Positions 1 through 64,000 of a stretch of DNA of 64,000 bases are shown here, piece by piece. The position numbers and the translations under genes were made by a program. The notes beneath the pieces are model-generated. The model saw only the letters and a program-made list of their open reading frames with translations, ran no database searches and was not told where the DNA came from. The stretch is from assembly GCA_041665465.1 (NCBI GenBank), contig JBAYIU010000001.1, positions 1,081,733 to 1,145,732 on the forward strand, written 5' to 3'. Numbering within the stretch: the stretch's first letter is position 1; each line of letters opens with the position of its first letter. Source of the DNA: Candidatus Woesearchaeota archaeon (GTDB lineage Archaea; Nanobdellota; Nanobdellia; Woesearchaeales; GW2011-AR9).

Positions 1-942
1 AAATACGGGTCTTGTCTCGAGCTAGACTTACTTTGAGATCTTCAATCTCTTTATGTACTGCCAACTGTTCTTTCTCTCCCTGATTCTCAATCTCTTGATT
101 AATCTTATTGATCTTTTCTTTATTTTCGTTAACTCTTTCTTTAAGTTTAGCGGTTTCTTTCTCTGCGGCAGTAATCTTTTCTTGGAACTTGCTAATCTCT
201 GTATCGTATTGTTGGCGAGCTTGATCTTTCTCTTGTACTAATAGGTGTACCCTAGTAGCTTTATAAGAATCAATCTTATTCTTAACTTCTTTAAACTTAA
301 GAGCTTGATCACGATCTTTTTTCAGTTCTTTTAAATGGGTCTTTCTTTCTTGCAGAATAAGGGTGGCATTGTTTAACTTTTCATCTACTCGATTTAATTC
401 TAACATAGCTTTATGCTTCTTGTCTTCATAGATAGATACATCACTTATCTCTTCAATGATCTTTCTTCTTTCTAGGGGAGACATATCTACAAAACGCATA
501 ATATCCCCTTGTAGAATAATATTATATCCTTCAGGATTGATACGTGCGGCAGACATTAAGTCCAATACTTCAGTACGAGTTCTCTTCTTGCCATTAATAC
601 GATATACACTATTTCCATCATTACTGATGGTTCGGTTAAGAACAACTTCATCAGAATCTACCGGGAAAACTTTACTTTGGTTACAGAAAGCAATCTCTAC
701 ACTTGCTTCTCCGGCTGCTTTCTTATTCTTCCCCCCATTAAAAACTAAATTAGAGGCTTTCTCTACTCGCATAGATTTAGCAGAAAGTCTGCCCAGAACG
801 AAACAAATAGCATCTCCGATATTACTTTTACCGCTACCATTAGGGCCGAGAATACAATTAAAGCTCCCATCAAAAGGAATTTCCGTCTTATGGGCAAAAC
901 TCTTAAACCCATGAATGTTTATCCGGTTTATCTTAGTCATAA
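1..942 (-). CDS. smc: SMC chromosome segregation ATPase, N-terminal part (partial; continues beyond the window start)
   Basis: Reverse-strand translation from the ATG at 942 reads MTKINRINIHGFKSF...GPNGSGKSNIGDAICFVLG, an SMC-type Walker A. The reading frame runs open to position 1 and is coiled-coil-like. It is absent from the ORF track only because it lacks a stop in the window. Confidence 0.75.
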
Positions 943-1153
943 TCCCTATCTTCTCTTTTAGTGCATTTGATGTTTTACTGGTGGTTTATAAAAATTGCTA
1001 TTTTTCAGGATATCTTTTAAAGGCAAATGGAGAATATTTTTACTTACTCTTCAATATTTAAAGGACATAATTGCCTGAATTAAGCTCAAATTGAGCCTTT
1101 GCACTTAACTCTAACGAAATCTTTATAAATAAAGGTCCAAAATTAAGCTTAAA

Positions 1154-1714
1154 ATGTTCTACCGTATCAAAGTAAAGGATTACATCAGGGTGCCTCCAGC
1201 TATGTTTAATTTAAACAAGCGAGAGTCCGTATTACAAAACGTAAAAAGCACTTATGAAAATTATATCTCCAAAGAACTTGGTTTCGTGGTTAATGTTGTT
1301 GATGTTGGAGAAGTTAAAGAAGGAATAATCATTCCTGGCGACGGAGCAGCTTATTATGACACTGAGTTTGAATTATTAACTTTCAAACCAGAAATGAACG
1401 AATTGGTCTTTGGAAGAATTCGTGACATCACCGATTTCGGAGCATTCATGGAGTTAGGTGGAGCAGAAGGAATGGTACACATCTCCCAAAGTATGGACGA
1501 TTTTGTTTCCTTCAGTAAAGATAAAGTTTTACAAGGTAAGAAAACCGGTCAGACAGTTAAAGTGGGCGATAAATGTAAGGCTCGTATCATTGCTGTAAGT
1601 TATAAAGACTTAAACAATCCCAAGATCGGATTAACCATGCGTCAAGAAGGATTAGGAAAATTAGAGTGGTTAGATCAGTCAGGTAAAGAGCCTAAAAAAG
1701 AGGACAAGGAATAA
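1154..1714 (+). CDS. rpoE: DNA-directed RNA polymerase subunit E' (Rpo7, S1 domain)
   Basis: 186 aa with an N-terminal Rpb7-like fold and an S1 domain (GRIRDITDFGAFMELGGAEGMVHISQ). It is followed by Spt4, S24e and S27ae, as in archaea. Confidence 0.8.
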   Translation: MFYRIKVKDYIRVPPAMFNLNKRESVLQNVKSTYENYISKELGFVVNVVDVGEVKEGIIIPGDGAAYYDTEFELLTFKPEMNELVFGRIRDITDFGAFMELGGAEGMVHISQSMDDFVSFSKDKVLQGKKTGQTVKVGDKCKARIIAVSYKDLNNPKIGLTMRQEGLGKLEWLDQSGKEPKKEDKE

Positions 1715-1715
1715 A

Positions 1716-1904
1716 ATGACTAAAAAGAATGCTTGCAAACACTGTAAGATGTTGATTGAAGGAGAAAAATGTCCTAATTGCCATTCCGAAAGTGTTACTG
1801 GTAGTTGGCAAGGAAGAGTATTCATTAATGATGTTAATAAGTCTTTAATCGCTGAAAAGATCGGGATTAAAGTTAAAGGCGAATATGCCATTAAAGTAAG
1901 ATAA
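1716..1904 (+). CDS. spt4: Transcription elongation factor Spt4 (RpoE'')
   Basis: 62 aa with a C4 zinc ribbon, CKHCK...CPNC. It sits directly after rpoE'. Confidence 0.75.
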   Translation: MTKKNACKHCKMLIEGEKCPNCHSESVTGSWQGRVFINDVNKSLIAEKIGIKVKGEYAIKVR

Positions 1905-1905
1905 G

Positions 1906-2235
1906 GTGGAAAGAATGCAGATTAATATTCAAGAAAAAAAACATAATCTTTTTTTAAAAAGAGTTGAAGTTAAAGGGAAGGTTACTTTTGAAGCAGCTAC
2001 TCCCAGCAATGTTCAATTAGCTGAAGTATTAGCAAAAGAAATGCAGGTTAAAGATGCAACTTTAGTGGTTATCAAACATCTATATACCACTTTCAGTCAT
2101 CGTGATGCAGCTTTTGAAGCATTGGTTTATGACACTGTTGATGCCAAGAACCATACTGAAAAATTAACTTCACAACAACGTAAAAAACTTGCTGAAGCTA
2201 GCAAAGCAGCTGCCGCTTCAGCTGAGAGCAAGTAG
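1906..2235 (+). CDS. rps24e: 30S ribosomal protein S24e
   Basis: 109 aa with S24e-like sequence. It sits in the conserved Spt4-S24e-S27ae position. Confidence 0.8.
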   Translation: MERMQINIQEKKHNLFLKRVEVKGKVTFEAATPSNVQLAEVLAKEMQVKDATLVVIKHLYTTFSHRDAAFEALVYDTVDAKNHTEKLTSQQRKKLAEASKAAAASAESK

Positions 2236-2245
2236 GTGAATTAAG

Positions 2246-2491
2246 ATGGCAGATAAATCTTCTAAATCTCCAGCAAAAGGTGGAGCTAGTAAAGGCGGAG
2301 CAAGTAAGGGTGGAGCAACTAAAGAGGGCAAAAAGGAGAAGCCCTTAGGGACTCTTTATACTATTGCCGGCGATAAAATTACTCGAAATAATCGTATGTG
2401 TCCAAAATGTGGTCCAGGAACTTTCTTAGGAAAACATAAGGACAGATTAGTTTGTGGCAAGTGCCGATATGTTGAGTATACCAAGAATTAG
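2246..2491 (+). CDS. rps27ae: 30S ribosomal protein S27ae (C4 zinc finger) with a G/A/S/K-rich N-terminal repeat
   Basis: C-terminal CPKCGPGTFL...CGKCRY motif. The N-terminus carries GGASKGGASKGGATKEG, encoded by an approximately 15-nt tandem repeat at 2279-2330. Confidence 0.8.
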   Translation: MADKSSKSPAKGGASKGGASKGGATKEGKKEKPLGTLYTIAGDKITRNNRMCPKCGPGTFLGKHKDRLVCGKCRYVEYTKN

Positions 2492-2541
2492 TTTTCTTAT
2501 TTTTGATTAACTTTTTATATTGATTCATTTTCTATAGGTTT

Positions 2542-3138
2542 ATGTCTCTTGAACAACTCAAACAACAGTATCACGATTGCAAGAAATGTTCTGAATTGTG
2601 TAAATCTCGGTCGCAAGTAGTGTTCGGATCAGGAAATCATAATTCTAAGATTCTTTTCATCGGAGAAGCTCCCGGTGCTACTGAAGATAAGCAAGGTATT
2701 CCTTTTTGCGGGATGTCTGGAAAAATTCTTTCTGAATTGTTGGCACATATCGGAGTAACTCGAGATGAAGTCTTCATTACTAATACTATTCTTTGTCATC
2801 CTCAAGATAATCGGAATCCGGCCAAAGAGGAAGTACAAAACTGCCGAGAAAGGTTAGATAAAATGATTGAGATCATGCAGCCAAAAGTGATTGTAACTAT
2901 CGGCAATTTTGCTACGGAAAGAATTCTGAACAAAACGGGGATAACTACTTTGCGTGGAAAGGTTTATCCTACTATTATTAATAATAAGGAAGTTAAGGTA
3001 GTTCCAGTAATTCATCCGGCGGGTTATTTATATTCTGGCAGGAATCCAGAGATGTTGAAGCAGATGAAAGCTGACTTTGAAGCCATTGCTAAAGTGATTG
3101 ATGATAAGAAACAGCAGAAGAGTTTAGTAGAGTTTTAA
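2542..3138 (+). CDS. udg: Uracil-DNA glycosylase, family 4 (Fe-S type)
   Basis: Motifs CKKCSELC and GEAPGATED...PFCGMSG, plus HPQDNRNP. Length is typical at 198 aa. Confidence 0.75.
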   Translation: MSLEQLKQQYHDCKKCSELCKSRSQVVFGSGNHNSKILFIGEAPGATEDKQGIPFCGMSGKILSELLAHIGVTRDEVFITNTILCHPQDNRNPAKEEVQNCRERLDKMIEIMQPKVIVTIGNFATERILNKTGITTLRGKVYPTIINNKEVKVVPVIHPAGYLYSGRNPEMLKQMKADFEAIAKVIDDKKQQKSLVEF

Positions 3139-3150
3139 ATCTCAGTAACC

Positions 3151-3162
3151 TTTATAAATAAA
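3151..3162 (+). promoter_or_regulatory. Archaeal TATA box (TTTATAAATAAA) about 130 nt upstream of L7Ae, implying a long structured leader
   Basis: Matches the TTTATAAA consensus with an A-rich BRE-like upstream context. The leader at 3190-3265 contains several hairpins. Confidence 0.5.
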
Positions 3163-3293
3163 CTTCTCTTTTAATGTAAACATGCCAATGAGTTGTTGGT
3201 AGACAACGAGGTAATTCATTCTAATGAATGTTACCGACGCCTAGAGAGAACATTCTCAGGCACCGAAATTAAAAAACCAAAGAGGGTTACAAA

Positions 3294-3617
3294 ATGGTTA
3301 ATGAAGCTAAAGTATTAGAAGTTGTAGAAGTAGCTAGAACTAGTGGAAAGATCAGAAAAGGAGCTAACGAAACTACAAAAGCGATTGAAAAAGGCGAAGC
3401 CAAATTAGTTGTTTACGCTAGTGATGTGTCTCCAAAAGAGATCGTTATGCACTTACCTCTATTATGTAAGGATAAAAATATTCCTTGTGTTGCGGTTTCT
3501 AAAAAAGAAGACCTTGGTGCAGCTGCTGGTTTGAGCTTAGGCACTGCTGCTGTTGCTGTAGTCAAAGAAGGAGAAGCTAAAGCTGCTTTAGAAGAAGTAT
3601 TGAGAAACAAAGAATAA
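3294..3617 (+). CDS. rpl7ae: 50S ribosomal protein L7Ae
   Basis: 107 aa, KIRKGANETTKAIEKGEAKLVVYASDVSP motif. Starts the L7Ae-S28e-L24e-NDK cluster. Confidence 0.9.
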   Translation: MVNEAKVLEVVEVARTSGKIRKGANETTKAIEKGEAKLVVYASDVSPKEIVMHLPLLCKDKNIPCVAVSKKEDLGAAAGLSLGTAAVAVVKEGEAKAALEEVLRNKE

Positions 3618-3633
3618 AAATAGGTGAATTACC

Positions 3634-3951
3634 ATGGCTAAAAAAATGGTCGGTAAGGACGCCAAGCAAGAAGCGGCTACCGAGGTTAAAACTGAAAGTG
3701 AAATTAGATTCTCTATAGGGATCCCTTCCGAAATTAAAGAAATTGTGGGAAGAGGCGGAACTCGTGGAGAAATTACTCAAGTAATGTGTGAAGTTCATGA
3801 AGGTCGGGACCGAAACAAGGTTATCCGAAGAAACTGTAAGGGTCCAGTTAAAGTTGGCGACATCTTAATGTTACTAGAGACTGAAATCGAAGCTCAGAGA
3901 TTGGGCGGCGGAAGACGCGGTGGCAGCAGCGCTGGTGCTGCTCGCAAGTAG
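3634..3951 (+). CDS. rps28e: 30S ribosomal protein S28e
   Basis: [33 protein letters not shown]-type sequence. Conserved position after L7Ae. Confidence 0.85.
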   Translation: [105 protein letters not shown]

Positions 3952-3961
3952 GTGAAATAAA

Positions 3962-4231
3962 ATGCCAAAATGCACATTTTGTGGAACTTCCTTGGAAAGA
4001 GGAACAGGTAAAATGTTTGTTTATGTGAGTGGAAAGGTTGTTTATTTCTGCTCTAATAAATGTGAAAAGAACCTTTTCAAACTGGGCAGAAAACCGTTAA
4101 GGGTTAAGTGGACTGAAGCTTATCGTAAAGTTAAGAAGACGGGGATTAAAGCAGAAGCGGAAGATATCCCTACTCCAAACGTAAATGCTGCAGTAGTAGA
4201 AGAAAAGTCCATTAAATCTGCTAAGAAATAG
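3962..4231 (+). CDS. rpl24e: 50S ribosomal protein L24e
   Basis: MPKCTFCGTSLERGTGKMFV...FCSNKC zinc motif. Confidence 0.85.
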   Translation: MPKCTFCGTSLERGTGKMFVYVSGKVVYFCSNKCEKNLFKLGRKPLRVKWTEAYRKVKKTGIKAEAEDIPTPNVNAAVVEEKSIKSAKK

Positions 4232-4240
4232 AGGTTAAAG

Positions 4241-4729
4241 ATGATCGAACGAACATTAGTCTTAGTAAAACCCGATGGAGTACAAAGAGGATTAATCGGA
4301 AAAATCATCACTCGTTTCGAAGACGTTGGATTAAAGATTATTGCTATGAAAATGGTTTGGGCGGATGAGACCTTAGCAGCTAAACACTATTTTGATGTCA
4401 AAGAAAGGTATGATGAGAGGATTTTCAATAATCTTTCTCAGTATCTTCGTGAAGGGCCCGTTGTAGCAATGGTGTTAGAAGGGATTCATGCAGTTAAACA
4501 AGTGCGCAAGATGACCGGAAGCACTTATCCTGATGAATCTACTCCTGGAACAATCAGAGGAGACTTTGCTCATATCAGTAAGGCTTACGCCAACGAAAAC
4601 AATCGTCGTGTTGGTAACTTGCTCCATTCTTCAGCAAAACTGGAAGAAGCAAAATACGAGATTGGTATCTGGTTTAATGATAAAGAAATCCATGCCTACA
4701 AAACTGTGCATGAAGATAATGTCAGATAA
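4241..4729 (+). CDS. ndk: Nucleoside diphosphate kinase
   Basis: ERTLVLVKPDGVQRGLIGKIITRFE and GTIRGDF...N.LH.S motifs. Conserved position after L24e. Confidence 0.85.
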   Translation: MIERTLVLVKPDGVQRGLIGKIITRFEDVGLKIIAMKMVWADETLAAKHYFDVKERYDERIFNNLSQYLREGPVVAMVLEGIHAVKQVRKMTGSTYPDESTPGTIRGDFAHISKAYANENNRRVGNLLHSSAKLEEAKYEIGIWFNDKEIHAYKTVHEDNVR

Positions 4730-4743
4730 GAGGTAAAATTAAA

Positions 4744-6942
4744 ATGGCAAGTGAAAAGATGATCGATAAGGTCACCAGGATTACTCAAGATCCTAGATAT
4801 ATCCGAAATATTTGTACCAGTGCTCATATTCATCATGGTAAAACGGCTTTTACCGATAATTTGTTAGCGGCTGCTGGTCAGATGGCTTCTAAATATGCCG
4901 GAGATCTAGAACACGGTATGGAGACCTGGCAACATAAAGACGAACAAGAGAGATTAATGACTGTTGATTCCGCTAACGTTTCTATGGTTCATGAGTTTGG
5001 CGGTCATGAATATTTAATTAATTTGATTGATACTCCCGGTCACGTTGATTTTGGGGGAAACGTTACTAGAGCAATGAGAGCTGTTGATGGTACCGTTGTC
5101 TTGATTTGTGCAGTTGAGGGGGTAATGCCTCAAACTGAAACAGTAGTCAGACAAGCTTTGCGTGAAAGAGTTAAACCCGTATTATTCATTAATAAGATGG
5201 ATCGTTTAGTCAAAGAATTAAAACTTTCCCCTGATAAAATTGCAGAAAGAGTTCTGCTTTTAACTAAACAGTTCAATGATATGATTGAAAGAATTGCCGA
5301 ACCCCAATATAGAGAAAGCTGGAAAGTTAGTGTTCCTGATGGAAGTATGGCTTTTGGTTCTGCTCGTGAAAACTGGGCTCTGTCCTTTCCTTACATGAAT
5401 AAAAAAGGGATCAAGTTTGCAGACATCTTAAAAATTTATGAGATGGAAGAAGAAGAAAGAAAAGCGTGGGTGTGGGCTAATGCTCCTTTAAATGAAGTTA
5501 TTTTAGATATGATTATCAAGCATCATCCAGATCCACTTGATGCTCAGAAGTACAGAATTCCCAAGATCTGGCACGGAGACCCAGAGTCACAGTTTGGTAA
5601 GGATTTAATCAATTGTAACCCCAACGGTAAATTAGGTTTTGTTATTACTAGAATTGTGGTAGACCCAAAGTCAGGTAAGGATATTTCTGCAGGAAGATTG
5701 TTCAGTGGAACGGTTAGAAGCGGAATGGAAGTATATTTGAACAATACTAAGCAAAGACAAAGAGTTCAAAACGTCTATATTTATAACGGTATCAAGCCAG
5801 AGATTATGGAATTTTTGCCTGCTGGTAATGTTTTAGCTATTTCTGGAGTAGTTGGAAATGCTGGTGAAACCGTGACTATAGATGAAGAGCAGCCTTTTGA
5901 AGAATTGAAACATATCTTTGAACCGGTTATTACTAAAGCTATCGAACCTAAGAGACAAGGTGATTTGCCAAAGCTAGTTGAAGTTCTTAGAAAAGTTTCC
6001 CGAGAAGATCCTTCAGTTAAGATCGAGATTAATGAAGAAACCGGCCAGAACTTAATGCATGGTATGGGAGAACTGCACTTAGAGATTATTGAAAACAGAA
6101 TCGTTACCGAGAAAGGGGTCGAAATTAAAACTTCTCCACCTATTGTTGTTTATCGTGAAGCGATTACTAAAGCTTCTCCGGAAGTGGAAGGTAAATCTCC
6201 TAACAAGCACAACAAGCTCTATTTCAAAGTTGAACCTTTAGAACCAGAGATTATAGCAGCAGCTAAAGAAGGTAGGATTAACTCCGGCAGATACAGAAAG
6301 AAAGATGACCAGTTAATTGCTTTCTTGAGAGAAGAGTGTGGATGGGATGCTAAAACTGCAACTCAAGTCAAAGAGATTTACAATGGCAATATGATCATGG
6401 ATGTAACTAGGGGACAAGTTCACATTGGAGAGATTATGGAACTAGTACTTGACATGTTTGTAGATGTTATGAAACAAGGTCCTTTAGCTCGTGAACCCTG
6501 TATGGGTGTAAAAGTTATGTTAATGGACTGTACTTTGCATGAAGATGCTATCCATCGTGGTCCAGCGCAAATGTATCCCGCAATCAGAGAAGGTATCAGA
6601 GGAGCAATGATGCAGGCTGGTCCGATCATGTTTGAACCATTGCAAGTAACTAGAATCGAAGCTCCACATGATAATTTAGGAGAAGTATCTAAGTTAGTAA
6701 CTTCTAAACGTGGTCAATTGTTAGACGTGTTGCAAGAAGGAGATCAAACTGTAGTTATAGCTAAGTTGCCTGTTGCTGAAATGATAGGATGGAGCAGTGA
6801 TTTAAGGTCAGCTACTGGAGGTAGAGGAACTTCTTCTTTAGTTGATCAAAGCTTTGAAAAATTACCTTACGAATTAGCTGAGAAGGTTAGACAGCAGATC
6901 ATGCAGAGAAAAGGATTAACTGACGCTCAATTAGGGGCTTAA
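4744..6942 (+). CDS. fusA: Elongation factor 2 (aEF-2)
   Basis: 732 aa with G-domain motifs AHIHHGKT, LIDTPGHVDF and NKMDR. Diphthamide-region motif HEDAIHRGPAQ. Confidence 0.9.
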   Translation: MASEKMIDKVTRITQDPRYIRNICTSAHIHHGKTAFTDNLLAAAGQMASKYAGDLEHGMETWQHKDEQERLMTVDSANVSMVHEFGGHEYLINLIDTPGHVDFGGNVTRAMRAVDGTVVLICAVEGVMPQTETVVRQALRERVKPVLFINKMDRLVKELKLSPDKIAERVLLLTKQFNDMIERIAEPQYRESWKVSVPDGSMAFGSARENWALSFPYMNKKGIKFADILKIYEMEEEERKAWVWANAPLNEVILDMIIKHHPDPLDAQKYRIPKIWHGDPESQFGKDLINCNPNGKLGFVITRIVVDPKSGKDISAGRLFSGTVRSGMEVYLNNTKQRQRVQNVYIYNGIKPEIMEFLPAGNVLAISGVVGNAGETVTIDEEQPFEELKHIFEPVITKAIEPKRQGDLPKLVEVLRKVSREDPSVKIEINEETGQNLMHGMGELHLEIIENRIVTEKGVEIKTSPPIVVYREAITKASPEVEGKSPNKHNKLYFKVEPLEPEIIAAAKEGRINSGRYRKKDDQLIAFLREECGWDAKTATQVKEIYNGNMIMDVTRGQVHIGEIMELVLDMFVDVMKQGPLAREPCMGVKVMLMDCTLHEDAIHRGPAQMYPAIREGIRGAMMQAGPIMFEPLQVTRIEAPHDNLGEVSKLVTSKRGQLLDVLQEGDQTVVIAKLPVAEMIGWSSDLRSATGGRGTSSLVDQSFEKLPYELAEKVRQQIMQRKGLTDAQLGA

Positions 6943-6975
6943 GTTTATTTTTTTATTATATTTTTTCTTATTATT

Positions 6976-7950
6976 CTAATCAAACCATTCTGGAAAGAAA
7001 TCTAACTTCTTTTCTTCTACAATAATCACTGATTCGGTTTTCTTAATCAGTTCTGGGAAATCGTTTCTGATCTTATGGGTTAGTCCATAAAAGTCTTGTA
7101 ATGTTTCCGTCTCTATTTCCAATTCCATTTCCCACGGCCCGAGAGATTCGATAACATGAATCACATTAGGAAGTTCCATGCAGTAGTTAATAAATCGGTC
7201 AATCTCGTGTTCATAATTCTTCAAATAAAGACATAATTTGAAAAAATTGTATCCTATCTTTTGTGGATCAATAAACGTCACATAACCTTGAATAACTCCT
7301 TTCTTCTCTAGGTCTTTGATTCTACGTTGAGCAGTTTTAATATTCATTTTAAACTCTTTGACTAAGTCCATATAATTGAAGCGAGCGTAATTGGAGATAA
7401 ACCTCATGATAGACTTCTCTTCTTCAGATAAATCTACTTTGTCTTCATTCATAAACTTCTTAACTTTCTTTAGAACTGCTCCTTTTTTATTAATTAAATA
7501 TGTTCTGGGAGAAGTATGTCCTTCTGATAAAAACACTATATCATAATTGGTAATAAATCTTTCAAACTTGTTAAAGAAGTCTTTCTTCACAGAAGTAAAC
7601 TGATTCATGTTCTCTACATACGCACCAATCATCAAGTCCCAGCTTCCTTCACACTTGGCTACCCAAGAGATTCTTTGATCTTTCTGTAGGTAAGCATAAA
7701 ACTCTTTCTCTTCTTCTGGCGTGAATCCGGAAAGTTGGAAGTAAATCTTTCCTAAAAATAGTCCTAATCTGGCTAGTGAGGGTTGAACTACAAACTTCTT
7801 GATGACTCCTTCTTTAAGGAGTTGATTAACGTGATATTGGACATTATTCTTTCCAATACCTAACTTTTGTCCAATCTTAGAGAAACTCTCTCTAGCATTG
7901 GTGTCTAACTCTAATAAGATCTTGCGGTCAATCTTGTCTAATTTGGGCAT
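6976..7950 (-). CDS. Lrp/AsnC-family transcriptional regulator, tandem two-domain form
   Basis: Two repeats of an HTH_AsnC plus RAM-like unit (DRKILLELDTNARESFSKIGQKLGI; ...IMRFISNYARFNYMDLVKEF). 324 aa. Confidence 0.7.
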   Translation of the reverse strand: MPKLDKIDRKILLELDTNARESFSKIGQKLGIGKNNVQYHVNQLLKEGVIKKFVVQPSLARLGLFLGKIYFQLSGFTPEEEKEFYAYLQKDQRISWVAKCEGSWDLMIGAYVENMNQFTSVKKDFFNKFERFITNYDIVFLSEGHTSPRTYLINKKGAVLKKVKKFMNEDKVDLSEEEKSIMRFISNYARFNYMDLVKEFKMNIKTAQRRIKDLEKKGVIQGYVTFIDPQKIGYNFFKLCLYLKNYEHEIDRFINYCMELPNVIHVIESLGPWEMELEIETETLQDFYGLTHKIRNDFPELIKKTESVIIVEEKKLDFFPEWFD

Positions 7951-8062
7951 ATTTGGTCTAGTTACCTTTTTAATATATAAATTTTACCCATATGAATAAT
8001 ATTTTCATAAATAGTTTAATCTAGTTGTTATAACTTCCTAGTCCTATTCCCTGTGAAATCAA

Positions 8063-8629
8063 ATGGTTAAGAAAAATAGATTATTGTACTTCTTTTCGGA
8101 GAGATATAAGGATCTTTATGATCGAGAAGAAAGATTAGAACAACGAGTGCTAGAAATAGAGCGGGAAGAAAAGAATGGACTCTCTCATTTTGGTATCGAA
8201 TCTATTACTGATCCAGGATATAAAACGCCTCCAGATCTTTATGGCTCTTGCGGGGAATCAATGGTTATGATAACCCTCAAAGATGGAAGAGAAGTTTTCA
8301 TTGAACAATTAAGGTATAATCAATGGTGTACTTTCGTTCGTTACTATTTTGGTGATAAAAATTCTAGAGGATGTTTGGAAGTGTATGATTATGGGACTGA
8401 GGCCAAGGTTAAGATAAACCGGGAACAGGAATCAATAAAGCAACGCTTAGGAGAACTTCAGACAATAGTTCAGAATTGTCAAAACTTGATCTGTTCTTGG
8501 TACAGAAAAGATTATGGTTTGGCGGGGAAATATGCTGGGGTGATTTACTGTATGGAACCAGCAGCAAGGCTTATTGATAGGTACAATTATTACACCCCTA
8601 ATCACACCAATCAGTGTCTCGAGAAGTAA
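8063..8629 (+). CDS. Hypothetical protein
   Basis: 188-aa ORF with no recognisable motif. The divergent intergenic region carries a TATA-like element. Confidence 0.4.
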   Translation: MVKKNRLLYFFSERYKDLYDREERLEQRVLEIEREEKNGLSHFGIESITDPGYKTPPDLYGSCGESMVMITLKDGREVFIEQLRYNQWCTFVRYYFGDKNSRGCLEVYDYGTEAKVKINREQESIKQRLGELQTIVQNCQNLICSWYRKDYGLAGKYAGVIYCMEPAARLIDRYNYYTPNHTNQCLEK

Positions 8630-8987
8630 TGGTGATCTCTTTTCTTTCTTTTTTCTCAGTAATCTCAGAAAAATAACTCTTTTTAGGTTGTTCTTTTGTT
8701 TCTAAAGAAGGCTTATCAAAATCTATCTGAGAAACATCTTTCACTTGGTTCATTTCAAACACTTTTCTTTTGTTAACATTACCGCAACGTGCACATCGGA
8801 AGTATAATCCCCATTTCCCAATGCAAGTTTCTAGATACTCCCCACAAGCACATTTCATCTCATTCATAAGAGCAGCACGATGTTTTTCACAGACGGGAAT
8901 CTCTTGTTCATTTCTGGTTGTAGCCTGTTTGCCACAGAAAGGACAAGTATCTAGTTTAGATTCACCATAACGTTTAGGGAGATACAT
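8598..8987 (-). CDS. Zinc-ribbon protein (topoisomerase-type C4 zinc fingers)
   Basis: CPFCGK...C..H and C.CGEYLETCIGKWGLYFRCARCGN, resembling zf-C4_Topoisom repeats. Confidence 0.45.
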   Translation of the reverse strand: MYLPKRYGESKLDTCPFCGKQATTRNEQEIPVCEKHRAALMNEMKCACGEYLETCIGKWGLYFRCARCGNVNKRKVFEMNQVKDVSQIDFDKPSLETKEQPKKSYFSEITEKKERKEITITSRDTDWCD

Positions 8988-9029
8988 AAAAAGAAAGAAA
9001 ATTATGGGGTTTAAATGGTTTGCTGTTGT

Positions 9030-9443
9030 TCAATATAAGGTATGCTTCTCACTTTGATTCTCTTTCTCTTGCAAATTCTTTCTATCCATCCATTGAAGAT
9101 ATTTTCTTAATGATGATCTGAAATCCAACAGGACCATTCCGGCATTAAACTCGGAAATATGGCCTGGTTTTCCTCTGAGGATATCTTCAATGGTAAAATG
9201 ATGAAGAGTATACGATGTCATTGAACCAAAAAGTAAAGGGGCAGTTAAGTTAGGACAATCCTCTTCAGCTTGCTTCCTCTGGAAGTAAGTTCCGTGAACG
9301 CAAGAACTGTGATCAAAATAGTCGTGCTCTTTAACAACGTAAATCTCTATTTCTGGATAATTCTTTAAGGTTTCGCTTCCCACATATATTGATAAGATTT
9401 TTTCCGTTAGATCTTTAGTTAATTGCATTTTAGTTTCCTCCAA
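9030..9443 (-). CDS. Hypothetical protein, last gene of the HD-hydrolase operon
   Basis: 137-aa ORF overlapping the HD gene end by 14 nt. GC is higher than the backbone. Confidence 0.4.
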   Translation of the reverse strand: MEETKMQLTKDLTEKILSIYVGSETLKNYPEIEIYVVKEHDYFDHSSCVHGTYFQRKQAEEDCPNLTAPLLFGSMTSYTLHHFTIEDILRGKPGHISEFNAGMVLLDFRSSLRKYLQWMDRKNLQEKENQSEKHTLY

Positions 9444-9963
9444 ACATGTTTTTGTAATGTTCGTAGTATTGTCCTAATTCGAAAGCCATGGCTGGACATA
9501 CTTTTTCTGCAAGGGGCAGATAAAATTGCTCACATTCCTCTAAGTAACGTTTTGCTCCTTGAAGAGAAAGAGCTTCTAAGCTGGTCATGTTGTGCAATCT
9601 ATCCGCTAGCTTAACCCTCTGCACCCAAATCGGTGCTTCCAACAATCGGTTCTTGTACTGCTCTCGGTCAACGTTCCGGGTCAATAAATACACTCCTTGA
9701 GCTACGCTTTCCCCAAACACGGACTTTATTTGGTCTAAAGTAAGTGCAGTATCTTCAACCGTATCATGTAGCCAAGCTGTAGCTAGGGCAGTTTCTTCTT
9801 GAACACCATATCTGCGAAGCAATTCCGCGACTGCTGCCGGATGAGTCACATATGGAGAACCATCCTTTTTTCTAAACTGTCCTGCATGATACCTTTCAGC
9901 GTATAATCTAGCGATATCTTCGGATCCCATTTTTACTTTCCTCAATTTGATGGTATGTTTCAA
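9430..9963 (-). CDS. HD-domain (p)ppGpp hydrolase-like protein (RelA/SpoT-type small alarmone hydrolase)
   Basis: HAGQFRKKDGSPYVTHP...WLHDTVEDT...VKLADRLHNM is the RSH hydrolase signature. About 165-177 aa and single-domain. The true start may be the internal Met at MGSEDI. Confidence 0.75.
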   Translation of the reverse strand: MKHTIKLRKVKMGSEDIARLYAERYHAGQFRKKDGSPYVTHPAAVAELLRRYGVQEETALATAWLHDTVEDTALTLDQIKSVFGESVAQGVYLLTRNVDREQYKNRLLEAPIWVQRVKLADRLHNMTSLEALSLQGAKRYLEECEQFYLPLAEKVCPAMAFELGQYYEHYKNMFGGN

Positions 9964-10186
9964 GGTCTATCTTAATCCAAAATGGGTCTCCAGACGGACG
10001 AGAATATTCATCCGGAACTGAATCTGGCATTGTTCCCCAATAATCCTTTATGAATTGTTGACGATCTTCCACACTCAAGTGCAAGCTGTATCCGTCTGGT
10101 CTGATCCCCCATCCTCTCTCAGATTCATCCCATTCTTGTTTTACTACTAATTTTTCTTCCAATGATGTCATTTTAATTACCTCCAA
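9908..10186 (-). CDS. Hypothetical small protein upstream of the HD hydrolase
   Basis: 92-aa ORF overlapping the HD gene start. GC is elevated. Confidence 0.35.
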   Translation of the reverse strand: MEVIKMTSLEEKLVVKQEWDESERGWGIRPDGYSLHLSVEDRQQFIKDYWGTMPDSVPDEYSRPSGDPFWIKIDLETYHQIEESKNGIRRYR

Positions 10187-10302
10187 TCTAATACTTTATA
10201 CTCATTCAAGATATTTATAGTTTAAATTAAGACAAAATAACTAGACTATTACAAGTTAAAACAAACAAAAAGTTTAAATAAGAAACAAACAACTCTTCCC
10301 TC

Positions 10303-11163
10303 ATGGAAAAGAAACTCACCGCTCAAGGACCTAAAGATCGTAAGTCTTATACTGTAACTCTGCCCATAGAATGGGTCAAGTCTCAGCATCTTGACAAGAC
10401 GAAAATCATTATGATGAAAGTGGTGGGTAGTCGAGTGGTTTTATCTACCAGAAAAGAAACGCTTGAACATGAAGTGATTGATGGTGAAGCACATTCTAAT
10501 TCTCTGATTAAAGTGTTGCAGGGGTTATATCGACTCGGGGTAAATGAGATCAAGATCACTTACAAGAATCCCAAGGTCATCACTGCTGTTTCTCAGATTG
10601 TTAATGAAAAATTAATCGGCTACGAAGTCATGGAGCAAAAACCCAATTATTTAATCTTGCAAGATATTACTAGAGAATCTAGTGAAGATTTTGAGGTTAT
10701 CTTAAGAAGAATCTTTCTTCTGATGATGGAATTAATGAATTGCCAAGAAGAAACCCAAACCAACAGTTTGTTCAACAATATGAAAAAGTTGATTAACTAT
10801 TGTCAGAGAATTCTAGCCAAGTGGGGATCTTCCGATTTTCTTAAGACTCCTTTCTATTACGTTTTGCTTGATCATCTGGAAAAATTAGGTGATGAGTATT
10901 CTTGGATCAATTCTCTTAAGATCAAAGATAAAAATGACCTAGTTACTCTAAAAGAAATCAATCTCTGTGCTAGAAAAGCTTACGAATTATTTTACAAGTT
11001 TGATGCTTCAGAATATGATCATTATGAACATCAAACCTATTTAATCAAACATAGAATAACCTCTTCCGGACATTTAACTGTCTTCGATCTGCACTTGCAT
11101 AATCTAGCCAGAGTTTTGAATACCATTTATGGGGACATTTTTGTGTTAGGGTTTAAGAAGTAA
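10303..11163 (+). CDS. AbrB/SpoVT-N-terminal, PhoU-like C-terminal regulator (paralog 1 of 4)
   Basis: N-terminus KSYTVTLPIEWVKSQHLDKTKIIMMKV is a swapped-hairpin AbrB-like domain. The C-terminus is helical and PhoU-like. Same architecture as 20560-21489, 24940-25860 and 52515-53432. Confidence 0.65.
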   Translation: MEKKLTAQGPKDRKSYTVTLPIEWVKSQHLDKTKIIMMKVVGSRVVLSTRKETLEHEVIDGEAHSNSLIKVLQGLYRLGVNEIKITYKNPKVITAVSQIVNEKLIGYEVMEQKPNYLILQDITRESSEDFEVILRRIFLLMMELMNCQEETQTNSLFNNMKKLINYCQRILAKWGSSDFLKTPFYYVLLDHLEKLGDEYSWINSLKIKDKNDLVTLKEINLCARKAYELFYKFDASEYDHYEHQTYLIKHRITSSGHLTVFDLHLHNLARVLNTIYGDIFVLGFKK

Positions 11164-11170
11164 CTTATTC

Positions 11171-12181
11171 TTACTCCCAACAGATCTTTGGGAAATAAGT
11201 ATAATAATGTTCTTCATACCCCATCAGGATCTCATAATCTTTTAACTCTGGAGAAAAATGTTCTTTTAATTCAATCATGGTTTGATAGAACTCTTCGGTT
11301 CTTTTCACACAAAGATAGATGATCACATTAAACTTTCCAATGGTCTTGCTAGCCCAAATCACATTTTTATTAAACTTTAAGAAAGAACCTAGCTGTTGAT
11401 CTTTTTTTTCATCTAAGTTATGCAAATCTAGCAATAGGAAATATACTGTATATCCGATGTTAGAATAACTAATAATAGGAGAAAACTTTTGGATTATCCC
11501 TGCTTCTTGCATCCTCTTTATGCGATAACTAATGGTATCAGAAGATGTTCTGGTCATTTCTGCTAGTTTAAACAGGGGAATGGTGGCATTAAGAGATAAT
11601 TGTTTTAACACCAGTAAGTCTGTTTTATCTAAACTCCCTTCTTGTGTCTTCTTCTTTACATTGAGGTTCTCCTCCTTAAGATGAAGAAAGCTTCTTGGTA
11701 CTGCCTTATTAATATAATTCTTGGATATAATCAAGAGTTCATATTCTTTAAGATAGGAAGAAAGGTCTTTGATAATTTTGTTCACGACTAGATCTAATTC
11801 TGAAATATCCTTTGCAGCGATACTTACTTCAAAATTATACTTGCCAATGATTTCTATTACTGCTTTAATATAAGGGTTGGATTTAAGTAATCTAACTACG
11901 GTTGAGGTTACTTCTTTGTTTAACTGGTTCAATTGAAGAAATAAGTGATAGGTGTTATATCCTAATTTATTTAGATTCACCAAAACTAGATATCCTTGAA
12001 TTAGACCTTGTTTTTCCAGATTGTTAATTCGGTATCTTACTGAATCCTTAGACAAACCTACCTGCTTAGCAATAATAGTATTAGGAAGACGAGCATTTTC
12101 AGAGAGAAGAGCAAGAATCTTTTTGTCTTTTAAGTCAATCTTTATCTCTTTTTCCGAAATTATTCTTTGATTGAATCGCAT
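11171..12181 (-). CDS. Lrp/AsnC-family transcriptional regulator, tandem two-domain form
   Basis: Two HTH_AsnC units (DKKILALLSENARLPNTIIAKQVGLSKDSV...; DLLVLKQLSLNATIPLFKLAEMTRTSSDTISYRIKRM). 336 aa. Confidence 0.7.
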   Translation of the reverse strand: MRFNQRIISEKEIKIDLKDKKILALLSENARLPNTIIAKQVGLSKDSVRYRINNLEKQGLIQGYLVLVNLNKLGYNTYHLFLQLNQLNKEVTSTVVRLLKSNPYIKAVIEIIGKYNFEVSIAAKDISELDLVVNKIIKDLSSYLKEYELLIISKNYINKAVPRSFLHLKEENLNVKKKTQEGSLDKTDLLVLKQLSLNATIPLFKLAEMTRTSSDTISYRIKRMQEAGIIQKFSPIISYSNIGYTVYFLLLDLHNLDEKKDQQLGSFLKFNKNVIWASKTIGKFNVIIYLCVKRTEEFYQTMIELKEHFSPELKDYEILMGYEEHYYTYFPKICWE

Positions 12182-12190
12182 CTATTATTA

Positions 12191-12230
12191 TCTTAAAACT
12201 TATTTTCTATTTAAATATTGCGTTTTAAGA
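12191..12230. promoter_or_regulatory. 9-bp inverted repeat (TCTTAAAAC ... GTTTTAAGA) bracketing a TATA-like element, between the Lrp gene and the radical SAM operon
   Basis: Arms at 12191-12199 and 12222-12230 with a 22-nt AT-rich spacer (tattttctatttaaatattgc). Confidence 0.45.
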
Positions 12231-12278
12231 TTAAAAAACAGTTAGAAGTTTCTTCATTGCCTTTTAATTTATGTCTCT

Positions 12279-13361
12279 GTGATCTTGATGGAAGATAAAC
12301 TAAATACCTCTTTGGTGGCGGGATGGTCGTTTACTAAACGTTGTAATTTACGTTGTATTCACTGCTATGGTTCTTCTGGATGTAGAGCACCAGACGAATT
12401 AACTTTAGAAGAAGCCTTAAATGTGGCTGATAAACTTAAGACTTCTTGTGTAGAAGCAGTAAATTTTGGTGGAGGGGAATGTTGTCTTAGGGAAGATTTT
12501 ATTCCTTTATGTGAACGCTTACACTCTTTGGGTATAAAGATATCTTATACCACCAATGGAACTACCCTAAACAGAATCAGATCCCATCTATATTTATTTA
12601 ACGATGTGGGGGTTAGCTTAGATTTTCCGGATGCAGAAAGGCACGATTATTTTCGAGGAGGAAAAGGCATCTTTGCTAAAGCAGTGTCATCGTTACAAGA
12701 ATTAGTTGAAAGGGGGGTTGATACGGAGATAGTTACTTGTTTAACCAAGATGAATTGCTCTGAGAAAGATCTTTCTGATATGTATCAATTAGCCAAAGAG
12801 GTAGGAGTAGATTATTGGAGATTAAATCGTTTCAGAGCTAATGGTAGAGGGAAAGAGAATCAGAGTACACTTTCACTAACTCCAGAAGACCTCAGGAAAG
12901 CTTATACTTTTCTTTCTCAGTATGTGGATAATTCAGTTTCTGTTCCTGAACCAATCTATCGGGCTGCTTTTGGGGGTAAGTATACTTTTCCTGGAGATCC
13001 TTCAGGATATACTGCTTTTAGAATTCAACCTAATGGAGAAGTAAGTCCTTCAGTGTTCTTGACTGAAAGCGGAGGTAACATCAAGTATAATTCTCTCTCC
13101 GAGATTCTCGGTTCTCCTATCTTTAGATCAATCCGAGAAAGAAATCCGCAAGGAAAGTGTCAATCCTGTTCTGCTTACTCTCACTGTAAAGGAGGAGATG
13201 CAGGAGCTTCTTACTTAGAATATGGACATTTCAATGGTCCTGATCCTCTTTGTTGGCTTAGTGATAATGACATTAGGGGAATTGTTCAGCAGGAAATAAG
13301 TGAGACTTGGAACGTTCATGAGCGTTACCTTTGCACTCTTTATGTTCCTGTAAGAAAATAA
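12279..13361 (+). CDS. Radical SAM protein with a Cys-rich C-terminal auxiliary-cluster (SPASM/twitch-like) region
   Basis: CNLRCIHC (CxxxCxxC) motif, the GGGEC SAM-binding motif, and C-terminal GKCQSCSAYSHCKGGDAG...DPLCW. Confidence 0.75.
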   Translation: MILMEDKLNTSLVAGWSFTKRCNLRCIHCYGSSGCRAPDELTLEEALNVADKLKTSCVEAVNFGGGECCLREDFIPLCERLHSLGIKISYTTNGTTLNRIRSHLYLFNDVGVSLDFPDAERHDYFRGGKGIFAKAVSSLQELVERGVDTEIVTCLTKMNCSEKDLSDMYQLAKEVGVDYWRLNRFRANGRGKENQSTLSLTPEDLRKAYTFLSQYVDNSVSVPEPIYRAAFGGKYTFPGDPSGYTAFRIQPNGEVSPSVFLTESGGNIKYNSLSEILGSPIFRSIRERNPQGKCQSCSAYSHCKGGDAGASYLEYGHFNGPDPLCWLSDNDIRGIVQQEISETWNVHERYLCTLYVPVRK

Positions 13362-13374
13362 TGGAGGTATAACT

Positions 13375-14373
13375 ATGGTCGAACATCAAAAATTGCCGAA
13401 ACTAGACTTGAACATTACTAATCGATGTAATCTACGTTGTAAACATTGTGCTTTCGATTCTGGAGTAGAACAAATGTCAGAAATGAGTTTAGAAAAGATC
13501 TTGGAGGTCTTGCACCAAACCAGAGAATTAGGTGGATCTAAAGTGGATATTACTGGAGGAGAACCAACTCTACGAGATGATTACCTGAAGATTATTAAAG
13601 GTGCTAAAGAGATGGGGTATCAAGTAGAATTAGTCACTAACTCTCTGCGGTTAGATCATTCTACTTTAAAGACACTTCATTCATTAGATCTAGACAGTTT
13701 AGCGGTTAGCTTAGATGGATATACTTGGCAAACGCATGGTTTAATTCGTAATACCTCCTCAGAAGAGTTTGAGAAAGTAGTTAGAAATATTTCTGATGCA
13801 GTTAATTTGGGAATAAAAACCAAGATTAACACTTTAGCTTGTCAAGAAAATATGGAAGAGATTCCTCGGATTATTCAACTGGGAGAAGAGAAAGGAGTGA
13901 AAGAGGTAGGATTATATTATTTCACTCCCGTGGGAAGAGGAGCTCACCAGAATTTGCATTCTGTGGAACCTCTTACTTGGTTAAGATTTGTCCGAGAGAG
14001 ACTGGATCGAGAGTATACTCTTAAAGTTTCTTTAGAGATACCTTTGATTGAGAAAGAATTATACTCCCCTAAAATGGGGTGTATTTGGGATGTTGATCCT
14101 TTCCATCTTCAGATCTTACCCGAAGGAAAAACTTATCCTTGCGCCATCATGGCGTCTTATCATCTCCCTATTGGTAATTTGTATCATCAGAACATTAGTG
14201 AAATCTGGAAAGATGAATCTGTCTGGAGCAGGTATCATTCTCAGTTAGAAGGACACTTTAATAGGAACAAGGGGGGTTGTGTAGCTTTCCGAGACTTCGA
14301 TCTAAAAGATTATCCAGGATATTCTTTTGTTTGTCCATTAAGAAAATATTCTCCGCAAGAGGTGAGAAGATGA
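13375..14373 (+). CDS. Radical SAM protein, second of the tandem pair, with a C-terminal Cys-rich region
   Basis: CNLRCKHC, GGEPTLR, C-terminal YPCAIMASY...GGCVAF...FVCP. Good RBS-like GGAGG upstream. Confidence 0.75.
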   Translation: MVEHQKLPKLDLNITNRCNLRCKHCAFDSGVEQMSEMSLEKILEVLHQTRELGGSKVDITGGEPTLRDDYLKIIKGAKEMGYQVELVTNSLRLDHSTLKTLHSLDLDSLAVSLDGYTWQTHGLIRNTSSEEFEKVVRNISDAVNLGIKTKINTLACQENMEEIPRIIQLGEEKGVKEVGLYYFTPVGRGAHQNLHSVEPLTWLRFVRERLDREYTLKVSLEIPLIEKELYSPKMGCIWDVDPFHLQILPEGKTYPCAIMASYHLPIGNLYHQNISEIWKDESVWSRYHSQLEGHFNRNKGGCVAFRDFDLKDYPGYSFVCPLRKYSPQEVRR

Positions 14374-14945
14374 GCAACTTATTTGTGGTCGGTGAGGGAG
14401 TGGATAAGGGAGGAAAAACCAGCGTCTTAAAGTACGTGTGCAACCAGCTAACCAAAGAAGGGGCTGATGCTGTTTATCGCAAAGGGATTAAAGGGGACGG
14501 TTACTTGGCTAAACTTTCTTCCGTTTATCCTTCTACACCTACTTTCTTGTTGGAGCAGATGGAGCAGAATATTAACTTATATCTCCGAACAGGGATAGTT
14601 TTACAAGATCGGTGGTATTATTCGGTTGTTTCTTATCCTGAAAATGGAGTTGGTTCTGATATAATCAGTAAGGTGGTCACTCCTTTTCTAAGAGAGCCGG
14701 ACTTACTTCTTTATTTCACTTGTTCTTTGGAGGAGAGATTAAGAAGATTAGAACAAGAACCAACCCGAGAACATCTGGATCTAATTAATCATCCAGAGAA
14801 GATTGAAGAATGGGAAAACAAGTTGTTAGAACATTATGTTCAATTCTCTGGAACTAAATATTTAATTGATACGACCTACAGAAGGGTGGAAGAAAGCGGA
14901 GAAGAGGTGTTGGATTTGATTAAACTTGGATTAAGTCGCTCCTAA
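14370..14945 (+). CDS. Thymidylate-kinase-like P-loop nucleotide kinase, translationally coupled to the radical SAM gene
   Basis: The ATG overlaps the upstream TGA as ATGA. P-loop VVGEGVDKGGKTS; DRWYYSVVSY matches the Tmk DRY..S..AYQ region; lid-like PDLLLYF...RLRRL. Confidence 0.6.
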   Translation: MSNLFVVGEGVDKGGKTSVLKYVCNQLTKEGADAVYRKGIKGDGYLAKLSSVYPSTPTFLLEQMEQNINLYLRTGIVLQDRWYYSVVSYPENGVGSDIISKVVTPFLREPDLLLYFTCSLEERLRRLEQEPTREHLDLINHPEKIEEWENKLLEHYVQFSGTKYLIDTTYRRVEESGEEVLDLIKLGLSRS

Positions 14946-14952
14946 AGTAAAT

Positions 14953-16680
14953 CTATCTCATATGTTCCGCTTTAGGATGTTCATGCCCTAATGCTTTTCT
15001 TTTCTGGAGATATGCTTGATGTTTAACCTTTTCTTTTAAGAATTTATTAAAATCAAACTCATACTCCTCAAGCAAAGTGGCCATATAATTTCCACCGACA
15101 AAATGGGGCATTAATACATAACAAGCACCTTGTTCATAGAATTTTAAAGCATCATCAATTTGGTGAGCGATAGTGATAATAATAATATTCTTGTTCGTTT
15201 GCTTAGCTTGACTGATTAATAATAAATTTGTATCAGGGTCAGGAATGGTAGATATGATCATTTTTACTTTCTTAAAGTTCAACTGGTTAAGTAATTCTAT
15301 ATCTCCGGCATCTCCATACTTACAATCAATTTTATTCTTAGTAAGATCAATAATGGTGTTGGGATTAAAATCAATCACTAAACAGCGTTTCTTTTGTCTT
15401 TTTAACGATTCTAAGATATCATATCCTACTCGGTTCTGTCCGAACAGAATTACATCATACCCTTTTTCACTATGGAGTTTAAATTCATCAACTTTTCTTC
15501 CACGACGTTCTAAGAATCCCAAAAATGGAGCAAACTTATTGTAAATTTTTTCCGAATAAAGTATTAGATAAGAAGAACTGGCCAGAGAAATAAGTCCAAC
15601 TAAAGTAATGAAGGAAGTAATGTTCTGGTCAAGATGACCTAACTTTGTACCTAAAGCGATTAAGATGAAAGAAAATTCGCTTACTTGAGCTAAACTAATT
15701 CCAGTAATAAAACTGTTTCTTTTAGTATATCCTAATAATCCGATTATGCTCATAATAATTAAGGGTTTTATTACTAGAATAAAGAGAGTAATAACCACTA
15801 ACGGAATGATTAATTCTTGTAAACTGCCAAATTGCATTTGTGAACCGAGAATGATAAAGAACAAAATCAAGAAAAAGTCACGTAATGGTTTAACTTTAGA
15901 ACTGATCTCGTTATGATACGGAGTCATAGATAGAGTTATACCGGCAATGAGTGCTCCGATCTCAATCGAGAATCCTAAATAATGAAAAAATGCGGCTAAG
16001 GCTAAGCACCATCCGATAGAAAAAACTAATAAAAATTCTTGAGACTTAGCTACAAAATTACTCATCTTGGGAAGTAGATAATATCCAAAGAGAATTAGTA
16101 AAGCTACTGCCGCTAATCCTTTTATTAACAAAGCAATAGTGTACTGAGATAAACTCATTCCCTGCATCCCTCCCCACGCAGAGGAGATAAACATTAAGGC
16201 GATAATCGCTAGTAAGTCTTGAATTAGCAGAATTCCAAGAGCCATTCTTCCATACAGAGTTTCTAAAGTATTTTTGTCTGAAAGAAGTTTTACTACCACG
16301 ATGGTGCTGCTAAAAGTTAAAGCAAGGGTGAGGTAGATTGAGGGGGTGGTAGAAATAGAGAATCCAAAGTGAAGTATCATGAATCCTAAGAATCCGGTTA
16401 TCAACACTTGTCCAACCCCAGCGATGGTTGCAACTAATCCTACTTCTTTGATAAGTTTAGGATTTAATCCCAATCCTACTATAAATAGTAGTAAAGCTAT
16501 TCCTACTTCAGAAAAAGTAGTAAAAGCATCGTTTACAGAAACAATCTTCAGAAATAATGGTCCGGCTAAGATCCCGGCAAGAATATATCCCACAATCAAG
16601 GGCTGTTTAAGCAGGCGGATAAAGAAGGAAATAATAATCACTAAAATAATCATCAAACTAATTTCAGTAAATAAGTTCAT
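14953..16680 (-). CDS. CPA2-family cation/proton antiporter (Kef-type) with a C-terminal RCK/TrkA-N domain
   Basis: About 12 TM helices at the N-terminus, then YDVILFGQNRVGYDILESL Rossmann and RCK-C motifs. 575 aa. Confidence 0.8.
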   Translation of the reverse strand: MNLFTEISLMIILVIIISFFIRLLKQPLIVGYILAGILAGPLFLKIVSVNDAFTTFSEVGIALLLFIVGLGLNPKLIKEVGLVATIAGVGQVLITGFLGFMILHFGFSISTTPSIYLTLALTFSSTIVVVKLLSDKNTLETLYGRMALGILLIQDLLAIIALMFISSAWGGMQGMSLSQYTIALLIKGLAAVALLILFGYYLLPKMSNFVAKSQEFLLVFSIGWCLALAAFFHYLGFSIEIGALIAGITLSMTPYHNEISSKVKPLRDFFLILFFIILGSQMQFGSLQELIIPLVVITLFILVIKPLIIMSIIGLLGYTKRNSFITGISLAQVSEFSFILIALGTKLGHLDQNITSFITLVGLISLASSSYLILYSEKIYNKFAPFLGFLERRGRKVDEFKLHSEKGYDVILFGQNRVGYDILESLKRQKKRCLVIDFNPNTIIDLTKNKIDCKYGDAGDIELLNQLNFKKVKMIISTIPDPDTNLLLISQAKQTNKNIIIITIAHQIDDALKFYEQGACYVLMPHFVGGNYMATLLEEYEFDFNKFLKEKVKHQAYLQKRKALGHEHPKAEHMR

Positions 16681-16767
16681 CTTGCCTCTTTTTAATAAAT
16701 ATAGGTAAAGTATTTGCTTTTATTAATCTTTCCCCGAGCACAAATAAGCATAACTTAAGGCAGAAAG

Positions 16768-16780
16768 ATTTATAAATAAA
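16768..16780 (+). promoter_or_regulatory. TATA box for tuf, flanked by 8-bp inverted repeats
   Basis: ATTTATAAATAAA. The arms CTTAAGGC (16754-16761) and GCCTTAAG (16801-16808) bracket it. Confidence 0.5.
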
Positions 16781-16887
16781 CTCCCCTCAGAAAATTCATA
16801 GCCTTAAGCGGCTTTAATTGAAATATAAAATAAACCCAAATACGTTAAAATAACCTATTTAATAGGCGAAATGACGGAGGAAAAAAA

Positions 16888-18183
16888 ATGGCTAAGACCA
16901 AAGAACATATCAACTTGGTTTTCATCGGACACGTTGATCACGGTAAGTCTACTACTGTTGGACGTTTACTGTATGATGCAGGTAATATCGATGAGCAAAC
17001 TATGAGAAAATTGAAAGAGAAGGCTGAACAATTAGGTAAGAAAGGGTTCGAATTCGCTTTTGTAATGGATAACTTAAAAGAAGAACAAGAGAGAGGAGTT
17101 ACTATTGATTTATCTCATAAGAGATTTGATACCGATAAGTATTACTTCACTATCATCGATGCTCCTGGACACAGAGATTTCATTAAGAACATGATTACTG
17201 GTGCTGCTCAGGCTGATTGTGCAGTTATTGTTGTTGCTGCTAACGATGGAGTTAACTCTCAGACTATTGAACATTTAAAATTGTCTAAGATTTTCGGTGT
17301 AGGACAGTTAATGGTTGCTGTTAACAAGATGGATATGCCCGGAGTAGACTTTGCTGAGAAGAGATACAAAGAAGTTGTTGAAGACGTTAAGAATCACGCT
17401 AAACAAGCCGGTTGGAACATTGAAAAAGTACGTTTCATCCCCACTGCTTCTTTGATTGGTGAAAATATCACTAAAAAAACCACTAAGATGCCTTGGTGGA
17501 CTGGCGACTGTTTATTAGAAGCTATCAATAAATTTGAAGTACCTAATAAACCGGTCAATTTACCTTTAAGATTGCCTTTACAAGATGTTTATAACATCAC
17601 TGGTATCGGTGTTGTTCCTGTAGGTAGAATTGAAACTGGAATTATGAAAGTTAACGATAAGGTTATCTTCGTTCCCGGTAGAGAAGGTAAGGGAGTACAA
17701 GGAGAAGTCAAATCTATTGAAATGCATCACGAAGCTATCCAGCAAGCTGAACCTGGAGATAATGTCGGGTTCAACGTTAGAGGAGTAGCTAAGAAAGATG
17801 TTCAGAGAGGAGACGTAGTTGGTTTAGTATCTAGTCCTCCTAGTGTCGCTACTGAATTTACTGCCCAAGTAGTTATCTTGAACCATCCTACTGTGGTTAC
17901 TGTTGGTTATACTCCCGTATTCCATATAGGTACTTCACAAGTAGCTTGTCAGTTTGTAGAGATTGTGAAAAAACTCGATCCTGCAACTGGTCAAGAAGTT
18001 ACTGAAGGTAAAGACATCTTAAGAAATGGAGATGCAGCTATCGTTAAGATTCGACCGGTTCAACCTGTCGTTATCGAGAAGAACGCTGAAATTCCTCAGA
18101 TGTCTAGATTTGCTATACGTGATTCCGGTTTAACCGTCGCTGCTGGAATGTGTATAGATATGGTCAAGAAACCTATGTTGTAA
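16888..18183 (+). CDS. tuf: Elongation factor 1-alpha (aEF-1alpha)
   Basis: [14 protein letters not shown] and NKMD motifs. 431 aa. GGAGG Shine-Dalgarno upstream. Confidence 0.95.
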
Positions 18184-18232
18184 GTAGGTTTTAAATTTTT
18201 TATTTTATTATTTTTATAATCTCAAGGAAACC

Positions 18233-18245
18233 TTTATAAATAAGG
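18233..18245 (+). promoter_or_regulatory. TATA box for rps10
   Basis: CTTTATAAATAAG, about 55 nt upstream of the ATG. The leader contains a perfect palindrome at 18264-18287. Confidence 0.5.
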
Positions 18246-18301
18246 GTCATTCCTAAACGCACACATGATAAAATTGATTTTATCATGTTATACTAATAAA
18301 C

Positions 18302-18616
18302 ATGGCACAAAGAGCAAGAATAAAATTAGCAAGTACAGACATAGACAAGATCAATCAGATTTGTGTTGATATCAAAGATATCGCTCAGAAAACTGGTGTG
18401 GATTTACGTGGTCCTATTCCTTTACCAACTAAGAAGCTAAAGGTAACAACTCGAAAATCTCCTTGTGGCAACGGTAAAGCCAGTTGGGAAAGATACGAGA
18501 TGAGGATTCATAAGCGCTTGATTGACATGAGTGCTGATGAAAGAACCTTAAGGTTGGTCATGCGTGTACCTATCCCCGAAGGTCTCAATATTGAGATTGA
18601 AATGGTGGATAATTAA
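18302..18616 (+). CDS. rps10: 30S ribosomal protein S10
   Basis: RIKLASTD...LRGPIPLPTKK...RSPCGNGK...IHKRLIDM. Conserved tuf-rps10 pairing. Confidence 0.9.
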   Translation: MAQRARIKLASTDIDKINQICVDIKDIAQKTGVDLRGPIPLPTKKLKVTTRKSPCGNGKASWERYEMRIHKRLIDMSADERTLRLVMRVPIPEGLNIEIEMVDN

Positions 18617-18684
18617 TTCTAAATTTTCTTATAATTTTAAATTTATTCTTTAAGCAAGGCTATGTTGCATTTCTCGGATTTGGT

Positions 18685-18715
18685 GTCACTTAAAAGTGAC
18701 AAAAGGTTTATAAAG
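18685..18715 (+). promoter_or_regulatory. Hairpin (GTCACTTAAAAGTGAC) followed by a TATA box (GTTTATAAAG) about 22 nt before the 18737 start
   Basis: Perfect 6-bp stem at 18685-18700 and TATA at 18706-18715. This is a leaderless-type spacing. Confidence 0.45.
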
Positions 18716-18736
18716 TTGAGTCTATTTTAAACTAGT

Positions 18737-20575
18737 ATGGGATTAGCTGATAGATTCATAGAAGCAAGAGAAGCTTTTGAACTGGCTTATGATAGAGTTG
18801 CTAATGACCATTCTCGCTCATTACTGGATCCTCTGGTTCTTCCAGAGGTAGAACAATACTTGCCTGTACTTGCCGAAGCGGTTCGTGAAGCAAGTCTTCT
18901 TTCTCCACTTGAGATAGGAGAACTCATTTTTCATCCTAAAAAGGCTCAACGAGGTATGGGTACTGCAGAATGTCTTCTATTTGATTATCAGCTTGCTGCT
19001 GAAGGGTTTGGTTTGGCCAATGTAGAAAGAACATTGGGAGAATTTGCAGAATTAAGTGACTTCATGAGTTTAGTTATTGCGAAATTATCTACTTCTCCTG
19101 ATCTTCCTGCTGTTGAGAGAATATCTCTTATTGGTGGTTCAAAAAGAATAAAGTTGGTTCAAGGGACATCTGAAGTCAAAGGTGACAGTGCTGCTCAGAC
19201 CTATCTTGCTCGGGAAAGAGAAGCTCACTGTTTAGTCTTTCAAGGAGATGCCCCTCAACAAGTTCACAATGAAGTTACTGATTTACTTCTAGCTAGATTT
19301 GGTCCTCATAGTCCTTACTTTAAGAAAACAGGTAGATACATCCGGCCATATCATGTTGATGCTAAATCTGGTTTGGCAACCATTGCTCAACTTGATTCTG
19401 TTCCTGAGGTTCATAATATTGGTAATTTATCTGTAGCCCCTGCCTACTTTAGGGTAGGGGGAATGTTTATTGATTATCAAGATCTAGATGTGGTGATTGG
19501 TGAGCTTAAATCCTTTGGGTATAGTGTTAGTCCAGGTAGTTCTAATTCCTCTCTTACTGATCGTTTATTATCCGCAGGAGTACCTGAACCATTGGTTGAA
19601 CCATTAATCCAAAGTGTTAATGCCCAGATCGATCGACTAGATCATATCGTTACGGATACTATGACTGGGATTATGGGTCATGGTTGCGTAGGAAGATACG
19701 TTTCTTCAGAAGGAACGTATTGGTTTAAGATAGATACTAATTATTCTGCAGCGTATAAGTCTTCTCAGATTCCTGCGTTAATTCATGCTCGAGCAGAAGC
19801 AGGTAGTGAATTAGCCCAAGCCCTAGCTAGAAGAATTCCTTGCACTTTATCTGGTCTTCCGATTCAAGTAGGAGATTATCATGTTACTTTTTCTCGAGAT
19901 GCGAACGAAATGATGGTTCAGCCAGATTTAGTAGAAAGATCTATCCTGTCTGTAGAATTAGGGAGAGGAATAGGTCCCGAGATGCTTCAAAGGATTTATA
20001 CTACTGCATTATATCATGAAGTTTCTACTGATCTTAGTAAGGATAATCCTGATCCTTTGTTAAGCTCGGAAATTTTCCCCACCAATTTAGATCGGGAACA
20101 ATTGATAGCTCGTTTTAATGGAAGATTTACAGATTTTTCTTCTTTATTCAACAGAACTATTGATGGGGGCTATGAAGAAGGACGTGCTAGGTTATTAGAA
20201 CATCAACTTTCTGGGTCAATTCAAGGTATCTATGACAACAAACCTGAGAACTATGTGGGGGCTTGTTGTGTTGATCTTGGAATATCCAAACAAGGGGACG
20301 AAGTAGATGATTTAGCTAGATTGATGTTAGGAAAGGAAGAATTTGTGAAAAATCCCATTCTCTTAAATAATTATGTTGGTGCTTATATCAGAATTCGTCA
20401 AGGAATTCAGAAGAAATATCGTGGAGAAGCAACGTATCATCCTAGTGAAGAATTGTCTGAATTAGTTAGTCTACAATTACAATATGGTACTTGGAGAATG
20501 ATGGGATGGAGTGTAGTAAGGGGAGATGAAGAAGGATTAACTAAATATTTGCGATGTGCTCAAGAGTTTGTCTGA
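18737..20575 (+). CDS. Large hypothetical protein (612 aa)
   Basis: Long ORF with consistent coding potential and elevated GC (about 42%). No motif recognised. Confidence 0.5.
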   Translation: MGLADRFIEAREAFELAYDRVANDHSRSLLDPLVLPEVEQYLPVLAEAVREASLLSPLEIGELIFHPKKAQRGMGTAECLLFDYQLAAEGFGLANVERTLGEFAELSDFMSLVIAKLSTSPDLPAVERISLIGGSKRIKLVQGTSEVKGDSAAQTYLAREREAHCLVFQGDAPQQVHNEVTDLLLARFGPHSPYFKKTGRYIRPYHVDAKSGLATIAQLDSVPEVHNIGNLSVAPAYFRVGGMFIDYQDLDVVIGELKSFGYSVSPGSSNSSLTDRLLSAGVPEPLVEPLIQSVNAQIDRLDHIVTDTMTGIMGHGCVGRYVSSEGTYWFKIDTNYSAAYKSSQIPALIHARAEAGSELAQALARRIPCTLSGLPIQVGDYHVTFSRDANEMMVQPDLVERSILSVELGRGIGPEMLQRIYTTALYHEVSTDLSKDNPDPLLSSEIFPTNLDREQLIARFNGRFTDFSSLFNRTIDGGYEEGRARLLEHQLSGSIQGIYDNKPENYVGACCVDLGISKQGDEVDDLARLMLGKEEFVKNPILLNNYVGAYIRIRQGIQKKYRGEATYHPSEELSELVSLQLQYGTWRMMGWSVVRGDEEGLTKYLRCAQEFV

Positions 20576-21489
20576 GAAAAGTTTATTGCAAATAATGGCA
20601 CAGTAGTAAGATAAATCGTTCGAGCTAACTCTCCACAATAATATAAAATTAGGTTTTCTTCCCCTTTTGATTTTTTAAGAAGAAGAAATATTTCCCCATA
20701 AAGGAGATGTTTATTATTGTCATTTACTTGTTCTATTATCTTAAGATCTTTCTTTGAAAAACCTTCATATAGTAGTTCAAAACTGGCTTTAATCTCGGTA
20801 AATAATTTCAAGGTGCTGTTAGAAAAAACTGGCTTATTCTTTCCTTGCATTACTTCGTAAAGATGCAATAAACTATGTTGTGTTAGCAACAATCGTGTGT
20901 ATAATTCCCAGTAGGAGTTTATTCTCTCTTCTACAAATCTTCTTTTGGAGATATTTCTATTGCAAAAGTTAGAGTAACGATCAACATTTTTACTATTTTG
21001 TATTAAATGAGACAAATGAGAAAAATCCTTGTTCTTAAAATCGTTTTCTAATTGCTCAAAAGAGTTCTTAATAATTAGAAAGATTCGGCGCAGAAGTACT
21101 TCTTGCTTCTCCTCACTTGGTTCAGTTACGTTTTCCAAGATTAAGTAATTGGGGCTTTCTTCCACAATTTCAAACCCTAACAATCTTGCTTCTACTGTGT
21201 TCTTAATCAAATTTTTCTGTTTAGGGATGTTAAAAAATACTTTTATTCGGTCAAAGCCAGTACGATAAAGGACATTCAGATTACTGCGAATAATCTGTTC
21301 ACTTTCAGTAGATATCTTTAGGACAGAACTCTTCTTCTCACCTTTTGATTCGGTGCTGATGATAACTTTATTTTCTATTTCTTCTATATCTACTTCTTTT
21401 CCTGCCTTCAATCCGTTGAGTTTGGTCCATTTAGCGGGAAGAGTTAAAGTTAAAGCGTTATCCCCCTGCTTGATCAGTTTTCTACGCAT
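20560..21489 (-). CDS. AbrB-N/PhoU-like regulator (paralog 2 of 4)
   Basis: MRRKLIKQGDNALTLTLPAKWTKLNGLKAGKEVDIE at the N-terminus. Aligns with the other three paralogs. Confidence 0.65.
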   Translation of the reverse strand: MRRKLIKQGDNALTLTLPAKWTKLNGLKAGKEVDIEEIENKVIISTESKGEKKSSVLKISTESEQIIRSNLNVLYRTGFDRIKVFFNIPKQKNLIKNTVEARLLGFEIVEESPNYLILENVTEPSEEKQEVLLRRIFLIIKNSFEQLENDFKNKDFSHLSHLIQNSKNVDRYSNFCNRNISKRRFVEERINSYWELYTRLLLTQHSLLHLYEVMQGKNKPVFSNSTLKLFTEIKASFELLYEGFSKKDLKIIEQVNDNNKHLLYGEIFLLLKKSKGEENLILYYCGELARTIYLTTVPLFAINFSQTNS

Positions 21490-21528
21490 ATGTATTGAAT
21501 GTGGGGGTTTATTTTTAAACTTTTCTTA

Positions 21529-21575
21529 AACTTATATTACTTATATTTAAAATATAAGTTAAATATAAGTAGTTA
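21529..21575. promoter_or_regulatory. Composite palindromic operator-like element in a divergent promoter region
   Basis: aACTTATATTACTTATATTTaaAATATAAGTtAAATATAAGTag. Two direct copies of ACTTATATT face two copies of the reverse complement AATATAAGT. Confidence 0.45.
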
Positions 21576-21625
21576 CCGGTGTTGTCACTTATTAATAACA
21601 ATGAAGAAGATGAGGTAAAACAAAA

Positions 21626-21892
21626 ATGGTCACGGAAAGTTTAGATTTTGAACGAAATATTGGGTCTTTAGAGAGAGCCCTAAAATTACTCACAAAAGCG
21701 TACCTCTTAAGTGGAGCGATTGTAAGAGAAGAACAAGATCAAAGTAGAATTATTGCCTATACCAATGCGGCTTTATATTCTCTTGGTGTTGAACCCCGGG
21801 TTGATTTTTCAGAATGTCCTGATAGGTATACACCAAAAAATATTGCCGAACTAAGAAAGAAGACTCGGGAAGCATACCCTCACTTCTGCTAA
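21626..21892 (+). CDS. Hypothetical protein, first gene of a five-gene operon
   Basis: 88-aa ORF. Genes 21626-24918 are tightly spaced or overlapping (stop/start overlaps at 22653/22656, 23147/23150, 24103/24106). Confidence 0.35.
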   Translation: MVTESLDFERNIGSLERALKLLTKAYLLSGAIVREEQDQSRIIAYTNAALYSLGVEPRVDFSECPDRYTPKNIAELRKKTREAYPHFC

Positions 21893-21894
21893 AT

Positions 21895-22656
21895 ATGTTG
21901 AAAAATGGGGTTAATCTTGTCTGGAGAATAAAAATGAATCATCAATCAAATTTAGGATTAACTGCTTTGGTTGCTGGAGCTCTGGCTTTAATGAGTGCTT
22001 GTAATTCTGGAGTATCTAAAGAGGAAGAAAATAGATTATTACAACTAGAGAGACAAAAGCAAGTAGAAATACAAGAAGAGATGGCTAAACCTCTCTGTCC
22101 GGAAATACCTCTTTACTTAGCAAGAGAAAGCTCTCGATATGGGGCATTAGCAAAAGAATTTATCTTGACGTGTAATGATGTTGGTGGCCAGGGGGATTAT
22201 GGTCTTTTTGTTGAAGTAAAGAAAAATCTTTACAAAAATATGGAACAACAGAGGAAAGCTACCATTAAAGATTTGGTCTCTAAAGGAGTTATGTCTGAGA
22301 ATGGTACACTAAAATGTAGGTTTCCACAACCCGATTTGAATCAGTTAAGATCTGCCTATGATTCACTTTTTGAGAAAGAAGTAACTCCTATTTGGAGATG
22401 TCATACCAATAAAGGAAATATTCCAATGTGTGATTACATTGGATGTGCTGTTTTTACTGACAAGTATGGGGAAGAAAACTTTCAAAGAGGGAAATTTTGT
22501 AGTCCCACTGAAGCTGTAAGGGTGGAAAAAGATCAAATTGAAAGATATCTAATGCAAGAGAAAGGGGCTTGTCAACATGTGGATTATAATTATTTTGATC
22601 CGATCAGTGGGCAATGGTTCAATACTAAAACTGGAGTGATGAGGGACAAAAAATGA
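21895..22656 (+). CDS. Putative lipoprotein, Cys-rich
   Basis: Signal peptide ending in the lipobox-like LMSAC (likely start at the Met of MNHQSNLG at 21934). Several conserved Cys. Confidence 0.45.
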   Translation: MLKNGVNLVWRIKMNHQSNLGLTALVAGALALMSACNSGVSKEEENRLLQLERQKQVEIQEEMAKPLCPEIPLYLARESSRYGALAKEFILTCNDVGGQGDYGLFVEVKKNLYKNMEQQRKATIKDLVSKGVMSENGTLKCRFPQPDLNQLRSAYDSLFEKEVTPIWRCHTNKGNIPMCDYIGCAVFTDKYGEENFQRGKFCSPTEAVRVEKDQIERYLMQEKGACQHVDYNYFDPISGQWFNTKTGVMRDKK

Positions 22657-23150
22657 AACTATCTTATCTTATCTTAGCTTTGGGTTTAGCTACAGCTGGT
22701 GCTTGTACCTCTGAACAAGACAGAGCTAATCAAACTCGTTATAAAGCAGAAATTATTGCTTTATATGATCAACTAGAAGAGAAAGTTGCTAAAGCTCAGA
22801 ATCAATTAGCAATTGGCTCTATCGATCCTCTAAACAATGAGTATAAAGTGATTGAATGTTACAGAGTTTGGAGAGATTATCACTTTTCTACTAAGGAGGC
22901 CGGAGAACACAATTGGAAATATTGTTTATCTATCACTGAAGATGGAAAATATGATTGGGGGGCTTGTATTGATGACGCGGTGAATGAAATCTCTGAATCT
23001 AATCTTGATCCAAATCTATTGAAGGTTGGGGTGAAAAGTTCCTTTGAGAAACATTGTCGAGAACAAATAACCCTAGCTGATGAATTCATCTATTGTGCTG
23101 ATCATCTTAAACCTGAACCAGGTGTTGAAATTGAGGTAAATGAAATATGA
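22653..23150 (+). CDS. Putative lipoprotein
   Basis: MKLSYLILALGLATAGAC, a signal peptide with lipobox. Confidence 0.5.
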   Translation: MKLSYLILALGLATAGACTSEQDRANQTRYKAEIIALYDQLEEKVAKAQNQLAIGSIDPLNNEYKVIECYRVWRDYHFSTKEAGEHNWKYCLSITEDGKYDWGACIDDAVNEISESNLDPNLLKVGVKSSFEKHCREQITLADEFIYCADHLKPEPGVEIEVNEI

Positions 23151-24103
23151 TAAATGATAATTTAGAGATAATTGTAGAAAGAAGAGAAATTCGTCCAGAA
23201 AGAGATATTGTTGTCAAACAACTTGGGGTAGATTTCATAGATCAAGGAATCAATCGCGGATTTTTCGGATGGATAAGAGCTCGGATTGATCACTATTTAG
23301 ATTCAGAGAGTCGAACCTTAGCAGTTAGGAAGGAAGAATTCTTCCGAGATTATGCTACTACCTACACTACTTTATTTGGAAATGGGAATGATTGGGATTC
23401 TCTTCGAAGTATGGATCAAACTAAGATTGATGATACTCCTCAAGCAAGTTCCTTTTCTGGTTTAAGTCAGAAACATCGTGATGCGATTATTATTGATAAG
23501 ATAGTTAACGTCCTGGAAACCACCGAAGATCAGTTTGTGGCTGGATTATTCCGTGGATATTTGAGTCATGACTTAATGTGTTCAGATGCAGTTCATCAAT
23601 TGATTATGGGGTACGAACCGGGACAAGAATTCTCTTGGAGATCTAAACCTCGTCGTGAGATTACTCTTCATCAAGAAGGGGAATATTCCGAAAAGGTCAT
23701 CTGCAGATCAGAAGAAACGAAACGATTAACTCGAGATTATCCTATTGAAGATACTTTCGGAGAAGCTAGAGAGTATTTTGCTACTTGTAACAGAGCCATG
23801 GAACTCGCTCGACATTATCTCCGTTCTCCTGCTCAATGTACTGAAGCGGAAATGGGCGTTCTTGCTCCTTTCGCGGCTATCGCTGCTCGTGATGGAGAAT
23901 GGCGCGGTATTGAGTTAGAATGGAATGGCACAATTCTCGATTTCCAACAACATTTAGATGGAAATATGTTGGGAAGATTAGGTGAGGGAATCAAGAGATT
24001 ACAAGAAGCAAATATCGTTGACCTTCAGTATCATCAGGACAAAGTATATCTCTTGCCCACTGAAGGATTCATCCAATTGACTAGAGAGAGGTTGGGAAGA
24101 TAA
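23147..24103 (+). CDS. Hypothetical protein (318 aa)
   Basis: GC-rich (about 48-50%) ORF with no recognised motif. Translationally coupled on both sides. Confidence 0.5.
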   Translation: MINDNLEIIVERREIRPERDIVVKQLGVDFIDQGINRGFFGWIRARIDHYLDSESRTLAVRKEEFFRDYATTYTTLFGNGNDWDSLRSMDQTKIDDTPQASSFSGLSQKHRDAIIIDKIVNVLETTEDQFVAGLFRGYLSHDLMCSDAVHQLIMGYEPGQEFSWRSKPRREITLHQEGEYSEKVICRSEETKRLTRDYPIEDTFGEAREYFATCNRAMELARHYLRSPAQCTEAEMGVLAPFAAIAARDGEWRGIELEWNGTILDFQQHLDGNMLGRLGEGIKRLQEANIVDLQYHQDKVYLLPTEGFIQLTRERLGR

Positions 24104-24105
24104 GA

Positions 24106-24918
24106 ATGAAAAATCCAATAAATCTACTAAGGGGTTTAACTCAATCAGAAGAATTAAAATGGCAGGAAGCTTATGGTTTAATCTTAGCACGGGCGGAGGA
24201 GAAGACCAACCTTAAAGCATTAAGAACTGGAATTTATCGAGATCTTCAAGCACAAAAAATTCCTCCCAATGTCACAATGTCAACAAGAAGACATCCGGTA
24301 GACTATCTCTTACAGGCGCGTCTAGTCTTAGGCTCATGGCCGGATGCATTTTTATCCTATCTTTCTCCTAGTACTTGGACCTCTAGTGGTGGATCTTTTA
24401 AACTGGCAGAAGAGAGACTGGGTTACGATTTAGTAAACATTCTGCTGGAAAAAGAGAAAAAGCAAGGTCAATCCTCTATATTAGAAGTGGGTGCGGGATA
24501 TGCCGGATTTAAATCACAACCTGCTCAAGGGATGTGTAAATTATCTCACGTAGCGAATGACAAAATGGGCAATACCATTAATGCTTATTTCACTAACCTT
24601 TCTAGATGGCATGAACAACTCCCGAATGGAGTAGAAGAATTTCCCGGTGTTACTGCTAGTACCTTAGATTGTCTAAGCGGAAGAATATCTCCCTTAGATA
24701 TTATTTATTCTCAATGGGGAGCTTTTTATGATCCTCTAATTGATCGATTCATTCCTAGTGCGAGTGGTTTATTGAAATCAGATGGTTTGTTAATTTTTAA
24801 TCATTCTACTTTCTATGAGGGAGAGATCTTAAATGAAGCCAAAAAAAATCTTCTTTCCTTAGAAAAGAAAGTAGAGCTTCATCCTGGGAATAATATCTAT
24901 GCTTTTCGTAAAGCCTAA
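24106..24918 (+). CDS. Putative class I SAM-dependent methyltransferase
   Basis: ILEVGAGYAGF resembles motif I (E/D-x-G-x-G-x-G) in a Rossmann-like context. Weak evidence. Confidence 0.4.
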   Translation: MKNPINLLRGLTQSEELKWQEAYGLILARAEEKTNLKALRTGIYRDLQAQKIPPNVTMSTRRHPVDYLLQARLVLGSWPDAFLSYLSPSTWTSSGGSFKLAEERLGYDLVNILLEKEKKQGQSSILEVGAGYAGFKSQPAQGMCKLSHVANDKMGNTINAYFTNLSRWHEQLPNGVEEFPGVTASTLDCLSGRISPLDIIYSQWGAFYDPLIDRFIPSASGLLKSDGLLIFNHSTFYEGEILNEAKKNLLSLEKKVELHPGNNIYAFRKA

Positions 24919-24939
24919 ATAAACTTAATTTGTTACTTT

Positions 24940-25860
24940 TTATTTTTCTTCTTCTAGCATCTTTAATTGTAATAAAGAATGATTAAACATGGCAATAGTT
25001 CTAGCCACTTCAAATAGATAACACATCGCTAGTGGATTTAGCCCTTGTAATTTGTTTATTCGTTGATTAGTTATCTTTTCCATCTCATTTGCAAGGATGC
25101 CCGTTCTTTCTAATTCTGCAGGATTGTTTGCTTTAAAATAAGCTAGATACATCTGATCAAACATTTTGGTAAATTCTTCCATAAACGGAAGAATCTTCTG
25201 TTTTTGGTTTTTGGGGAGGTTAATGGTTGCTTGAACTAAACTAAACAGTTCTCTTTGGATTACGTAACAATCGCGATACTCCTGCCATTTAAATGGACTA
25301 TTCTTTAAGGGGTAATTAGAATAATTACTTCTAAGAATTGAATCACACTGAACCATACTCTTATTCAGGTTTGCAATACTTTTGAGGTTTTTAGAATCTT
25401 TTTTAAGCAGTTCTATCACTTCCAAAAATGTTTCTTTAACCAGATGAAAAGATCTTTTTTCTACAGTATTTATCTCGCTAGGGAAAGGGATTAAATTAGC
25501 TAGAATACAACAATTATTCTTTGTTTCTCTGATCTCATACCCATAAACATAATTATCTACCACTTCTCGAATATTTTTGAGGAATTGATCCTTTTCTTTC
25601 TCTTTAAAGAACAAGGTAAAACGGTCGCAACCCAAACGAATCAGAGAAAACATAATTCCTCGGATATTTCCAATATCTGAGTATTCTAGAGTTACACTGC
25701 GTTCTTTAGCTGGTCTTTTGTAATCTTCTGCTTGAATAATCAGCTGATTTTGTTCTTCTTCAATCTTAACTTCTTTACTCCCCAGCTTATTGCGGTCTAC
25801 CCAGTATTTAGGTACTGTCAGCAAATAAGAACCTTTATTGAAGACTAATTTTCTATGCAT
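24940..25860 (-). CDS. AbrB-N/PhoU-like regulator (paralog 3 of 4)
   Basis: MHRKLVFNKGSYLLTVPKYWVDRNKLGSKEVKIEEE at the N-terminus. Same architecture as the other paralogs. Confidence 0.65.
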   Translation of the reverse strand: MHRKLVFNKGSYLLTVPKYWVDRNKLGSKEVKIEEEQNQLIIQAEDYKRPAKERSVTLEYSDIGNIRGIMFSLIRLGCDRFTLFFKEKEKDQFLKNIREVVDNYVYGYEIRETKNNCCILANLIPFPSEINTVEKRSFHLVKETFLEVIELLKKDSKNLKSIANLNKSMVQCDSILRSNYSNYPLKNSPFKWQEYRDCYVIQRELFSLVQATINLPKNQKQKILPFMEEFTKMFDQMYLAYFKANNPAELERTGILANEMEKITNQRINKLQGLNPLAMCYLFEVARTIAMFNHSLLQLKMLEEEK

Positions 25861-25883
25861 TCTTTCTTTAATCTTAAGTTTCT

Positions 25884-25917
25884 ATATAAACCTTCCCTAG
25901 GGAAGATAGGGGAGAAG
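25884..25917 (+). promoter_or_regulatory. TATA-like element (TATATAAA) followed by the motif CCCTAGGGAAGATAGGGGAGAAG, which recurs at 27755-27777
   Basis: A near-identical motif, CCCTAGGGAAACTAGGGGGGAG, lies upstream of the 27850 gene. Both sit 50-100 nt before a + strand start. Confidence 0.45.
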
Positions 25918-25947
25918 TCTATAACAATTTTATTGTTTTAATCTCTC

Positions 25948-26754
25948 TTGGTGGTAGTGGGGGTTTTAAAAATGGCGTGGTTTATGAGACATAAGATACC
26001 TTATTTGGGTAAAGGAGATATACAACAGCAATATGATCATGAGAACAACCAAGTCTCTAATACTTTGTGTTATGGGGGAGTTTTTCTTAATCTTACTGGG
26101 GAAGAAAAGAATCGGGAAGAAGCAAGATGTTTTATCGGATTAGATGGTTTTTGGTTTTATGGGCACAAAGCTATAACTGCCTATCCTACTATTGATGCTG
26201 GGATAATGGTGGTTAAATATCGTGCTCTTGAAGAGGTTTCTCCTGACCAAGTAAATCATTTCTTAAAAAGAGAGTTCACTAATTGTGATGGTCCGGAGCG
26301 TGATGTTGGTTTAGAGATGGATATCTTTAAAGATCAAAGACTAGTCGTTAAACCAAAGGAAATGGCTCGTTATCATGATGAACTTAGAGAATGGCTCGAG
26401 GTATTGAATACTCATTATGCTCGACCTCATGCAGTTATGGTGGTTATGGCTATGAAACAGGAACTTCGTTCCTTGCCGGTGTTGGCTTTGGGTAATCGGT
26501 TGAATTATTCTGGACAAGAACGTGAAAAGAGAGGTGAACATGGAGCAAACCTATTCCCTCGGCCCACAGACATTCCTCTTCGAGATCGAGAGTTTGCTAA
26601 AGAATATCTTAAAGAATGCACTCCCGAAAACTATGAAGTGATTCAAGCAGCAAAAGCACATGGAATTAAAGAAGTGCGGCCGGTTCTAGACGAACTTGCT
26701 CGAGCTAAAGAGAAATTTGTGGAATCTTGGAGTTTGGACGGAAGGTTGTGGTAA
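25948..26754 (+). CDS. Hypothetical protein (268 aa)
   Basis: ORF with elevated GC. The true start may be the internal MAWFMRHK. No motif recognised. Confidence 0.45.
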   Translation: MVVVGVLKMAWFMRHKIPYLGKGDIQQQYDHENNQVSNTLCYGGVFLNLTGEEKNREEARCFIGLDGFWFYGHKAITAYPTIDAGIMVVKYRALEEVSPDQVNHFLKREFTNCDGPERDVGLEMDIFKDQRLVVKPKEMARYHDELREWLEVLNTHYARPHAVMVVMAMKQELRSLPVLALGNRLNYSGQEREKRGEHGANLFPRPTDIPLRDREFAKEYLKECTPENYEVIQAAKAHGIKEVRPVLDELARAKEKFVESWSLDGRLW

Positions 26755-26761
26755 AATGGCA

Positions 26762-27211
26762 TTAAGTTATCACAAATTCTGTTTTTATTTGTTTTAAAGA
26801 AGTGATGTCCTTAATGTGGGCCACTCCTTTACGGGCAACGACTCGTTTTAAGAATTCATAATATTGATCGACGTCTTTAGTTCTTACTTTAACGATAAGT
26901 TCACAATCTCCCATACAAACATCTACACTTTCCACTTCGGGGTGTTTAGCTATCTCTCTGCCAATCCTCTCTGGATTATCATATTCTTGTTCTGAGAGGT
27001 GAATCAGGACAAAACAGCAAAAACCTTCCTCTATTTTCTTGTAGTCAAAAATGGCTTTATATGTTCTTATAATCCCCTCTCGTTCCAATTTGTGAATATT
27101 ATAATGAATGGTGGTGGTGGGTTCTTTGATTTTTTTAGCAATCCTAGCCAACTGTGGAGTACAATAGTCCTCTTTAAGGAGAGGAATTAGCTTTGCTTGG
27201 ATATCTTTCAT
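26762..27211 (-). CDS. Lrp/AsnC-family transcriptional regulator (single-unit, 149 aa)
   Basis: HTH_AsnC (TPQLARIAKKIKEPTTTIHYNIHKLEREGII) plus a RAM domain. Confidence 0.7.
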   Translation of the reverse strand: MKDIQAKLIPLLKEDYCTPQLARIAKKIKEPTTTIHYNIHKLEREGIIRTYKAIFDYKKIEEGFCCFVLIHLSEQEYDNPERIGREIAKHPEVESVDVCMGDCELIVKVRTKDVDQYYEFLKRVVARKGVAHIKDITSLKQIKTEFVIT

Positions 27212-27213
27212 GA

Positions 27214-27273
27214 GATTATTGAATAATATTCAATTTTTTATAAAACTTTCGCATGATTATTGAATATTATTCC
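27214..27273. promoter_or_regulatory. Two direct copies of a near-palindromic box (GATTATTGAATA(A)TATT) upstream of the Lrp gene; candidate Lrp autoregulatory operator
   Basis: 27214-27234 and 27255-27273, each containing ATTGAATA/TATTCAAT symmetry. The TATA-like element TTTTTTATAAAAC lies between them. Confidence 0.4.
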
Positions 27274-27334
27274 GATATACTTATAATGATGTTACCCCTC
27301 CTAAAGGGTATCAAAAACAAAAGGGGGGAATAAA

Positions 27335-27685
27335 ATGACTGATTTAAGAGGAAAAGTAAGGGAAGTAGTAATAGGAAAAAGTGGAGGCGAATTAGTCGCA
27401 AGATTAAATGATGGCCAAGAAGTGGTCCTACTTAGAGCACCACATGGACATTATTTTGGTAGTGTACTTAGTGAGCCACAATTATGTGGGGATATCGTGA
27501 GATACACTAGAACTGATCACATTAGTGCTAGGGGAGATTATGGGAGTATTAGTAGAGATGAGGTAATGTCCTGTACTGTTGACCTGCGCGGAACAGCCCT
27601 TATTGAAAATGAAGGCGATAATCATAAATATGATTCTGTCAACCGTTCATGTCCTCGTACTCCTACACGATCATTTAGTTGGTAA
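27335..27685 (+). CDS. Hypothetical protein (116 aa)
   Basis: Strong RBS-like AAAAGGGGGGAATAAAATG. GC about 45%. Confidence 0.4.
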   Translation: MTDLRGKVREVVIGKSGGELVARLNDGQEVVLLRAPHGHYFGSVLSEPQLCGDIVRYTRTDHISARGDYGSISRDEVMSCTVDLRGTALIENEGDNHKYDSVNRSCPRTPTRSFSW

Positions 27686-27849
27686 TTAAAGAATCGTTGG
27701 GGGTATAAGGTAATTTCCTTTATCTTACTTTATTTTCTCTCTGGAGGGAGTTATCCCTAGGGAAACTAGGGGGGAGTTTAAAATAAACTTCTCTCTATTT
27801 TAGCTTAAATAGTTGGTTTTGGTGTTTTATAAATGTGGAGTGATCAATA

Positions 27850-28443
27850 ATGTCAATTAGAAAATATTTTGTGTCGATTGCCGCTGCGACGGTATTATTG
27901 GGGGGGTTAGCTTGCACTAAAATTGGATCTACTGCGGATACTTTGCTAGGGATGGCTTTGGATAATCCTAACTATCTTAGAATGGAACAGAGAGATACGG
28001 GAGTTGCTAACACTGCTTTCAAGGATAAAACTACCGGAAATTTAGTTTACACTTTGTTAAGAGATGGGTTTGAGGGAACAGTAACAGAATATTTTGATCT
28101 TAATCATAATGGGCAAGTTGATGGTGAAGATTATTTTGCTCGAGTTAAGGTACTTAGGGGCATAGATTGCGAAGGAAGTGATTCTGGTTGTCTAGACGAA
28201 GAATGTACTTTATGCTCTATGGTTGACTGTTTTACTCATTATCCTCAAACCGTCTCAACTAAGCCGCTTAAGGCTGTAACTACTGCTGCTGATCCTCTCA
28301 CTTTGTATCCTGCAAGCCAAGTTGACTTAATCTCTAGATATAAGGTTCAATCTCCTCGAGAAATTGCTCTGTGTGTGATTAATGGTGCAAGAGAATTAAA
28401 CCAAACTTATTCTGTAGTGGTTGATCCAAATCTTTTACCTTAG
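27850..28443 (+). CDS. Putative lipoprotein with an EF-hand-like Ca-binding loop
   Basis: Signal peptide with the lipobox LGGLAC. DLNHNGQVDGED matches the DxNxNGxxDxxE Ca-binding loop. Multiple Cys. Confidence 0.5.
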   Translation: MSIRKYFVSIAAATVLLGGLACTKIGSTADTLLGMALDNPNYLRMEQRDTGVANTAFKDKTTGNLVYTLLRDGFEGTVTEYFDLNHNGQVDGEDYFARVKVLRGIDCEGSDSGCLDEECTLCSMVDCFTHYPQTVSTKPLKAVTTAADPLTLYPASQVDLISRYKVQSPREIALCVINGARELNQTYSVVVDPNLLP

Positions 28444-28451
28444 GAGGAAAA

Positions 28452-29531
28452 ATGAAACGAATCACTTTAGCTAGTTTATTGTTGGGAGCTGCTCTTAGTT
28501 TGGGCGGATGTCATGAAGATACTCCGCAAGAGCAGATTGCAGATAAATTATCTCGTTCTCCAAAAAGTTTTCTGTGTGCGGTAGAGGATCACGTTAATTC
28601 TACTGCTCCTGCATTGTCCGTGGCTTCAGTATTGCAAACCGTTCCGGTGCTTAGTCCCGTAGTTAAGAATGATCTTCCCAAGACTATTCCTTTTACTGCT
28701 AATAGTGCTCCTAGAAAACATCGCGCTAACCAAGTTAATGGTAACATATTAACTGTTTACTTTACTACTGATCATTCTAGCTTTAACTCAAACGATACTG
28801 CTGATTTGGAAACCTATCTTCAAAGTTTACCTAATGGAACCCATTTGTTGGTAGAAGGTTATGCTGATCGAAGAGGTACTGATGAACATAACGCCTTGCT
28901 TAGTCAGCAAAGAGCTCAAGCTGTATCTGATTACGCTAAGAGATTTAATCCTACTTTGGAAACTGAACTTTATTCTTTTGGTGAGGGTCATCCGGCAGTG
29001 GAAGGTAAAGGGTTCAAGACTTATCAAGCTAATCGTCGAGTTAGAATTATCCCTCAAAAAAGTGAAGGAGTGATCACTACTGGACTAAGTACTTTAAAAC
29101 CATCTGATTATTATCTATTAGACCGAACCGGCTCAATGAAGGATATTCAATGGAATAGAGTTTCTAAGTGGAATGAAGTTCAATCTTATCAATTTCCAAA
29201 AGGGGCTAGTCTTTACACTTTTACTACTAATAATGTAACTAAAGGATGCACTGGTGAAGATTTAAATCAACTTACTCCTGATGGAGAGACTCCTTTGTTT
29301 GTGTCTTTATACTCTTTGTTAGATGAGATGAAAGAAGGTAGATCTGTAACTGTGCTAACTGATGGGATTAACAATGTAGGAGATGTTAGTGATAAGGACA
29401 TTATAGAAAGAGCTAGAGCAAAAAAGATTACTCTTTCCTTTCTAGCTCTAGTCCCTTGTGATAAGGACAGATTAACTTATCTGGCGAAAGAAACCGGCGG
29501 AGATACTTACTTGCCGATTGAGAAAGAATAA
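28452..29531 (+). CDS. Lipoprotein with an OmpA-like (peptidoglycan-associated) domain and a von Willebrand factor A domain
   Basis: Lipobox LSLGGC. VEGYADRRGTDEHNALLSQQRAQAV is the OmpA-C signature. YYLLDRTGSM (MIDAS DxSGS) and VLTDGINN mark a vWA domain. Confidence 0.65.
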   Translation: MKRITLASLLLGAALSLGGCHEDTPQEQIADKLSRSPKSFLCAVEDHVNSTAPALSVASVLQTVPVLSPVVKNDLPKTIPFTANSAPRKHRANQVNGNILTVYFTTDHSSFNSNDTADLETYLQSLPNGTHLLVEGYADRRGTDEHNALLSQQRAQAVSDYAKRFNPTLETELYSFGEGHPAVEGKGFKTYQANRRVRIIPQKSEGVITTGLSTLKPSDYYLLDRTGSMKDIQWNRVSKWNEVQSYQFPKGASLYTFTTNNVTKGCTGEDLNQLTPDGETPLFVSLYSLLDEMKEGRSVTVLTDGINNVGDVSDKDIIERARAKKITLSFLALVPCDKDRLTYLAKETGGDTYLPIEKE

Positions 29532-29544
29532 TGGAGAATGAAAA

Positions 29545-29925
29545 ATGATTGGATACATTAAACAAACTGTTTTGGCTTTAACGGCCTTTGGATTTATGAT
29601 TGGATCTGCTTATGCTGAGCAAAGAGATTTTTCTCCTCAGAAACAGTTAGCTAGAGTAGAAGCTCAGATTAAAACCGGAAAAGGAAACTTAGAAGAATTA
29701 AGAGAATTAAGATCTTATTTTAGAGATAGTGCTTCTTGTGATGCTCTGCAACAGAAATACTGGAAGAACTGTCAAGAACCAGAGCAGAGAGCTGCTTCTG
29801 AGAAACTTTGCGCTAGCTTAGATGCAGAAATTGATTCATTATGGGAATCTTGGTTAGAAACTCCTGATTTTAATCAACGATTAGATAATTATGGGTTTTG
29901 CGGACAGGATTATGTTGGTGACTAG
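29545..29925 (+). CDS. Secreted hypothetical protein
   Basis: N-terminal signal peptide, with a likely AYA-EQ cleavage site. 126 aa. Confidence 0.45.
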   Translation: MIGYIKQTVLALTAFGFMIGSAYAEQRDFSPQKQLARVEAQIKTGKGNLEELRELRSYFRDSASCDALQQKYWKNCQEPEQRAASEKLCASLDAEIDSLWESWLETPDFNQRLDNYGFCGQDYVGD

Positions 29926-29942
29926 TTTTTAAAAATTAAATC

Positions 29943-31376
29943 ATGACTATTAAAGAAAAGTTTGAAGCGATAAGGGATTATCGCAGCAGTAAAAAAGTCC
30001 AGATTGATCGTTTCTTAGATCCAGCTTTGTTTCTCACTTTTACTAATGCTGCTAGTTTGTATGGGTTAGATACGGCTTTAAACTGGGTGGCAGAACATTC
30101 AGATAAGCATGAAGGATTGGCTATGCTGGGAACTTATGCTGTTCTTGGTACAGGAATATATGAATTAAATAAGCATGTTCTTATCCCGGTAGCGAAGAGA
30201 ATAAAGCAATATCATGAGATCCGTGCTTTAAGAGGAAAAGATGCTACTGTTCTTAGCTTTGGTAAATCTGGAGCTTCACTAGCAGCATTAGCTACTTTGT
30301 ACGTTGTAGCTGGATTTAATCTTACCCTTAATGATTTCTACTGGGATGGAGATAGAGTAATTGATGCTTTTGCTCGTCATAAAAAAGCAGAACAAACCAT
30401 TGAAGAGGCTCAAGCTATTGATGTTACTCCTTTATCCTTAGAAGAAAGAGTTACTCTTGTGAATGAAACCAATATTTTAGAGAATAAAACATCTCTTGCT
30501 TCCTCTTCTGAGATTAAAGTAGAAAGTCCAACCGAGATTGGTAATTCTAACAAATATTCTACTAAAGGACGTTATTTAAGAACTCATCGCTGGGATAAAA
30601 TAAACCGAGCGGTAGAACAAAAATATGGGATTGAAGAAGGTCTTCTCTCCGGATTACAGATGAGAGAGAGTTATGGTAATCCGTTAGAACTTAATTCTGG
30701 AGATGATGGTGGAGCAGGATTGATGATGTTCCAACCCGGAACGGCCAAAGTATATGGTCTTAAAGTTTATGATGATGCTGGAGCTACGGGAAGAGATCGT
30801 AATCATGGAAGAAAACTTATCAAGTTAGTTAAAGATAATAATTATGATTATGAAGCTCTTGCTTCTATTGATGAAAGATTTGATGTACTTAAGAGTGCAG
30901 ATGCAGCAGGCAGATATCTTAGAGAGTTGTATGATAAATATGGTTCATGGGACAGCGCTTTATCTGCTTATAATCGAGGAACTCCGGCAACTAATCCTAA
31001 ATCTACTCGCCATGTTAAAACTACTCGAGAATATCAGCGATATTATCTTGAACATAATTCTGCAGGGGGAGAAAAGGTTGATGAAACCGTTTTGACTCGT
31101 CTTCGGCAAGATAGATTACCGGAATATCGATTCGTTAGAACAAATGAATTGGGACAAGCGGTTTATATGTACCGTGTTGAAGCTGGAGATAATGCCACAG
31201 TTATCGCTGAAACCTTTAATCGTTGGGATGGGAAACATGGAAGCAGATATCAAGACGTTGATTATACTCATATCGTTAATAGAGATAGAAAATATGTGGG
31301 ACACAGATTACATCCTGAGCAGTATGTTTACGTTTTAGCTGAACCTCTAGCTAAATCTAAACTTAAGAAGAAATAG
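29943..31376 (+). CDS. Membrane-anchored lytic transglycosylase (SLT domain) with a C-terminal LysM-like module
   Basis: Two N-terminal TM segments. QMRESYGNP...GGAGLMMFQPGTA...AYNRG is the SLT family signature with the catalytic Glu. The C-terminus YRVEAGDNATVIAETFN is LysM-like. Confidence 0.65.
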   Translation: MTIKEKFEAIRDYRSSKKVQIDRFLDPALFLTFTNAASLYGLDTALNWVAEHSDKHEGLAMLGTYAVLGTGIYELNKHVLIPVAKRIKQYHEIRALRGKDATVLSFGKSGASLAALATLYVVAGFNLTLNDFYWDGDRVIDAFARHKKAEQTIEEAQAIDVTPLSLEERVTLVNETNILENKTSLASSSEIKVESPTEIGNSNKYSTKGRYLRTHRWDKINRAVEQKYGIEEGLLSGLQMRESYGNPLELNSGDDGGAGLMMFQPGTAKVYGLKVYDDAGATGRDRNHGRKLIKLVKDNNYDYEALASIDERFDVLKSADAAGRYLRELYDKYGSWDSALSAYNRGTPATNPKSTRHVKTTREYQRYYLEHNSAGGEKVDETVLTRLRQDRLPEYRFVRTNELGQAVYMYRVEAGDNATVIAETFNRWDGKHGSRYQDVDYTHIVNRDRKYVGHRLHPEQYVYVLAEPLAKSKLKKK

Positions 31377-32610
31377 TTATTTTCTTTACTTTTTCTTTCA
31401 GATATTTATCCTTAAGATGGTGAGTTAGGTTATCTTTTAGTTTAGGACGTTCTACGTTGATCTTTGCATAAATTTTCCCCTTCTCTTCAAATACTTGTTT
31501 GTGTTCTTTCTTGAAATGAGTCACGTGTTCTTTTAATGCCAAAGGTGGTCCAACTCTTATTTCGAAACTGGGAAGCTCATTTCTCTCTAAAATGAAATAA
31601 AAAAAGGAGTTATTTTTTTTATTCCATTCCCATCCAGATTTTTTAACCTTAAACTTAATTAACTTCTGTTCTATGAATTCAAATGCTTTCAGTAACTGTG
31701 CTCCAACAATATCTATTTTCCCGTTTAAGGGTTGAACTTCTAAATAAACTAAGTGTGTTTTTGATCGTTTAGTTTCTTTTTTCAACTCTTCTATATTTAA
31801 GTTTTCTTTCTGGAAGAATTTAGAAGAAGGATGAGCAAGATATTCTTTAGCTAACCTCTTAAATTTACTTATCGTTTTATATCCTAAAGCAGCAGCAGCA
31901 TTACGGTTCTTATCTGTCGGATCTATCAAGATGATTGGTGATTGTTGTTTTGAAGAGTTTAAATGAAATAATACGTCCTTCTTGGGGTAGTGATTCTCTG
32001 GGTCGATTATCTCCTTGTCTTTCCATTTTAAACTTGCTTTTAATAATTTATTGAATCCTTTATAGTAGGCAATGAGTATCTCTAACCCGTACCCACTGAA
32101 TCCCCCAATGTACGATTCTGCTCCATAAATGCTGTTAGTCTTACAGAATTGTTTAGCTAAACGAACATCATCTTTTAAGGTTTTAGTATGCGCATTAACC
32201 CATCCTGAATGTAAATGAGATAAGTCTGTGATGTTTTTAGCTTGTTCTGGCTTGCTTACGTTTAAGCTGGGAACAACTTCAAACTCTATTCCCTTAAAAT
32301 TTAACCTAAAATAATCTCTGCTGCCGTGCAAGCGTTCAATTTTATCCTTAGGGAAAGCTTTCTTAAGATAAGTTTGTAACAGTTCTGAAAGTTGGTCCGA
32401 CTTTTCTGCAAAAGGAGAATAATCAAATTGAACAAATATATCTACATCATAATTTCCTGATAACCAAGTGTCTTTAGCTCCGCTTCCTCCCACTACTGCA
32501 CGAGCTTTTTTTAAGTGGGGATTAAGTAGTTTAAGAAATAGGGCAGTTACTTCTAAGAATCTCTTTCTTTCTTCTTTACTGGGTCGAATTTTATCAATAA
32601 TTTCTTGCAT
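31363..32610 (-). CDS. cca: tRNA nucleotidyltransferase (archaeal class I CCA-adding enzyme)
   Basis: GGSGAKDTWLSGNYDVDIFV nucleotidyltransferase motif. 415 aa. Confidence 0.8.
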   Translation of the reverse strand: MQEIIDKIRPSKEERKRFLEVTALFLKLLNPHLKKARAVVGGSGAKDTWLSGNYDVDIFVQFDYSPFAEKSDQLSELLQTYLKKAFPKDKIERLHGSRDYFRLNFKGIEFEVVPSLNVSKPEQAKNITDLSHLHSGWVNAHTKTLKDDVRLAKQFCKTNSIYGAESYIGGFSGYGLEILIAYYKGFNKLLKASLKWKDKEIIDPENHYPKKDVLFHLNSSKQQSPIILIDPTDKNRNAAAALGYKTISKFKRLAKEYLAHPSSKFFQKENLNIEELKKETKRSKTHLVYLEVQPLNGKIDIVGAQLLKAFEFIEQKLIKFKVKKSGWEWNKKNNSFFYFILERNELPSFEIRVGPPLALKEHVTHFKKEHKQVFEEKGKIYAKINVERPKLKDNLTHHLKDKYLKEKVKKITISS

Positions 32611-32634
32611 GGATGATTTATCTCGATTAAGAAG

Positions 32635-33387
32635 TTAAATCTTTTTAAATTCTTTCTCGATCTCTTTCTCTATTATCTTTCCGTCTTTCTCTAATCTGTG
32701 GAGATCCTTAATTAATAATCTCTTAATTTGTTTCTTGAACACTACTACTAAAGAAGATGTTCCTAAGAAGGCGACTAGAATAATTATGGGGACAATACTT
32801 ATCCCTTCCGTTAAAGAAGATCCAAAATAAGAAAGGATGACTACTTCTAATACAAATCCTAAGGTAGAAACAATGTTAAACCACATGAATTTTATGTTGG
32901 TTAATCCGGCTGCAAAACTCACTAAATCGTTTGGAAACAATGGAACTAATCGAGCGATGAAAATGGTCCATGCTTTATTCTTCTTAAACATCAAATTGAA
33001 ATGGACCACTTCTTTCTTATCAAATACTTTTTCAGCTAATTTTTTACCATACTTACGAGCGATTTGAAATACTACTGCGGATCCGATAAATGCTCCAATT
33101 AAAGTATAAACAATTCCCATAACTGGGCCGAAGATAAAACCTGCTGCTACTGCCGTTATTTCGTGAGGTAGGAAAGGAACGATATTTTGAATAGCTTGTA
33201 GCAAGGTTATCATTAAGGGAGCAAGGTACCCAAAACTTAAAACGAAGTCTTTGATTTGATTCGGATCCTCTAAATAAGTTTTAATCCAGGAAGAAGTAGT
33301 TAAGAAATAATAAACTATAGCGATAAATAATATTACTAATAAGATCTTAACCACTTTGATTACTTTGTGTCCACGAATCTTATCCAT
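32635..33387 (-). CDS. TVP38/TMEM64 (DedA-superfamily) membrane protein
   Basis: Polytopic membrane protein with a VPFLPHEITAVAAGFIFG motif. Confidence 0.65.
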   Translation of the reverse strand: MDKIRGHKVIKVVKILLVILFIAIVYYFLTTSSWIKTYLEDPNQIKDFVLSFGYLAPLMITLLQAIQNIVPFLPHEITAVAAGFIFGPVMGIVYTLIGAFIGSAVVFQIARKYGKKLAEKVFDKKEVVHFNLMFKKNKAWTIFIARLVPLFPNDLVSFAAGLTNIKFMWFNIVSTLGFVLEVVILSYFGSSLTEGISIVPIIILVAFLGTSSLVVVFKKQIKRLLIKDLHRLEKDGKIIEKEIEKEFKKI

Positions 33388-33498
33388 CCCTTGGAATAAG
33401 TAGGTTGGAGTATATAAATCTTTTTTAAGGCAAAACTAGTTCCAATATACTACTCCAGCAGCGAAGATTTTTTAAAGCGTTCTTTATTCCAGCTTATT

Positions 33499-33759
33499 AT
33501 GCTTACATTAAAAACTAGGGTGAATTGTTTTAAGTGCGGTAAATCTGTGGATAAGAATGAGACTTACCTAGCTCAGTCTACTGATAAAGAATCTAGATAT
33601 GAATGTTACGACTGCTTTAAGAAGGCTCGTTCAGCTAAAAGAGAACTCTTCTGTGGAAGATGCAAATATAAATTCCAAGCTAGAGTTCCAGTTTGTCCTT
33701 ATTGCAGTAAAAGTGATGAAGTAATTGAAGCTGGATTTACCATCCATGACCTTTTATAA
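33499..33759 (+). CDS. Zinc-ribbon hypothetical protein
   Basis: Four CxxC pairs: CFKCG, CYDCF, CGRC, CPYC. Confidence 0.4.
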   Translation: MLTLKTRVNCFKCGKSVDKNETYLAQSTDKESRYECYDCFKKARSAKRELFCGRCKYKFQARVPVCPYCSKSDEVIEAGFTIHDLL

Positions 33760-33795
33760 GAAAGGTTTTTAAGTTCTTTCTATTTCTTTCTGTTT

Positions 33796-34230
33796 ATGTT
33801 TAAAACGTTATCTCTGAAAATGAAGCCTTATTCTTGGAAGTTTTATTTTGGAATAGTGTTAATTATCCTGAGTATGGTCATCGGAGGAGTGACAAAAATA
33901 ATGGTCTTCTTTTATCTCGAAGATCCATTTTGGTTTTGGTTTAATATTATTGTTTATGCTCTTTCTTGGCCAATGTTAGGTATCGGGATATGGTGGGTAG
34001 GTAAAGAATATGCTGATAGACTTAGGAAATATGCTAGTCTCAAATTTTATGAACAATCTTTAATGAAAGGAACAAAAAAAGCTTATCAGTTAACTAAAGA
34101 AGGAACGCAACATTTTAAGGAGAAAGGTAAACAATTTAAGTCTCATGCTCAGGAAAGAACTCGAAATCTGAGTAATAACCTTAAAGGGAAGATCCATAAT
34201 ATTAAAAGGCCGTTTAGGAAGAAGATTTAG
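33796..34230 (+). CDS. Hypothetical membrane protein
   Basis: Two TM helices plus a basic C-terminal tail. Confidence 0.4.
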   Translation: MFKTLSLKMKPYSWKFYFGIVLIILSMVIGGVTKIMVFFYLEDPFWFWFNIIVYALSWPMLGIGIWWVGKEYADRLRKYASLKFYEQSLMKGTKKAYQLTKEGTQHFKEKGKQFKSHAQERTRNLSNNLKGKIHNIKRPFRKKI

Positions 34231-34846
34231 TCCTGTGGTTCTTAACATGTCGATAGATGAAATAACCTCCGATGAGTATGATTATTACGGCTACGGGTAT
34301 AGAGATGTATTCTGAATAATTTCTCACTTCATTCCAATGTTCTCCCAGTTTAAATCCAAGGTAAGTTAAGAAAGTGTTCCAAAGAGTCCCTCCAATCAAG
34401 GTGTAGATGAAAAATTTCTTGAGATCCATCTTACCAATTCCGGCAGGAATAGAGATCAGATGTCTAACTACTGGAATAAAACGGCTGATAAAGATGGTCT
34501 TATCTCCTTTCTTAGCGAACCATTGTTCAGTCTTCTGAAGATCCTGCTGGTCTAGGAACAGATACTTTCCGTATCTGATTAGGAAGGCTTTACCTCCATA
34601 TTTACCTATGAAGTAAGATAATAATGAACCAATCATGGTTCCCAAGGAACTGAACAGAATTACTGCCCACCAGCTAAAAGTTCCTTTAGCAATCAAGAAT
34701 CCAGCGAAAGGCATCACTAGTTCTGAAGGTACAGGAAAGATCATACTTTCCATGGCCATGAATAATAGAACTCCACCATAGCCAAGAGTAGAGATAGCTT
34801 GAACTGCTAATTGGCCGATCCAGGAAAGTATTTCGGTGATAATCAT
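34214..34846 (-). CDS. DedA-family membrane protein
   Basis: ESMIFPVPSE and RFIPVVRHLISIPAG motifs. Confidence 0.75.
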   Translation of the reverse strand: MIITEILSWIGQLAVQAISTLGYGGVLLFMAMESMIFPVPSELVMPFAGFLIAKGTFSWWAVILFSSLGTMIGSLLSYFIGKYGGKAFLIRYGKYLFLDQQDLQKTEQWFAKKGDKTIFISRFIPVVRHLISIPAGIGKMDLKKFFIYTLIGGTLWNTFLTYLGFKLGEHWNEVRNYSEYISIPVAVIIILIGGYFIYRHVKNHRTKSSS

Positions 34847-34947
34847 TAGGAGAATTAGATAGTGGGGTTATATAATACTTTTGTGATGGAAAGGTTAGTT
34901 CGTATTTAGAAACGTTTTTATTCTGTTTTACTTTTATCCCTTAAGAT

Positions 34948-36816
34948 ATGGGAATTAAGTCGGCTAAAAGCTTGGATCGGGTGTTGCATCGAGAGATCAC
35001 TTGGGTAATGAGAGAAACCAAGGAAGTTTCCTCCCTAGAAGAAGATATTTCTCATCTTTTAACCATTTTTAAGATTCTTCAAGACCAGAAATTAAGAGTA
35101 GTTAAACGAAGCGTCTATAACGCTCTGATGAATCGGTCTAAAAAGAAAGTGAAACATGAAGAAAACAGGGTATCTTTAGTGGAAAGGCGGATTCACCGTT
35201 TTCGAGAAAGGTTAGATCAGCAAATTAATAAGATAGAAGTGATATTTCGAGAAGAGAACAAGACTGATGAAATTGCCCAATTAGAGAAGATAAAAACACA
35301 GATTGATGTGGATGAAGGTTTATTTTTATCTTTAGTGGGGTGGCCGAATGGGAAATTGCTTAAAGAAGTTGAAAAATCTCCTCCTGATTGGGGAAACGTT
35401 TCATCTATTCTTAAACAAGGAGAACGATGCTTAAACGGTCTTCTTGCCAGTTTAGAAAAGTTAAAACCTTTAAAATTCTCTATGGCTGGATTGATGGCGC
35501 AACGTTATGGGGTTCATTTATCAGCTAAAGAAAGAATGAGATTAGAATATAATCCTGGAGATAATTCTTATTCAGTTAAAGTGTTTAATCAAGCAGAAGA
35601 TTATTATGTTCATTTGGAAAAACAGATCCGTTCTGCTCAGTATCAAGTCCTGATTGAAGTGTATATCTTCTGGCCAGATGAAGTGGGAAAATACATTGCT
35701 AAGGCTCTCATAGATAAAGCTAAAGAATTCTCCGAATATAATCGTAGAATAAATGCAAACGTATCTAATTCTAAGAAAGTGGTTTTAATGTTTGATGGGT
35801 TTGGAAGTATGAAACTGTTCTATAAAGGAAGTAAAATCCTGGAAGAGATGAGAAAAGCCGGAGTAGAGATTCGCATTTTTAATCCTCCCAGAAACACTTT
35901 CTTCAAATATAATGCTTTCTCAGTGTTACGTCATCCTCTAATTTCGATGTTTGGGAGAAATCATCGTAAGGTATGCATTATCGATGAAAAAATGGCTTAT
36001 CTGGGAGGGATAAATTTTGGAGATGAAGATCGTTTACAAAGAGATACTCATCTTTGTGTAGTAGGATCACCTGTTCCGGAGTTGGTTCAATCTTATCTTA
36101 ACATATTATCTTTATGTCAAGACTATGAAGAAAACTATTTATCTAAAATCAGTCAAGAACGTAAAGAAAAGACAAAAGAATGGATATCGGGGTCTAGACT
36201 TGCAGTTCACAAACCATCCCAAAGAAGAGGGTTTAAAATATTAGCTAATGCTCCTTCTTTTAGAGAGCACGCCATCAGAGACGAATATCTCAAGTTTATC
36301 CGTGGTGCAGAAAGAAGTATTTATCTTACTTGTCCTTATTTTTCTCCAGGGAGAAGATTTATCCGAGAGTTGGGGAAAGCAGTAGAAAGAGGTGTTGAGG
36401 TTAAGATAATCTTTCCCCTACGCACCGATCATAGCTCTGCTGATGCTATTTCTAGAAGTTATTTCAAGAAACTTTTGGAAAAAGGAGTTCAGATATTTTT
36501 ATACAATAAACCCGGAATCATGTTTATACATGCTAAAACTCTGGTTGTCGATGGGAAATATGGGACGGTTGGTTCTTCTAATTTGGATTATGTTAGTTTG
36601 TCCATGAATTGTGAGATTAACTTCTTCTTTGCTAATATTTCTTTAGCCCAGGAACTTGAGAATCAATTTAAAGATGATTTGCGTTACTGTAAAGAAGTTT
36701 CTTTAACTAAACATTTAGAAGAAATAGAGAAGGAAGGAATATTACAAAGGGGAACAACCAGAGCGATTGCGTCCATGAATAGTTTAATTGCTCCTCGACA
36801 GGCAGAGTATCAATAA
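34948..36816 (+). CDS. Phospholipase D-family protein / cardiolipin-synthase-like, with a long coiled-coil N-terminal extension
   Basis: Two HKD motifs (HRKVCIIDEKMAYLGGINF and HAKTLVVDGKYGTVGSSNLD). 622 aa. Confidence 0.75.
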   Translation: MGIKSAKSLDRVLHREITWVMRETKEVSSLEEDISHLLTIFKILQDQKLRVVKRSVYNALMNRSKKKVKHEENRVSLVERRIHRFRERLDQQINKIEVIFREENKTDEIAQLEKIKTQIDVDEGLFLSLVGWPNGKLLKEVEKSPPDWGNVSSILKQGERCLNGLLASLEKLKPLKFSMAGLMAQRYGVHLSAKERMRLEYNPGDNSYSVKVFNQAEDYYVHLEKQIRSAQYQVLIEVYIFWPDEVGKYIAKALIDKAKEFSEYNRRINANVSNSKKVVLMFDGFGSMKLFYKGSKILEEMRKAGVEIRIFNPPRNTFFKYNAFSVLRHPLISMFGRNHRKVCIIDEKMAYLGGINFGDEDRLQRDTHLCVVGSPVPELVQSYLNILSLCQDYEENYLSKISQERKEKTKEWISGSRLAVHKPSQRRGFKILANAPSFREHAIRDEYLKFIRGAERSIYLTCPYFSPGRRFIRELGKAVERGVEVKIIFPLRTDHSSADAISRSYFKKLLEKGVQIFLYNKPGIMFIHAKTLVVDGKYGTVGSSNLDYVSLSMNCEINFFFANISLAQELENQFKDDLRYCKEVSLTKHLEEIEKEGILQRGTTRAIASMNSLIAPRQAEYQ

Positions 36817-36818
36817 CC

Positions 36819-37268
36819 CTAGCTATTTCCCATAGTTCGATCTAATTCTGCTAACAAAGCTCGGTATTTTTCAGGAGCTTCGGTAATTAACAGGATATTG
36901 GTGTCTGGTTTGACTTTGAACAAAGGAGCGATAGTAGTGCCCTTTTTATGAATATGGTAACGGTAAACAGGTGATTCTCCATCTGTAAAAGGAATAGCAG
37001 TACAGACTTTCCCATCTCTTTCATAACCTTCTGAGAAGAGTCCTTTTAGGGCGGGAAGATACTCTGCAGCGGTAAGCTCTGTTCCTTGATCTTTTTGAAG
37101 ATCACTCCTTACCGCTAGGTATAAAGTCTTTCCTCCCACTCCTGGAGATGCAACATATCTTGCAGTAACATCGGTTAAGAAAGGAACTTCTATTCCTTCA
37201 GATTCTCCGTTGTGCCCTTGGAGTTCTAAGATCTTATCCCAAATGCGTTCTTCTAATGTAGTAACCAT
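36819..37268 (-). CDS. Hypothetical protein
   Basis: 149-aa ORF. No motif recognised. Confidence 0.4.
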   Translation of the reverse strand: MVTTLEERIWDKILELQGHNGESEGIEVPFLTDVTARYVASPGVGGKTLYLAVRSDLQKDQGTELTAAEYLPALKGLFSEGYERDGKVCTAIPFTDGESPVYRYHIHKKGTTIAPLFKVKPDTNILLITEAPEKYRALLAELDRTMGNS

Positions 37269-37317
37269 ATCTTGTAAGGAGTAAGAAGAAGTTTTTAAGC
37301 TTTTAGTTGATGAAGAA

Positions 37318-37656
37318 TTATAATTTCTTTATCTTAATCGCTAGCAACCCATGCTTCTTTATCTCTTCATCTGAATAATGCCACGATCCCTGAAGCAATT
37401 GCTCCTTAGACTTAAATCGGGGCCCCCAATACTCTAAAGGGGTAGAATTAACTAGGTCTTTGATCGAAGTATATTGATGTATTTCTAAGACCCTCACTTC
37501 TATCTTATCTTTATCTTCCGGACGTTTGGAAAACTCAATAATATCTCCTACCTTAACCTTCTGTCTTTTTTCATCATTCACTCGAGATTCTATTATCTTG
37601 AGACCGCTTGACATCTCATCGAAGGGTAATGGATCCAGATGCATTTCATGTTTCAT
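37318..37656 (-). CDS. ASCH-domain-like protein
   Basis: LKIIESRVNDEKRQKVKVGDIIEF resembles an ASCH beta-barrel. 112 aa. Confidence 0.45.
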   Translation of the reverse strand: MKHEMHLDPLPFDEMSSGLKIIESRVNDEKRQKVKVGDIIEFSKRPEDKDKIEVRVLEIHQYTSIKDLVNSTPLEYWGPRFKSKEQLLQGSWHYSDEEIKKHGLLAIKIKKL

Positions 37657-37712
37657 GAGATTTAGATGTTATTATCCCTTTTTAAAATTGTTGGAAATAT
37701 TAGAAGAAAAAG

Positions 37713-37816
37713 CGCCGACACCCGGAATTTCACAGCAATTACTTGCTATTTGAACCGGGAATCCCAGAGGGATCAGTTTTCAAGACTGACGCAATACCGG
37801 GTTATGCGATGTCGGC
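37713..37816 (-). tRNA. tRNA-Ser (anticodon UGA) with a probable approximately 22-nt non-canonical intron in the T-arm
   Basis: Reverse strand reads GCCGACA-TC-GCA-TAACCCGGTAT-TGC-G-TCAGT-CTTGAAA-ACTGA-TCCCTCTGGGATT-CCCGG-TTCAAAT-[AGCAAGTAATTGCTGTGAAATT]-CCGGG-TGTCGGC-G. It has a 7-bp acceptor, a 3-bp D-stem (class II), anticodon loop CTTGAAA, a long variable arm, a canonical TTCAAAT T-loop and discriminator G. It is the only GC-rich segment in an AT-rich intergenic region. Confidence 0.55.
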
Positions 37817-37913
37817 TTCAAACTTTGGGTATTTTGATATTTTATAAAGCTTTAGGTGACTTATCCAGTGCAGCACCAAAAACTATTTAAAACACCGAAA
37901 CCACGAGCTTATT

Positions 37914-38390
37914 ATGGGATTTTTAAGCAGATTATTTGGAAAAGCAGAACCGGTTGAAGAATCGGTAATCCAGGCAGAACTTAAAGAAAATAAGGATATG
38001 CTTTGGGAGAGAGTTAGCGATGTTCTTTCTTACGTAGATAATGACCTGAGACCAGAACTAGTGCGAGCACAACAAAAGAAGTGGGCACGTGCGACCATCT
38101 CAGATTTCCGTAACTTTTATACTAAGATTCGGGACGGAAGAATGCGCTTAGAAAAAGATATGACTAGAATTGAAGCTGTACCTTTACAGAACCCCTCTTT
38201 CCAAGAATATTCTCATAGCATTTCTGCTTCGGTAAAGAAGATGTCTGAAGAACTGAAGATAGTAGAGAACCAATTAAGCGGAGAAAAGAATATCACCGAA
38301 GTAACTGATCATATTACTGAAGGGATCAATGCTTTCGACGAACTTAAGAATTACTGGGCTACTCGAGTAAGAAAACAGTTTTTAGATTAA
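37914..38390 (+). CDS. Hypothetical protein
   Basis: 158-aa helical ORF. Confidence 0.4.
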   Translation: MGFLSRLFGKAEPVEESVIQAELKENKDMLWERVSDVLSYVDNDLRPELVRAQQKKWARATISDFRNFYTKIRDGRMRLEKDMTRIEAVPLQNPSFQEYSHSISASVKKMSEELKIVENQLSGEKNITEVTDHITEGINAFDELKNYWATRVRKQFLD

Positions 38391-38459
38391 ATTTATTTTT
38401 TATTATCTTTCTTATTTCTTTAGATGATAAAGTATATAAATGTATAAATTAACCCCTTC

Positions 38460-39446
38460 TTGAAAGAGGAAATGGAAAAGAAAACAATTAACCCCGAAAT
38501 AGGTGCTTATATTCGTGACAATCTTCGTTTGGGAAGAAGATATTCTCACATTACCCAGAAATTGATGGAAGCAGGCTGGTTAAAGGAAGAGATTAATCAA
38601 GCTTATCACGAAGTTCTTGGGGGTAATAGTGTTCAACAACCAAAAGTTAGGAATACTTATTCTTCAAACCGACAACCCCCTAATATTCAAAGAAATAAGG
38701 TTTTAGTTATTGTTGGAGTAAGTATTCTTCTGGTTATAGGAGTATTACTTTTACTTAATGGAACTATTGGTAACGCTATCTATTTTGATAAATTAATTGG
38801 GGGAAGTAAGAATGCTACTTCTGGTGAAGTTACCTATACTGTACAATGTACTCCTCCCCATATCTTGAATCCGGAACAAAATGGGTGTTGTCTTGATGAA
38901 AACCAAAATGGGAAATGCGATCAAGAAGATAAAGAGGCAGTGGTTAATCAAACTGATCTTACTCGTCCTTGTTTAGATCATCGTCAGTGTGGACAACTTA
39001 AATGTATTAACGGAAAATGTTCTGATTTAACTGGTTTGTATCAACGACCACTATCTTCTTGTACTAAAGTGTGCAATTTTTATAATGTTGATGTGCTTAC
39101 AAGTGATAATGAACTTTATTCCGTTAAACCGGGTGAAGGAAGTTATACCGGAGCAGGAGCCCTAGATTGGACTATTCTTTCTGCTCCTGATCATTGTGTG
39201 GAAGAGCCAGCCATAATTCCGATAGAGATTTCACGCAGAAAAACAGGTATGACTTTGAACACAGAAATAATTACTTTGGGTTTAGTTCAAACCAGCAAAG
39301 CTATGACTCATCCTTATGTGCCTCAACTATCTTTTACTCTAACTGTGAGGGATATATATGAATTATGTGCACCAAGTCAAGGAGAGTTACAATTCTTATT
39401 ACAGAAGCAGAAAGCATTAGAAACAGCATTGAAAGCTAAGAAATAA
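38460..39446 (+). CDS. Single-pass membrane protein with a Cys-rich extracytoplasmic domain
   Basis: TM helix (VLVIVGVSILLVIGVLLLL) followed by repeated C-x-C patterns (CCLDENQNGKCDQ, CINGKCSD). Confidence 0.45.
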   Translation: MKEEMEKKTINPEIGAYIRDNLRLGRRYSHITQKLMEAGWLKEEINQAYHEVLGGNSVQQPKVRNTYSSNRQPPNIQRNKVLVIVGVSILLVIGVLLLLNGTIGNAIYFDKLIGGSKNATSGEVTYTVQCTPPHILNPEQNGCCLDENQNGKCDQEDKEAVVNQTDLTRPCLDHRQCGQLKCINGKCSDLTGLYQRPLSSCTKVCNFYNVDVLTSDNELYSVKPGEGSYTGAGALDWTILSAPDHCVEEPAIIPIEISRRKTGMTLNTEIITLGLVQTSKAMTHPYVPQLSFTLTVRDIYELCAPSQGELQFLLQKQKALETALKAKK

Positions 39447-39465
39447 AATAAAAAAGTAACAACTT

Positions 39466-41355
39466 CTACCTAATCCTAACTACCTCTAAGTTTCTGGGAG
39501 CAGTAGTCTCAATCTTATACTGCTTATGGATAGAACTTGCTAAATCTAAACATCGGCTAGATTCTCCGTGCAAGACCATAATCTTTCTAGGTTGAGGATT
39601 ACAGCGTTTAACGAAGTTCATCAACTGCTTACGATCAGAATGGTTAGTTATTTCTACTCTATGCACTTGCAGATTAATCTTTAACATTTGGCTCTTACCT
39701 TCATCACGCATCATTAATTCGCTTTCCCCGCTACGGATACGGTAACCTAAACTGCCCGGAGGTTGGTAACAAGAGAACATCAAAGAATGTTTACTTCCTT
39801 CCGCTAAGCCTTTAAGATATTCTACACTGGGACCACCAGCAAGCATACCGGAAGTAGCTAAGATTAAACATGGTCCTTCTTCTAACATAATCTGCTTTCT
39901 TTCTTTTTGTGACCCTACACTTTTAAAAATAGGTGACAAGAAAGGATTATTCTCAGTATGGAATATCTCTTGACGGATGTTACGGTTTAAGAATTCCGGA
40001 TAAGCAGTATGAATTGCGGTAACATCTTTAAGTAACCCATCGAGATATACCGGAGCAGCAGGAATTTTTCCTTCCCGCATTAATCTTTCCACGATAATCA
40101 TTACTTCTTGTGCTCTTCCTGACCCCAATACCGGCATTAAAACTTTTCCACCACGAATGAAAGTTTCTTGGATAACTTTAACCATATACTCATCAGCTTC
40201 TTGTTCGGACATGATATTATCTTTTCCGCCGTAAGTAGATTCCATGATCAAAGTTTCTGCTCGAGGAAACTGAGTATTGGCTGGTTCTAAGACGTTAGTT
40301 CTAGCGTACTTTAAATCACCGGTGTAAATTAGGTTGTGTAATCCATTTCCAATATTCAGATGAGAAATAGCACTACCTAACACGTGTCCGGCATTGTAAA
40401 GTGTTAACCTAATGTCTGGAGTGATATCAGTAACTTCATCGTATTCTAAACAGATAGTATGCAAGACCATTTCGCGAATTTCTTCGGTGTCGTACAATGA
40501 ATCTCGACCTTCACCTTTTTGGATCTTAACCATATCTAACTGTAACAAAGCCATGACATCACGAGTGGGTTCAGTACAATATACTGGTCCTTTATACCCA
40601 TACTTGAATAAATACGGGATTAATCCACAATGATCTAGGTGTGAATGAGAAACTATTACTGCATCTAGTTCGCTAATGTTTAGTTCTGGGGCATCTAGAT
40701 AAGGATAAGCTTCTGGTCCTTCTTCACTAGGATCTATTCCACAATCTAATAACACTCTGGATTCAGGTGTTTGTAACAATAAACAACTTCTTCCTACTTG
40801 TCTTCCAGCTCCTAAGAAAGAAACTCTGACCCATTCGTGTTTCTTTTCTCTTAACCATCCGTCATAAATACGATGTCCAGTCTTGTTTAAGAACTTTTTA
40901 CGATAATCAGCATGTTCGTATAAAACTGCACGTATACTTTCAATAAGTTTTGAACGTAAGGGAGGGATTCTTTTGATTAAAGGAACCCACATGGTTTTGC
41001 TGCGAATCTCTTTAAGATAATCTTTATCTTTGCTGATAATAATCCCTGGCTTATCAGCATGAATGATTACTTGTGATCGAGGGGGATCGAAAATCAATTC
41101 TTGTACTCCTGCTTCTTCAGGTAACATTTTCTTGATCTCTTTTTCTGCTTTTTCTAGTTCTAAGCATAATGAGGGATCTGGACGCAACTCAATTCTTTTC
41201 TTGAACTGTTGGACTGCTGCTTTAATGGTTCCTTCATTATCTAAGAAGTATTTCTTGTCTTTAGTATAAACAACAATGTTTGCTCCTTCGAATGCGCCGT
41301 CAGAAATCTTTCCTTCCGGTAGTGTTTTGATTATTTCTTTTAAAATGTCTGGCAT
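39466..41355 (-). CDS. aCPSF1: KH-domain beta-CASP metallo-beta-lactamase ribonuclease (archaeal termination factor FttA-like)
   Basis: N-terminal KH-like region plus HSHLDHCG (MBL motif 2) and a beta-CASP region. 629 aa. Adjacent to proteasome beta, as conserved in archaea. Confidence 0.85.
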   Translation of the reverse strand: MPDILKEIIKTLPEGKISDGAFEGANIVVYTKDKKYFLDNEGTIKAAVQQFKKRIELRPDPSLCLELEKAEKEIKKMLPEEAGVQELIFDPPRSQVIIHADKPGIIISKDKDYLKEIRSKTMWVPLIKRIPPLRSKLIESIRAVLYEHADYRKKFLNKTGHRIYDGWLREKKHEWVRVSFLGAGRQVGRSCLLLQTPESRVLLDCGIDPSEEGPEAYPYLDAPELNISELDAVIVSHSHLDHCGLIPYLFKYGYKGPVYCTEPTRDVMALLQLDMVKIQKGEGRDSLYDTEEIREMVLHTICLEYDEVTDITPDIRLTLYNAGHVLGSAISHLNIGNGLHNLIYTGDLKYARTNVLEPANTQFPRAETLIMESTYGGKDNIMSEQEADEYMVKVIQETFIRGGKVLMPVLGSGRAQEVMIIVERLMREGKIPAAPVYLDGLLKDVTAIHTAYPEFLNRNIRQEIFHTENNPFLSPIFKSVGSQKERKQIMLEEGPCLILATSGMLAGGPSVEYLKGLAEGSKHSLMFSCYQPPGSLGYRIRSGESELMMRDEGKSQMLKINLQVHRVEITNHSDRKQLMNFVKRCNPQPRKIMVLHGESSRCLDLASSIHKQYKIETTAPRNLEVVRIR

Positions 41356-41448
41356 ATTTTTATAAACCTCTCTATCTAAAACATAAACTTATCTTTATCT
41401 AATCACAGAGATCTTTTTTTCTAAAACGAGTGAAGTGTTAAAAAGAAC

Positions 41449-42081
41449 TTAAAGTAAAGAATATTCTAATTCTTTTTGTAAGACCTTCTTAACTTCTTTC
41501 TCTGTAACTACAACCACATCTACTCCATTCCCAGAAGCGCTGTCTCGCTGAAGAGCAGTATTAACACATCTTACCGCTAACTTGACTCCTTCTGCTGCAG
41601 TCATATCTAACTTATACTGGGTTTCTAGTACACCTAAAGCGAAAACTGATCCTGATCCAGAAGAGACATAATCTCTAATTTTAGTTACGCTTCCGTCAGG
41701 GAATAAATCATAAAGGTATAATCCGCTATTATCTTTTCCACCTAATAAGAAATGAGCTATTCCTGGTAACATACTCATTTGACGAATGTTGGTGTAAAGT
41801 AATCCACCTAATAAGTTAGCCGCCTCTTTTACAGTAGGTTTCTTACTAGTACGAACTTCTTTTAGCTTTAATTCCGCTTTGATTAACTTGATTACGAGTT
41901 GGGCATCAGAAACATTTCCAGCGATGGTTACAGCCATTTCGTCAGAAATAATGTGCACTTTATCGGCTCTCTTGTCAACAATCATATTGCCGGCAGTGGC
42001 TCTTTTATCTGCTGCGAGGACAATTCCATCTTTGCAGACTAAACCTACAGTAGTAGTACCCGTTTTTAATTGTTCTTCCAT
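41449..42081 (-). CDS. psmB: Proteasome subunit beta
   Basis: TTTVGLVCKDGIVLAADKR, the Ntn-hydrolase mature N-terminus. Confidence 0.9.
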   Translation of the reverse strand: MEEQLKTGTTTVGLVCKDGIVLAADKRATAGNMIVDKRADKVHIISDEMAVTIAGNVSDAQLVIKLIKAELKLKEVRTSKKPTVKEAANLLGGLLYTNIRQMSMLPGIAHFLLGGKDNSGLYLYDLFPDGSVTKIRDYVSSGSGSVFALGVLETQYKLDMTAAEGVKLAVRCVNTALQRDSASGNGVDVVVVTEKEVKKVLQKELEYSLL

Positions 42082-42238
42082 ATTTTAAGCCCCACTAGAA
42101 TGATTTCACATCCATCCTTCTTTATTTTACCTCTAAAATGGTACAGATTTTTAAATGTTTCGCCAAATGAGGATACACAAGCTTTATATTCAAGTTATTG
42201 CTAAGGATTTTTATTAACATTAAAAGAGATGATTAACC

Positions 42239-42502
42239 ATGCTTGAAAAGCTGTTTGGTAAAGACAAATTTGAGAAGGATTCAGAGGTTATTAGTCTGGT
42301 TCAAGGTGTCCCGGATGGTTTTTTCCGTTGTAATTCTTGTAAAAAGGTTTATCCCACTACTAAATTTGGAAGTACAGTGTGGGCCGGTAAAGGAGTCGGA
42401 TATATGTGCAAGAATTGTTTTATGGGAGAGAAAAAACCAGACATTCCAGAAAGATTAAGAGCCAAACCGGGAGAAACACCTAGAAGTGTGAGGAGGTATT
42501 AA
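42239..42502 (+). CDS. Zinc-finger hypothetical protein
   Basis: CNSCKK...CKNC. 87 aa. Confidence 0.4.
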   Translation: MLEKLFGKDKFEKDSEVISLVQGVPDGFFRCNSCKKVYPTTKFGSTVWAGKGVGYMCKNCFMGEKKPDIPERLRAKPGETPRSVRRY

Positions 42503-42503
42503 A

Positions 42504-42734
42504 ATGGGAATATTTTCTGCTTTATTTGGACAGAGTGAGATGACTCCACTACGTAGATTAAATGAACGTGTTGAAAATTATGAGATGAAGATTGCGCATC
42601 TTAGAAGATTGATTAAAACTCATCCCACAAAGAAGGAGTTGTATGAAAGTCAGATTAAAGAATTGCAAGCAGAGATGGCTTATGTTAGGAGAGATAGAAG
42701 CAGAGTTATAGTCAAGAGTGAGAAGAAGAGATAA
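42504..42734 (+). CDS. Hypothetical small helical protein
   Basis: 76 aa, translationally adjacent to the previous ORF. Confidence 0.35.
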   Translation: MGIFSALFGQSEMTPLRRLNERVENYEMKIAHLRRLIKTHPTKKELYESQIKELQAEMAYVRRDRSRVIVKSEKKR

Positions 42735-42797
42735 GTTCACTATTTCTTAGTAATTATTTACACAACTATTATAAATAATTCTCTTTTTTGAATATTT

Positions 42798-43397
42798 ATG
42801 ACTAATCTCTCTTGGAAAGAATTTGAAAATTATCTCTCTCAAAGAGGTTTTGAACTAGCACATGTTCATGATCTTTGGGAGTATGATTTTCCACAAGATA
42901 TTTCTCCTAAAAAGACGGATGAATTTCAATTGTGGTGTAAGAAGGATGAAGGGTTAGTTATTTGTGCAGAAAGTTATGAGGGTCGCATTAATGATGCTCG
43001 CTTACACTTTGAATTAAGATTACCTGTTCCTTATGATCAATTAAATTCGACGCAGTATAAGGTTTATTCTGCTCTTGTTCATGGTAGGAATGGTGGTGGG
43101 CCGATTGGAGAATCGCGTACTCATCTGCTTGTAGCGCCACAATATGATCTTCTTAAGAGTTGGAGTCTGGATCTGGTTTGTGGTAATGTTCGAATGGCGA
43201 AAGGATTCTCTTTCAATGTTCCTTGGGAAGGAAGATTAAAAGATCATACTCTTAATTTGTGCGAAAGATTGTTAAACGATTCTGAAGGACAGTTTGGTGA
43301 TTTCTATCGGGCACATCAGTTCCTTAAATTAGTAGAATTGAGATTAGTTTCTACTCTTCCAGATGATGTTAAGAAGATGATTGGGTACGGAAGATAA
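42798..43397 (+). CDS. Hypothetical protein
   Basis: 199-aa ORF. Confidence 0.4.
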   Translation: MTNLSWKEFENYLSQRGFELAHVHDLWEYDFPQDISPKKTDEFQLWCKKDEGLVICAESYEGRINDARLHFELRLPVPYDQLNSTQYKVYSALVHGRNGGGPIGESRTHLLVAPQYDLLKSWSLDLVCGNVRMAKGFSFNVPWEGRLKDHTLNLCERLLNDSEGQFGDFYRAHQFLKLVELRLVSTLPDDVKKMIGYGR

Positions 43398-43443
43398 TTG
43401 AGAAGAGAAATACTTATAAATCTCTTCTCTTATCAGAATAATA

Positions 43444-43848
43444 ATGGATGACAACCAAAGATTAAAGCGTAATCTTCTAGGACTTAAGATTGTTACTGGC
43501 GCAATGGTTCTATTAGCGCTTGGAGCTGGTGCTGGAGCATTTTATCAAGCAATTCGTGTTGATGAGCAGGATAAACATTTAGATAAGATTTTAGCTTTAG
43601 AAAAGCAGTTTGAACCTTGTGCTAAGGAACATCAAGCGCTGGATGATAAACTTAATACACACGTTTCTGCTTTAACTGAAGCATTTGAAAAAGGATATAC
43701 TTCTGGTTCTGTTTTTAGTTATCATATTGGAAAGGTGGAAGAAGTTGCTCAGGGTTATTCTAAGTGGAGTTCTCAATGTAGAGGACTTCAACAACAAGCC
43801 CTTACCGCATTAGCAGAATATCGAAGAGAATTCCCTGAACAAAAATAA
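43444..43848 (+). CDS. Hypothetical membrane-anchored protein
   Basis: N-terminal TM (IVTGAMVLLALGAGAGAF) plus a coiled coil. Confidence 0.4.
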   Translation: MDDNQRLKRNLLGLKIVTGAMVLLALGAGAGAFYQAIRVDEQDKHLDKILALEKQFEPCAKEHQALDDKLNTHVSALTEAFEKGYTSGSVFSYHIGKVEEVAQGYSKWSSQCRGLQQQALTALAEYRREFPEQK

Positions 43849-43902
43849 TCTATATCTTCTAATAAATAAATCTATATAAACTGGTTTCTAACAACTGAAG
43901 TT

Positions 43903-44178
43903 ATGCCTGAAGACAAATTATATCTAGCCAAAGGAAGTAGATACGTTGAAAGTGATCCGGTCAGAGGGGAATCTGGAGGATGGAACTATAGTGATCGTTA
44001 TTTGGTTGTTGCTTTAAATCCTAATCAAGCGGGAAACGTATTCCTTTCTTACCTTAATAGTCGTGGAAGATCAAGAAGTTGGGAACTAGATCAAATAAAG
44101 GAATTAACTGCTGAGAAAGATGTTCCTCTTGAGAAAAGAATTGCTATTTTGGGCGAAGCTCTTCATGTGGTGAGATAA
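43903..44178 (+). CDS. Hypothetical protein
   Basis: 91-aa ORF. Confidence 0.35.
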   Translation: MPEDKLYLAKGSRYVESDPVRGESGGWNYSDRYLVVALNPNQAGNVFLSYLNSRGRSRSWELDQIKELTAEKDVPLEKRIAILGEALHVVR

Positions 44179-44201
44179 GTTATTAATTAAAGATAAAAAA
44201 C

Positions 44202-44287
44202 AGCCCCTGACGAGAATTGCACTCGCGACCTTCTGATGCCTTTTTAATAATACAAGTCAGACGCAATAGCTACTATGCTACAGGGGC
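44202..44287 (-). ncRNA. tRNA-like structured RNA (candidate intron-containing tRNA with non-canonical D and T loops)
   Basis: GC-rich island in an AT-rich spacer. A 7-bp terminal helix GCCCCTG/CAGGGGC encloses about 85 nt. The reverse strand folds as acceptor–GCA/TGC D-stem–TCTGA...TCAGA anticodon-like stem with an approximately 13-nt insertion–5-nt variable loop–GCGAG/CTCGT T-like stem. The T-loop (TGCAATT) and D-loop are non-canonical. Confidence 0.3.
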
Positions 44288-44322
44288 ATAGATTAAGAAA
44301 ATAAGACCTTAATTTATTAATC

Positions 44323-44937
44323 TTACTCTTTAAGATGCGAAGGCCAAGCATAAGATGTAAAGAAACCTTTAGTTTCTTCATACGGTAGATATCTCTTCAA
44401 CTTAAACCATTGCTTTATGAAATTCTGTAAAATATACACTTCTTGATACAACTCTTTCTTACGTTCTTCATACTCTTGACGATATACTCGGCGATTAAAT
44501 AGGTCTAAGATCTCTTTAAGGAAAGCGTTCTTTTCAAAATCTTTAACATAAGATTTTTCAATTTTGGCATCAACAAACAGTTCTAATTCTCCCTTGTTGA
44601 CTTTCATCTTTATTCCATCTTTGACTACCTCGGTAGTACTTAAACCTAAAGCATGAAAATTAAAATCTAAATAATAGTTAAATGGGCCACTTTCTGCTTT
44701 TTTGAACGGTCTCCATTGGATCCAAATCTCTTTGTTACCGTTACGGTCAATTCTTTCATAATAAAGATTTTCCCAGTGGTCTTCGGCTCCTTCATCTGGA
44801 TCGATCCAACTGTAATGTAATAGCCACTCATGCAACGCTCCATAGAACTCTTTAAAGTCAAACACATCTTTATACTTAACTCTGAACGGTTTGCCTAATA
44901 CTGACTCTGCATCTATCTTTTTTGAGGGCATACTCAA
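44323..44937 (-). CDS. Hypothetical protein
   Basis: 204-aa ORF rich in aromatic residues. Confidence 0.45.
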   Translation of the reverse strand: MSMPSKKIDAESVLGKPFRVKYKDVFDFKEFYGALHEWLLHYSWIDPDEGAEDHWENLYYERIDRNGNKEIWIQWRPFKKAESGPFNYYLDFNFHALGLSTTEVVKDGIKMKVNKGELELFVDAKIEKSYVKDFEKNAFLKEILDLFNRRVYRQEYEERKKELYQEVYILQNFIKQWFKLKRYLPYEETKGFFTSYAWPSHLKE

Positions 44938-45006
44938 ATGTATTGGTTTTAGGTATATAAAGCTTTTTGGAGTTAAGCTTTTATAATTCCTAGTTATTGT
45001 CTAAGT

Positions 45007-45831
45007 ATGGACAGATTACGTTTTGGGACAGCCGGTATTCCTTTATCTACACCTAACAGAAATACTCTTAACGGTTTAGCGCATCTACGTAAGATTAGAT
45101 TAGAAGCAATGGAGTTAGAATTTGTAAGACAAGTAAACATTTCTGAAGAAGCTGCTCCTCTAGTCAAGAAAGCTGCTATAACAAACGATATTGCTTTAAC
45201 TTGTCACGGCCAATATTTCATCAATCTTAATTCTGATCCGGAAACTATTCTGGCTAGCAAGAAAAGAATCTGCAATGCAGCTAAGATTGCTTCTTTGTGC
45301 GGAGCTTATAGCATGACTTTTCATGCTGCTTATTATATGAAAGCGGACCCAGAGCTAGTGTATCAGAAAGTTAAATCTTCCATGAAAGAGATCATCGATG
45401 CTTTACAAAATGAAGGGCATACCTTATGGATTCGTCCTGAAACTACCGGTAAAGGTACGCAATGGGGAGACTTAAAAGAAATTCTTCGTTTATCTCAAGA
45501 GGTGGAACAAGTTATGCCGGCAGTAGACTTTTCACATCTGCATGCCAGAACCGGGGGAAAGAACAATACTCTTCCCGAATTTCGAGCAATGTTAACCGAG
45601 ATCGAGAAAGCGTTAGGTAAAGAAGGACTAGATAATATGCACATCCATGTTTCTGGAATAAATTATTCTGAAAAAGGGGAAAGAAACCATTTGAACTTGG
45701 TGGAATCTGATTTTAATTATATTGACTTGATTAAAGTTTGGAAAGAATTCAAGATTAAAGGCACAGTAATTTCTGAATCTCCCAATATTGAAGGAGATGC
45801 TTTATTGATGAAGAATGAGTGGGAGAAGTGA
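45007..45831 (+). CDS. AP endonuclease family 2 (endonuclease IV-like) TIM-barrel protein
   Basis: Spacing of HGQYFINLNS, MTFHAAYY, IRPETTGKGTQWG, VDFSHLHA and HIHVSG matches the Nfo signature pattern (HxSYLINL, FHPG, ENTAGQG, DTCH, HLNDS). Confidence 0.55.
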   Translation: MDRLRFGTAGIPLSTPNRNTLNGLAHLRKIRLEAMELEFVRQVNISEEAAPLVKKAAITNDIALTCHGQYFINLNSDPETILASKKRICNAAKIASLCGAYSMTFHAAYYMKADPELVYQKVKSSMKEIIDALQNEGHTLWIRPETTGKGTQWGDLKEILRLSQEVEQVMPAVDFSHLHARTGGKNNTLPEFRAMLTEIEKALGKEGLDNMHIHVSGINYSEKGERNHLNLVESDFNYIDLIKVWKEFKIKGTVISESPNIEGDALLMKNEWEK

Positions 45832-45908
45832 CTACTTCTGGAAGCATCACTACTATTTAATACTAACGAGGGGAATCTTTAAATATTAGCCTCTATTTTA
45901 ACCTGTCG

Positions 45909-46295
45909 ATGAAACAAGCTACTATTACTATCGATGATTTTGTGAGAAGGATCTTTCCTGACCCTGGAGAGTCTGCTAGGGATTATCAAACTGCAATTGC
46001 AGAAATTCCTGCTAACTTGAGAGAAAAATGGGGTGGTTCTAAGTATAATACTCTTATTTTTACTTATGAATTGGGAAGGGAGGCGTTAGAAGTTCATATG
46101 GCTGATTATAAAGAAAGAGGGACTTTTGATGAGATTGCTGTATCCACTGCTTATAATGGGATGGGATCTATTGCTATCAGCAGTTTTTATGGCCATAGAG
46201 ATCTGAGTATGTTGATTGTAGCCAAAGATGAAACTGCCGCTTGCCATTGGGAAAAATCACTAACTAAATGTGGATACACTACACAGAGGATTTAG
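45909..46295 (+). CDS. Hypothetical protein, tandem paralog A (128 aa)
   Basis: MKQATITIDDF...LIVAKDETAA..W...L...GYTTQRI. The same length and end motifs as the next gene. Confidence 0.45.
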   Translation: MKQATITIDDFVRRIFPDPGESARDYQTAIAEIPANLREKWGGSKYNTLIFTYELGREALEVHMADYKERGTFDEIAVSTAYNGMGSIAISSFYGHRDLSMLIVAKDETAACHWEKSLTKCGYTTQRI

Positions 46296-46298
46296 AAT

Positions 46299-46685
46299 AT
46301 GAAACGGGCTACAATTACTATTGATAATATTGCCGCAGAGTTATTCCCTAAAGTTGGAGATAAAAAATCCAGAACTTATTCCGCTATTCTTACCGATGTT
46401 TTAGGCATCTTGCAGAGTAAAGGAGACGATCCCGGTTATAGTGTTGTTGTCTTTACCAGTGGTTTTGAAGGAAAGTTTGTGGAAGTTCGTGAGAGTGGTG
46501 TTAGACAAACAGGCGTTTTTACTAGAATTACTGGGACTAGGTTTGAACTTCATGAAGCGGTTCTTAGAAATTTATATGGGAGTAGAGATTTTGCAGATCT
46601 TCTAATCGTAGCTAAAGAATCAACTGGGGCTGATTTTTGGAATGGCTTATTAAATGGATTTGGATATAATACTCGAAGAATTTAA
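46299..46685 (+). CDS. Hypothetical protein, tandem paralog B (128 aa)
   Basis: MKRATITIDNI...LIVAKESTGADFW..LLNGFGYNTRRI. Collinear with paralog A. Confidence 0.45.
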   Translation: MKRATITIDNIAAELFPKVGDKKSRTYSAILTDVLGILQSKGDDPGYSVVVFTSGFEGKFVEVRESGVRQTGVFTRITGTRFELHEAVLRNLYGSRDFADLLIVAKESTGADFWNGLLNGFGYNTRRI

Positions 46686-46687
46686 TC

Positions 46688-47467
46688 TTATTTTTTAACT
46701 TCTCCTTCTCCTGCGGGTAAGAAAGTAACAATATCGTCTAAATCTCCCCCTTTTAACTTAAACTTGATTCTTTTCGCTAAGTCTGATTTTTTAAGATCTC
46801 CAGGAATAATAACTGCAAAATTATCTGTCTGCGATTTAACTGCATTAACCGGTCCACCTATAGTCTTTCCTTCTACTAGACCCATAGCCATTTCTACTAC
46901 TGGATGCATAACATTTCTTTTGCCGTAAATCATAAATGCGCCTTTAGCAATAAACTCTCCTGATTTAGCCTCTTTAGTTACCTGTTCTGGTAAAACATAA
47001 AATACATCCCCTTGGGTATGTTTAGCTTTCCAAGACTTACTGTAAACTGCTGTAGCTTGAGCAGTTTCTTCTTTAGTTGCTTCTCCGCATTTCTGTCCTC
47101 CTTTGATCAAAAAGAAAGGTGATCCCGGTAGTTCAGTATGAAAAACTAAATCGTCTGGTTCGAGATGTTTCTTAATGATAATCTCATTAGAAGTAGCATC
47201 CTTCCCCCCGATACACAATAATCCTTCTGAAGAGATGAACCAATGGAATTTTTCATACCACTCTCGTTTAATCTCTTTTTTAGCTTGACGCTTCTTTTCT
47301 TCTTCCAAGAAAGAGTTCTCTTTACCTTGCAAATCTGCCAGCTTTTTCTTACTGTCTTCTATGGCTTTCTTAGCTCCCTCTATTTTACGTTTAGCTTTTT
47401 TAGCTAAGTCAAAATAAGTTCCAGCATTCTCGTCCACGGAAGTGTTTAAATCAATTTCAATCTGCAT
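46688..47467 (-). CDS. NFACT-R/DUF814-like domain protein with an N-terminal coiled coil
   Basis: HWFISSEGLLCIGGKDATSNEIIIKKHLEPDDLVFHTELPGSPFFLIKGG resembles the NFACT-R (DUF814) core. Weak. Confidence 0.45.
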   Translation of the reverse strand: MQIEIDLNTSVDENAGTYFDLAKKAKRKIEGAKKAIEDSKKKLADLQGKENSFLEEEKKRQAKKEIKREWYEKFHWFISSEGLLCIGGKDATSNEIIIKKHLEPDDLVFHTELPGSPFFLIKGGQKCGEATKEETAQATAVYSKSWKAKHTQGDVFYVLPEQVTKEAKSGEFIAKGAFMIYGKRNVMHPVVEMAMGLVEGKTIGGPVNAVKSQTDNFAVIIPGDLKKSDLAKRIKFKLKGGDLDDIVTFLPAGEGEVKK

Positions 47468-47531
47468 ACTAGTAATAATTGTCTTAGAAGTTAAAAAGGT
47501 TTGGGTTTAAAGATAAATTAATAAAGTAGAA

Positions 47532-48164
47532 TTGACTTACTTTACTCTTATGAAACAAAAAACCCAGATCCTTTTCATTCGTGGCGGAATGACTTTTAAG
47601 AATAGGAAAGACTATTTACACTATCTAAAAAATCGAGATGTATCCATTGAAGGTAAAATTAGATGGCATGGTGAATACCTGAAAAGAAAGTTAGGTAAAC
47701 AGTTTCAGTTAATCAAGCCAAACATGCCTTTGGCAGAAAACGCTAAATACAATGAATGGAAAATCCACTTTGAACGTTATTTCCCTTATTTAAGAAATAA
47801 TCTTATCTTGGTGGGAGCATCTTTAGGAGGAATATTTCTAGCCAGATATTTGTCCGAGAACAAATTCCCTAAAAAAATACTGTCCTTATACTTAGTTGCT
47901 CCTCCTTTCGACAATACTTTCTCTGATGAAGATCTAGTTGGTGGATTTAAGCTTAAGTCTAACCTATCCTTAATCGAGAAGAATTGTAAAAATATTCGAT
48001 TATTATTTTCCCAAGACGATCCGGTAGTTCACATATCACATGCTAAGAAATATGCTAATAAATTAAGAACTGCTACGTTGATTATTTATCCCAGTAAAAA
48101 TGGGCATTTTAAGATTTCAGAATTCCCAGAACTTGTTAAGATGATCAAAGAAGATATTCGTTAA
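47532..48164 (+). CDS. Alpha/beta serine hydrolase (RBBP9/YdeN-like)
   Basis: Nucleophile elbow GASLGG (GxSxG). Size and layout match the small RBBP9/YdeN esterases. Confidence 0.55.
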   Translation: MTYFTLMKQKTQILFIRGGMTFKNRKDYLHYLKNRDVSIEGKIRWHGEYLKRKLGKQFQLIKPNMPLAENAKYNEWKIHFERYFPYLRNNLILVGASLGGIFLARYLSENKFPKKILSLYLVAPPFDNTFSDEDLVGGFKLKSNLSLIEKNCKNIRLLFSQDDPVVHISHAKKYANKLRTATLIIYPSKNGHFKISEFPELVKMIKEDIR

Positions 48165-48195
48165 TTATTTAAACCTCTTTGGTTTACTAACACTC

Positions 48196-49224
48196 ATGGA
48201 ACGGGTTATTCTTAAAACATTAAATAAGAATCTTGGCTATAAACCAGGAGAAAGAGTTCTGATTATTCAGCAAAACTGGAGCAAAGGATTAAGTAAAGAA
48301 ACCAAATCCCGATTTGAACTTTCTAAGAAAGTGTGCCAGAAAATGTTTCAAGTGTATAAGAAAGTCAAAGTAGATGTTTCTTTGTTAACTTACTTTCCTA
48401 AAGAAGCTCGTTCAGGAGTAGATGTACCGAAAGGAACTTACACTTCTGTCCTGAAAGATGTTCCTGAAATTATCTTTATGCCCACTGCTTATTCTCTGTC
48501 TCATGTTCCTTCCACTAAACTATTACTTAAGAAAGGAGCACGTATTGCTAGCATGCCTAGTTTCACTTTAGATATGTTTGCAGAGAATGGGCCGATGAGT
48601 GCTAATCCTTTAGATGTTGGAAGAAGAGGAGAAAAAATTTATCAAAAGTATAAGAAGAGTAACTTTATTCATATCACTGGCAAGAAAACAGATATCGTTG
48701 TTGAAGTGGATCCTTCTATCGTGCATCACGCAGAAACGGGAATTATTAAGAAAGGAGACTTAGCTAATTTGCCAGCAGGAGAAGTATGCGGGGTTCCTAA
48801 ACATTTAGGAAAATCTCATGGGTATATCACTGTGCCAAAAGGATGGGGTGGACCTTTTCCTTTGAAGTATGAAATTACTCTAATCGCTAAGAATGGTCGA
48901 TTTGTAAATATTCTGAATGATGATCCAAAAGCTAAAGAGTATATTAATTCTAAACTTAAACCGTTAATTTTCGGCAAGAAGGGATTTGATGTCTTAGCAG
49001 AGTTAGGTATAGGTACAAATCACAAAATCACTCCTCAATATATCCAAAAGCATGGGTGGAGTGCTCTTACCGCAGAAAAGATTATCGGATCAGCCCATTT
49101 CGCTAACGGTTGCAGTGCTGGATTAGGTGGAAAGAATGATGTGCCTGTGCATTTAGATTGGGTCGTTCCTAAGGTTAAGATTGACTTTGATTATAAAATA
49201 AAAAATAAAAAAGCAAAAGATTAA
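48196..49224 (+). CDS. Putative aminopeptidase (M29/AmpS-like)
   Basis: LAELGIGTNHKI resembles the M29 G-E-x-x-I-G-T-N motif. Weak. Confidence 0.4.
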   Translation: MERVILKTLNKNLGYKPGERVLIIQQNWSKGLSKETKSRFELSKKVCQKMFQVYKKVKVDVSLLTYFPKEARSGVDVPKGTYTSVLKDVPEIIFMPTAYSLSHVPSTKLLLKKGARIASMPSFTLDMFAENGPMSANPLDVGRRGEKIYQKYKKSNFIHITGKKTDIVVEVDPSIVHHAETGIIKKGDLANLPAGEVCGVPKHLGKSHGYITVPKGWGGPFPLKYEITLIAKNGRFVNILNDDPKAKEYINSKLKPLIFGKKGFDVLAELGIGTNHKITPQYIQKHGWSALTAEKIIGSAHFANGCSAGLGGKNDVPVHLDWVVPKVKIDFDYKIKNKKAKD

Positions 49225-50324
49225 ATTAACCTTTTGCTGGCCGTTCCGGGAGGAAGTTTTCTTAAAGATACTGCGTTTTGTCCTCCTAGTTGTTGCATCA
49301 CTTCTGGGCTGGGCAGTTCAATCAATCCTTTATCCTGTTTAACTTTTTGGAGGAAGATGTTGCTTAGGAACCTTAAGGAAGTGTAAGCACTCTCTATCGC
49401 TCCAAAACTCATATCTCCAATCCCAGTGATGCTCTTGGCATCATCTGCAGCAATACCTAAAAACTTAGTAGCAAAGTCTAACCCGCTTTTGTTAGCTTGG
49501 GCATCGTACTTTGACTTTACAGTTTGGAGATAGAAATGGCTAGTAACATGTATTACTCTTCCTTCTCCTACCGGGAATTTTACGGCGATGGGGGATTCTC
49601 CATACTTGTTTCCCATCTCTGCACTGCCTAGCAATATTTCTAGTCCTTCTTTTCTTAATGGTCTGATAGGATAACTGCTGCTTTCTAACCACCAGATGGG
49701 TTTTAATGCTCCATTACCCAATCCTTTGGTGTATGGGCTTCCGGAAGCTATTAGGTCTACTTCTACTAAATCGTCACTGGTATTATGTTTCCCTCTTTCC
49801 ACATGTCCGGGGAAAGCATTCATGATGACACTTTCTAAGGCCCAGTCGGTAGTTACTAAATATCCTCCTGCATTTACAAATGCTTGCAATGCTTCCGTTC
49901 CGGACTTTCCCCGATAGCGATAATCTAACGTTCTTCCTGGACAGTTAACTAACAAGATCTGTTTTGGATCTAGATTAGTATATCCGTTAGCGATCTTGTA
50001 TGGTATCCCTGCCGGACTTAGTACTTTTTCTACTGAATCATATTGTCCGGGGATGACCACAATTCGATCGTTGTCCAATTCTTTTAGTAAAGACTTTTCA
50101 TCTCCGGGCATGGCTGCATCTACCACTCTGGCTGACATCATGTAGGCAGATTTCATGTCTACTGATTTTTTTGGAGTTTCTGATTTCTTGCTTCCTCCAG
50201 ATTTAGATACATAGGCTTTGTCTGCATCATAGTTAGTGTATCCATTCTTAGCAGATCCGTAATCAAATCCACCATTACTTCCACTCCAACTAGCGCTTGT
50301 GTCGCTTCCCCAGCTGTAACTCAT
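49221..50324 (-). CDS. Hypothetical protein with an S/G-rich N-terminal tail, last gene of the kinase operon
   Basis: MSYSWGSDTSASWSGSNGGFDYGS... low-complexity N-terminus, then a globular domain (LLVNCPG...AFVNAGGYLVTTDWA) possibly with a class I glutamine-amidotransferase-like fold. Confidence 0.45.
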   Translation of the reverse strand: MSYSWGSDTSASWSGSNGGFDYGSAKNGYTNYDADKAYVSKSGGSKKSETPKKSVDMKSAYMMSARVVDAAMPGDEKSLLKELDNDRIVVIPGQYDSVEKVLSPAGIPYKIANGYTNLDPKQILLVNCPGRTLDYRYRGKSGTEALQAFVNAGGYLVTTDWALESVIMNAFPGHVERGKHNTSDDLVEVDLIASGSPYTKGLGNGALKPIWWLESSSYPIRPLRKEGLEILLGSAEMGNKYGESPIAVKFPVGEGRVIHVTSHFYLQTVKSKYDAQANKSGLDFATKFLGIAADDAKSITGIGDMSFGAIESAYTSLRFLSNIFLQKVKQDKGLIELPSPEVMQQLGGQNAVSLRKLPPGTASKRLI

Positions 50325-50326
50325 GT

Positions 50327-51391
50327 TTATCCTCCCCCATCATATTTTTTTGTTCGTTTAAACATCGATTCCCAAATTTTTCTCTTGGGCTGATAGTCAT
50401 TATCTATGGCTTGAAGAAGGTTCAAAGCAGAAAACAAAGCTTCTTCTTTAAAACAAAGGTCGTCGCCCACCATTATTCTCTTATATCCTATCTCGCGAAG
50501 ATATCCTATATCTGTAATATCTGAGCAATCTGGGACGTATCCCTGTTTCAATGAACCAAGAATACGAGATGCGGCGATAGCTCGTGGATCCGCGTCTACA
50601 ATTTGTCTGGTGGCTTGCAAGATCTGGTGCGGTTTTCCTACTTCTACATACAAGTCTCCTCTAGCAGCCATCAGTCTAACTCTGCTTCTCCAGTCTTGGT
50701 AATCATTAGTTACAAATTCTAATCCTGGTTGAGATTCAATTTTCGCTACCGGTCTAGCTAAAGGATCTCTTTCTAGCAAATCACTTAAATCAGAACTTTT
50801 TTCCACGTAAGAAAGCATATAATCATGCATTCCTACTTTCTTTGCTGCTTCGATATATTCTAAATCTCTTGGTGTAAAGTATCCTTTGATTTTTAAACTG
50901 GGATGAAGAATGTTGATCGATTCTCCTCCTCCCACCACTCTTTGTGGTCCATCTAACATGATTAACTTGTTTCCATCAACTTTCACAATGTAAGCAGATT
51001 GATGTCCATCGTTGAAATAACATTTTACTGGTTTAGAAGTGTCCAACTCAATCTCATGGTCGATCTCTATTACTGACCAGGGTGGTGTTCTTAATTGTCC
51101 ATAAGATTTTGGATTTGAGGGGTCTAAAACTATTTTCTTCCCATCAACTTCAATGATGGTTGGTTCTTTCGGTGAGTCATAAAATTCTCCTCGGTTTATC
51201 CTGATTTGTCGACACTTTAAATCGATCCATACCGGTTTATCTCCGGCACAGTCTTTTATTCTAAGAAGTGCATCTTCTAAACTTTCTTTTAGGGGCATAA
51301 CTGTGTTTAATCTAAATCCCTCGACAATAGGGTGTTCAGCGATACTTTTTAGATAAGGTGCATATGGTGGTATGGTTACAATTGCTTTCAT
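50327..51391 (-). CDS. Pyruvate-kinase-like TIM-barrel protein lacking the C-terminal PK domain
   Basis: KIESQPGLEFVTNDYQDW...RLMAARGDLYVEVG matches the PK signature KIEN.EG...MVARGDLG.E. At 354 aa it is about 100 aa shorter than a canonical PK. Confidence 0.55.
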   Translation of the reverse strand: MKAIVTIPPYAPYLKSIAEHPIVEGFRLNTVMPLKESLEDALLRIKDCAGDKPVWIDLKCRQIRINRGEFYDSPKEPTIIEVDGKKIVLDPSNPKSYGQLRTPPWSVIEIDHEIELDTSKPVKCYFNDGHQSAYIVKVDGNKLIMLDGPQRVVGGGESINILHPSLKIKGYFTPRDLEYIEAAKKVGMHDYMLSYVEKSSDLSDLLERDPLARPVAKIESQPGLEFVTNDYQDWRSRVRLMAARGDLYVEVGKPHQILQATRQIVDADPRAIAASRILGSLKQGYVPDCSDITDIGYLREIGYKRIMVGDDLCFKEEALFSALNLLQAIDNDYQPKRKIWESMFKRTKKYDGGG

Positions 51392-51407
51392 GGTTTACCT
51401 CCGTTAT

Positions 51408-52397
51408 TTATACTTCTAATTTTTTGTTCGATTCTCTTCTACCAAAAACTTTCATTCTCACGTCTGAGAATTCTTTTACTAAGTCATGACCTTCCCAACT
51501 ATTACGTAAAAGGGGATTGGGATTAAGGAAAGTTTCAAAATATTCTCTAATTGGTTGAGGTACATTCTTTGGGAATTTTTTAGCTAAAGGGTTTCCTCCA
51601 AAAGCGTACATCATAGTTAAGGCTAAAGAATAAAGATCAGTTGATGGAAGTGGTGGCCTTAACTCTACTAGTTCTGGGGCTGCAAATGCTTCGGTGTATC
51701 CTTCTGCTCTACTTTTATGTTTAGGTCTTAAACTGGCGAAACCATAATCTACTAATACGGCATTATGTTCCTCAGGTTTGATGATAATATTGTTTGGTTT
51801 GACATCGCAATGAATTACTCCATTAAAGTGCAAATAATGTAGAGCGTTTAGTAAACGTTGAGTTATCCATGATGCATGTTCTGGGTCAATCGGGCCATGT
51901 TCTCGCACAATCTTTTCTAATGTTGGTCCGGGAACATAGCTCATCGCAAAGATATAACTCCCATCATCGGCATGAAAAAAGTCTCTTAAAGTGGGTAAAG
52001 AATAATGATTGATGTTCCAAAGTAATTTTGCTTCATGAGCCATGATCAAAGAGTCATCAGGAGACACGTGCAAGTTTTGTTTCAAACAAGCAAGTTCTTC
52101 TAACAAAACATGTTTAGCTTTGTAAGTTACTCCAAACCCTCCTTCAGCAATCTTTTCTAAAACTTGATAATTTCCGATAACTCTCTCTTGAGGGAATATC
52201 TTTTGGTCATACTTTTTTCTTTTTTCTTCATCACACAATACTTCCCTAGCTTCATTCAATAACTTGGCAACGTTTTCATTGCCTAGTCCTTTGTCGGGAT
52301 GATATTTGGTCATTAAGACCCGATAGGCCGCTTCTATTACTCCTGTTCTTGCCCCCGGGCTAACTTCTAAAACATGATAATAGTTTGGGTTTGCCAT
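51408..52397 (-). CDS. J-domain (DnaJ N-terminal) fused to a Hanks-type Ser/Thr protein kinase
   Basis: YYHVLEVSPGARTGVIEAAYRVLMTKYHPDKG (HPD motif), then GGFGVTYKAKH (Gly loop), HCDVKPNNIII (catalytic loop), DYGFAS (DFG-like) and APE. Confidence 0.7.
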   Translation of the reverse strand: MANPNYYHVLEVSPGARTGVIEAAYRVLMTKYHPDKGLGNENVAKLLNEAREVLCDEEKRKKYDQKIFPQERVIGNYQVLEKIAEGGFGVTYKAKHVLLEELACLKQNLHVSPDDSLIMAHEAKLLWNINHYSLPTLRDFFHADDGSYIFAMSYVPGPTLEKIVREHGPIDPEHASWITQRLLNALHYLHFNGVIHCDVKPNNIIIKPEEHNAVLVDYGFASLRPKHKSRAEGYTEAFAAPELVELRPPLPSTDLYSLALTMMYAFGGNPLAKKFPKNVPQPIREYFETFLNPNPLLRNSWEGHDLVKEFSDVRMKVFGRRESNKKLEV

Positions 52398-52514
52398 GAG
52401 AAATCGTTAGCGAAAGATTTATATATATTTTAGGACACCAGAATGTATACTTGTGTCGTTGTGGTTATAATAACCACAAATCACTTAATAATATGTATAT
52501 AACCTAAGAGGTGA

Positions 52515-53432
52515 ATGGAATTGCGTAGAAAAATCGTTAAGCATGGTCCTTCTTCTTTAACCGTATCTTTGCCCATGCACTGGGTTAAAAATAATAATCT
52601 TAAAAATGGGGATGAGGTTGAAGTATTAGAACGTCCGCGTGAATTGGTAATCTCTGGTGAAGGAAAGAGAGAGGCAAAAGAGATCACTATTACCTTGAGT
52701 AGTAAAAATCCCTTCGTTAAAAGATTATTTAACACTCCTTATCTCCATGGATATGATATAATCAATGTAAAGTTTGATTCTTATATTGTGATGGAAAAGA
52801 TATTACAATGTGTTAATGCTTGGAGAAGTTTTGAAGTGATTGAACAAAGAGAAAATTTTTGTAAATTAAAGAGCATTGCTGAAGCTAAACCTGAAGAGCT
52901 GGATGCTATGATTGTAAGAATGTTTAATATCTGCGATACGGTGTTAGAAGAATTATTATTATTTATTAAAAAAGATGATCTGGAAGCACTTAAAAGGATC
53001 TTGCTTTTGGATTCTACCATGACGGGAATAGATTTATTTTGTCGAAGAGTAATTAACACCGGAAAGGGAATTGAGATCGAGAAAGCTGGTAGTGTTTATT
53101 CTATCGTAAGAATCCTAGAGGAAATTTCCGACTTAGCTCGAGATATTGCTAATCGTTGTCCCAAGATTAGAATGATTCATAAGCAAGAATTTACTAAAAT
53201 TGTTGAACTATCAATGCAAAGTCTGGTTCTATTACGCAAGATTAGGTATAAGGGAGAAGTAGAATTGATGTATGAATATAAAGAACTAAAGAACCAACTT
53301 CGTGCTCGTTTTGATAAAGATCATAATTTTAATTCCGAAGAGATGTTTTTCTTTATGACTTTAAGACACCTAATCTATGAATTACATGATTTGTCTGGAG
53401 AAGTTTTATTATGGGTGAAATGGGGACAATAA
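52515..53432 (+). CDS. AbrB-N/PhoU-like regulator (paralog 4 of 4)
   Basis: MELRRKIVKHGPSSLTVSLPMHWVKNNNLKNGDEVEV at the N-terminus. Divergent from the kinase operon and upstream of the CYTH-like gene. Confidence 0.65.
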   Translation: MELRRKIVKHGPSSLTVSLPMHWVKNNNLKNGDEVEVLERPRELVISGEGKREAKEITITLSSKNPFVKRLFNTPYLHGYDIINVKFDSYIVMEKILQCVNAWRSFEVIEQRENFCKLKSIAEAKPEELDAMIVRMFNICDTVLEELLLFIKKDDLEALKRILLLDSTMTGIDLFCRRVINTGKGIEIEKAGSVYSIVRILEEISDLARDIANRCPKIRMIHKQEFTKIVELSMQSLVLLRKIRYKGEVELMYEYKELKNQLRARFDKDHNFNSEEMFFFMTLRHLIYELHDLSGEVLLWVKWGQ

Positions 53433-53493
53433 TTACTATCGGGTAGTCAAGAGTTAGAAAGTTTTATAAAAGGGCATTTGTCTTGATAATCTT

Positions 53494-54627
53494 ATGTCCG
53501 ATCTCAGTAATTTAGAACGAGAATTGCTTAAGAGGCCGTTAGTTATTCCTAAAAACGATTGGGAAGAAGCAACTATCTCTTTGGGTGGAGACGAATTACT
53601 GGCTTTTTTTCTTAATGCTGGATTTACGGGTGTTTCAAGTGTGTTGGGGTTAGGGAACTTAGCTACTGCCCTTTCTGGACCAGTGGGAGAAAAATTTATT
53701 TTCTTGGGAAGGCAATCTTATCGAGCACTACAGTTAAGGAAGGAAACTCCAAAAGGTTTACGTCAACCTACTCTAGCTTATCTAAAAGAAGGGGTAAAGG
53801 AAGGAGTAGAGAACCTGGTTTTAGATATTACTTTACATGATCCTACTTATACCGGATTGATGTATTATTTTTTAGAAAATCATTCTGATGTTTCTACTCT
53901 TCTGGCCTTACCTTTAAGTTTCGTTGCTGGGTTGGTGGTAGCTACAGTAGGAAAAGTTGGGTATAACAAAGGTAAGAAGTTATGGAACCAACATTCTCTT
54001 ACTCGAGCAGGTATGGAAAAAGAAGTGCTGTATGAAGTGAGATTTATCTTTCCTCAAGAAGTTACTCGAAGTCAATTAGAAGAAAATCTTTTCCCTGCAT
54101 TTGGTCTAGAACCCCAAGGAGAATTAGAATATCAAGATATCTATTTCCCTTGTAAGAGAGAAAGGACTAAGATCAGATTACGTGATCGTGATACTCCTCA
54201 AGGAGAAAGGATGAGATCAGCGCAAGTGGTATTAACTACTCCTGGAAGGGTGGGCGAAAAAGATCAACCTTGGAACTGTTATCCTTCTCGCAAGATTAAA
54301 TATTATCTCCCTTTATCGGACAAGATTTCAGATTTAGATGAAGTTCCTGACGAAAATGTGCGCAAAAAATTGCTTTCTTGGAAAGGAAGTGGCGAGAAAA
54401 AAGAAGTACGTTTTCGAAGAAGTTTTGCGCGAAACTCTGAGGGGCTCTTAATCGCTATGGATCAGGTATTTAATTCTCATCAACGTCCATTTTACGTGTT
54501 AGAAGCTAAGGTTTTCCCTAAAGACTTGGGTAAGTTGGTGGGAGTGACTCAGCATATAATGTATCATTATGCTCGTGCTTTAATGACAACCTATGGAAAA
54601 CATGATTTATCTGTCTTGAATAGTTAA
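53494..54627 (+). CDS. Membrane-anchored protein with a C-terminal CYTH-like (triphosphate tunnel metalloenzyme) domain
   Basis: N-terminal TM helices. The C-terminus has YEVRFIFP (ExExK-like start), ELEYQDIYFP (qxDxYFD motif), KIRLRDRD and a distal VLEAKV (EiE-like) strand pattern. TATA box at 53463-53472. Confidence 0.5.
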   Translation: MSDLSNLERELLKRPLVIPKNDWEEATISLGGDELLAFFLNAGFTGVSSVLGLGNLATALSGPVGEKFIFLGRQSYRALQLRKETPKGLRQPTLAYLKEGVKEGVENLVLDITLHDPTYTGLMYYFLENHSDVSTLLALPLSFVAGLVVATVGKVGYNKGKKLWNQHSLTRAGMEKEVLYEVRFIFPQEVTRSQLEENLFPAFGLEPQGELEYQDIYFPCKRERTKIRLRDRDTPQGERMRSAQVVLTTPGRVGEKDQPWNCYPSRKIKYYLPLSDKISDLDEVPDENVRKKLLSWKGSGEKKEVRFRRSFARNSEGLLIAMDQVFNSHQRPFYVLEAKVFPKDLGKLVGVTQHIMYHYARALMTTYGKHDLSVLNS

Positions 54628-54630
54628 GAA

Positions 54631-55104
54631 TTAACAGCTTCTAATATTTTCTAAAATCGTTGCTTGTTCAGTACAAATTTGTTCTGCATCGTACAACACA
54701 ATCTTGGGAGTAATCTTAATTTGTTTAATCTTTCCACTAACTGATGAATCATAATTTAAGTGTCCTAAATAATTGCCTGCTTTAATCATCTTGGCATCAT
54801 TTAGTTCGTAAGATTCTGCTTTAACCTCACCAATAACACTAAACACTAATCCTTCTACTTTAATATTTACTCCATTTTCTAAAGTGAAAGCCACATCTTT
54901 CTTAGCTGAATCGTAACATAATTGTTCCTGTCCTCCAATTACTGCTAATTTTAATCCAATCTGTACCGGGCATTGGGCACTAGACTCTACTTCTGCTGCA
55001 CCAAAGTTCATCACTACTACCCCCACAGCTACCGCAAAAGAAATAAGTAATAAAGTGACCATTAAGGGAGTAACACCTTTCTTTTTATGTAAGTGATTAA
55101 CCAT
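54631..55104 (-). CDS. Putative archaeal type IV pilin-like protein (class III signal peptide)
   Basis: N-terminus KKKGVTPLMVTLLLISFAVAVGVVV is a basic stretch plus a hydrophobic helix, reminiscent of prepilin/archaellin signals. The rest is beta-rich. Confidence 0.4.
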   Translation of the reverse strand: MVNHLHKKKGVTPLMVTLLLISFAVAVGVVVMNFGAAEVESSAQCPVQIGLKLAVIGGQEQLCYDSAKKDVAFTLENGVNIKVEGLVFSVIGEVKAESYELNDAKMIKAGNYLGHLNYDSSVSGKIKQIKITPKIVLYDAEQICTEQATILENIRSC

Positions 55105-55558
55105 GTTTCCAGTAAGATTTTCCTTTACGTAAGATTTCTTTTACTCTGTGTATTGGTACAAAAATCTCTTTTCCTTCTTTCATCACGAATATCAAAAAAC
55201 CTTTTTCAATCTGTTTCAAATGTTTTACTTCATACAACAAATCTTTTTTTTGTAATCGGTCATGGAACTTAATATGGAATTCCTGTTTCTGTGGATGTTT
55301 ATGTATTGCGTGAAGAGCAGCACTTGTTTTTTGCTCTTCTAATTTTAATGGGTCAAATTCTTTTAAGATTAATCCCGAGGAGGCTAAGATAATTACCCCT
55401 GCAGCTAAACTAACTAAAGGGTTTTGAAGAAACCAGAGATTTCCTACTCCATCCCACAATCCTGCCCAGAATAAAACTATTCCTATCACTCCAATCATAG
55501 CCCAAAAGTAATGTCTTAAATTTTCTGTAGTTAATTGGATCATCTTCATAGCCTCCAA
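55097..55558 (-). CDS. Hypothetical 2-TM membrane protein, tandem paralog 1
   Basis: Shares with 55546-55986 a 2-TM N-terminus, the KEFDPL motif, H..HP.K..F.I.(Y/F)HD and a C-terminal E(I/V)F(V/I)P(I/L)HR(I/V).E(I/V)...GK(S/T)YW. Confidence 0.45.
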   Translation of the reverse strand: MEAMKMIQLTTENLRHYFWAMIGVIGIVLFWAGLWDGVGNLWFLQNPLVSLAAGVIILASSGLILKEFDPLKLEEQKTSAALHAIHKHPQKQEFHIKFHDRLQKKDLLYEVKHLKQIEKGFLIFVMKEGKEIFVPIHRVKEILRKGKSYWKHG

Positions 55559-55986
55559 TAGGTCTTTCCTTTATACATTACTTCGTTGATACGGTGTAAA
55601 GGGATGAACACTTCTTGTCCATTATTCTCATGTTCTACTACCAAACTTCCTCGTTCAACATGTTTTATCCGTTCTGCTCTAACTATAACATCTTTCTTTA
55701 GAATTTTGTCATGATAATGAATCTCAAATAGGTTCTTATGAGGGTGACCAGTGATAAAATGAGCTACACGATTGGTTGATTTATCTAAACTGCCTAGAGG
55801 ATCAAATTCTTTAAAGATTATCCCGGAAAAGGTAAGTATAGCAAATCCTACAAATAAAGCAACCCATTCATTTCCGATAGCAGGGATTTCGTACCATCCT
55901 TCCCATAACCCTTTCCATACCAGGATAACTCCTAGAGCTGCAGTCAAAGACCATAAAAAATGTTTATCTTGTTCTCTCAGTATCAT
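55546..55986 (-). CDS. Hypothetical 2-TM membrane protein, tandem paralog 2
   Basis: See the previous entry. Overlapping start and stop imply an operon with the pilin-like gene. Confidence 0.45.
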   Translation of the reverse strand: MILREQDKHFLWSLTAALGVILVWKGLWEGWYEIPAIGNEWVALFVGFAILTFSGIIFKEFDPLGSLDKSTNRVAHFITGHPHKNLFEIHYHDKILKKDVIVRAERIKHVERGSLVVEHENNGQEVFIPLHRINEVMYKGKTYWRL

Positions 55987-56076
55987 CTTTATTCCTCTTT
56001 TAGAAGATGATAGGTTATCTGTATATAAATGCTTTTCTTGGGGGGGTATCTACTTGTTAGTGATAAAATGCGCAAA

Positions 56077-56087
56077 GTTTATAAATG
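56077..56087 (+). promoter_or_regulatory. TATA box (GTTTATAAATG) for the 56121 lipoprotein gene
   Basis: Consensus TATA about 30 nt upstream of the ATG. Confidence 0.45.
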
Positions 56088-56120
56088 AAAAGACGTTTTA
56101 GTGTGTATAAAACGAGGTAA

Positions 56121-56525
56121 TTGAAAATGACTATGAGAAATACATTATGTGCGTTAGTTGCTGTTGCTACTTTAGCTGTTGGATGTGCTAACTCTGATAT
56201 TCAGGTTCCACAACCACCTAAATCTGAACCAAATCCTATTGAAACTATTCGTTGGAATGGTGCAGAATACCGAGCTAATTTTAGTAAGGATGGAACTTTA
56301 GAATCCTTGGTTCCCTCTGATGTTTCGACCCATCAACCCAGTAATACTGATTGTTATTTCCCTCAAGGTCAAGAAGATTCTTGTCGAGGATATCTAGATA
56401 GAATTCCTTTATCTGCTCAATCCGCAGCAGCAATCAGATCATATGTTCAAGTAATTAGAGAGGTAGACTATCGTTTAAAATTAGATGTTTATCTTGCTGA
56501 ACAAGCTGCTAAGAAGGCAAAGTAA
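56121..56525 (+). CDS. Putative lipoprotein
   Basis: Signal peptide with the lipobox LAVGCAN. Confidence 0.45.
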   Translation: MKMTMRNTLCALVAVATLAVGCANSDIQVPQPPKSEPNPIETIRWNGAEYRANFSKDGTLESLVPSDVSTHQPSNTDCYFPQGQEDSCRGYLDRIPLSAQSAAAIRSYVQVIREVDYRLKLDVYLAEQAAKKAK

Positions 56526-56572
56526 TTTTATTATTTATCTTTAAGTAAAAGTGGTGATAGACAGATTATTGA

Positions 56573-57358
56573 TTGGGAGATTTAACTATGGCAGAAAAAA
56601 AAGAACTGGGAGAAGTATTAGGAATTGTTAGTCCCGAATTACCTTATTCTTACTTTATATCTCAAAATCAAGTTATCACTGCGGAAGTGGATATCTTGGG
56701 TTTTGTTTTAACGGATATTCTTGCAGGATTGCTTCCTTCATATCAATCCAGAGCTGCTGAATTAAGAGCTCCTTTTTATACTCGTTTGGCTCAGATTCAA
56801 AGTGATGGTCCAAGAATGGAAGATGTGCCTATTTTTTTAGATTTAGTCAAATCTTCAGTATCTAATAAAATTAAGGAATGGAGCGAAGACCACCCTCAAG
56901 AGATGAAAGAGATAAAAGTAAGGCATCCCTATATTCTTGGCATTTCTAATGCCCGAGCCGATTATTTGTTTTTTGATTTCTTGAATCAGTATGTTTTGTC
57001 CGATCTATCTCTCGAAAGACAAACGGAATTATTTAATTGGGCATCCTCACAAGTAAGTTCTTCTGACTGCTTTGGTATGTGGAAAAACTTGAAAGGAATG
57101 TTAACTGAACTCGAATCAGAATTAGCTCATCGAAAATATCATCGATGGGTGGATCGAGAAGATGTAAAAAGAGAAAAAGGTCGTACTTTTGAATATTCTG
57201 GTGGAGGAAACCGAGTCGAATACTTCGCTCACTTTGCAGCAGTTAGTGGTTTAGATTATCATGGATTTGATTTTGGGGCAAGACCAAAAGGCCATAGTGA
57301 TTTAGGCCACCACCAATTTAATGTGATTATGCATAAGATTCCGTTATTTGAGAGATGA
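56573..57358 (+). CDS. Hypothetical protein (261 aa)
   Basis: ORF translationally coupled (ATGA) to the next gene. Confidence 0.4.
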   Translation: MGDLTMAEKKELGEVLGIVSPELPYSYFISQNQVITAEVDILGFVLTDILAGLLPSYQSRAAELRAPFYTRLAQIQSDGPRMEDVPIFLDLVKSSVSNKIKEWSEDHPQEMKEIKVRHPYILGISNARADYLFFDFLNQYVLSDLSLERQTELFNWASSQVSSSDCFGMWKNLKGMLTELESELAHRKYHRWVDREDVKREKGRTFEYSGGGNRVEYFAHFAAVSGLDYHGFDFGARPKGHSDLGHHQFNVIMHKIPLFER

Positions 57359-57897
57359 ACATGAATGTTACAGAACTGCCCATAATCGGAGGAATTAAAG
57401 AATTATCCCCCTTAGAAGCAGAGCTGTTAGATCAACCTCAACCAGAAACTTCTCTTCTTGGAAAAGTAGCAAATGCTTATTATTCTCCTAAATGTTTTGA
57501 ACAACATGGTAGGCTCTATGAAAGATTAGGAATAAGGTATTTTAAAGAAAAGTTGATGCAACTTCGAAGGAAAGTCCCTTACTCATCTGTAGGAGTACAA
57601 TACGGGAATAATTATTTTATTGGTCAAGAAGATCGTAATGTTGTTTCATTACAAAAATTTGAATCTGAAACAAGATATAATGAATTTGTTCACGCTCTAG
57701 TACAAGGGGGACTAGTAGCACATATGGGACTTTCCTTAATTGCAGATAGTCCTGATACTCTAGTAGTGAGTTTACCTCTTTTCATTGTAAATGGATATAT
57801 CTTGATGACACAAAGATGGAACCGAAACAGAGTTTACAATACTCTCGATGTGTTAAGAGAACAATATCATCAAACAATTACTAAAGGGGTAGCATAA
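57355..57897 (+). CDS. Hypothetical protein (180 aa)
   Basis: ORF directly followed by the endonuclease V gene. Confidence 0.4.
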   Translation: MNMNVTELPIIGGIKELSPLEAELLDQPQPETSLLGKVANAYYSPKCFEQHGRLYERLGIRYFKEKLMQLRRKVPYSSVGVQYGNNYFIGQEDRNVVSLQKFESETRYNEFVHALVQGGLVAHMGLSLIADSPDTLVVSLPLFIVNGYILMTQRWNRNRVYNTLDVLREQYHQTITKGVA

Positions 57898-57898
57898 G

Positions 57899-58543
57899 AT
57901 GGACACTTTAGAACTACGTCGAGAACAACAGAGATTAGCTTCTAAGATAGTTCTACGTGACGGATTCGAAGAAATAAAAACTATTGCTGGAATTGATACT
58001 CAGATTGTAGGAAATAAACTTCTAGCTTGTGTAGTGGTGTGTGAATATCCTTCTTTAAAGGTGATTGAATCTCAGACTTATACTTTAAACAGTCCTCTGC
58101 CTTACAAGCCGGGATTTCAAGCATACAGAGAAATGCCGGCTATGATCGAAGCTTACAATAAACTAAGCCAAGAAGCAGATGTAATCCTAGTGAAGGGAGA
58201 AGGAATATTACATCCTCGAAGGATGGGGGTGGCTTCACATCTGGGATTAAGTTTGAATCAAGCCACTATTGGTATAAGTGCTAGTTTAACTTTAGGGAAG
58301 GTTAACGAAGGAAAGATAATTTATGATAATGAAGTATGTGGTTTTGAGATAGTTACTCGGGAACATGCTAATCCAGTGTACATCTCACCTGGCCATTTAA
58401 TCACTTTAGGGTCAGCGTTAGAACTAGTTACTAAGACTTTACGTTATCCGCACAAGATGCCAGAACCTTTACATTTAGTTCATAAGATTCTTAGAAGAAA
58501 TATCAAAGAAGAAGGTTTTCCTAACGTTGAAGAAAAGAAATAA
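57899..58543 (+). CDS. nfi: Endonuclease V (deoxyinosine 3' endonuclease)
   Basis: GIDTQIVGNKLLACVVV...PYKPGFQAYREMP...GEGILHPRRMGVASHLG...TIGISAS matches the Nfi signature. Confidence 0.8.
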   Translation: MDTLELRREQQRLASKIVLRDGFEEIKTIAGIDTQIVGNKLLACVVVCEYPSLKVIESQTYTLNSPLPYKPGFQAYREMPAMIEAYNKLSQEADVILVKGEGILHPRRMGVASHLGLSLNQATIGISASLTLGKVNEGKIIYDNEVCGFEIVTREHANPVYISPGHLITLGSALELVTKTLRYPHKMPEPLHLVHKILRRNIKEEGFPNVEEKK

Positions 58544-58601
58544 CCGTTCTCTTAAAAGATTTAGTAAAGTATATTAACTACTTATTTTTCTTTTGAGAAC
58601 C

Positions 58602-58742
58602 ATGGTTAAAACAACATTAATTGTAGATAAGAATAAATCTATGAAATTAGGTGGGGAAACCTACTACTATTGCACCAAAGGAGAGAAGATGGCTGGACAA
58701 TATTTACCTGCTAGCTGGCTCAAACAGCAGGGTTTAATCTGA
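58602..58742 (+). CDS. Possible small protein (46 aa) not in the ORF track, followed by a T8 terminator
   Basis: ATG at 58602, in frame to the TGA at 58740-58742 (MVKTTLIVDKNKSMKLGGETYYYCTKGEKMAGQYLPASWLKQQGLI). CTGTTTTTTTTG at 58747-58758. Confidence 0.25.
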   Translation: MVKTTLIVDKNKSMKLGGETYYYCTKGEKMAGQYLPASWLKQQGLI

Positions 58743-58795
58743 ACCGCTGTTTTTTTTGATAATCTTTATAAAATACCTCTCCCCTCTTCTTTATT

Positions 58796-60394
58796 ATGGT
58801 TAAGAAACTAGAATTAGATCAAAGCAAATTGGCTAAATACCACGATTTGTGGTCGATGGGAGTTAATCCCTATCCTTACACTTTTCACCTTACGCACCAT
58901 GCTAAGGAAATAAACGAAAAGTTTGCCAAGTTGAATATTGGAGAACATGCTGAAGATAAGGTTTCTGTAGCCGGTAGGTTGATGTTACAGCGAGTGATGG
59001 GTAAAGCTAGTTTTGCTCATATTCAAGATCAAACCGGGAAATTGCAGTTATATCTTTCACAAGAGAATCTTGGTGAAGAGAATTATAAAACATTTACTAA
59101 GAAAATCGATGCTGGAGATATTATTGGGGTAGAAGGAACAGTATTCAAAACGAAAACAGGAGAAGTGACGATTGAAGTTAAACAATTACAACTTCTTTCT
59201 AAATCTTTACTTTCTATGCCTGAAAAGTTCCACGGTCTGAAAGATAAAGAATTAAGATACAGGCAAAGGTATGTTGACTTGTTCATGAATCCAGAGACGA
59301 GAGACGTATTTGTCAAAAGAAGTTTGATGTTAGAATCGATTAGACAATTTTTCAAGGAGAAAGCATTTATGGAAGTGGAAACCCCCGCTTTACAAGTTAT
59401 TTACGGTGGAGCTAATGCCCGACCATTTTTAACTCATATCAATGCTTGGAACATGAGAATGTTCTTGTCTATCTCTCCCGAACCTTATTTGAAAAGATTA
59501 CTTGTTGGAGGATTTGAACGGGTGTTTACTATCTGTAAGAATTTCCGTAACGAAGATGTGGACCATACTCATAATCCTGAGTTTACCATGTTGGAATGTT
59601 ATCAAGCGTATGTTGATTATAACACCATGATGGAATATATGGAACAGATCTATGAAAGAGCTGCTTTAGCTTTGAACGGTACGACTAAAGTAAAACATCT
59701 TTACAAAGGTGAAGAAGTAGTGATTGATTTCAAAGCACCTTGGGAACGCCTATCCATGTTAGATGCTTTAAAGAAATATGGTGGGATTGATGCTTATAAG
59801 TTAAGTAAGGAAGATGTTCTAGACTTGGTTTCTCAACATGGAATTGAGTTTGATGGAGATTTCACTTGGGGATTAGGAGTTCAATTACTGTTTGAAGAAT
59901 TAGCTGAAGAAAAATTAGTTCAACCAGTACATATTACCGATCATCCTAAAGAATCAACCCCTTTGTGTAAACCACATCGGCAAGATGCCCGGTTGATTGA
60001 ACGCTTTGAATCTTTCTGTATGGGAGCAGAATTATGTAACGCTTACTCTGAGTTAAACGATCCAGTTCTGCAACGTAAGTTGTTAGAAGATCAGGCAGCT
60101 CAACTTCGCGGCGGAAATGAAGAAGCTCATCCCATGGATGAAGATTTCGTTAACGCGATCGAGTATGGAATGGTACCTGCTGGTGGTTTAGGATTTGGAA
60201 TAGACAGAATGGCAATAATGCTAACTGGAGTAGAATCTATCCGAGATGTTATCTTCTTCCCTACTATGAAACCTCTTCCTGAAGAAGAAGTAAAGAAGGA
60301 AGGCCATAAGGAAGAGAGTAAGAAAGAAGAGAAGGATAATTCTGAACAGAAGCACGAACATAAGAAAGGTCATTCTGAAGTAGAGGAAGAATAA
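58796..60394 (+). CDS. lysS: Lysyl-tRNA synthetase, class II, with a K/E-rich C-terminal tail
   Basis: Class II motifs: FMNPETR..., a motif 2 region, and a motif 3 region GGLGFGIDRMAIMLTG. Tail KKEGHKEESKKEEKDNSEQKHEHKK. Confidence 0.9.
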   Translation: MVKKLELDQSKLAKYHDLWSMGVNPYPYTFHLTHHAKEINEKFAKLNIGEHAEDKVSVAGRLMLQRVMGKASFAHIQDQTGKLQLYLSQENLGEENYKTFTKKIDAGDIIGVEGTVFKTKTGEVTIEVKQLQLLSKSLLSMPEKFHGLKDKELRYRQRYVDLFMNPETRDVFVKRSLMLESIRQFFKEKAFMEVETPALQVIYGGANARPFLTHINAWNMRMFLSISPEPYLKRLLVGGFERVFTICKNFRNEDVDHTHNPEFTMLECYQAYVDYNTMMEYMEQIYERAALALNGTTKVKHLYKGEEVVIDFKAPWERLSMLDALKKYGGIDAYKLSKEDVLDLVSQHGIEFDGDFTWGLGVQLLFEELAEEKLVQPVHITDHPKESTPLCKPHRQDARLIERFESFCMGAELCNAYSELNDPVLQRKLLEDQAAQLRGGNEEAHPMDEDFVNAIEYGMVPAGGLGFGIDRMAIMLTGVESIRDVIFFPTMKPLPEEEVKKEGHKEESKKEEKDNSEQKHEHKKGHSEVEEE

Positions 60395-60461
60395 ACTTTC
60401 TTTTTTTGTTTATTCTCTCTACCATCAAAATTCTTTTAAACCCCCCTCTATCCTTATCTCT

Positions 60462-62234
60462 ATGGCTAAAATTCAAGTCTTATCTGAAGATTTAATTAAC
60501 AAGATCGCCGCTGGTGAAGTTATTGAAAGGCCTGCCAGCGTAGTTAAGGAGTTGTTAGAGAATTCTTTAGATGCCGGAGCGACTAAAGTCCAGATTGAAA
60601 TCAAGAATTATGGGCAGGATTTAATCAAAGTTACGGATAACGGAGAAGGGATGGATCAAGCCGATGCTCTTAACTCGGTGGTAAGGCATGCTACCAGCAA
60701 GATCAGAAACCAAGATGATCTGTTCTCTATCAACACCTTAGGATTTAGAGGAGAAGCCCTGGCTAGTATCGCTGCCGTGTCAAAATTAACTCTTTCTACT
60801 AAAACTGGAACTAATCTAGCTGGATTTAATATTGTACTTGAAGGAGGAATAATTAAGTATACCTCTGAGATTGGAATGGAAAAGGGAACCATTATTATGG
60901 TAGAAAATCTTTTCTTTAACACTCCCGCTAGAAAGAAGTTTCTTAAGACTGATGCAGTAGAATTAAGGCATATTGTTGAAGTAGTAATGCAGTATGCTTT
61001 AATCAATTCTAATGTTTCTTTTATATTAATTCATGAAGGAAGAGAGATATTACATTCTCCCAGCGTTTCTGGATGGAGAGATAATATCGCTTCTTTGTAC
61101 GGCTTTTCTTTAGCTAAAGAGTTGTTAGAGATAGAGAAAGAAGAGGTTGAATCCGGAGTCCATGTTAAGGGATTTGTATCTAAACCTTATGATGCGCGTA
61201 ATGATAAAACTCAGCAAGCTTTGTTTGTTAATGGAAGATGGATTCGTAACGAAGAATTGACTAAAACCATTTATGATGCTTATCACTCTTTATTATTTGT
61301 GGGTAAGCACCCTATCTTTATTATTAATATTCAGTTAGATCCAACTAAGATTGATGTGAATGTTCATCCCACTAAGTCTGATATTAAGATCGAACAGAAA
61401 ACAGAAGTTATGGAAACCTTGTTTAAAGCAGTACGCGAAGCGTTACAGCGTCATGATTTAATTCCAGTAATGGACTTTGGGTATGAACAGCAATTAGCGT
61501 TTGGCAAAACCCTGGTTAGAGAAGAACAGAAAGTTGCTGCCAAGTATGCGTTTGAACCTTCTGAGCAGATGGTGTTAAGTTTTCCTTCTGATGAATTAGT
61601 TCCGGGAGAAAGTTATTCTACTGCTTCCGATGTTACTAATGAAATTCCTGCTTCAGACAAACTGCCCCCGTTACGTTTACTGGGACAGATTCATAAAACT
61701 TTCTTTGTAGCAGAAACCCCTGGTGGAGTACTATTTATCGATCAACATGTGGTCCAAGAGAGAGTATTATATGAAAAGTTTATGGAGCAGTTCATGAATA
61801 AAAGGGTAGCAGTACAGAATTTATTACAACCGGAAATCTTAGAGTTAACTCCTACTCAGAACCTATTGTTGCAGGAGAATAAGGATCATCTACTTAGCTG
61901 GGGATTTGGATTAGAAGAGTTTGGGGATAATTCTTTTTTGTTACGTACTGTTCCTACTATTTTTGGCAGATTACAACCAAAAGAGATGTTGTTTGAGATT
62001 ATTCAGCAACTTTCTGAAGGGAAGTCAAGGCTGGAAGAAGTGCAAGAAGATATTATCACCAGAATGGCTTGTCGAGCTTCAGTAAAGGCTGGAGATACTT
62101 TGACTAATGGAGAGATGCAAATCTTATTAGGGGCGTTGAATCATACTGTTTTCCCTTACACTTGTCCTCATGGAAGGGCAGTGTTGATTAAGATGGATGT
62201 GGATGAATTAGAACGGAAGTTTCATCGTAAATGA
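60462..62234 (+). CDS. mutL: DNA mismatch repair protein MutL (with the C-terminal endonuclease motif)
   Basis: N-terminal GHKL ATPase (AAGEVIERPASVVKELLENSLDAGAT) and C-terminal DQHVVQERVLYE (DQHAxxERxxxE). Confidence 0.85.
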   Translation: MAKIQVLSEDLINKIAAGEVIERPASVVKELLENSLDAGATKVQIEIKNYGQDLIKVTDNGEGMDQADALNSVVRHATSKIRNQDDLFSINTLGFRGEALASIAAVSKLTLSTKTGTNLAGFNIVLEGGIIKYTSEIGMEKGTIIMVENLFFNTPARKKFLKTDAVELRHIVEVVMQYALINSNVSFILIHEGREILHSPSVSGWRDNIASLYGFSLAKELLEIEKEEVESGVHVKGFVSKPYDARNDKTQQALFVNGRWIRNEELTKTIYDAYHSLLFVGKHPIFIINIQLDPTKIDVNVHPTKSDIKIEQKTEVMETLFKAVREALQRHDLIPVMDFGYEQQLAFGKTLVREEQKVAAKYAFEPSEQMVLSFPSDELVPGESYSTASDVTNEIPASDKLPPLRLLGQIHKTFFVAETPGGVLFIDQHVVQERVLYEKFMEQFMNKRVAVQNLLQPEILELTPTQNLLLQENKDHLLSWGFGLEEFGDNSFLLRTVPTIFGRLQPKEMLFEIIQQLSEGKSRLEEVQEDIITRMACRASVKAGDTLTNGEMQILLGALNHTVFPYTCPHGRAVLIKMDVDELERKFHRK

Positions 62235-62735
62235 TTACTCTTTTTGATATTGAAATAAACTGATTAAAGTAATATTAGCAGAACAGATATATTGAGCTAA
62301 GCAAACCTCAATTCCCGGGAACCTTGGGTGTCTCTCGGAATTTTCTCTAACTATGGTATTCCCTATTTCGGGACCGTGTGCGTATCCTGGATAGATAAAA
62401 TGATACTTAAAGATTAAAGGTTTCATATCTCTTGGAGGAAAATAAGGGTATTTTACTGCATGTAATCCCCAATAACCTTTATCCTTATAATATGGCTTCA
62501 TAAAAGGACTTATCTCCAATACTTCTGAAGATAAACGATGATCTTCTGAAAGGATGTCATCTAAGTTCTTTACTATTTCTATAGTTGGGCATTTCCACGT
62601 AGAACATATCTCTAATCCCAAGGTGAAGAACTTCGTAAGTTTGCCATCTCTATTCCCTTTTGGAACTAATTCAATTTCGTCCTTTAAGTTTTGCATAAAT
62701 AGTCTTAACATCTCTTTTTTAGAAACAGAGACCAT
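62235..62735 (-). CDS. Hypothetical protein
   Basis: 166-aa ORF, convergent with mutL. Confidence 0.4.
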   Translation of the reverse strand: MVSVSKKEMLRLFMQNLKDEIELVPKGNRDGKLTKFFTLGLEICSTWKCPTIEIVKNLDDILSEDHRLSSEVLEISPFMKPYYKDKGYWGLHAVKYPYFPPRDMKPLIFKYHFIYPGYAHGPEIGNTIVRENSERHPRFPGIEVCLAQYICSANITLISLFQYQKE

Positions 62736-62806
62736 TAATAACCTAAGTCGTCAATTTTCGACAACTTATAAGAAATATTTATATATATCAAATCATTTAA
62801 GCAATT

Positions 62807-63520
62807 ATGGAACAAGATTTGATAAACTATGGTTTATCTGAAAAAGAAGCTAAACTATATCTGCTCTGTCTTAAAGCGGGAGAAACTACCGCTAATAGAC
62901 TGATTAAACTATCTGGGATGCCTCGCGGAACTACTTATGATATTTTGAATAAACTCAAAGAAATGGGATTAATTAGTTCAATTCTCAAAGACCATGGAGC
63001 AGTTTATCTAGCTAACGATCCAGAAATTTTGGTTAAAGAGTTAGATGAGAAGAAAGAAGATATTCAAAAGATAATCCCGGATTTAAGAAAAATAAGTAAA
63101 ACTCTTTCTCCCTCGCCGGAGATAGAAGTCTTTGGAGGTTTATCTGGAATTAAAAAGATCTTAGATGAGATACTGGAAAATTGCAAAGAAGTTATCATTA
63201 TGGGAAACGAGAAGTATGCTCGAGAAGTAATCAGACATCATCCAGAAAACTTTCGTATGAAGAGACTAGAAAGAAAGATTAGAATTAAAAACTTGCTGGA
63301 AGAATCAAAGATTTCCAGATTACTACAAGATGATGCTTACTCTCAAGTTAGACATCATCCTTCATTAAAGGAATCTAAAGAGGTATTAATCATTTATAAT
63401 GATAATACGGTTCATATTATCATGGAAGAACCAATAAAAATAATAAAGATCAATTCAAAGGAATATACTCGAACCCAAAAGATTTTGTTTGAGAGTCTTT
63501 GGGAAAGTGCGAAGAAATAA
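62807..63520 (+). CDS. TrmB-family transcriptional regulator
   Basis: YGLSEKEAKLYLLCLKAGETTANRLIKLSGMPRGTTYDILNKLKEMGLI is a TrmB N-terminal winged HTH. Confidence 0.65.
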   Translation: MEQDLINYGLSEKEAKLYLLCLKAGETTANRLIKLSGMPRGTTYDILNKLKEMGLISSILKDHGAVYLANDPEILVKELDEKKEDIQKIIPDLRKISKTLSPSPEIEVFGGLSGIKKILDEILENCKEVIIMGNEKYAREVIRHHPENFRMKRLERKIRIKNLLEESKISRLLQDDAYSQVRHHPSLKESKEVLIIYNDNTVHIIMEEPIKIIKINSKEYTRTQKILFESLWESAKK

Positions 63521-63545
63521 TATGGTCTTGTTGTACTATACCCCT

Positions 63546-64000
63546 TTAATCCTTAAACACTTTCTCAACTAATCTGAATCTTTTATTCTTACAATCTATC
63601 TCTGCTTTAATCCCCAGAGGTAAAATCCATTGGGGGTCAGTATGGCCAAAGTCCATATTCATAATTATCGGAAGAGAAGTGTTCTTTAATTCAACTTTAA
63701 CCACTTTCAACACTTTCTCTTCTAACTCCTTTCTCTCTTTAGCATTATATTTCATCGGCCTCCCAATAATCAAGGCAGATATTTTATCCAGGATTCCTTG
63801 CGTTCCGTAATTACGAATCATCCACTTAACTTGTTCTGGAGTAGGTTTATCATTTGATAGTTCTAAGAACAGAATTCTTCCTTGCCAGAAAGTTTCTTTG
63901 GGCCAGAATTTAGTTCCTTTCATGAATTCTAACACTTCAATACATCCCCCAAAAAGTTCTCCTTTAACTATGGATTTACCTTGCAGCCAGTTCCAACCAG
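63546..64000 (-). CDS. LD-carboxypeptidase (peptidase S66-like), C-terminal part; the gene continues beyond the window end
   Basis: DFGHTDPQWILPLGIKAEID matches the S66 C-terminal His region. The frame remains open upstream of the Met at 63935 (…GGCIEVLEFMKGTKFW…) through position 64000. Confidence 0.5.
   Translation of the reverse strand, partial: GWNWLQGKSIVKGELFGGCIEVLEFMKGTKFWPKETFWQGRILFLELSNDKPTPEQVKWMIRNYGTQGILDKISALIIGRPMKYNAKERKELEEKVLKVVKVELKNTSLPIIMNMDFGHTDPQWILPLGIKAEIDCKNKRFRLVEKVFKD

Follow-up and report, generated by a model that had tools for sequence, protein, structure and literature searches.

What do five adjacent genes, all annotated as encoding hypothetical proteins and enclosed by two paralogous regulators, do in an archaeon, and do they act together? 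The locus comes from a MAG assigned to Candidatus Woesearchaeota (DPANN), where it lies on a contig of 1.56 Mb, and we analyzed the 64 kb of DNA that surround it (here, the window). The window's own locus (WIN) was compared with the related Woesearchaeota loci L038, L042, and L053 and, for the regulator regL, also with L052. We favor the reading that this is a chromosomal, strain-variable envelope operon, divergent from regL and controlled by it, and we hold that reading with about even confidence. The features are, in order along the window:

20560 to 21489, minus strand: regL, an AbrB/MazE-domain regulator of 309 aa, transcribed away from the operon
21530 to 21570, no strand: operator-like element in the divergent promoter region of regL and g1, made up of two direct and two inverted ACTTATATT units
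21626 to 21892, plus strand: g1, an ORF of 88 aa
21934 to 22656, plus strand: g2, 240 aa from Met14 (longest ORF from 21895)
22653 to 23150, plus strand: g3, an ORF of 165 aa, Cys-rich lipobox protein
23147 to 24103, plus strand: g4, a cytoplasmic protein of 318 aa that forms the conserved core
24106 to 24918, plus strand: g5, a 270-aa protein with a class I methyltransferase fold, from the uncharacterized family F0
24940 to 25860, minus strand: regR, a regL paralogue of 306 aa, transcribed toward g5 and belonging to the neighboring regR/g6 unit
25892 to 25905, no strand: CTTCCCTAGGGAAG palindrome between the divergent regR and g6, marking a boundary and lying outside the operon

The operon structure proposed by the first-pass annotation is real: the five plus-strand ORFs are tightly packed, with Shine-Dalgarno-like GAGG/GGAG leaders upstream of g1 (GAGGT, 9 nt before the start), g3, g4, and g5. 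That annotation had all the genes translationally coupled. Stop/start overlaps of the form ATGA do join g2 to g3 (22653 to 22656) and g3 to g4 (23147 to 23150), but g4 and g5 are separated by a 2-nt gap (TAA GA ATG). For g2, a start at 21934 (Met14) appears more likely than one at 21895, because GGAGA lies 6 nt upstream and the NCBI call is 240 aa; with that start the g1/g2 gap would be 41 nt and these two genes would not be coupled. A reported rise in GC content to about 50% in the distal genes was not borne out by measurement: the values are 0.398 for g4 and 0.380 for g5, the window's ORFs averaging 0.369 (standard deviation, 0.024), and the maximum is 0.432 over 500 bp, with a single 100-bp spot at 23808 reaching 0.55. 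Scans of the window for tRNAs and Rfam families were empty, a sigma-70 promoter and terminator scan gave no more hits than chance (a consensus not relevant to an archaeal host), and Pfam, NCBIfam, PADLOC, and PHROGs scans of all five products returned nothing significant.

Evidence for an envelope role begins with g2 and g3. As had been described from the sequence alone, both carry signal-peptide and lipobox features, each lipobox following the only hydrophobic segment of its protein. We applied a PROSITE PS51257-style rule: a positively charged N terminus, a hydrophobic stretch, and [LIVMFWSTAG]2-[LIVMFYSTAGCQ]-[AGS]-C with the Cys at positions 15 to 35. In g3, MKLSYLILALGLATAGAC (including LATAGAC) satisfies the rule, with Cys18 as the lipobox Cys. 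In g2, the hydrophobic stretch LGLTALVAGALAL is followed by MSAC (LMSAC). Read from Met14, this protein has its Cys at position 23 and no Lys or Arg among the first 7 residues; read from Met1, the charges are present and the Cys falls at position 36, one past the limit, so that for g2 to fit, either the Lys/Arg requirement or the position limit has to be loosened. Archaeal lipobox lipoproteins are AliA/AliB dependent and anchored through an archaeol thioether, and lipoproteins together with the lipidation enzyme AliA have been reported for DPANN archaea (PMC12462473). Like these lipoproteins, g2 and g3 have a short N terminus, a hydrophobic stretch of ∼13 residues, and an [AGS]-Cys lipobox. 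Unlike them, they have a noncanonical residue at −3, Met in g2 and Ala in g3, instead of Leu, Val, or Ile. In addition, g2 fails the strict PROSITE rule, and g3, with its Ala, fails the stricter [LVI] requirement at −3. Both proteins would be exported and membrane anchored via the lipobox Cys by the archaeol-thioether route.

Cys makes up 3.6% of g2 and g3, compared with a window median of 1.1%; g2 has eight Cys besides that of the lipobox. The claim of conserved Cys pairs survives in part. In the single orthologue of g3, a protein of L038 with 67% identity, Cys18, Cys69, and those at 105, 135, and 148 are kept, but Cys91 is lost, and g2 has no orthologue with which it could be compared. Selection on g3 is purifying (rough dN/dS, ∼0.33), and a PDB search with its profile found nothing significant. 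No paralogy was found among g1, g2, and g3 or between them and other lipobox or small proteins. The Cys-rich ectodomains of g2 and g3 may be disulfide-stabilized surface proteins.

The gene that follows, g4, forms the conserved core and is seen in no more than three protein clusters worldwide. It is under purifying selection (rough dN/dS, 0.15 to 0.17). Structure prediction was run on g4 and g5; the g4 model matched no known fold, and PDB searches with the g4 sequence and with a profile of its C-terminal domain gave nothing significant. Kinship with DUF1615, or with the genes that precede F0 at other loci, was considered and set aside (E, 0.04 to 0.1 in tiny databases). A SAM-using enzyme always comes directly after g4: g5 in WIN and L053, a radical SAM/SPASM protein in L042, and both in L038. 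Because of this constant arrangement, g4 would serve as partner, adaptor, or substrate of that enzyme, here of g5.

The same arrangement could be read as the remnant of a RiPP-like cluster, in which the small ORF is the precursor, g4 the recognition protein or scaffold, and the radical SAM/SPASM enzyme and g5 the tailoring enzymes, the radical SAM gene having been lost here. The related loci do resemble RiPP radical SAM/SPASM clusters, with g4 followed immediately by a SPASM radical SAM gene and the operon headed by a small ORF. The locus in the window, unlike such clusters, contains no radical SAM gene, recognizable precursor family, RRE/PqqD-like fold, protease, or transporter, and the radical SAM protein of the relatives has no counterpart at the locus or elsewhere in the window (best phmmer E, 0.18, to an unrelated ORF). 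We regard this origin as improbable.

The g5 model has the seven-stranded Rossmann-like α/β fold of class I SAM-dependent methyltransferases. The motif-I-like ILEVGAGYAGF reported earlier is present and matches motif I of that fold (LEVGAGYAGF, residues 126 to 135); among 30 F0 members, G129, A133, and G134 never vary, and E127 and G131 hardly do. The two features on which the first-pass annotation hung, signal-peptide and lipobox sequences and a motif that aligns to the class I methyltransferase fold, were thus both found. In most class I methyltransferases, an Asp or Glu at the end of strand 2 binds the ribose. Strand 2 of g5 ends in an invariant T163-N164 (FTNLT), and no F0 member has Asp or Glu there; given this invariant Asn164, SAM binding by g5 is not assured. 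Window g5 has no Pfam match, its similarity to BioC (E, 0.0025) is far below the cutoff, and PDB searches with its sequence and profile yielded nothing significant; 8 of the 30 F0 members match Methyltransf_11 (best E, 8.2e-5) and Methyltransf_31. Compared with solved class I enzymes (Methyltransf_11/UbiE-COQ5-like), g5 is 10 to 17% identical, and it differs from them in a family-specific helical N-terminal region of 120 residues with invariant RDIQAQ and WTSSGGSFKLAE motifs. Its membership in F0 is clear: g5 is 35 to 50% identical to the family, contains every invariant motif, and is under purifying selection (rough dN/dS, 0.11 to 0.14). F0 is a methyltransferase-fold family with invariant motifs of its own that lacks a Pfam model, and as such it is a lead that extends beyond this locus.

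Elsewhere, F0 has a regular companion. In 31 of 45 nonredundant F0 loci, F1, an exported transglutaminase-like lipoprotein with a lipobox or Tat signal and a GDCRHK motif, is encoded just downstream, and membrane-anchored F34 is present in 4 of the 45. In other archaeal loci, genes for proteins with Tat or Sec signals separate an AbrB regulator from the g5 homologue. In our reading, g5 moves horizontally and at other loci is paired with an exported transglutaminase-like protein. The window departs from the F0-F1 pair: it has no F1, F34, or nearby metal-resistance genes, and g5 follows the lineage-specific g4, with two ORFan lipobox proteins upstream. Searches of the window ORFs for F1 and F34 gave no significant match (best E, 0.88 for F1 and 0.006 for F34). 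The top-ranked ORF for the F34 profile is g3; its candidacy as a diverged F34 or transglutaminase-like partner is unsupported (hhalign probability, 10%), and F34 and F1 themselves align with a probability of 0.6%. The neighboring gene g6 (25948 to 26754), considered as a displaced F1 partner, shows no similarity.

The earlier suggestion of a surface-related module fits these comparative data, since F0 genes adjoin genes for exported proteins in most loci, archaeal and bacterial; its more specific form, surface modification or display, is a guess. In such a module, g5 would use SAM in the cytoplasm to methylate a small molecule, a lipid, or a protein on its way to the envelope. A bolder version has two separate parts. 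In the first, g4 represents a novel class of proteins that serve SAM enzymes as partner, adaptor, or substrate, always translationally coupled to a radical SAM/SPASM protein or F0; in the second, F0 and its exported transglutaminase-like partner form an envelope-modifying system common to DPANN archaea, CPR bacteria, and metal-resistance plasmids of proteobacteria, which has been rewired here to lineage-specific lipoproteins. We offer this version as a speculation that is unlikely to hold.

The bacterial loci also invite a different interpretation, in which g5 and the Cys-rich lipoproteins form an envelope module that responds to or handles metals. The proteobacterial F0-F1 pair sits within Ni/Co/Cu resistance islands. 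On 266 Klebsiella and Enterobacter plasmids it lies directly upstream of ncrABCY, with a gene for a small, secreted, His-rich protein ahead of it and genes for HupE/UreJ, NicO, MFS, and multicopper oxidase proteins close by. At another locus (L041), ZIP and NicO genes are at most 4 kb away, and the Cys content of g2 and g3 would suit such a function. However, no metal transporter or sensor gene is near the operon in the window, the invariant residues of F0 include no Cys and a single near-invariant His, and the neighbors of archaeal F0 genes encode cell-wall-type enzymes, not metal proteins; in bacteria, the genes may simply have traveled together on mobile islands. A metal-stress role for this operon seems doubtful to us. 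Clinical plasmids of Klebsiella and Enterobacter carry F0 by the hundreds, immediately ahead of the nickel-resistance genes ncrABCY; this bacterial version, of which the Klebsiella homologue WP_004196315 is an example, is genetically tractable and could give the whole family a function.

Mobility raises the further idea that the methyltransferase is the center of an antivirus defense module or of some other mobile-element cargo. The g5 family is patchy across domains and plasmid borne in enterobacteria, and integrase genes lie near F0 in two bacterial loci. None of the PADLOC defense models was matched significantly; the sole hit was mad2 (E, 0.004), across the generic methyltransferase region of g5. 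We consider a defense or cargo function very improbable.

Do the five genes belong together at all? Three related Woesearchaeota loci have the same flanks and different gene sets between them. The genes g1 and g2 are confined to this strain, g3 is shared with one relative, and g3 and g5 are both present or both absent in the three complete loci. For g2, family scans, metagenome contigs, and a PDB sequence search revealed no orthologue or relative, and its codon log-odds is 0.20. The g1 product is soluble, with no hydrophobic segment, and family scans found no match for it; the sole other copy of g1 is on a contig 99.96% identical, no diverged orthologue was found, and in the relatives its position is taken by unrelated small ORFs. 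With a codon log-odds of 0.08, slightly above that of spurious ORFs, g1 has the weakest coding status among the five. As g1 and g2 have no orthologues, adjacency alone would make them members of a functional unit, and the five may not act jointly, given that the three relatives carry different genes. Judged by these distributions, the five genes are a mosaic, mostly lineage specific, and not one conserved five-gene system.

Taken further, this mosaic could mean that there is no functional unit, only a hypervariable insertion hotspot between conserved regulators that accumulates fast-evolving ORFans, the tight packing being that of a compact genome. Between regL and regR, gene content does change with each related locus even as flanks and promoter region stay conserved, g1 and g2 lack homologues anywhere searched, and F0 is as patchy across domains as mobile genes are. 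Several observations run counter to this explanation, which we think unlikely. The ATGA overlaps and the Shine-Dalgarno spacing imply cotranslation, g4 and a SAM enzyme are an invariant pair, g3 and g5 come and go together, and an AbrB regulator recurs beside g5 homologues in distant DPANN lineages. Under the envelope-operon reading, the locus shows variation of DPANN surface proteins, with a conserved regulator and operator framing a cassette that changes from strain to strain.

The frame itself supports that reading. Homologues of regL lie beside g5-family genes in 6 nonredundant archaeal loci, and orthologues occupy the matching position in L042 (64% identity) and L052. The flanking regulators had been called PhoU-like. 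Regulators do flank the operon on both sides, but they are AbrB/MazE-domain proteins with a weak link to PhoU. Residues 6 to 49 of regL match Pfam MazE_antitoxin (E, 1.2e-6), and PF04014 is matched by 8 of 9 family members (best E, 7.4e-10); regR itself falls below that threshold but aligns with regL from residue 1 onward at 29% identity. PhoU (PF01895) is matched by 1 of the 9 (E, 2.6e-4) and by neither regL nor regR, and a PDB profile search found no PhoU structure. Both proteins share the N-terminal AbrB/MazE swapped hairpin and the ∼250-residue helical C-terminal region of the AbrB/SpoVT-PhoU "phosphate uptake regulator," the JGI name of regL. They differ from such regulators in having no adjacent phosphate-transport genes and in their number: the window holds four paralogues, each with a different neighbor.

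Between regL and g1 lies the operator-like element. All four occurrences of the 9-mer ACTTATATT in the window fall within its 41 bp, against an expected total of 1.45, and the region contains nested inverted repeats. The ACTTATATT block is identical in WIN, L038, and L042, where its flanks are 75 to 80% identical. We propose that regL would bind this element and switch the operon.

The other regulator appears to stand outside this circuit. The operon has its promoter region in common with regL alone, and regR has its own candidate operator. The start of regR faces g6 across the region of CTTCCCTAGGGAAG, a perfect 14-bp palindrome that is unique in the window and is kept, adjoining TTTCTATATAAA, in WIN, L038, L042, and L053. 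The regR protein is 94% identical to its L042 copy and 78% identical to that of L038.

The window lies on a 1.56-Mb contig belonging to a Candidatus Woesearchaeota (DPANN) MAG and is core chromosome; it also encodes aEF-2, aEF-1alpha, and the CCA-adding enzyme. Five plus-strand ORFs lie exactly where the first-pass annotation placed them, and their products (NCBI MFA6461862-66) are all annotated "hypothetical."

Genes of the operon and its flanks
20560-21489, minus strand: regL, AbrB/MazE-domain gene
21626-21892, plus strand: g1
21934 (or 21895)-22656, plus strand: g2, putative lipobox protein
22653-23150, plus strand: g3, lipobox protein
23147-24103, plus strand: g4
24106-24918, plus strand: g5, class I methyltransferase fold
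24940-25860, minus strand: regR, AbrB/MazE-domain gene

The proposed coupling by stop/start overlap is seen as ATGA at g2/g3 and g3/g4, whereas g4 and g5 are separated by 2 nt. Shine-Dalgarno-like GAGG/GGAG motifs precede g1, g3, g4, and g5. The g2 start is probably Met14 (21934), since a GGAGA leader is present there and NCBI uses the same start; the g1-g2 spacing would then be 41 nt. A GC content of ∼50% claimed for the distal genes was not found: g4 (0.398) and g5 (0.380) compare with an ORF mean of 0.369 ± 0.024, and the 500-bp maximum is 0.432. Selection is evident in comparisons with diverged orthologues, which gave rough dN/dS values of 0.33 for g3, 0.15-0.17 for g4, and 0.11-0.14 for g5. 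No diverged orthologue of g1 or g2 was found, the sole other copy being on a 99.96%-identical contig, and a metagenome scan for g2 relatives returned no match; by codon-usage log-odds, g2 resembles a gene (0.20) and g1 is borderline (0.08).

The best-supported reading, to which we give an even chance, is a strain-variable envelope operon under the control of regL. It would comprise two exported Cys-rich proteins of the lipid-anchor type (g2 and g3) and a cytoplasmic g4/g5 pair that would perform a SAM-dependent modification. The recognizable parts are of known kinds (class I methyltransferase fold, archaeal lipobox proteins, AbrB-type regulators), and the remainder are ORFans. The first-pass annotation was largely correct in its observations; its interpretation takes a reasonable direction and is unproven. 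A defense module was ruled out as a rival, having no support.

Both g2 and g3 have a single hydrophobic segment, at the N terminus, with the lipobox Cys at its end. The lipobox features claimed for two products were borne out for g3 by a PROSITE PS51257-style rule and for g2 only when either the Lys/Arg or the position requirement is relaxed. Each contains 3.6% Cys, against a window ORF median of 1.1%, placing them among the window's most Cys-rich ORFs, and in the single g3 orthologue the lipobox Cys is retained along with four more. Lipobox proteins and the lipidation enzyme AliA have been reported for DPANN (PMC12462473), and the putative lipoproteins g2 and g3 are therefore a known kind of protein. 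Three more lipobox ORFs are present in the window.

Only three protein clusters among 5.8 billion represent g4. An exhaustive HMMER search recovered its C-terminal domain (residues 188-318) alone, in ten small unannotated archaeal proteins, one of them encoded amid housekeeping genes; the predicted model is confident in this domain only, and comparison of the domain with solved and viral folds gave no convincing match. In g5, motif I of the suggested methyltransferase is complete, strand 2 is followed by an invariant Asn where an acidic residue would be usual, and the N-terminal 120 residues hold two invariant motifs peculiar to the family, RDIQAQ and WTSSGGSFKLAE.

The flanks are common to four related Woesearchaeota loci, which differ in content, so that the five-gene operon is one state of a variable cassette and not one conserved system.

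Gene content of the four related loci
Window: regL; g1, g2, g3, g4, g5; regR
L038: regL; unrelated 88-aa Gly-zipper protein, g3, 112-aa membrane ORF, g4, radical SAM/SPASM, g5; regR
L042: regL; 65-aa ORF, g4, radical SAM/SPASM; regR
L053: ... g4, g5; regR

By this comparison g4 is invariably present, always with a SAM-using enzyme directly after it, and g3 and g5 are co-present or co-absent in the three complete loci. Such variable content could also mark a mere hotspot of unrelated ORFans, which we consider unlikely alongside the ATGA overlaps and the constant pairing of g4 with a SAM enzyme. We likewise doubt that the operon is a degraded radical-SAM peptide-modification cluster. The 287-aa radical SAM/SPASM gene of L038 (2277-3140) and L042 (5199-6062) has no copy in the window. 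In both loci this gene and the g4 orthologue are translationally coupled; the gene's best NCBIfam matches, which are weak, are metalloenzyme and tungsten-cofactor maturases.

Control of the envelope operon by regL is suggested by the intergenic regions. Paralogous regulator genes do flank the operon (regL and regR, 29% identical), but the reported PhoU link is weak and their family carries an AbrB/MazE domain. The regL/g1 intergenic region holds every ACTTATATT 9-mer found in the window, a direct pair and an inverted pair; these form an operator-like block that is identical across three loci amid surroundings that are 75 to 80% identical. The regR gene is convergent to g5, and its divergent promoter region faces g6; in the regR-g6 gap, just after a TATA-like TTTCTATATAAA, lies the perfect palindrome CTTCCCTAGGGAAG (25892-25905), which occurs once in the window, is kept in four related loci, and is probably regR's own operator. 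This arrangement points to regL as the likely operon regulator and assigns regR to the next unit.

AbrB/MazE-domain paralogues (∼300 aa) in the 64-kb window
10303-11163
20560-21489, minus strand: regL
24940-25860, minus strand: regR
52515-53432

Each of the four has different neighbors, and together they are a local family expansion. Together with Lrp/AsnC-type regulators at 6976-7950, 11171-12181, and 26762-27211 (two double-length, with internal duplication), they make the window unusually regulator-rich for a DPANN genome. The regulator at 10303-11163 and the double-Lrp protein at 11171-12181 adjoin tandem paralogous ORFs (12279-13361 and 13375-14373, 27% identical), the first a radical SAM/SPASM protein (Pfam, 7.9e-21 and 1.9e-6).

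The g5 family, F0, is patchily distributed in DPANN archaea, CPR bacteria, Mesorhizobium and other Rhizobiales, Pelagibius, Pseudomonas, Ignavibacteria, and Geobacteraceae, and on 266 Klebsiella/Enterobacter plasmids, where RefSeq names it "methyltransferase domain-containing protein." Among 45 nonredundant F0 loci with downstream sequence, 31 encode family F1 downstream, 4 encode F34, and 10 encode neither; these ten include the window and its close relatives. F1 is an exported-type protein that carries either a lipobox or a Tat signal, shows the motif GDCRHK, and matches Transglut_core weakly; F34 is a membrane-anchored archaeal family, whose weak likeness to g3 was unsupported in profile comparison. 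In Proteobacteria the F0-F1 pair lies within Ni/Co/Cu resistance islands, and on the plasmids genes for a His-rich small secreted protein, F0, and F1 stand immediately upstream of the nickel resistance genes ncrABCY (e.g., L051, Klebsiella pneumoniae plasmid NZ_CP015501.1, 6567-8733). A metal stress module is the reading that this company would suggest, and for the window we judge it improbable. Other DPANN F0 loci have a divergent AbrB-type regulator upstream, and secreted enzymes are encoded between it and F0, among them one Amidase_2-like by its motifs and a DUF1615 relative with lytic-transglycosylase-like motifs. As a lead, the uncharacterized F0-F1 pair, testable in Klebsiella, is the most useful one here. 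In Mesorhizobium, a penicillin-binding transpeptidase gene follows the pair.

Beyond regR, g6 (25948-26754) is a conserved 268-aa ORF (78% identity in L042, 52% in L038); the sequence given by its listed TTG start is absent from the protein collection, so translation probably begins further downstream. In L053 (88% nucleotide identity), the regR promoter region directly joins a 197-aa lipoprotein gene, skipping 25915-27754, which makes g6, the Lrp/AsnC regulator (26762-27211), and gene g7 a between-strain indel. An archaeon such as this host should be without murein. Yet the window has a gene pair, conserved in L038 and L042, whose first product (28452-29531) is a lipobox protein that carries a peptidoglycan-binding domain of the OmpA/Pal type (Pfam OmpA, 8e-9; NCBIfam Pal, 7.5e-14) and whose second (29943-31376), of 477 aa, contains an SLT lytic-transglycosylase domain (1e-14); peptidoglycan hydrolases of DPANN have been discussed (PMC8204110, PMC9723730, PMC12352652). 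Tandem small paralogous pairs also occur at 45909-46295/46299-46685 and 55097-55558/55546-55986 (32% and 38% identical).

Follow-up and report, generated by a model that had tools for sequence, protein, structure and literature searches.

Two near-identical short elements stand before two separate sets of accessory genes in a locus from a Ca. Woesearchaeota MAG (source genome 1.56 Mb), and the question is what they do there. A preliminary description left the choice between an operator for one of the local regulators, a transcription-start or 5′UTR element, and a remnant of a small mobile repeat. These readings are weighed here in the window, i.e., the whole stretch of 64 kb of DNA that was analysed, and in related loci.

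A palindromic box present in two copies

Both elements are found on the + strand where they had been placed, at 25895–25917 (copy 1, CCCTAGGGAAGATAGGGGAGAAG) and 27755–27777 (copy 2, CCCTAGGGAAACTAGGGGGGAGT). Their reported near-identity holds, with agreement at 18 of the 21 positions of the earlier formula, and so do the distances reported from the boxes to the open reading frames (ORFs) beginning at 25948 and 27850. The view that such a repeat would not arise by chance is borne out as well: the only two occurrences of CCCTAGGGAANNTAGGGG in 64 kb are those at 25895 and 27755 (+ strand), where chance alone would give 0.02. A pattern with 16 specified bases has only two matches on both strands of the 64-kb window, even when as many as three mismatches are allowed; the chance expectation for the pattern at two mismatches or fewer is 0.02, and two matches were reached in none of 100 shuffles. 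Within the window, the 8-mer palindrome CCCTAGGG is restricted to the two box copies.

The unit had been written as a palindrome followed by TAGGGG, and this composition stands, but the exact bounds do not. What is conserved is a perfect palindrome of 10–14 bp, (C)TTCCCTAGGGAA(G), with a third half-site, TAGGGR, 9 bp downstream. In copy 1, which lies between two divergent promoters, the palindrome CTTCCCTAGGGAAG spans 25892–25905 and the half-site TAGGGGA 25907–25913 (+ strand). In copy 2, which precedes a lipoprotein/OmpA/SLT operon, the palindrome TCCCTAGGGA spans 27754–27763 and the half-site TAGGGGG 27767–27773 (+ strand). The box thus combines dyad symmetry with repeated half-sites, as an operator would.

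Position of the box relative to promoters

Copy 1 occupies the 27 bp that separate two back-to-back archaeal promoters. On its left, the motif TATATAAA (25883–25890) stands 4 nt ahead of the copy and had been assigned to the ORF at 25948. This is the wrong gene; the geometry fits the divergent minus-strand gene for RegA, a protein of 306 aa (24940–25860, − strand; NCBI locus tag WCV90_06385). The TATA box, which reads TTTATATAG on the − strand (25882–25890), is centred 26 nt from the RegA ATG at 25860, which is the canonical leaderless spacing here, and it is therefore attributed to RegA; the same spacing implies a leaderless RegA mRNA. Leaderless promoters appear to be the norm in this DNA, since TATA-like octamers in the window pile up at −30 to −25 from ATGs (15 of 38 matches). 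The palindrome arm GGGAAGG adjoins the RegA TATA box, at the position of the BRE.

To the right of copy 1, the TATA-like box TCTATAAC (25918–25925, + strand) begins 6 nt past the third half-site and is the proposed promoter of a gene for a 268-aa protein, with a predicted transcription start site (TSS) at about 25948. Directly after copy 2 lies a second TATA-like box, TTTAAAATA (27777–27785, + strand), with a predicted TSS at about 27807, from which the transcript would have about 40 nt of leader, including a predicted Shine–Dalgarno sequence, GGAGTGAT, before the ATG at 27850. The TSS positions at both target promoters are predicted by analogy with the TATA spacing in the window. In nine of nine sites, a TATA-like octamer lies 6–7 nt beyond the TAGGG half-site, toward the target gene, and the box thus holds the fixed non-coding position relative to BRE and TATA that is looked for in an operator.

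This geometry does not lend support to a 5′UTR or TSS element, since the boxes lie upstream of the TATA-like boxes. That the box works as a transcribed RNA hairpin, whether a 5′UTR element, a processing site or a terminator, is accordingly very unlikely, even if its arms can pair (hairpins of 7–12 bp, −9 to −20 kcal/mol) and genes of the same direction precede the copy 2 sites. Copy 1 is flanked by the starts of divergent genes and by two TATA boxes, and the hairpin would not be wholly transcribed because transcription is predicted to start about 26 nt from either TATA box, within the element or past it. Furthermore, there is no T-tract after the box, folding yields inconsistent z-scores (−1.4, −2.4, −0.2 and −4.6), the stem is invariant and so provides no covariation in support of an RNA structure, and Rfam and tRNA scans of the window gave no matches. 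Neither a terminator nor a structured RNA is indicated by such a combination of divergent gene starts, no T-tract and no Rfam match.

Conservation across related lineages

Orthologues of RegA are encoded in related loci, with identities of 94% (L030), 78% (L059), 63% (L060), 48% (L061) and 49–50% (L062 and L027). In all of L030, L059, L060, L061 and L062/L027, TTCCCTAGGGAA-NN-TAGGG is located 34–36 nt upstream of the RegA ATG. When the regions upstream of RegA orthologues that are 48–100% identical are aligned (alignment A1), 17 of the 19 box columns are invariant, compared with 4 of 23 columns from the ATG to the TATA box and 3 of 40 downstream. The box is kept where the flanking non-coding DNA has diverged, which is the phylogenetic footprint expected of an operator. 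A positional relation to promoters in relatives had been proposed earlier as a test of the motif, and the box is found beside TATA-like boxes in every lineage. In L062, it is linked to the RegA gene though the rest of the neighbourhood differs.

Copy 2 has an orthologue in L030 at position 6498, with one mismatch in the 17-nt core and two in the 18-nt pattern, and another in L059 at position 9118, which is inverted relative to the gene and has arms of 10 nt (TCTTCCCTAG GGAAA CTAGGGAAGA). Inversion is as expected for a dyad protein site. In L030, two genes are inserted upstream, and copy 2 is still found about 60–80 nt before the lipoprotein ATG; judged by this insertion, copy 2 tracks the conserved operon and not the upstream gene.

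The number and spacing of the copies bear on the suggestion that a small mobile repeat left the boxes behind, or that they are att-like direct repeats flanking an inserted 1.9-kb cassette. The direct copies do bracket three lineage-restricted genes (p268, Lrp and p116), and related loci have one or two copies, the more distant lineages having a single one. In these single-copy lineages, however, the box is at the same promoter position, and it must therefore predate any insertion. The similarity between copies stops at the box, with no terminal inverted repeats and no target-site duplications, and the spacing of the copies is variable (1860 nt in the window vs 3493 nt in L030). Nor is there dispersal, with two copies in 64 kb of the window and one in the 11.3 kb examined of the 153-kb contig of L027. 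With these copy numbers, and with copy 2 of L059 showing that either orientation occurs, the mobile-repeat proposal is not upheld; the boxes resemble neither MITE-like elements nor att remnants, and we regard such an origin as highly improbable.

Outside the related loci, the pattern has no evident following. A scan of 185,579 species genomes (596 Gb, the source genome not among them) returned 15 single, chance-like matches in unrelated bacteria and archaea; a metagenome scan returned 37 matches, in which the related loci are only L027, L029 and L030; and a viral scan returned four, all unrelated.

RegA as the proposed binding protein

Two kinds of neighbouring regulator had been put forward as binders of the box, Lrp and PhoU-like proteins, RegA being one of the latter. 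The gene of the Lrp/AsnC protein (26762–27211) is located between the two copies, in the window as well as in L030. It is, however, missing from L059, L060, L061 and L062, all of which retain the box, so that the box and the Lrp gene do not co-occur, and a conserved repeat of another kind, GATTATTGAATAWTATTC, is present twice in the promoter region of Lrp. We see hardly any chance that the boxes are Lrp operators. The local-regulator proposal is well supported for the PhoU-like/AbrB candidate, by virtue of an invariant box at a fixed position by the regulator gene in five lineages.

RegA probably joins an AbrB/SpoVT-like region at its N-terminus to a central α/β domain and six PhoU-like helices at its C-terminus. 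The N-terminal β-rich domain comprises about 45 residues, and the AbrB region is modelled at pLDDT below 55. RegA itself has no Pfam match at E ≤ 0.01, but PF04014 (AbrB/MazE) matches a paralogue in the window (E 1.2e-6) and the 48%-identical orthologue P0004, and the N-termini align. The six sequences do not differ at residues 1–15, which fall in the AbrB DNA-binding region, despite overall identities down to 48%. Residues 130–305 are modelled as six long helices with a pLDDT of about 90, and the best eight PDB matches to the model are all PhoU or PhoU-like, at weak scores (E about 1e-2, TM 0.35–0.57); a profile of the regulators searched against PDB sequences gave no match. The family member P0030 carries both PF04014 and PF01895 (PhoU), and several members are named ‘phosphate uptake regulator’ by JGI. 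Among 5.8 billion proteins, the woesearchaeal RegA clade is represented by just six clusters, which makes it a very small one.

The paralogue in the window (20560–21489; WCV90_06355), with a block of its own at 21529–21572, is divergent from an operon, and so are the distant family members P0012, P0018 and P0021, which have 25–28% identity. The CCCTAGGG box is absent beside all four, and different AT-rich palindromes are found at the equivalent position. If these factors are autoregulated, a distinct palindrome beside each paralogous regulator is what one would expect.

The boxes are thus probably operators of RegA, common to three promoters; the assignment of RegA as the binder is inferred from its co-localisation and co-conservation with the box. 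A different protein could in principle take its place, i.e., the box could be a promoter-associated site of a factor encoded elsewhere (another transcription factor or a TFB/TBP variant), in which case RegA would simply be among the genes under its control. From the footprint and the promoter geometry one can tell that the box is bound, but not by which protein; the DNA-binding domain of RegA is assigned by weak or indirect homology; and an unlinked factor regulating this divergon would leave an identical footprint. Still, we judge this unlikely, given that box and RegA gene go together in each of the five lineages, L062 included, that each paralogous regulator has a distinct palindrome where RegA has the box, and that TAGGGRR half-sites show no enrichment in the window (28 found vs 34 expected). 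A general, BRE-like promoter element was also considered and rejected, as TAGGGRR is mostly intragenic and not at other promoters.

If RegA is the binder, each operator, consisting of the palindrome and the third half-site, would suit a swapped-hairpin AbrB-type dimer or a dimer of dimers. At copy 1, the GGGAAGG arm abutting the RegA TATA box on the left would occupy the BRE of the leaderless promoter, and the third half-site on the right would end 6 nt before the weaker TATA-like box that is proposed to drive the 268-aa gene. The same arrangement recurs at copy 2, 6 nt before the TATA-like box that would head the lipoprotein–OmpA/vWA–SLT operon. Bound RegA would in this way govern access of TFB and TBP. 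In archaea, the sites of activators are typically just upstream of the BRE, and those of repressors typically overlap it. For RegA's own consensus promoter, negative autoregulation would be the most likely outcome, and for the weak target promoters either co-repression or activator-type recruitment of TFB/TBP may be envisaged. The PhoU-like domain may serve to sense a signal or to oligomerise the protein.

Genes downstream of the box

Copy 1 precedes the gene for the 268-aa ORFan (25948–26754, + strand), whose start is either TTG at 25948 or ATG at 25972, and whose homologues form two clusters only. Copy 2 precedes the operon at 27850–31376 (+ strand), which encodes a lipoprotein of 197 aa, an OmpA/vWA protein of 359 aa (so labelled, the Pfam match being for the OmpA domain only), a secreted protein of 126 aa and an SLT protein of 477 aa, which is a lytic transglycosylase. 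Only the Lrp, OmpA, SLT and AbrB proteins of the island are recognised by Pfam, NCBIfam or PHROGs, and no family was found in these collections for the 268-aa, 116-aa and 197-aa proteins.

The genes after the box are of the same kind elsewhere. In L060, the box precedes SLT and then OmpA; in L061, an M23 peptidase and homologues of the 197-aa lipoprotein and the 359-aa OmpA protein; and in L062, a homologue of the latter. Copy 2 of L059 precedes the 197-aa lipoprotein, the 126-aa protein and SLT. The proposed targets are secreted envelope proteins that are homologous across lineages.

Discussion

Divergent promoters with autoregulatory operators are familiar in archaea, e.g., the control regions of Lrp-family regulators, SurR and TrmB/TGM, and the activators Ptr2 and EarA use upstream sites. 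The box agrees with these operators in being dyad-symmetric, in abutting or overlapping BRE/TATA, in lying beside a regulator gene, in being common to that gene and a divergent target operon, and in recurring at a second promoter; it differs in that the presumed binder is of AbrB/SpoVT–PhoU type and not a winged-helix protein. In a literature search, neither TTCCCTAGGGAA-N2-TAGGG nor the three-half-site layout was found among described archaeal motifs.

The AbrB/MazE/SpoVT family (PF04014) includes Bacillus AbrB and SpoVT, as well as MazE/VapB-type antitoxins that autoregulate via palindromic promoter sites. RegA shares with this family a putative N-terminal β-rich domain and a gene placed beside a palindrome as if for autoregulation, but it has no partner toxin and is fused to α/β and six-helix PhoU-like domains in an archaeal TBP/TFB context. 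A protein type annotated as ‘SpoVT/AbrB family regulator containing PhoU domain’ or ‘phosphate uptake regulator’ is represented by TK2245 of T. kodakarensis (PMC7325993), and PhoU-family transcription factors have been counted in P. furiosus (PMC6316755). RegA resembles these archaeal AbrB–PhoU proteins in its predicted AbrB-like N-terminus, its predicted PhoU-like helical C-terminus and its length of about 300 aa. The genes linked with the woesearchaeal clade are those of envelope proteins and peptidoglycan hydrolases, and not genes for phosphate transport. The searchable literature yielded neither a binding site nor a regulon for archaeal AbrB–PhoU proteins.

Extracellular murein-like lytic transglycosylase proteins, often very large, have been described in Woesearchaeota and Pacearchaeota by Castelle et al. 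2021 (PMC8204110), and the bacterial-type murein hydrolases of these lineages have been suggested to mediate interaction with bacterial hosts (PMC8204110). The SLT protein downstream of the box belongs to the same lineage and has an SLT domain of the same kind, but it has only 477 aa and is encoded in an operon with a lipoprotein and an OmpA/vWA protein under a conserved cis-element; the earlier study covers such proteins, not their regulation (PMC8204110).

The proposed design changes no concept, being a standard operator within a divergent promoter. What it adds is a first candidate recognition sequence for AbrB–PhoU fusions, an archaeal class that is widely annotated yet uncharacterised, and a search pattern by which the regulon may be defined in complete genomes. 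DPANN archaea are uncultivated and, to our knowledge, their gene regulation is essentially unknown; here, a conserved cis-element links a lineage-specific AbrB/PhoU-like regulator to murein-hydrolase-type genes. A further, tentative possibility is that RegA and the box form a dedicated switch, with PhoU-like sensing, that turns on a peptidoglycan-binding and -cutting surface apparatus (lipoprotein, OmpA/vWA, SLT and M23) in a wall-less DPANN archaeon, in which case the box would be the first defined site of an archaeal AbrB–PhoU protein, with clade-specific operators co-evolving with their regulators. If this is true, the box would provide a regulatory handle on the attachment of these archaea to bacterial hosts, or on their attack.

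Genomic setting and anatomy of the box

The archaeal identity of the window shows in its genes for EF-1alpha, S10 and a CCA-adding enzyme of archaeal type. The stretch from S10 to the CCA enzyme holds a block (18737–31376) whose proteins are mostly family-less, several carrying lipoprotein-type signal peptides; it also encodes an OmpA/vWA-annotated protein (the label denotes a Pfam match for the OmpA domain only), an SLT lytic transglycosylase, one Lrp/AsnC regulator, and two paralogous regulators of ~306–309 amino acids with an AbrB/SpoVT-like N-terminus. The block spans 12.6 kb, has a persistently positive GC skew and an amino-acid usage less lysine-rich than that of adjacent genes, and shows no phage-family matches besides the SLT domain; its location is syntenic in the related contigs L030, L059 and L060, and different in L062.

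Two copies of a GC-rich box are present on the forward strand, where the preliminary description had placed them. Copy 1 (CCCTAGGGAAGATAGGGGAGAAG, 25895–25917) is located in the 87-nt gap between the regulator gene RegA (24940–25860, reverse strand) and a divergent gene for a 268-residue protein, and copy 2 (CCCTAGGGAAACTAGGGGGGAGT, 27755–27777) precedes by 73 nt the lipoprotein gene at the head of the operon lipoprotein–OmpA/vWA–126 aa–SLT (27850–31376). These are the only two sites for CCCTAGGGAANNTAGGGG on both strands of the 64-kb window with up to three mismatches, against a chance expectation of 0.02 with up to two, which bears out the earlier claim that such a repeat is unlikely by chance; the 8-mer CCCTAGGG is likewise confined to the two copies. 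With a G+C content of 36% and an under-representation of CTAG (374 observed vs ~488 expected in a first-order model), a repeated, GC-rich, CTAG-centred box is not a chance occurrence, and the depletion makes a CTAG-centred operator even more conspicuous.

The element is thus repeated as described, but its unit had been drawn differently: it consists of a perfect palindrome of 10–14 bp and a third half-site, TAGGGR, that starts 9 bp past the second half-site, the 2 bases separating palindrome and third half-site being unconstrained. The copy 1 palindrome reads CTTCCCTAGGGAAG in the window, in L030 and in L059; L061 and L062 have TTCCCTAGGGAA; and the copy 2 palindrome is TCCCTAGGGA in both the window and L030. 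Copy 2 of L059 has 10-nt arms (TCTTCCCTAG GGAAA CTAGGGAAGA) and is inverted relative to the gene downstream.

Promoter geometry

TATA-like octamers ahead of first genes cluster sharply between −30 and −25 relative to the ATG (15 of 38 matches in the window), behind a purine-rich, AAAAGG-like BRE. First genes in this Woesearchaeote thus seem, as a rule, to be transcribed without leaders from canonical archaeal promoters. Internal operon genes throughout the window have a GGAGG or GGTGA Shine-Dalgarno motif instead. The TATA box of RegA, TTTATATAG (25882–25890, reverse strand), is centred 26 nt from the ATG, a spacing shared by all lineages; TATATAAA, noted earlier ahead of the ORF at 25948, is therefore RegA's own box. 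The palindrome arm GGGAAGG adjoins this TATA box and fills the BRE position of the RegA promoter. On the opposite side, a TATA-like octamer faces the target gene 6–7 nt past a TAGGG half-site at 9/9 sites (examples are TCTATAAC, TTTAAATA, TATAAATA, TTTATTAA, TTTAAAAT, CTATATAC and TAATATAT). Transcription is predicted to start near 25948 for copy 1 and near 27807 for copy 2, the latter giving a leader with a Shine-Dalgarno motif.

Flanked on both sides by promoter elements, the box is probably untranscribed. A function as an RNA hairpin is disfavoured by its position between divergent TATA boxes, by the missing T-tract, by inconsistent folding z-scores and by the lack of an Rfam match. The TAGGGRR half-site is not enriched, which excludes a general promoter element.

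Conservation among relatives

Scans of genome and viral collections for the box returned single chance-like matches only, and a metagenome scan gave 37 matches, three of which (L027, L029 and L030) share homologous flanking sequence with copy 1. Searching 5.8 billion proteins with RegA as query yielded no more than six clusters. The comparison took in five lineages besides the window, namely L030 (94% RegA identity) and the RegA-cluster contigs L059 (78%), L060 (63%), L061 (48%) and L062/L063 (49–50%). The box lies 34–36 nt upstream of the RegA start codon, counted from corrected start codons, in all five. In the control-region alignment, TTCCCTAGGGAA-NN-TAGGG has 17 invariant columns out of 19, the stretch from start codon to TATA box has 4 out of 23, and the DNA downstream of the box 3 out of 40. 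By this comparison the conservation of the box is a clear phylogenetic footprint.

The preliminary description had also allowed for the remnant of a mobile repeat. A mobile or att-like origin is disfavoured, since the flanks of the copies lack similarity, their spacing varies, one copy is inverted in L059, single-copy lineages share the same promoter context, and the box is not dispersed across the window and the collections scanned.

Candidate target genes and their possible history

From lineage to lineage, the box is followed by homologous genes. The box precedes SLT and then OmpA in L060, an M23 peptidase with lipoprotein and OmpA/vWA homologues in L061, and an OmpA/vWA homologue in L062. 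In L059, copy 2 precedes lipoprotein, 126-aa and SLT genes, and copy 1 a homologue of the 268-residue protein (L059 9168–9900) with an in-frame stop, which reflects a pseudogene or an assembly error. The 268-residue protein itself (25948–26754) is an ORFan: the 5.8 billion proteins searched include two clusters of homologues, and no family matches it.

In the simplest history, the ancestor would have had RegA and the envelope operon with a single box; the window's lineage would have gained the ORFan by insertion, with Lrp and a 116-aa gene arriving afterwards, and a second box would have retained the envelope operon under the same control. In L030, copy 2 is still with the lipoprotein gene despite two further genes (126 and 306 aa) between the 116-aa and lipoprotein genes, which ties it to the downstream promoter and not to the 3′ end of the upstream gene. 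The 116-aa gene region of L030 has a small additional ORF with a rearranged start. RegA-adjacent genes also vary among close relatives (window 24106–24918; L030 1179–2042; L059 10937–12641): a 270-aa gene and a radical-SAM/SPASM gene are both present in L059, only the former in the window and only the latter in L030.

RegA as the likely binder

The RegA gene adjoins the box in every lineage, and residues 1–15 of the protein (MHRKLVFNKGSYLLT), which lie within the AbrB-type DNA-binding region, do not vary even where overall identity drops to 48%. The idea of a shared operator for a local regulator was essentially right, given the footprint and its fixed position beside RegA; of the Lrp and PhoU-like proteins proposed as binders, the AbrB/PhoU-like RegA is most likely the one, and not Lrp, which four of the five other lineages lack and whose own promoter region has a different conserved repeat. 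Binding by an unlinked factor is unlikely, and would be expected to leave an identical footprint. Between the Lrp and 116-aa genes, two copies of GATTATTGAATA(A/T)TATTC, 41 nt apart (27213–27275), each include the palindrome TTGAATAATATTCAA or a near match and are conserved in L030 (4432–4490); they are probably Lrp autoregulatory boxes.

The paralogue of RegA (20560–21489, reverse strand) has a leaderless TATA box, TTTTTAAA (21512–21519), and beside it, at the RegA-equivalent position, a 44-nt AT-rich block, AACTTATATTACTTATATTTAAAATATAAGTTAAATATAAGTAG (within 21512–21572), in which ACTTATAT occurs as two direct and two inverted units. This block, 43/44 identical in L059 (14690–14733) where the flanks differ, is probably the paralogue's private operator, controlling the divergent operon 21626–24918. 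Distant family members (25–28% identity; L064, L066 and L068) are divergent from operons of small unknown proteins and have palindromes of the AACTTATATAAGTT or TTAATATTA type at the equivalent position, never the CCCTAGGG box. Such clade-specific palindromes, held at a fixed position beside each regulator gene, have the look of autoregulated factors with co-evolving operators.

Pfam PF04014 (AbrB/MazE) matches the paralogue and the RegA orthologue P0004, and one family member combines PF04014 with PF01895 (PhoU). RegA itself has no Pfam match reaching significance, and for this reason its membership of the AbrB-PhoU class is likely but not proven. Its structure model (mean pLDDT 80) has a poorly resolved N-terminal beta domain, a beta-alpha-beta-alpha-beta-beta centre (residues ~53–122) and six confident C-terminal helices, whose best PDB matches are all PhoU proteins (E ~1e-2). 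The central domain gives weak, repeated matches to Alba/Sso10b chromatin proteins (2h9u, 1nfj and 8xap; target-normalised TM ~0.5–0.6), and an AbrB, Alba-like and PhoU-like architecture, if true, would be unusual. Other archaea have annotated AbrB-PhoU fusions, such as TK2245 (PMC7325993) and PhoU-family transcription factors in P. furiosus (PMC6316755); a literature search found no described binding site for them.

Proposed mechanism and implications

RegA, as a dimer or dimer of dimers, would occupy the palindrome and the third half-site, and its PhoU-like domain would take in a signal. At RegA's own strong leaderless promoter the site would overlap the BRE, which makes negative autoregulation likely. 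At the weaker target promoters it would end just upstream of the BRE, a position from which archaeal sites permit either TFB/TBP recruitment (activation) or occlusion (repression), and RegA may do either. The binder, the transcription start positions and the sign of regulation are alike inferred.

RegA and its box, with RegA the most likely binder, are on this evidence a newly defined regulator–operator pair, familiar in type. What makes it of interest is the organism, a member of the DPANN, together with the genes that would be regulated, which encode surface proteins that bind or cut peptidoglycan; proteins of this kind have been tied in the literature to bacterial-host interaction (PMC8204110).

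Follow-up and report, generated by a model that had tools for sequence, protein, structure and literature searches.

A native, operon-like cluster of four genes (g1–g4), presumably co-transcribed, in a Woesearchaeota (DPANN) archaeon encodes a membrane-anchored SLT lytic transglycosylase, a lipobox protein with a Pal-like OmpA-C domain, and two small accessory proteins, all predicted to be extracellular. We infer that these surface proteins bind and cleave bacterial peptidoglycan in a contact-dependent manner outside the archaeal cell, a reading of substrate, contact and role to which we assign a probability of roughly 0.6, with peptidoglycan as the most plausible target.

A four-gene cluster in an archaeal genome

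The cluster lies in a window of 64,000 nucleotides (the whole stretch of DNA analysed), in which ORF calling recovered all four consecutive + strand genes of the initial annotation, tightly spaced at 27850–31376 with gaps of 8, 13 and 17 nt:

27686..27849, + strand: probable promoter region (intergenic, 164-nt gap 5′ of g1)
27850..28443, + strand: g1, predicted lipoprotein, 197 aa (ORF; lipobox Cys22, EF-hand-like loop)
28452..29531, + strand: g2, lipobox protein (Cys20), 359 aa, with disordered linker, Pal-like OmpA-C and vWA/MIDAS
29545..29925, + strand: g3, secreted protein, 126 aa (signal peptide ending AYA before E; four conserved Cys)
29943..31376, + strand: g4, SLT (GH23) lytic transglycosylase, 477 aa, with C-terminal divergent LysM

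The gap upstream of g1 contains a hairpin plus T-run at 27767–27797 and the A/T-rich TTTATAAA at 27826–27833. The genomic backbone is archaeal, as originally described, encoding aEF-2, aEF-1α, FttA and the archaeal CCA enzyme, whose gene overlaps the 3′ end of g4. The host is a Woesearchaeota MAG, and the gene order is the same in the ENA, JGI and NCBI assemblies, on contigs of 1.1–1.56 Mb; the recurrence of the cluster in three independent assemblies, on contigs of up to 1.56 Mb, shows that it is not the bacterial–archaeal chimera against which the initial annotation had cautioned. Gene-order synteny is kept in relatives at 77% and 40–48% identity, and the cluster matches its genome in GC, GC3 and codon usage and has no phage or transposase neighbours. 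OmpA, SLT and vWA domains are typically bacterial, and one close SLT relative is found on a genuinely bacterial Prolixibacteraceae contig, but given this contiguity, synteny and composition, an artefact or recent import, whether a misassembled bacterial fragment, a very recent horizontal transfer or a mobile element, is effectively refuted.

A membrane-anchored lytic transglycosylase

The fourth gene product, annotated by NCBI as a Woesearchaeota SLT-domain protein, is divided as follows:

29988..30338, + strand: g4 N-terminal membrane anchor, residues 16–132 (hydrophobicity, charge, AF2 helices)
30339..30542, + strand: g4 acidic disordered linker, residues 133–200 (composition, pLDDT, alignment)
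30543..31067, + strand: g4 SLT/GH23 catalytic domain, residues ~201–375, Glu242 (Pfam SLT, motifs, fold)
31125..31346, + strand: g4 divergent LysM-like domain, residues ~395–468 (homolog P0024, AF2)

Residues 222–352 match Pfam SLT (PF01464) with E=1e-14 and 54.5 bits (gathering cut-off 21.3), and the same profile matches 18/18 g4 homologs. None of these 18 homologs departs from the E242 ('RES'), GGAGL, GT and AYN motifs (residues E242, S243, G256–L260, G266, T267 and A342–N344), the GLMQ-type G256–L260...Q264 and A342-Y-N-x-G346 vary little or not at all, and Glu242 aligns with 'IES' of the solved protein 8rhe, confirming the proposed catalytic signature. The SLT core is modelled at pLDDT 86–96 as a lysozyme-like α-helical fold, and Foldseek matched the model to MltC/MltE/MltF/Slt and g-type lysozyme with a probability of ~1, full-length E-values being only 7e-3 and weaker; the fold matches include a GH23 chitinase (Ralstonia A-471).

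Direct comparison of g4 with Pfam LysM (PF01476) gave no match even at E≤1. Residues 259–313 of homolog P0024, which align to g4 ~409–463, score 30.9 bits against LysM (cut-off 20.9), homolog P0005 matches LysM at E=0.031, and AF2 predicts a β-α-α-β unit at g4 396–466 with pLDDT 75–90 (E406–411, H418–431, E461–466). On the evidence of P0024 and this predicted fold, the C-terminus is LysM-like, in line with the initial assignment.

The N-terminus contains one strong TM (109–132) and, ahead of it at 25–76, a helical hairpin of weak hydrophobicity (Kyte-Doolittle), with AF2 helices at 16–52, 57–96 and 103–123; the '2-TM' description was thus right about membrane anchoring and imprecise about its form. 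There is no cysteine in g4, and hence no N-terminal lipobox. The N-terminus and loop 77–107 are positively charged, which suggests that the C-terminus lies outside, and this topology is further indicated by hydrophobicity, the AF2 helices and a Tat-signal-like match at the equivalent helix of homolog P0012. The linker (133–200) is acidic (15 D/E versus 7 K/R), poorly conserved and variable in length in the alignment, with pLDDT below 50 at residues 145–151 and 174–195.

This architecture bears on whether the cluster encodes a diffusible antibacterial weapon, a bacteriolysin released to kill competitors at a distance like haloarchaeal M23 hydrolases. Haloarchaeal peptidoglycan hydrolases have been shown experimentally to kill bacteria (PMC12352652). 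However, g4 has a strong N-terminal TM and no cleavable signal peptide, and together with the lipoboxes of g1 and g2 this predicts that the proteins remain attached to the cell. On their own, moreover, lytic transglycosylases make poor exolysins against diderms, and we regard a released weapon as very unlikely.

A Pal-like OmpA-C domain joined to a vWA domain

The g2 lipobox, SLGGC20, fits a PS51257-like pattern, supporting its description as a lipoprotein, and two domains follow the linker:

28743..29060, + strand: g2 OmpA-C/Pal-like domain, residues ~98–203 (Pfam OmpA, Pal structure match)
29094..29519, + strand: g2 vWA domain with MIDAS, residues ~215–356 (MIDAS conservation, Foldseek)

The first matches Pfam OmpA (PF00691) at 8e-9 and 36.2 bits (cut-off 27.2), so that both the SLT and the OmpA domain of the initial annotation score above their Pfam cut-offs, and a g2 family profile matches solved Pal structures (PDB 2hqs at 1.7e-14). 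Among 92 relatives, D139 is conserved in 87/92 and N147 and R154 each in 92/92, and the NxxLSxxRA motif is almost invariant. D139 and R154 are spaced 15 residues apart, as a DAP-binding Asp/Arg pair, and presumably correspond to D271/R286 of A. baumannii OmpA. A true Pal was considered and rejected, as g2 scores 51.7 bits against the NCBIfam Pal equivalog TIGR02802, below its cut-off of 125.35; judged by its sequence, g2 is Pal-like.

For the second domain, the match to Pfam VWA_3 (E=0.042, 14.3 bits) is below the cut-off of 27. The MIDAS residues are nevertheless widely kept in the 92 relatives (D224 in 91, S/T226 in 88, S228 in 86, T280 in 83 and D304 in 75), and relative P0100 has a weak precomputed PF00092 match. 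The top Foldseek matches are vWA domains (TFIIH p44/p34, NorD, CMG2/TEM8, CLCA1), obtained with a low-confidence model (pLDDT 56 overall, 65–87 in the vWA half). The proposed combination therefore stands for OmpA by Pfam, and for vWA by its MIDAS and not by Pfam.

These data also bear on the substrate. The GH23 and LysM domains could act on chitin, another GlcNAc polymer or the archaeon's own envelope glycans, with the OmpA-like domain binding something other than murein; GH23 includes chitinases, one being among the g4 fold matches, LysM can also bind chitin and pseudomurein according to a passage of PMC12352652 citing Visweswaran 2012, and the g4 SLT domain falls in a divergent clade that is specific to DPANN and marked by a long insertion. 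This appears improbable, since the DAP-contacting Asp/Arg and NxxLSxxRA are so strongly conserved, sister loci pair the OmpA-vWA binder with an M23 endopeptidase and a SleB-like hydrolase (peptide/murein specific), and g4 retains the ES, GLMQ-type and AYNxG motifs of a murein transglycosylase. The alternative offered in the initial annotation, repurposing for pseudomurein or S-layer glycans, found no support, as the conserved Asp/Arg pair favours true murein over either.

Lineage-restricted secreted proteins

Both g1 and g3 are lineage-restricted, secreted and Cys-rich, and g1 contains a Ca-loop motif:

28096..28134, + strand: g1 EF-hand-like loop DLNHNGQVDGEDY, residues 83–95 (PROSITE PS00018)

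The g1 lipobox, GGLAC22, fits a PS51257-like pattern, and six further cysteines are present besides Cys22. Residues 83–95 match the PROSITE EF-hand PS00018 (canonical 12-residue Ca loop), within which D83, L84, N85, N87, G88, D91 and D94 are invariant in four homologs. A Pfam EF-hand match was not found, with no helix-loop-helix profile detected and no Pfam family at E≤1, and neither NCBIfam nor PHROG gave a match. The description of g1 as a lipoprotein with an EF-hand-like Ca loop is thus borne out by lipobox, pattern and loop conservation, and not by Pfam. Its family is tiny (3 clusters among 5.8e9 proteins); g1 adjoins g2 in loci L003 and L008, and g3-SLT in L006. The g3 signal peptide is Sec-type, as expected of the secreted protein initially described; g3 matches no family in Pfam, NCBIfam or PHROG, and is restricted to the close clade, where it immediately precedes the SLT gene in every case (L003, L006).

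History of the cluster and its hydrolase neighbours

Almost all members of the SLT-LysM family come from DPANN genomes; they score 190–300 bits to the family core versus ~40 bits for ordinary bacterial SLTs, and in relatives of 41–48% identity these genes sit among archaeal core genes. Cluster content varies, with g2 missing from the sister genome L006 and the syntenic L008 carrying an M23 hydrolase on a contig that ends before any SLT gene is visible. Native composition, a DPANN-wide SLT family and variable content together suggest piecemeal assembly, long ago; on these grounds we reject a recent import of the cluster as a module and regard g2 as a variably present insert, contrary to the 'horizontally acquired module' of the initial annotation. 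Nor do lipobox lipoproteins serve as a bacterial hallmark, because they are reported to be prevalent in DPANN, as is the presence there of AliA of the archaeal lipidation machinery (AliA/AliB) (PMC12462473).

Archaeal OmpA-vWA genes have a peptidoglycan hydrolase gene no more than ~2 kb away in ~5/13 independent lineages, a tally made with our own SLT and M23 profiles only and over an approximate denominator that includes loci not individually shown to be archaeal. The neighbour is SLT-LysM in the window and L003, M23 plus a SleB-like hydrolase in L008, M23 in L061 and L068, and SLT in L067; the presence of two different hydrolase classes beside OmpA-vWA speaks against chance and for a functional connection with murein. 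At ~30 other DPANN SLT loci, no OmpA-vWA gene adjoins the SLT gene, which confines the SLT+OmpA-vWA coupling to one small clade. At L059, an OmpA-vWA relative lies beside glycogen/sugar genes (GH15, ROK, GDE_C).

Proposed function

In the proposed mechanism, the N-terminal helices would hold g4 in the archaeal membrane, and its ~70-residue acidic tether would present an MltD-like unit (GH23/SLT plus one LysM-type glycan-binding domain) that would cut the MurNAc-GlcNAc backbone. The lipobox Cys would lipid-anchor g2, from which, beyond an ~80-residue linker, the Pal-like OmpA-C would bind the DAP-containing stem peptide without a covalent bond, and the vWA/MIDAS would engage a protein ligand in a metal-dependent manner, the ligand being g1, g3 or a protein on the bacterium. 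We envisage g1 (a Ca-loop, disulfide-rich lipoprotein) and g3 (a small secreted 4-Cys protein) as lineage-specific accessories. Acting together, the four proteins would attach the archaeon to murein that is exposed on a bacterial partner, on prey or in wall debris, and would breach this murein locally. We know of no cultivated DPANN-bacterium pair, and the biological role, be it episymbiosis, predation or scavenging, is one that we infer.

Several observations weigh against this reading: a surface-tethered enzyme must pass the outer membrane to reach a living diderm's murein, g2 is dispensable in L006, the coupling is restricted to one small clade, and the vWA assignment combines a poor g2 model with a sub-threshold Pfam score. 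The difficulty of reaching murein under an outer membrane also favours nutritional scavenging, in which free peptidoglycan fragments or dead sacculi would be degraded for amino sugars and peptides by an auxotrophic small-genome archaeon; the substrate would be the same and only the biology would differ, with no contact with a living bacterium. DPANN have been portrayed as organisms that recycle cellular compounds (PMC9723730), and the sugar-gene neighbourhood of L059 would fit. Against this, neither the cluster nor the 64-kb window contains uptake or catabolic genes (NagZ, AmpG, amidases, MurQ-like), and membrane tethering of binder and enzyme is commoner in contact functions than in foraging on diffusible polymers, making scavenging rather unlikely. 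Contact-dependent binding and cleavage of bacterial murein retains, from the attack, attachment or remodelling originally proposed, the genuine domains, their predicted outside location and the archaeal host, and gives up the horizontally acquired module and part of the novelty.

Murein-type lytic transglycosylases in Woese- and Pacearchaeota are already published, with the interpretation that an episymbiont or predator uses them to bind or degrade bacterial walls (PMC8204110, PMC9723730, PMC10936187, PMC12352652), a reading concordant with ours (PMC8204110, PMC9723730). An OmpA-vWA partner was not found in these four papers, which, where searched, contained no relevant mention of OmpA, LysM or Willebrand. 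The initial remark that no described archaeal locus was known to couple OmpA-vWA to SLT-LysM holds, on these papers, for the partner and not for the enzyme or its interpretation: the cutting enzyme is known from such archaea, and its pairing with a Pal-like and vWA lipoprotein adds something new, though modest. The existence of a DPANN branch of a bacterial OmpA-vWA family, hydrolase-linked in about five of the 13 lineages, seems to be unreported.

Comparison with known systems

The closest published proteins are the murein-like lytic transglycosylases of Woese- and Pacearchaeota (Castelle 2021 fam00969; Castelle 2015 AR20; Vigneron 2022 GH23), which, like g4, are DPANN GH23/SLT proteins with a predicted extracellular location and a proposed role in binding or degrading bacterial walls. 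Compared by description, that family is large, up to 3000 aa, whereas g4 has 477 aa and is set apart by its N-terminal membrane anchor and LysM-type C-terminus; the papers mention no OmpA/vWA partner. E. coli MltD-type enzymes (family 1D) are likewise membrane-tethered, with an SLT domain bearing the ES motif followed by LysM, and the SLT+LysM protein 8rhe is the best solved-structure sequence match to g4 (E=1e-6). Unlike MltD, which has a lipobox, g4 is anchored by TM helices, and its host has no murein of its own; relative to MltD and 8rhe, its LysM is single and divergent with a ~13-residue insertion, and its SLT domain carries a ~45-residue insertion.

With the Pal/OmpA-C family, g2 shares the lipobox, flexible linker and OmpA-C with DAP-contacting Asp/Arg, but it is fused to vWA/MIDAS, lacks a Tol system context and belongs to an archaeon. 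The same two-domain architecture occurs in bacterial/phage-associated proteins from marine metagenomes (L073–L141), which match both domains in a single stretch at 24–30% identity, compared with 30–46% for the archaeal branch. The genes around them are of bacterial or phage type (DnaJ, RecA, DnaB, Pol A, YkuD), and SLT and M23 do not adjoin them, in contrast to the often hydrolase-linked archaeal branch.

Haloarchaeal peptidoglycan hydrolases (zoocin-A-like M23 + PG_binding_1; Strock 2025) resemble the cluster in combining murein-cleaving and murein-binding domains of bacterial ancestry. Killing of a bacterium is experimentally established for them, and their catalytic class and binding domain differ from those of g4 and g2. 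They are secreted and soluble, with binder and enzyme fused in one protein, while g4 and g2 are cell-anchored and divide these two activities between neighbouring genes.

An envelope gene cluster embedded in a native archaeal backbone

The initial annotation had described four consecutive + strand genes at 27850-31376, set among archaeal core genes, and both points were borne out: all four ORFs (g1-g4) are present, separated by gaps of 8, 13 and 17 nt (g1/g2, g2/g3 and g3/g4, respectively), and the window carries several archaeal backbone markers.

Genes of the cluster and archaeal markers of the window
27850-28443, + strand, g1, secreted Cys-rich protein, 197 aa
28452-29531, + strand, g2, lipobox protein with an OmpA-C and a predicted vWA domain, 359 aa
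29545-29925, + strand, g3, secreted Cys-rich protein, 126 aa
29943-31376, + strand, g4, membrane-anchored SLT (GH23) transglycosylase, 477 aa
31363-32610, archaeal class-I CCA-adding enzyme, its 3' end overlapping the 3' end of g4
4744-6942, aEF-2
16888-18183, aEF-1α
39466-41355, FttA/aCPSF1

The neighbours of g4, listed at NCBI under a Candidatus Woesearchaeota MAG as a protein with an SLT domain, are identical across the ENA, JGI and NCBI assemblies (contigs of 1.12 and 1.56 Mb), and the cluster is native in composition, with a GC content of 0.37–0.39 for the four genes against 0.367±0.025, and with the GC3 and codon usage of the genome. Together with the synteny conserved in relatives and the overlap with the CCA gene, these observations exclude a bacterial–archaeal chimera, a mis-assembly and a recent horizontal import. 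A prophage or mobile element was also rejected: the PHROG matches only mirror the SLT and OmpA domains, no phage, integrase or transposase gene adjoins the cluster, and scanning the window for tRNAs and Rfam families gave no match. Scans with sigma-70 and terminator models, which are uninformative for an archaeon, stayed at or below shuffle expectation. Between a 116-aa ORF and g1, a hairpin of 14 pairs with a T-run after it (27767-27797) and a TTTATAAA box (27826-27833), ~17–24 nt upstream of the g1 ATG, could serve the cluster as terminator and promoter.

Further features of the window
18737-24918, + strand gene run (612, 253, 165, 318 and 270 aa), broken by the - strand gene at 20560-21489
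20560-21489 (- strand), 24940-25860 (- strand) and 52515-53432 (+ strand), three paralogues of ~305 aa
32635-33387 (- strand), 34214-34846 (- strand) and 34948-36816 (+ strand), two VTT/DedA-family membrane proteins flanking a 622-aa two-domain PLD-like (cardiolipin-synthase-like) protein
51408-52397, - strand, DnaJ (J-domain) fused with a Ser/Thr protein kinase domain in a single 329-aa protein
60462-62234, + strand, bacterial-type MutL (HATPase_c_3, DNA_mis_repair, MutL_C) amid the archaeal backbone

Four scanned genes of the 18737-24918 run lack Pfam or PHROG matches; the run is partly kept at the related loci L003 and L006, where its last position is a radical-SAM/SPASM gene, and the VTT/DedA and PLD-like arrangement is kept at loci L004 and L006. 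Two of the three paralogues have an AbrB/MazE-type N-terminal domain in Pfam, with an additional PhoU match at 52515-53432; the 24940-25860 copy, which has no Pfam MazE match, was grouped with them by sequence similarity and by how its L008 ortholog is annotated. In relatives this copy lies upstream of the cluster as a conserved anchor of synteny.

g4 is a predicted membrane-anchored lytic transglycosylase

The SLT domain of g4 scores 54.5 bits against a Pfam cut-off of 21.3. In an 18-member alignment of the family, E242-S243, G256-G-A-G-L260, G266-T267 and A342-Y-N344-x-G346 are invariant, E242-S243 being the 'RES' motif with the catalytic Glu of lytic transglycosylases. The best solved relative of the family profile is 8rhe, an SLT+LysM protein (E=1e-6) in which the Glu aligns, followed by goose-type lysozymes, and the AlphaFold model (mean pLDDT 74, catalytic core 86–96) matches MltC, MltE, MltF, Slt, g-lysozymes and GH23 chitinase with a Foldseek probability of ~1.

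The LysM-like C-terminus proposed for g4 held up indirectly. Pfam detects no LysM in g4 itself; however, the homologous C-terminal segment of the related protein P0024 matches the whole LysM model (30.9 against a cut-off of 20.9 bits), the homolog P0005 has a weak match at the same place, and residues 396–466 of the g4 model form a β-α-α-β unit (pLDDT 75–90), so we accept this region as a predicted, divergent LysM.

The two transmembrane segments originally assigned to g4 proved imprecise: one strong segment spans residues 109–132, but the helical hairpin before it (25–50 and 58–76) is only weakly hydrophobic. Since the N-terminus and the loop 77–107 each carry 7 Lys/Arg and the stretch past the transmembrane segment is acidic, the positive-inside rule predicts that the SLT-LysM part lies outside the cell, in agreement with the homolog P0012, in which the equivalent helix resembles a Tat signal. 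An acidic, low-confidence linker of ~70 residues and variable length joins membrane and enzyme.

g2 combines a Pal-like domain with a predicted vWA domain

g2 begins with a lipobox (…SLGGC20), followed by a low-confidence stretch of ~80 residues and an OmpA-C domain which, like the SLT of g4, passes the Pfam cut-off, as expected from the initial annotation (36.2 against 27.2 bits). This domain is Pal-like, matching TIGR02802 at 7.5e-14, well below the equivalog cut-off, and Pal in the PDB at 1.7e-14. We take D139 and R154 to be the Asp/Arg pair contacting diaminopimelate (DAP) in OmpA-C (D271/R286 of A. baumannii OmpA); of 92 relatives, 87 retain D139 and all retain R154. The predicted vWA domain of the C-terminal half falls below the Pfam cut-off (E=0.042), and one relative has a weak precomputed PF00092 match; the residues of its metal site (MIDAS; D224-x-T/S-x-S228, T280 and D304) are kept in 75–91 of the 92 relatives. 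The low-confidence structural model (pLDDT 56 overall, 65–87 in the vWA half) matches the vWA domains of TFIIH p44/p34, NorD, CMG2/TEM8 and CLCA1.

The other two genes belong to tiny families with no match in Pfam, NCBIfam or PHROG. g1 carries Cys22 in a lipobox, six more Cys and a loop (residues 83–95) that matches the PROSITE EF-hand pattern exactly and is conserved in four homologs; g3 combines four conserved Cys with a Sec signal peptide. The lipoboxes had been read as part of a bacterial-type toolkit. They are not a bacterial signature, because lipobox proteins are reported to be prevalent in DPANN archaea, which also have AliA, a candidate enzyme for archaeal lipidation (PMC12462473).

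A young cluster around an old transglycosylase gene

The gene cluster around the SLT gene is young and variable. The complete g1-g2-g3-g4 order recurs at L003 (g2 identity 75%), while L006 has g1-g3-g4 without g2 (g4 identity 77%). L008, syntenic with the window through an AbrB-like gene 48% identical to 24940-25860, has an M23 and SleB-like hydrolase preceding g1 and g2 homologs, after which the contig ends.

When GTDB was scanned with a single genome for each species, SLT relatives above 40% identity came almost only from MAGs of DPANN archaea; these bear the labels Woese-, Pace- or Nanoarchaeota, and a few are Micrarchaeia and Diapherotrites. Against the family core profile DPANN members score 190–300 bits; ordinary bacterial SLTs reach ~40, over part of the model only. 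Full-length relatives at 46–48% identity stand solitary among archaeal core genes (S6e, eIF2γ, Spt4, RpoE, S24e, S27e). From this near-exclusive DPANN distribution and these contexts, we conclude that the SLT-LysM gene is an old, domesticated DPANN gene; 'bacterial-looking' DPANN genes can thus be long-standing residents and not fresh imports.

Among the close relatives with bacterial labels that we checked, only L031 is truly bacterial. L014 (JAFCCF010000022.1), labelled 'Candidatus Aminicenantes', has an archaeal Nre gene adjoining its full-length SLT-LysM homolog, and its contig is almost certainly archaeal with a wrong bin label; L024 may be either bacterial or archaeal. L031:3090-4097 is a DPANN-type SLT on a genuinely bacterial (Bacteroidota) contig, JAFLKN010000024.1 of a Prolixibacteraceae MAG. 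It scores 246 bits against the DPANN family and is 54% identical to the g4 core. As a rough neighbour-joining tree places it within the DPANN clade, it is a candidate for cross-domain transfer in either direction. Its flanking genes (1589-2920, 7270-9981) encode a β-barrel OmpA porin and a TssR-type vWA protein; that porin is only 24% identical to the g2 OmpA domain, and arrival of the latter with a DPANN-type SLT from Bacteroidota was rejected.

The OmpA-vWA family and its recurrent hydrolase neighbours

A word-index search had misleadingly returned only 3 relatives of g2, a picture overturned by exhaustive HMMER searching, which found 132 cluster representatives (E≤1e-10). About 90 of these, 280–400 aa long, contain both domains in one stretch at 30–46% identity, and all two-domain relatives start with a signal peptide or lipobox. 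The source-named members of the close branch are all DPANN (two Woesearchaeota, one Nanoarchaeota). Archaeal contexts surround L058, L060 and L061 (ATP-dependent DNA ligase, S6e, eIF2γ, ZPR1, archaeal-type ProRS, XPD); L059, without marker genes, is assigned to archaea because the MAG it comes from is labelled Woesearchaeota, and a 196-aa gene upstream of its OmpA-vWA gene, considered as a g1 homolog, proved not homologous on comparison. A metagenome scan with an alignment of 10 sequences added eight loci carrying the closest matches (28–41% best-segment identity), with TFIIB, S6e, S3Ae, eIF2γ and IF-2B among their flanks. Distant, mostly marine members (24–30% identity) neighbour bacterial RecA, DnaB, Pol A, Clp, DnaJ, L,D-transpeptidase, phage lysozyme and amidase genes. 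Because the distant members sit in bacterial or phage contexts and the close ones in archaeal contexts, we regard the fusion as bacterial in architecture, with one branch in DPANN. Within DPANN it is conserved in dozens of lineages. Among the marine loci L073-L141, the distant bacterial genes occur in a conserved arrangement, with DnaJ/DnaJ_C nearby in 7 of 14 scanned, and genes of phage type for replication and lysis (DnaB, Pol A, RecA, phage lysozyme, amidase) are present on some of the contigs.

Counting SLT and M23 hydrolases only, about 5 of 13 independent archaeal lineages have one within ~2 kb of the OmpA-vWA gene: window/L003 (SLT-LysM), L067 (SLT), and L008, L061 and L068 (M23). In our informal judgement this adjacency is unlikely to be due to chance, since two unrelated hydrolase classes are involved and these genomes rarely encode such enzymes. 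An OmpA-vWA neighbour was found at 0 of ~30 other DPANN SLT loci, and the pairing with SLT is therefore specific to this small clade. The M23 genes, all in archaeal contexts, lie at L008:2882-4333, L061:8908-9999 and L068:3675-4814, the first also encoding a SleB-like Hydrolase_2 region.

A putative apparatus directed at bacterial murein

The best-supported reading of the cluster is a cell-anchored, outward-facing two-part apparatus acting on bacterial murein, presumably encoded by one transcript. g2 would be the binder, its Pal-like domain holding the DAP stem peptide and its vWA/MIDAS half making a metal-dependent protein contact; g4 would be the cutter, LysM holding the glycan and SLT cleaving it; g1 and g3 may be clade-specific accessories. 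A non-murein substrate is possible for GH23 and LysM taken alone, but fits poorly with the conserved DAP-binding pair of g2 and the M23/SleB partners at sister loci.

If murein is the substrate, the apparatus could let the archaeon attach to or attack bacteria that are alive, or scavenge bacterial wall debris, both of which are possible. The tethering of every component points to a contact function; the outer membrane of living diderms would shield their murein, which favours debris or monoderm targets. We consider it rather unlikely, at roughly one in five, that Woesearchaeales and Nanoarchaeota use dedicated, bacteria-derived Pal-like OmpA-vWA adhesins to dock onto the bacterial sacculus, with interchangeable adjoining hydrolases (SLT-LysM or M23), as an apparatus for archaeon-on-bacterium episymbiosis or predation. 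To our knowledge, no archaeon, DPANN included, has been shown to live in this way on a bacterium, and the case for such a life in DPANN has so far consisted of a single gene class, SLT/GH23 transglycosylases. A DAP-binding Pal-like domain fused to an adhesion-type vWA, as a second murein-specific element independent of these enzymes, would strengthen it considerably, and a murein-docking adhesin system for such a symbiosis would, if true, be of high interest; the OmpA-vWA ectodomain could act as a bait or stain for the bacterial walls recognised by these uncultivated archaea.

Comparison with known systems

Reports of murein-like lytic transglycosylases in Woesearchaeota and Pacearchaeota go back to 2013–2015, and these enzymes are explicitly read as binding or degrading bacterial walls, suggestive of episymbiosis or 'vampiristic' predation (PMC8204110, PMC9723730, PMC10936187); for haloarchaeal peptidoglycan hydrolases, killing of bacteria has been demonstrated by experiment (PMC12352652). 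Because of these reports, the headline of DPANN murein transglycosylases aimed at bacteria is already known. The four papers make no mention of OmpA-like or vWA proteins, nor do the three on DPANN transglycosylases mention LysM, and a literature search combining DPANN, OmpA and peptidoglycan found nothing relevant. Against this background, both the MltD-like architecture of the compact SLT subfamily and the OmpA-vWA lipoprotein branch in DPANN, together with its recurrent hydrolase neighbours, appear to be new, if modest, additions to these systems.
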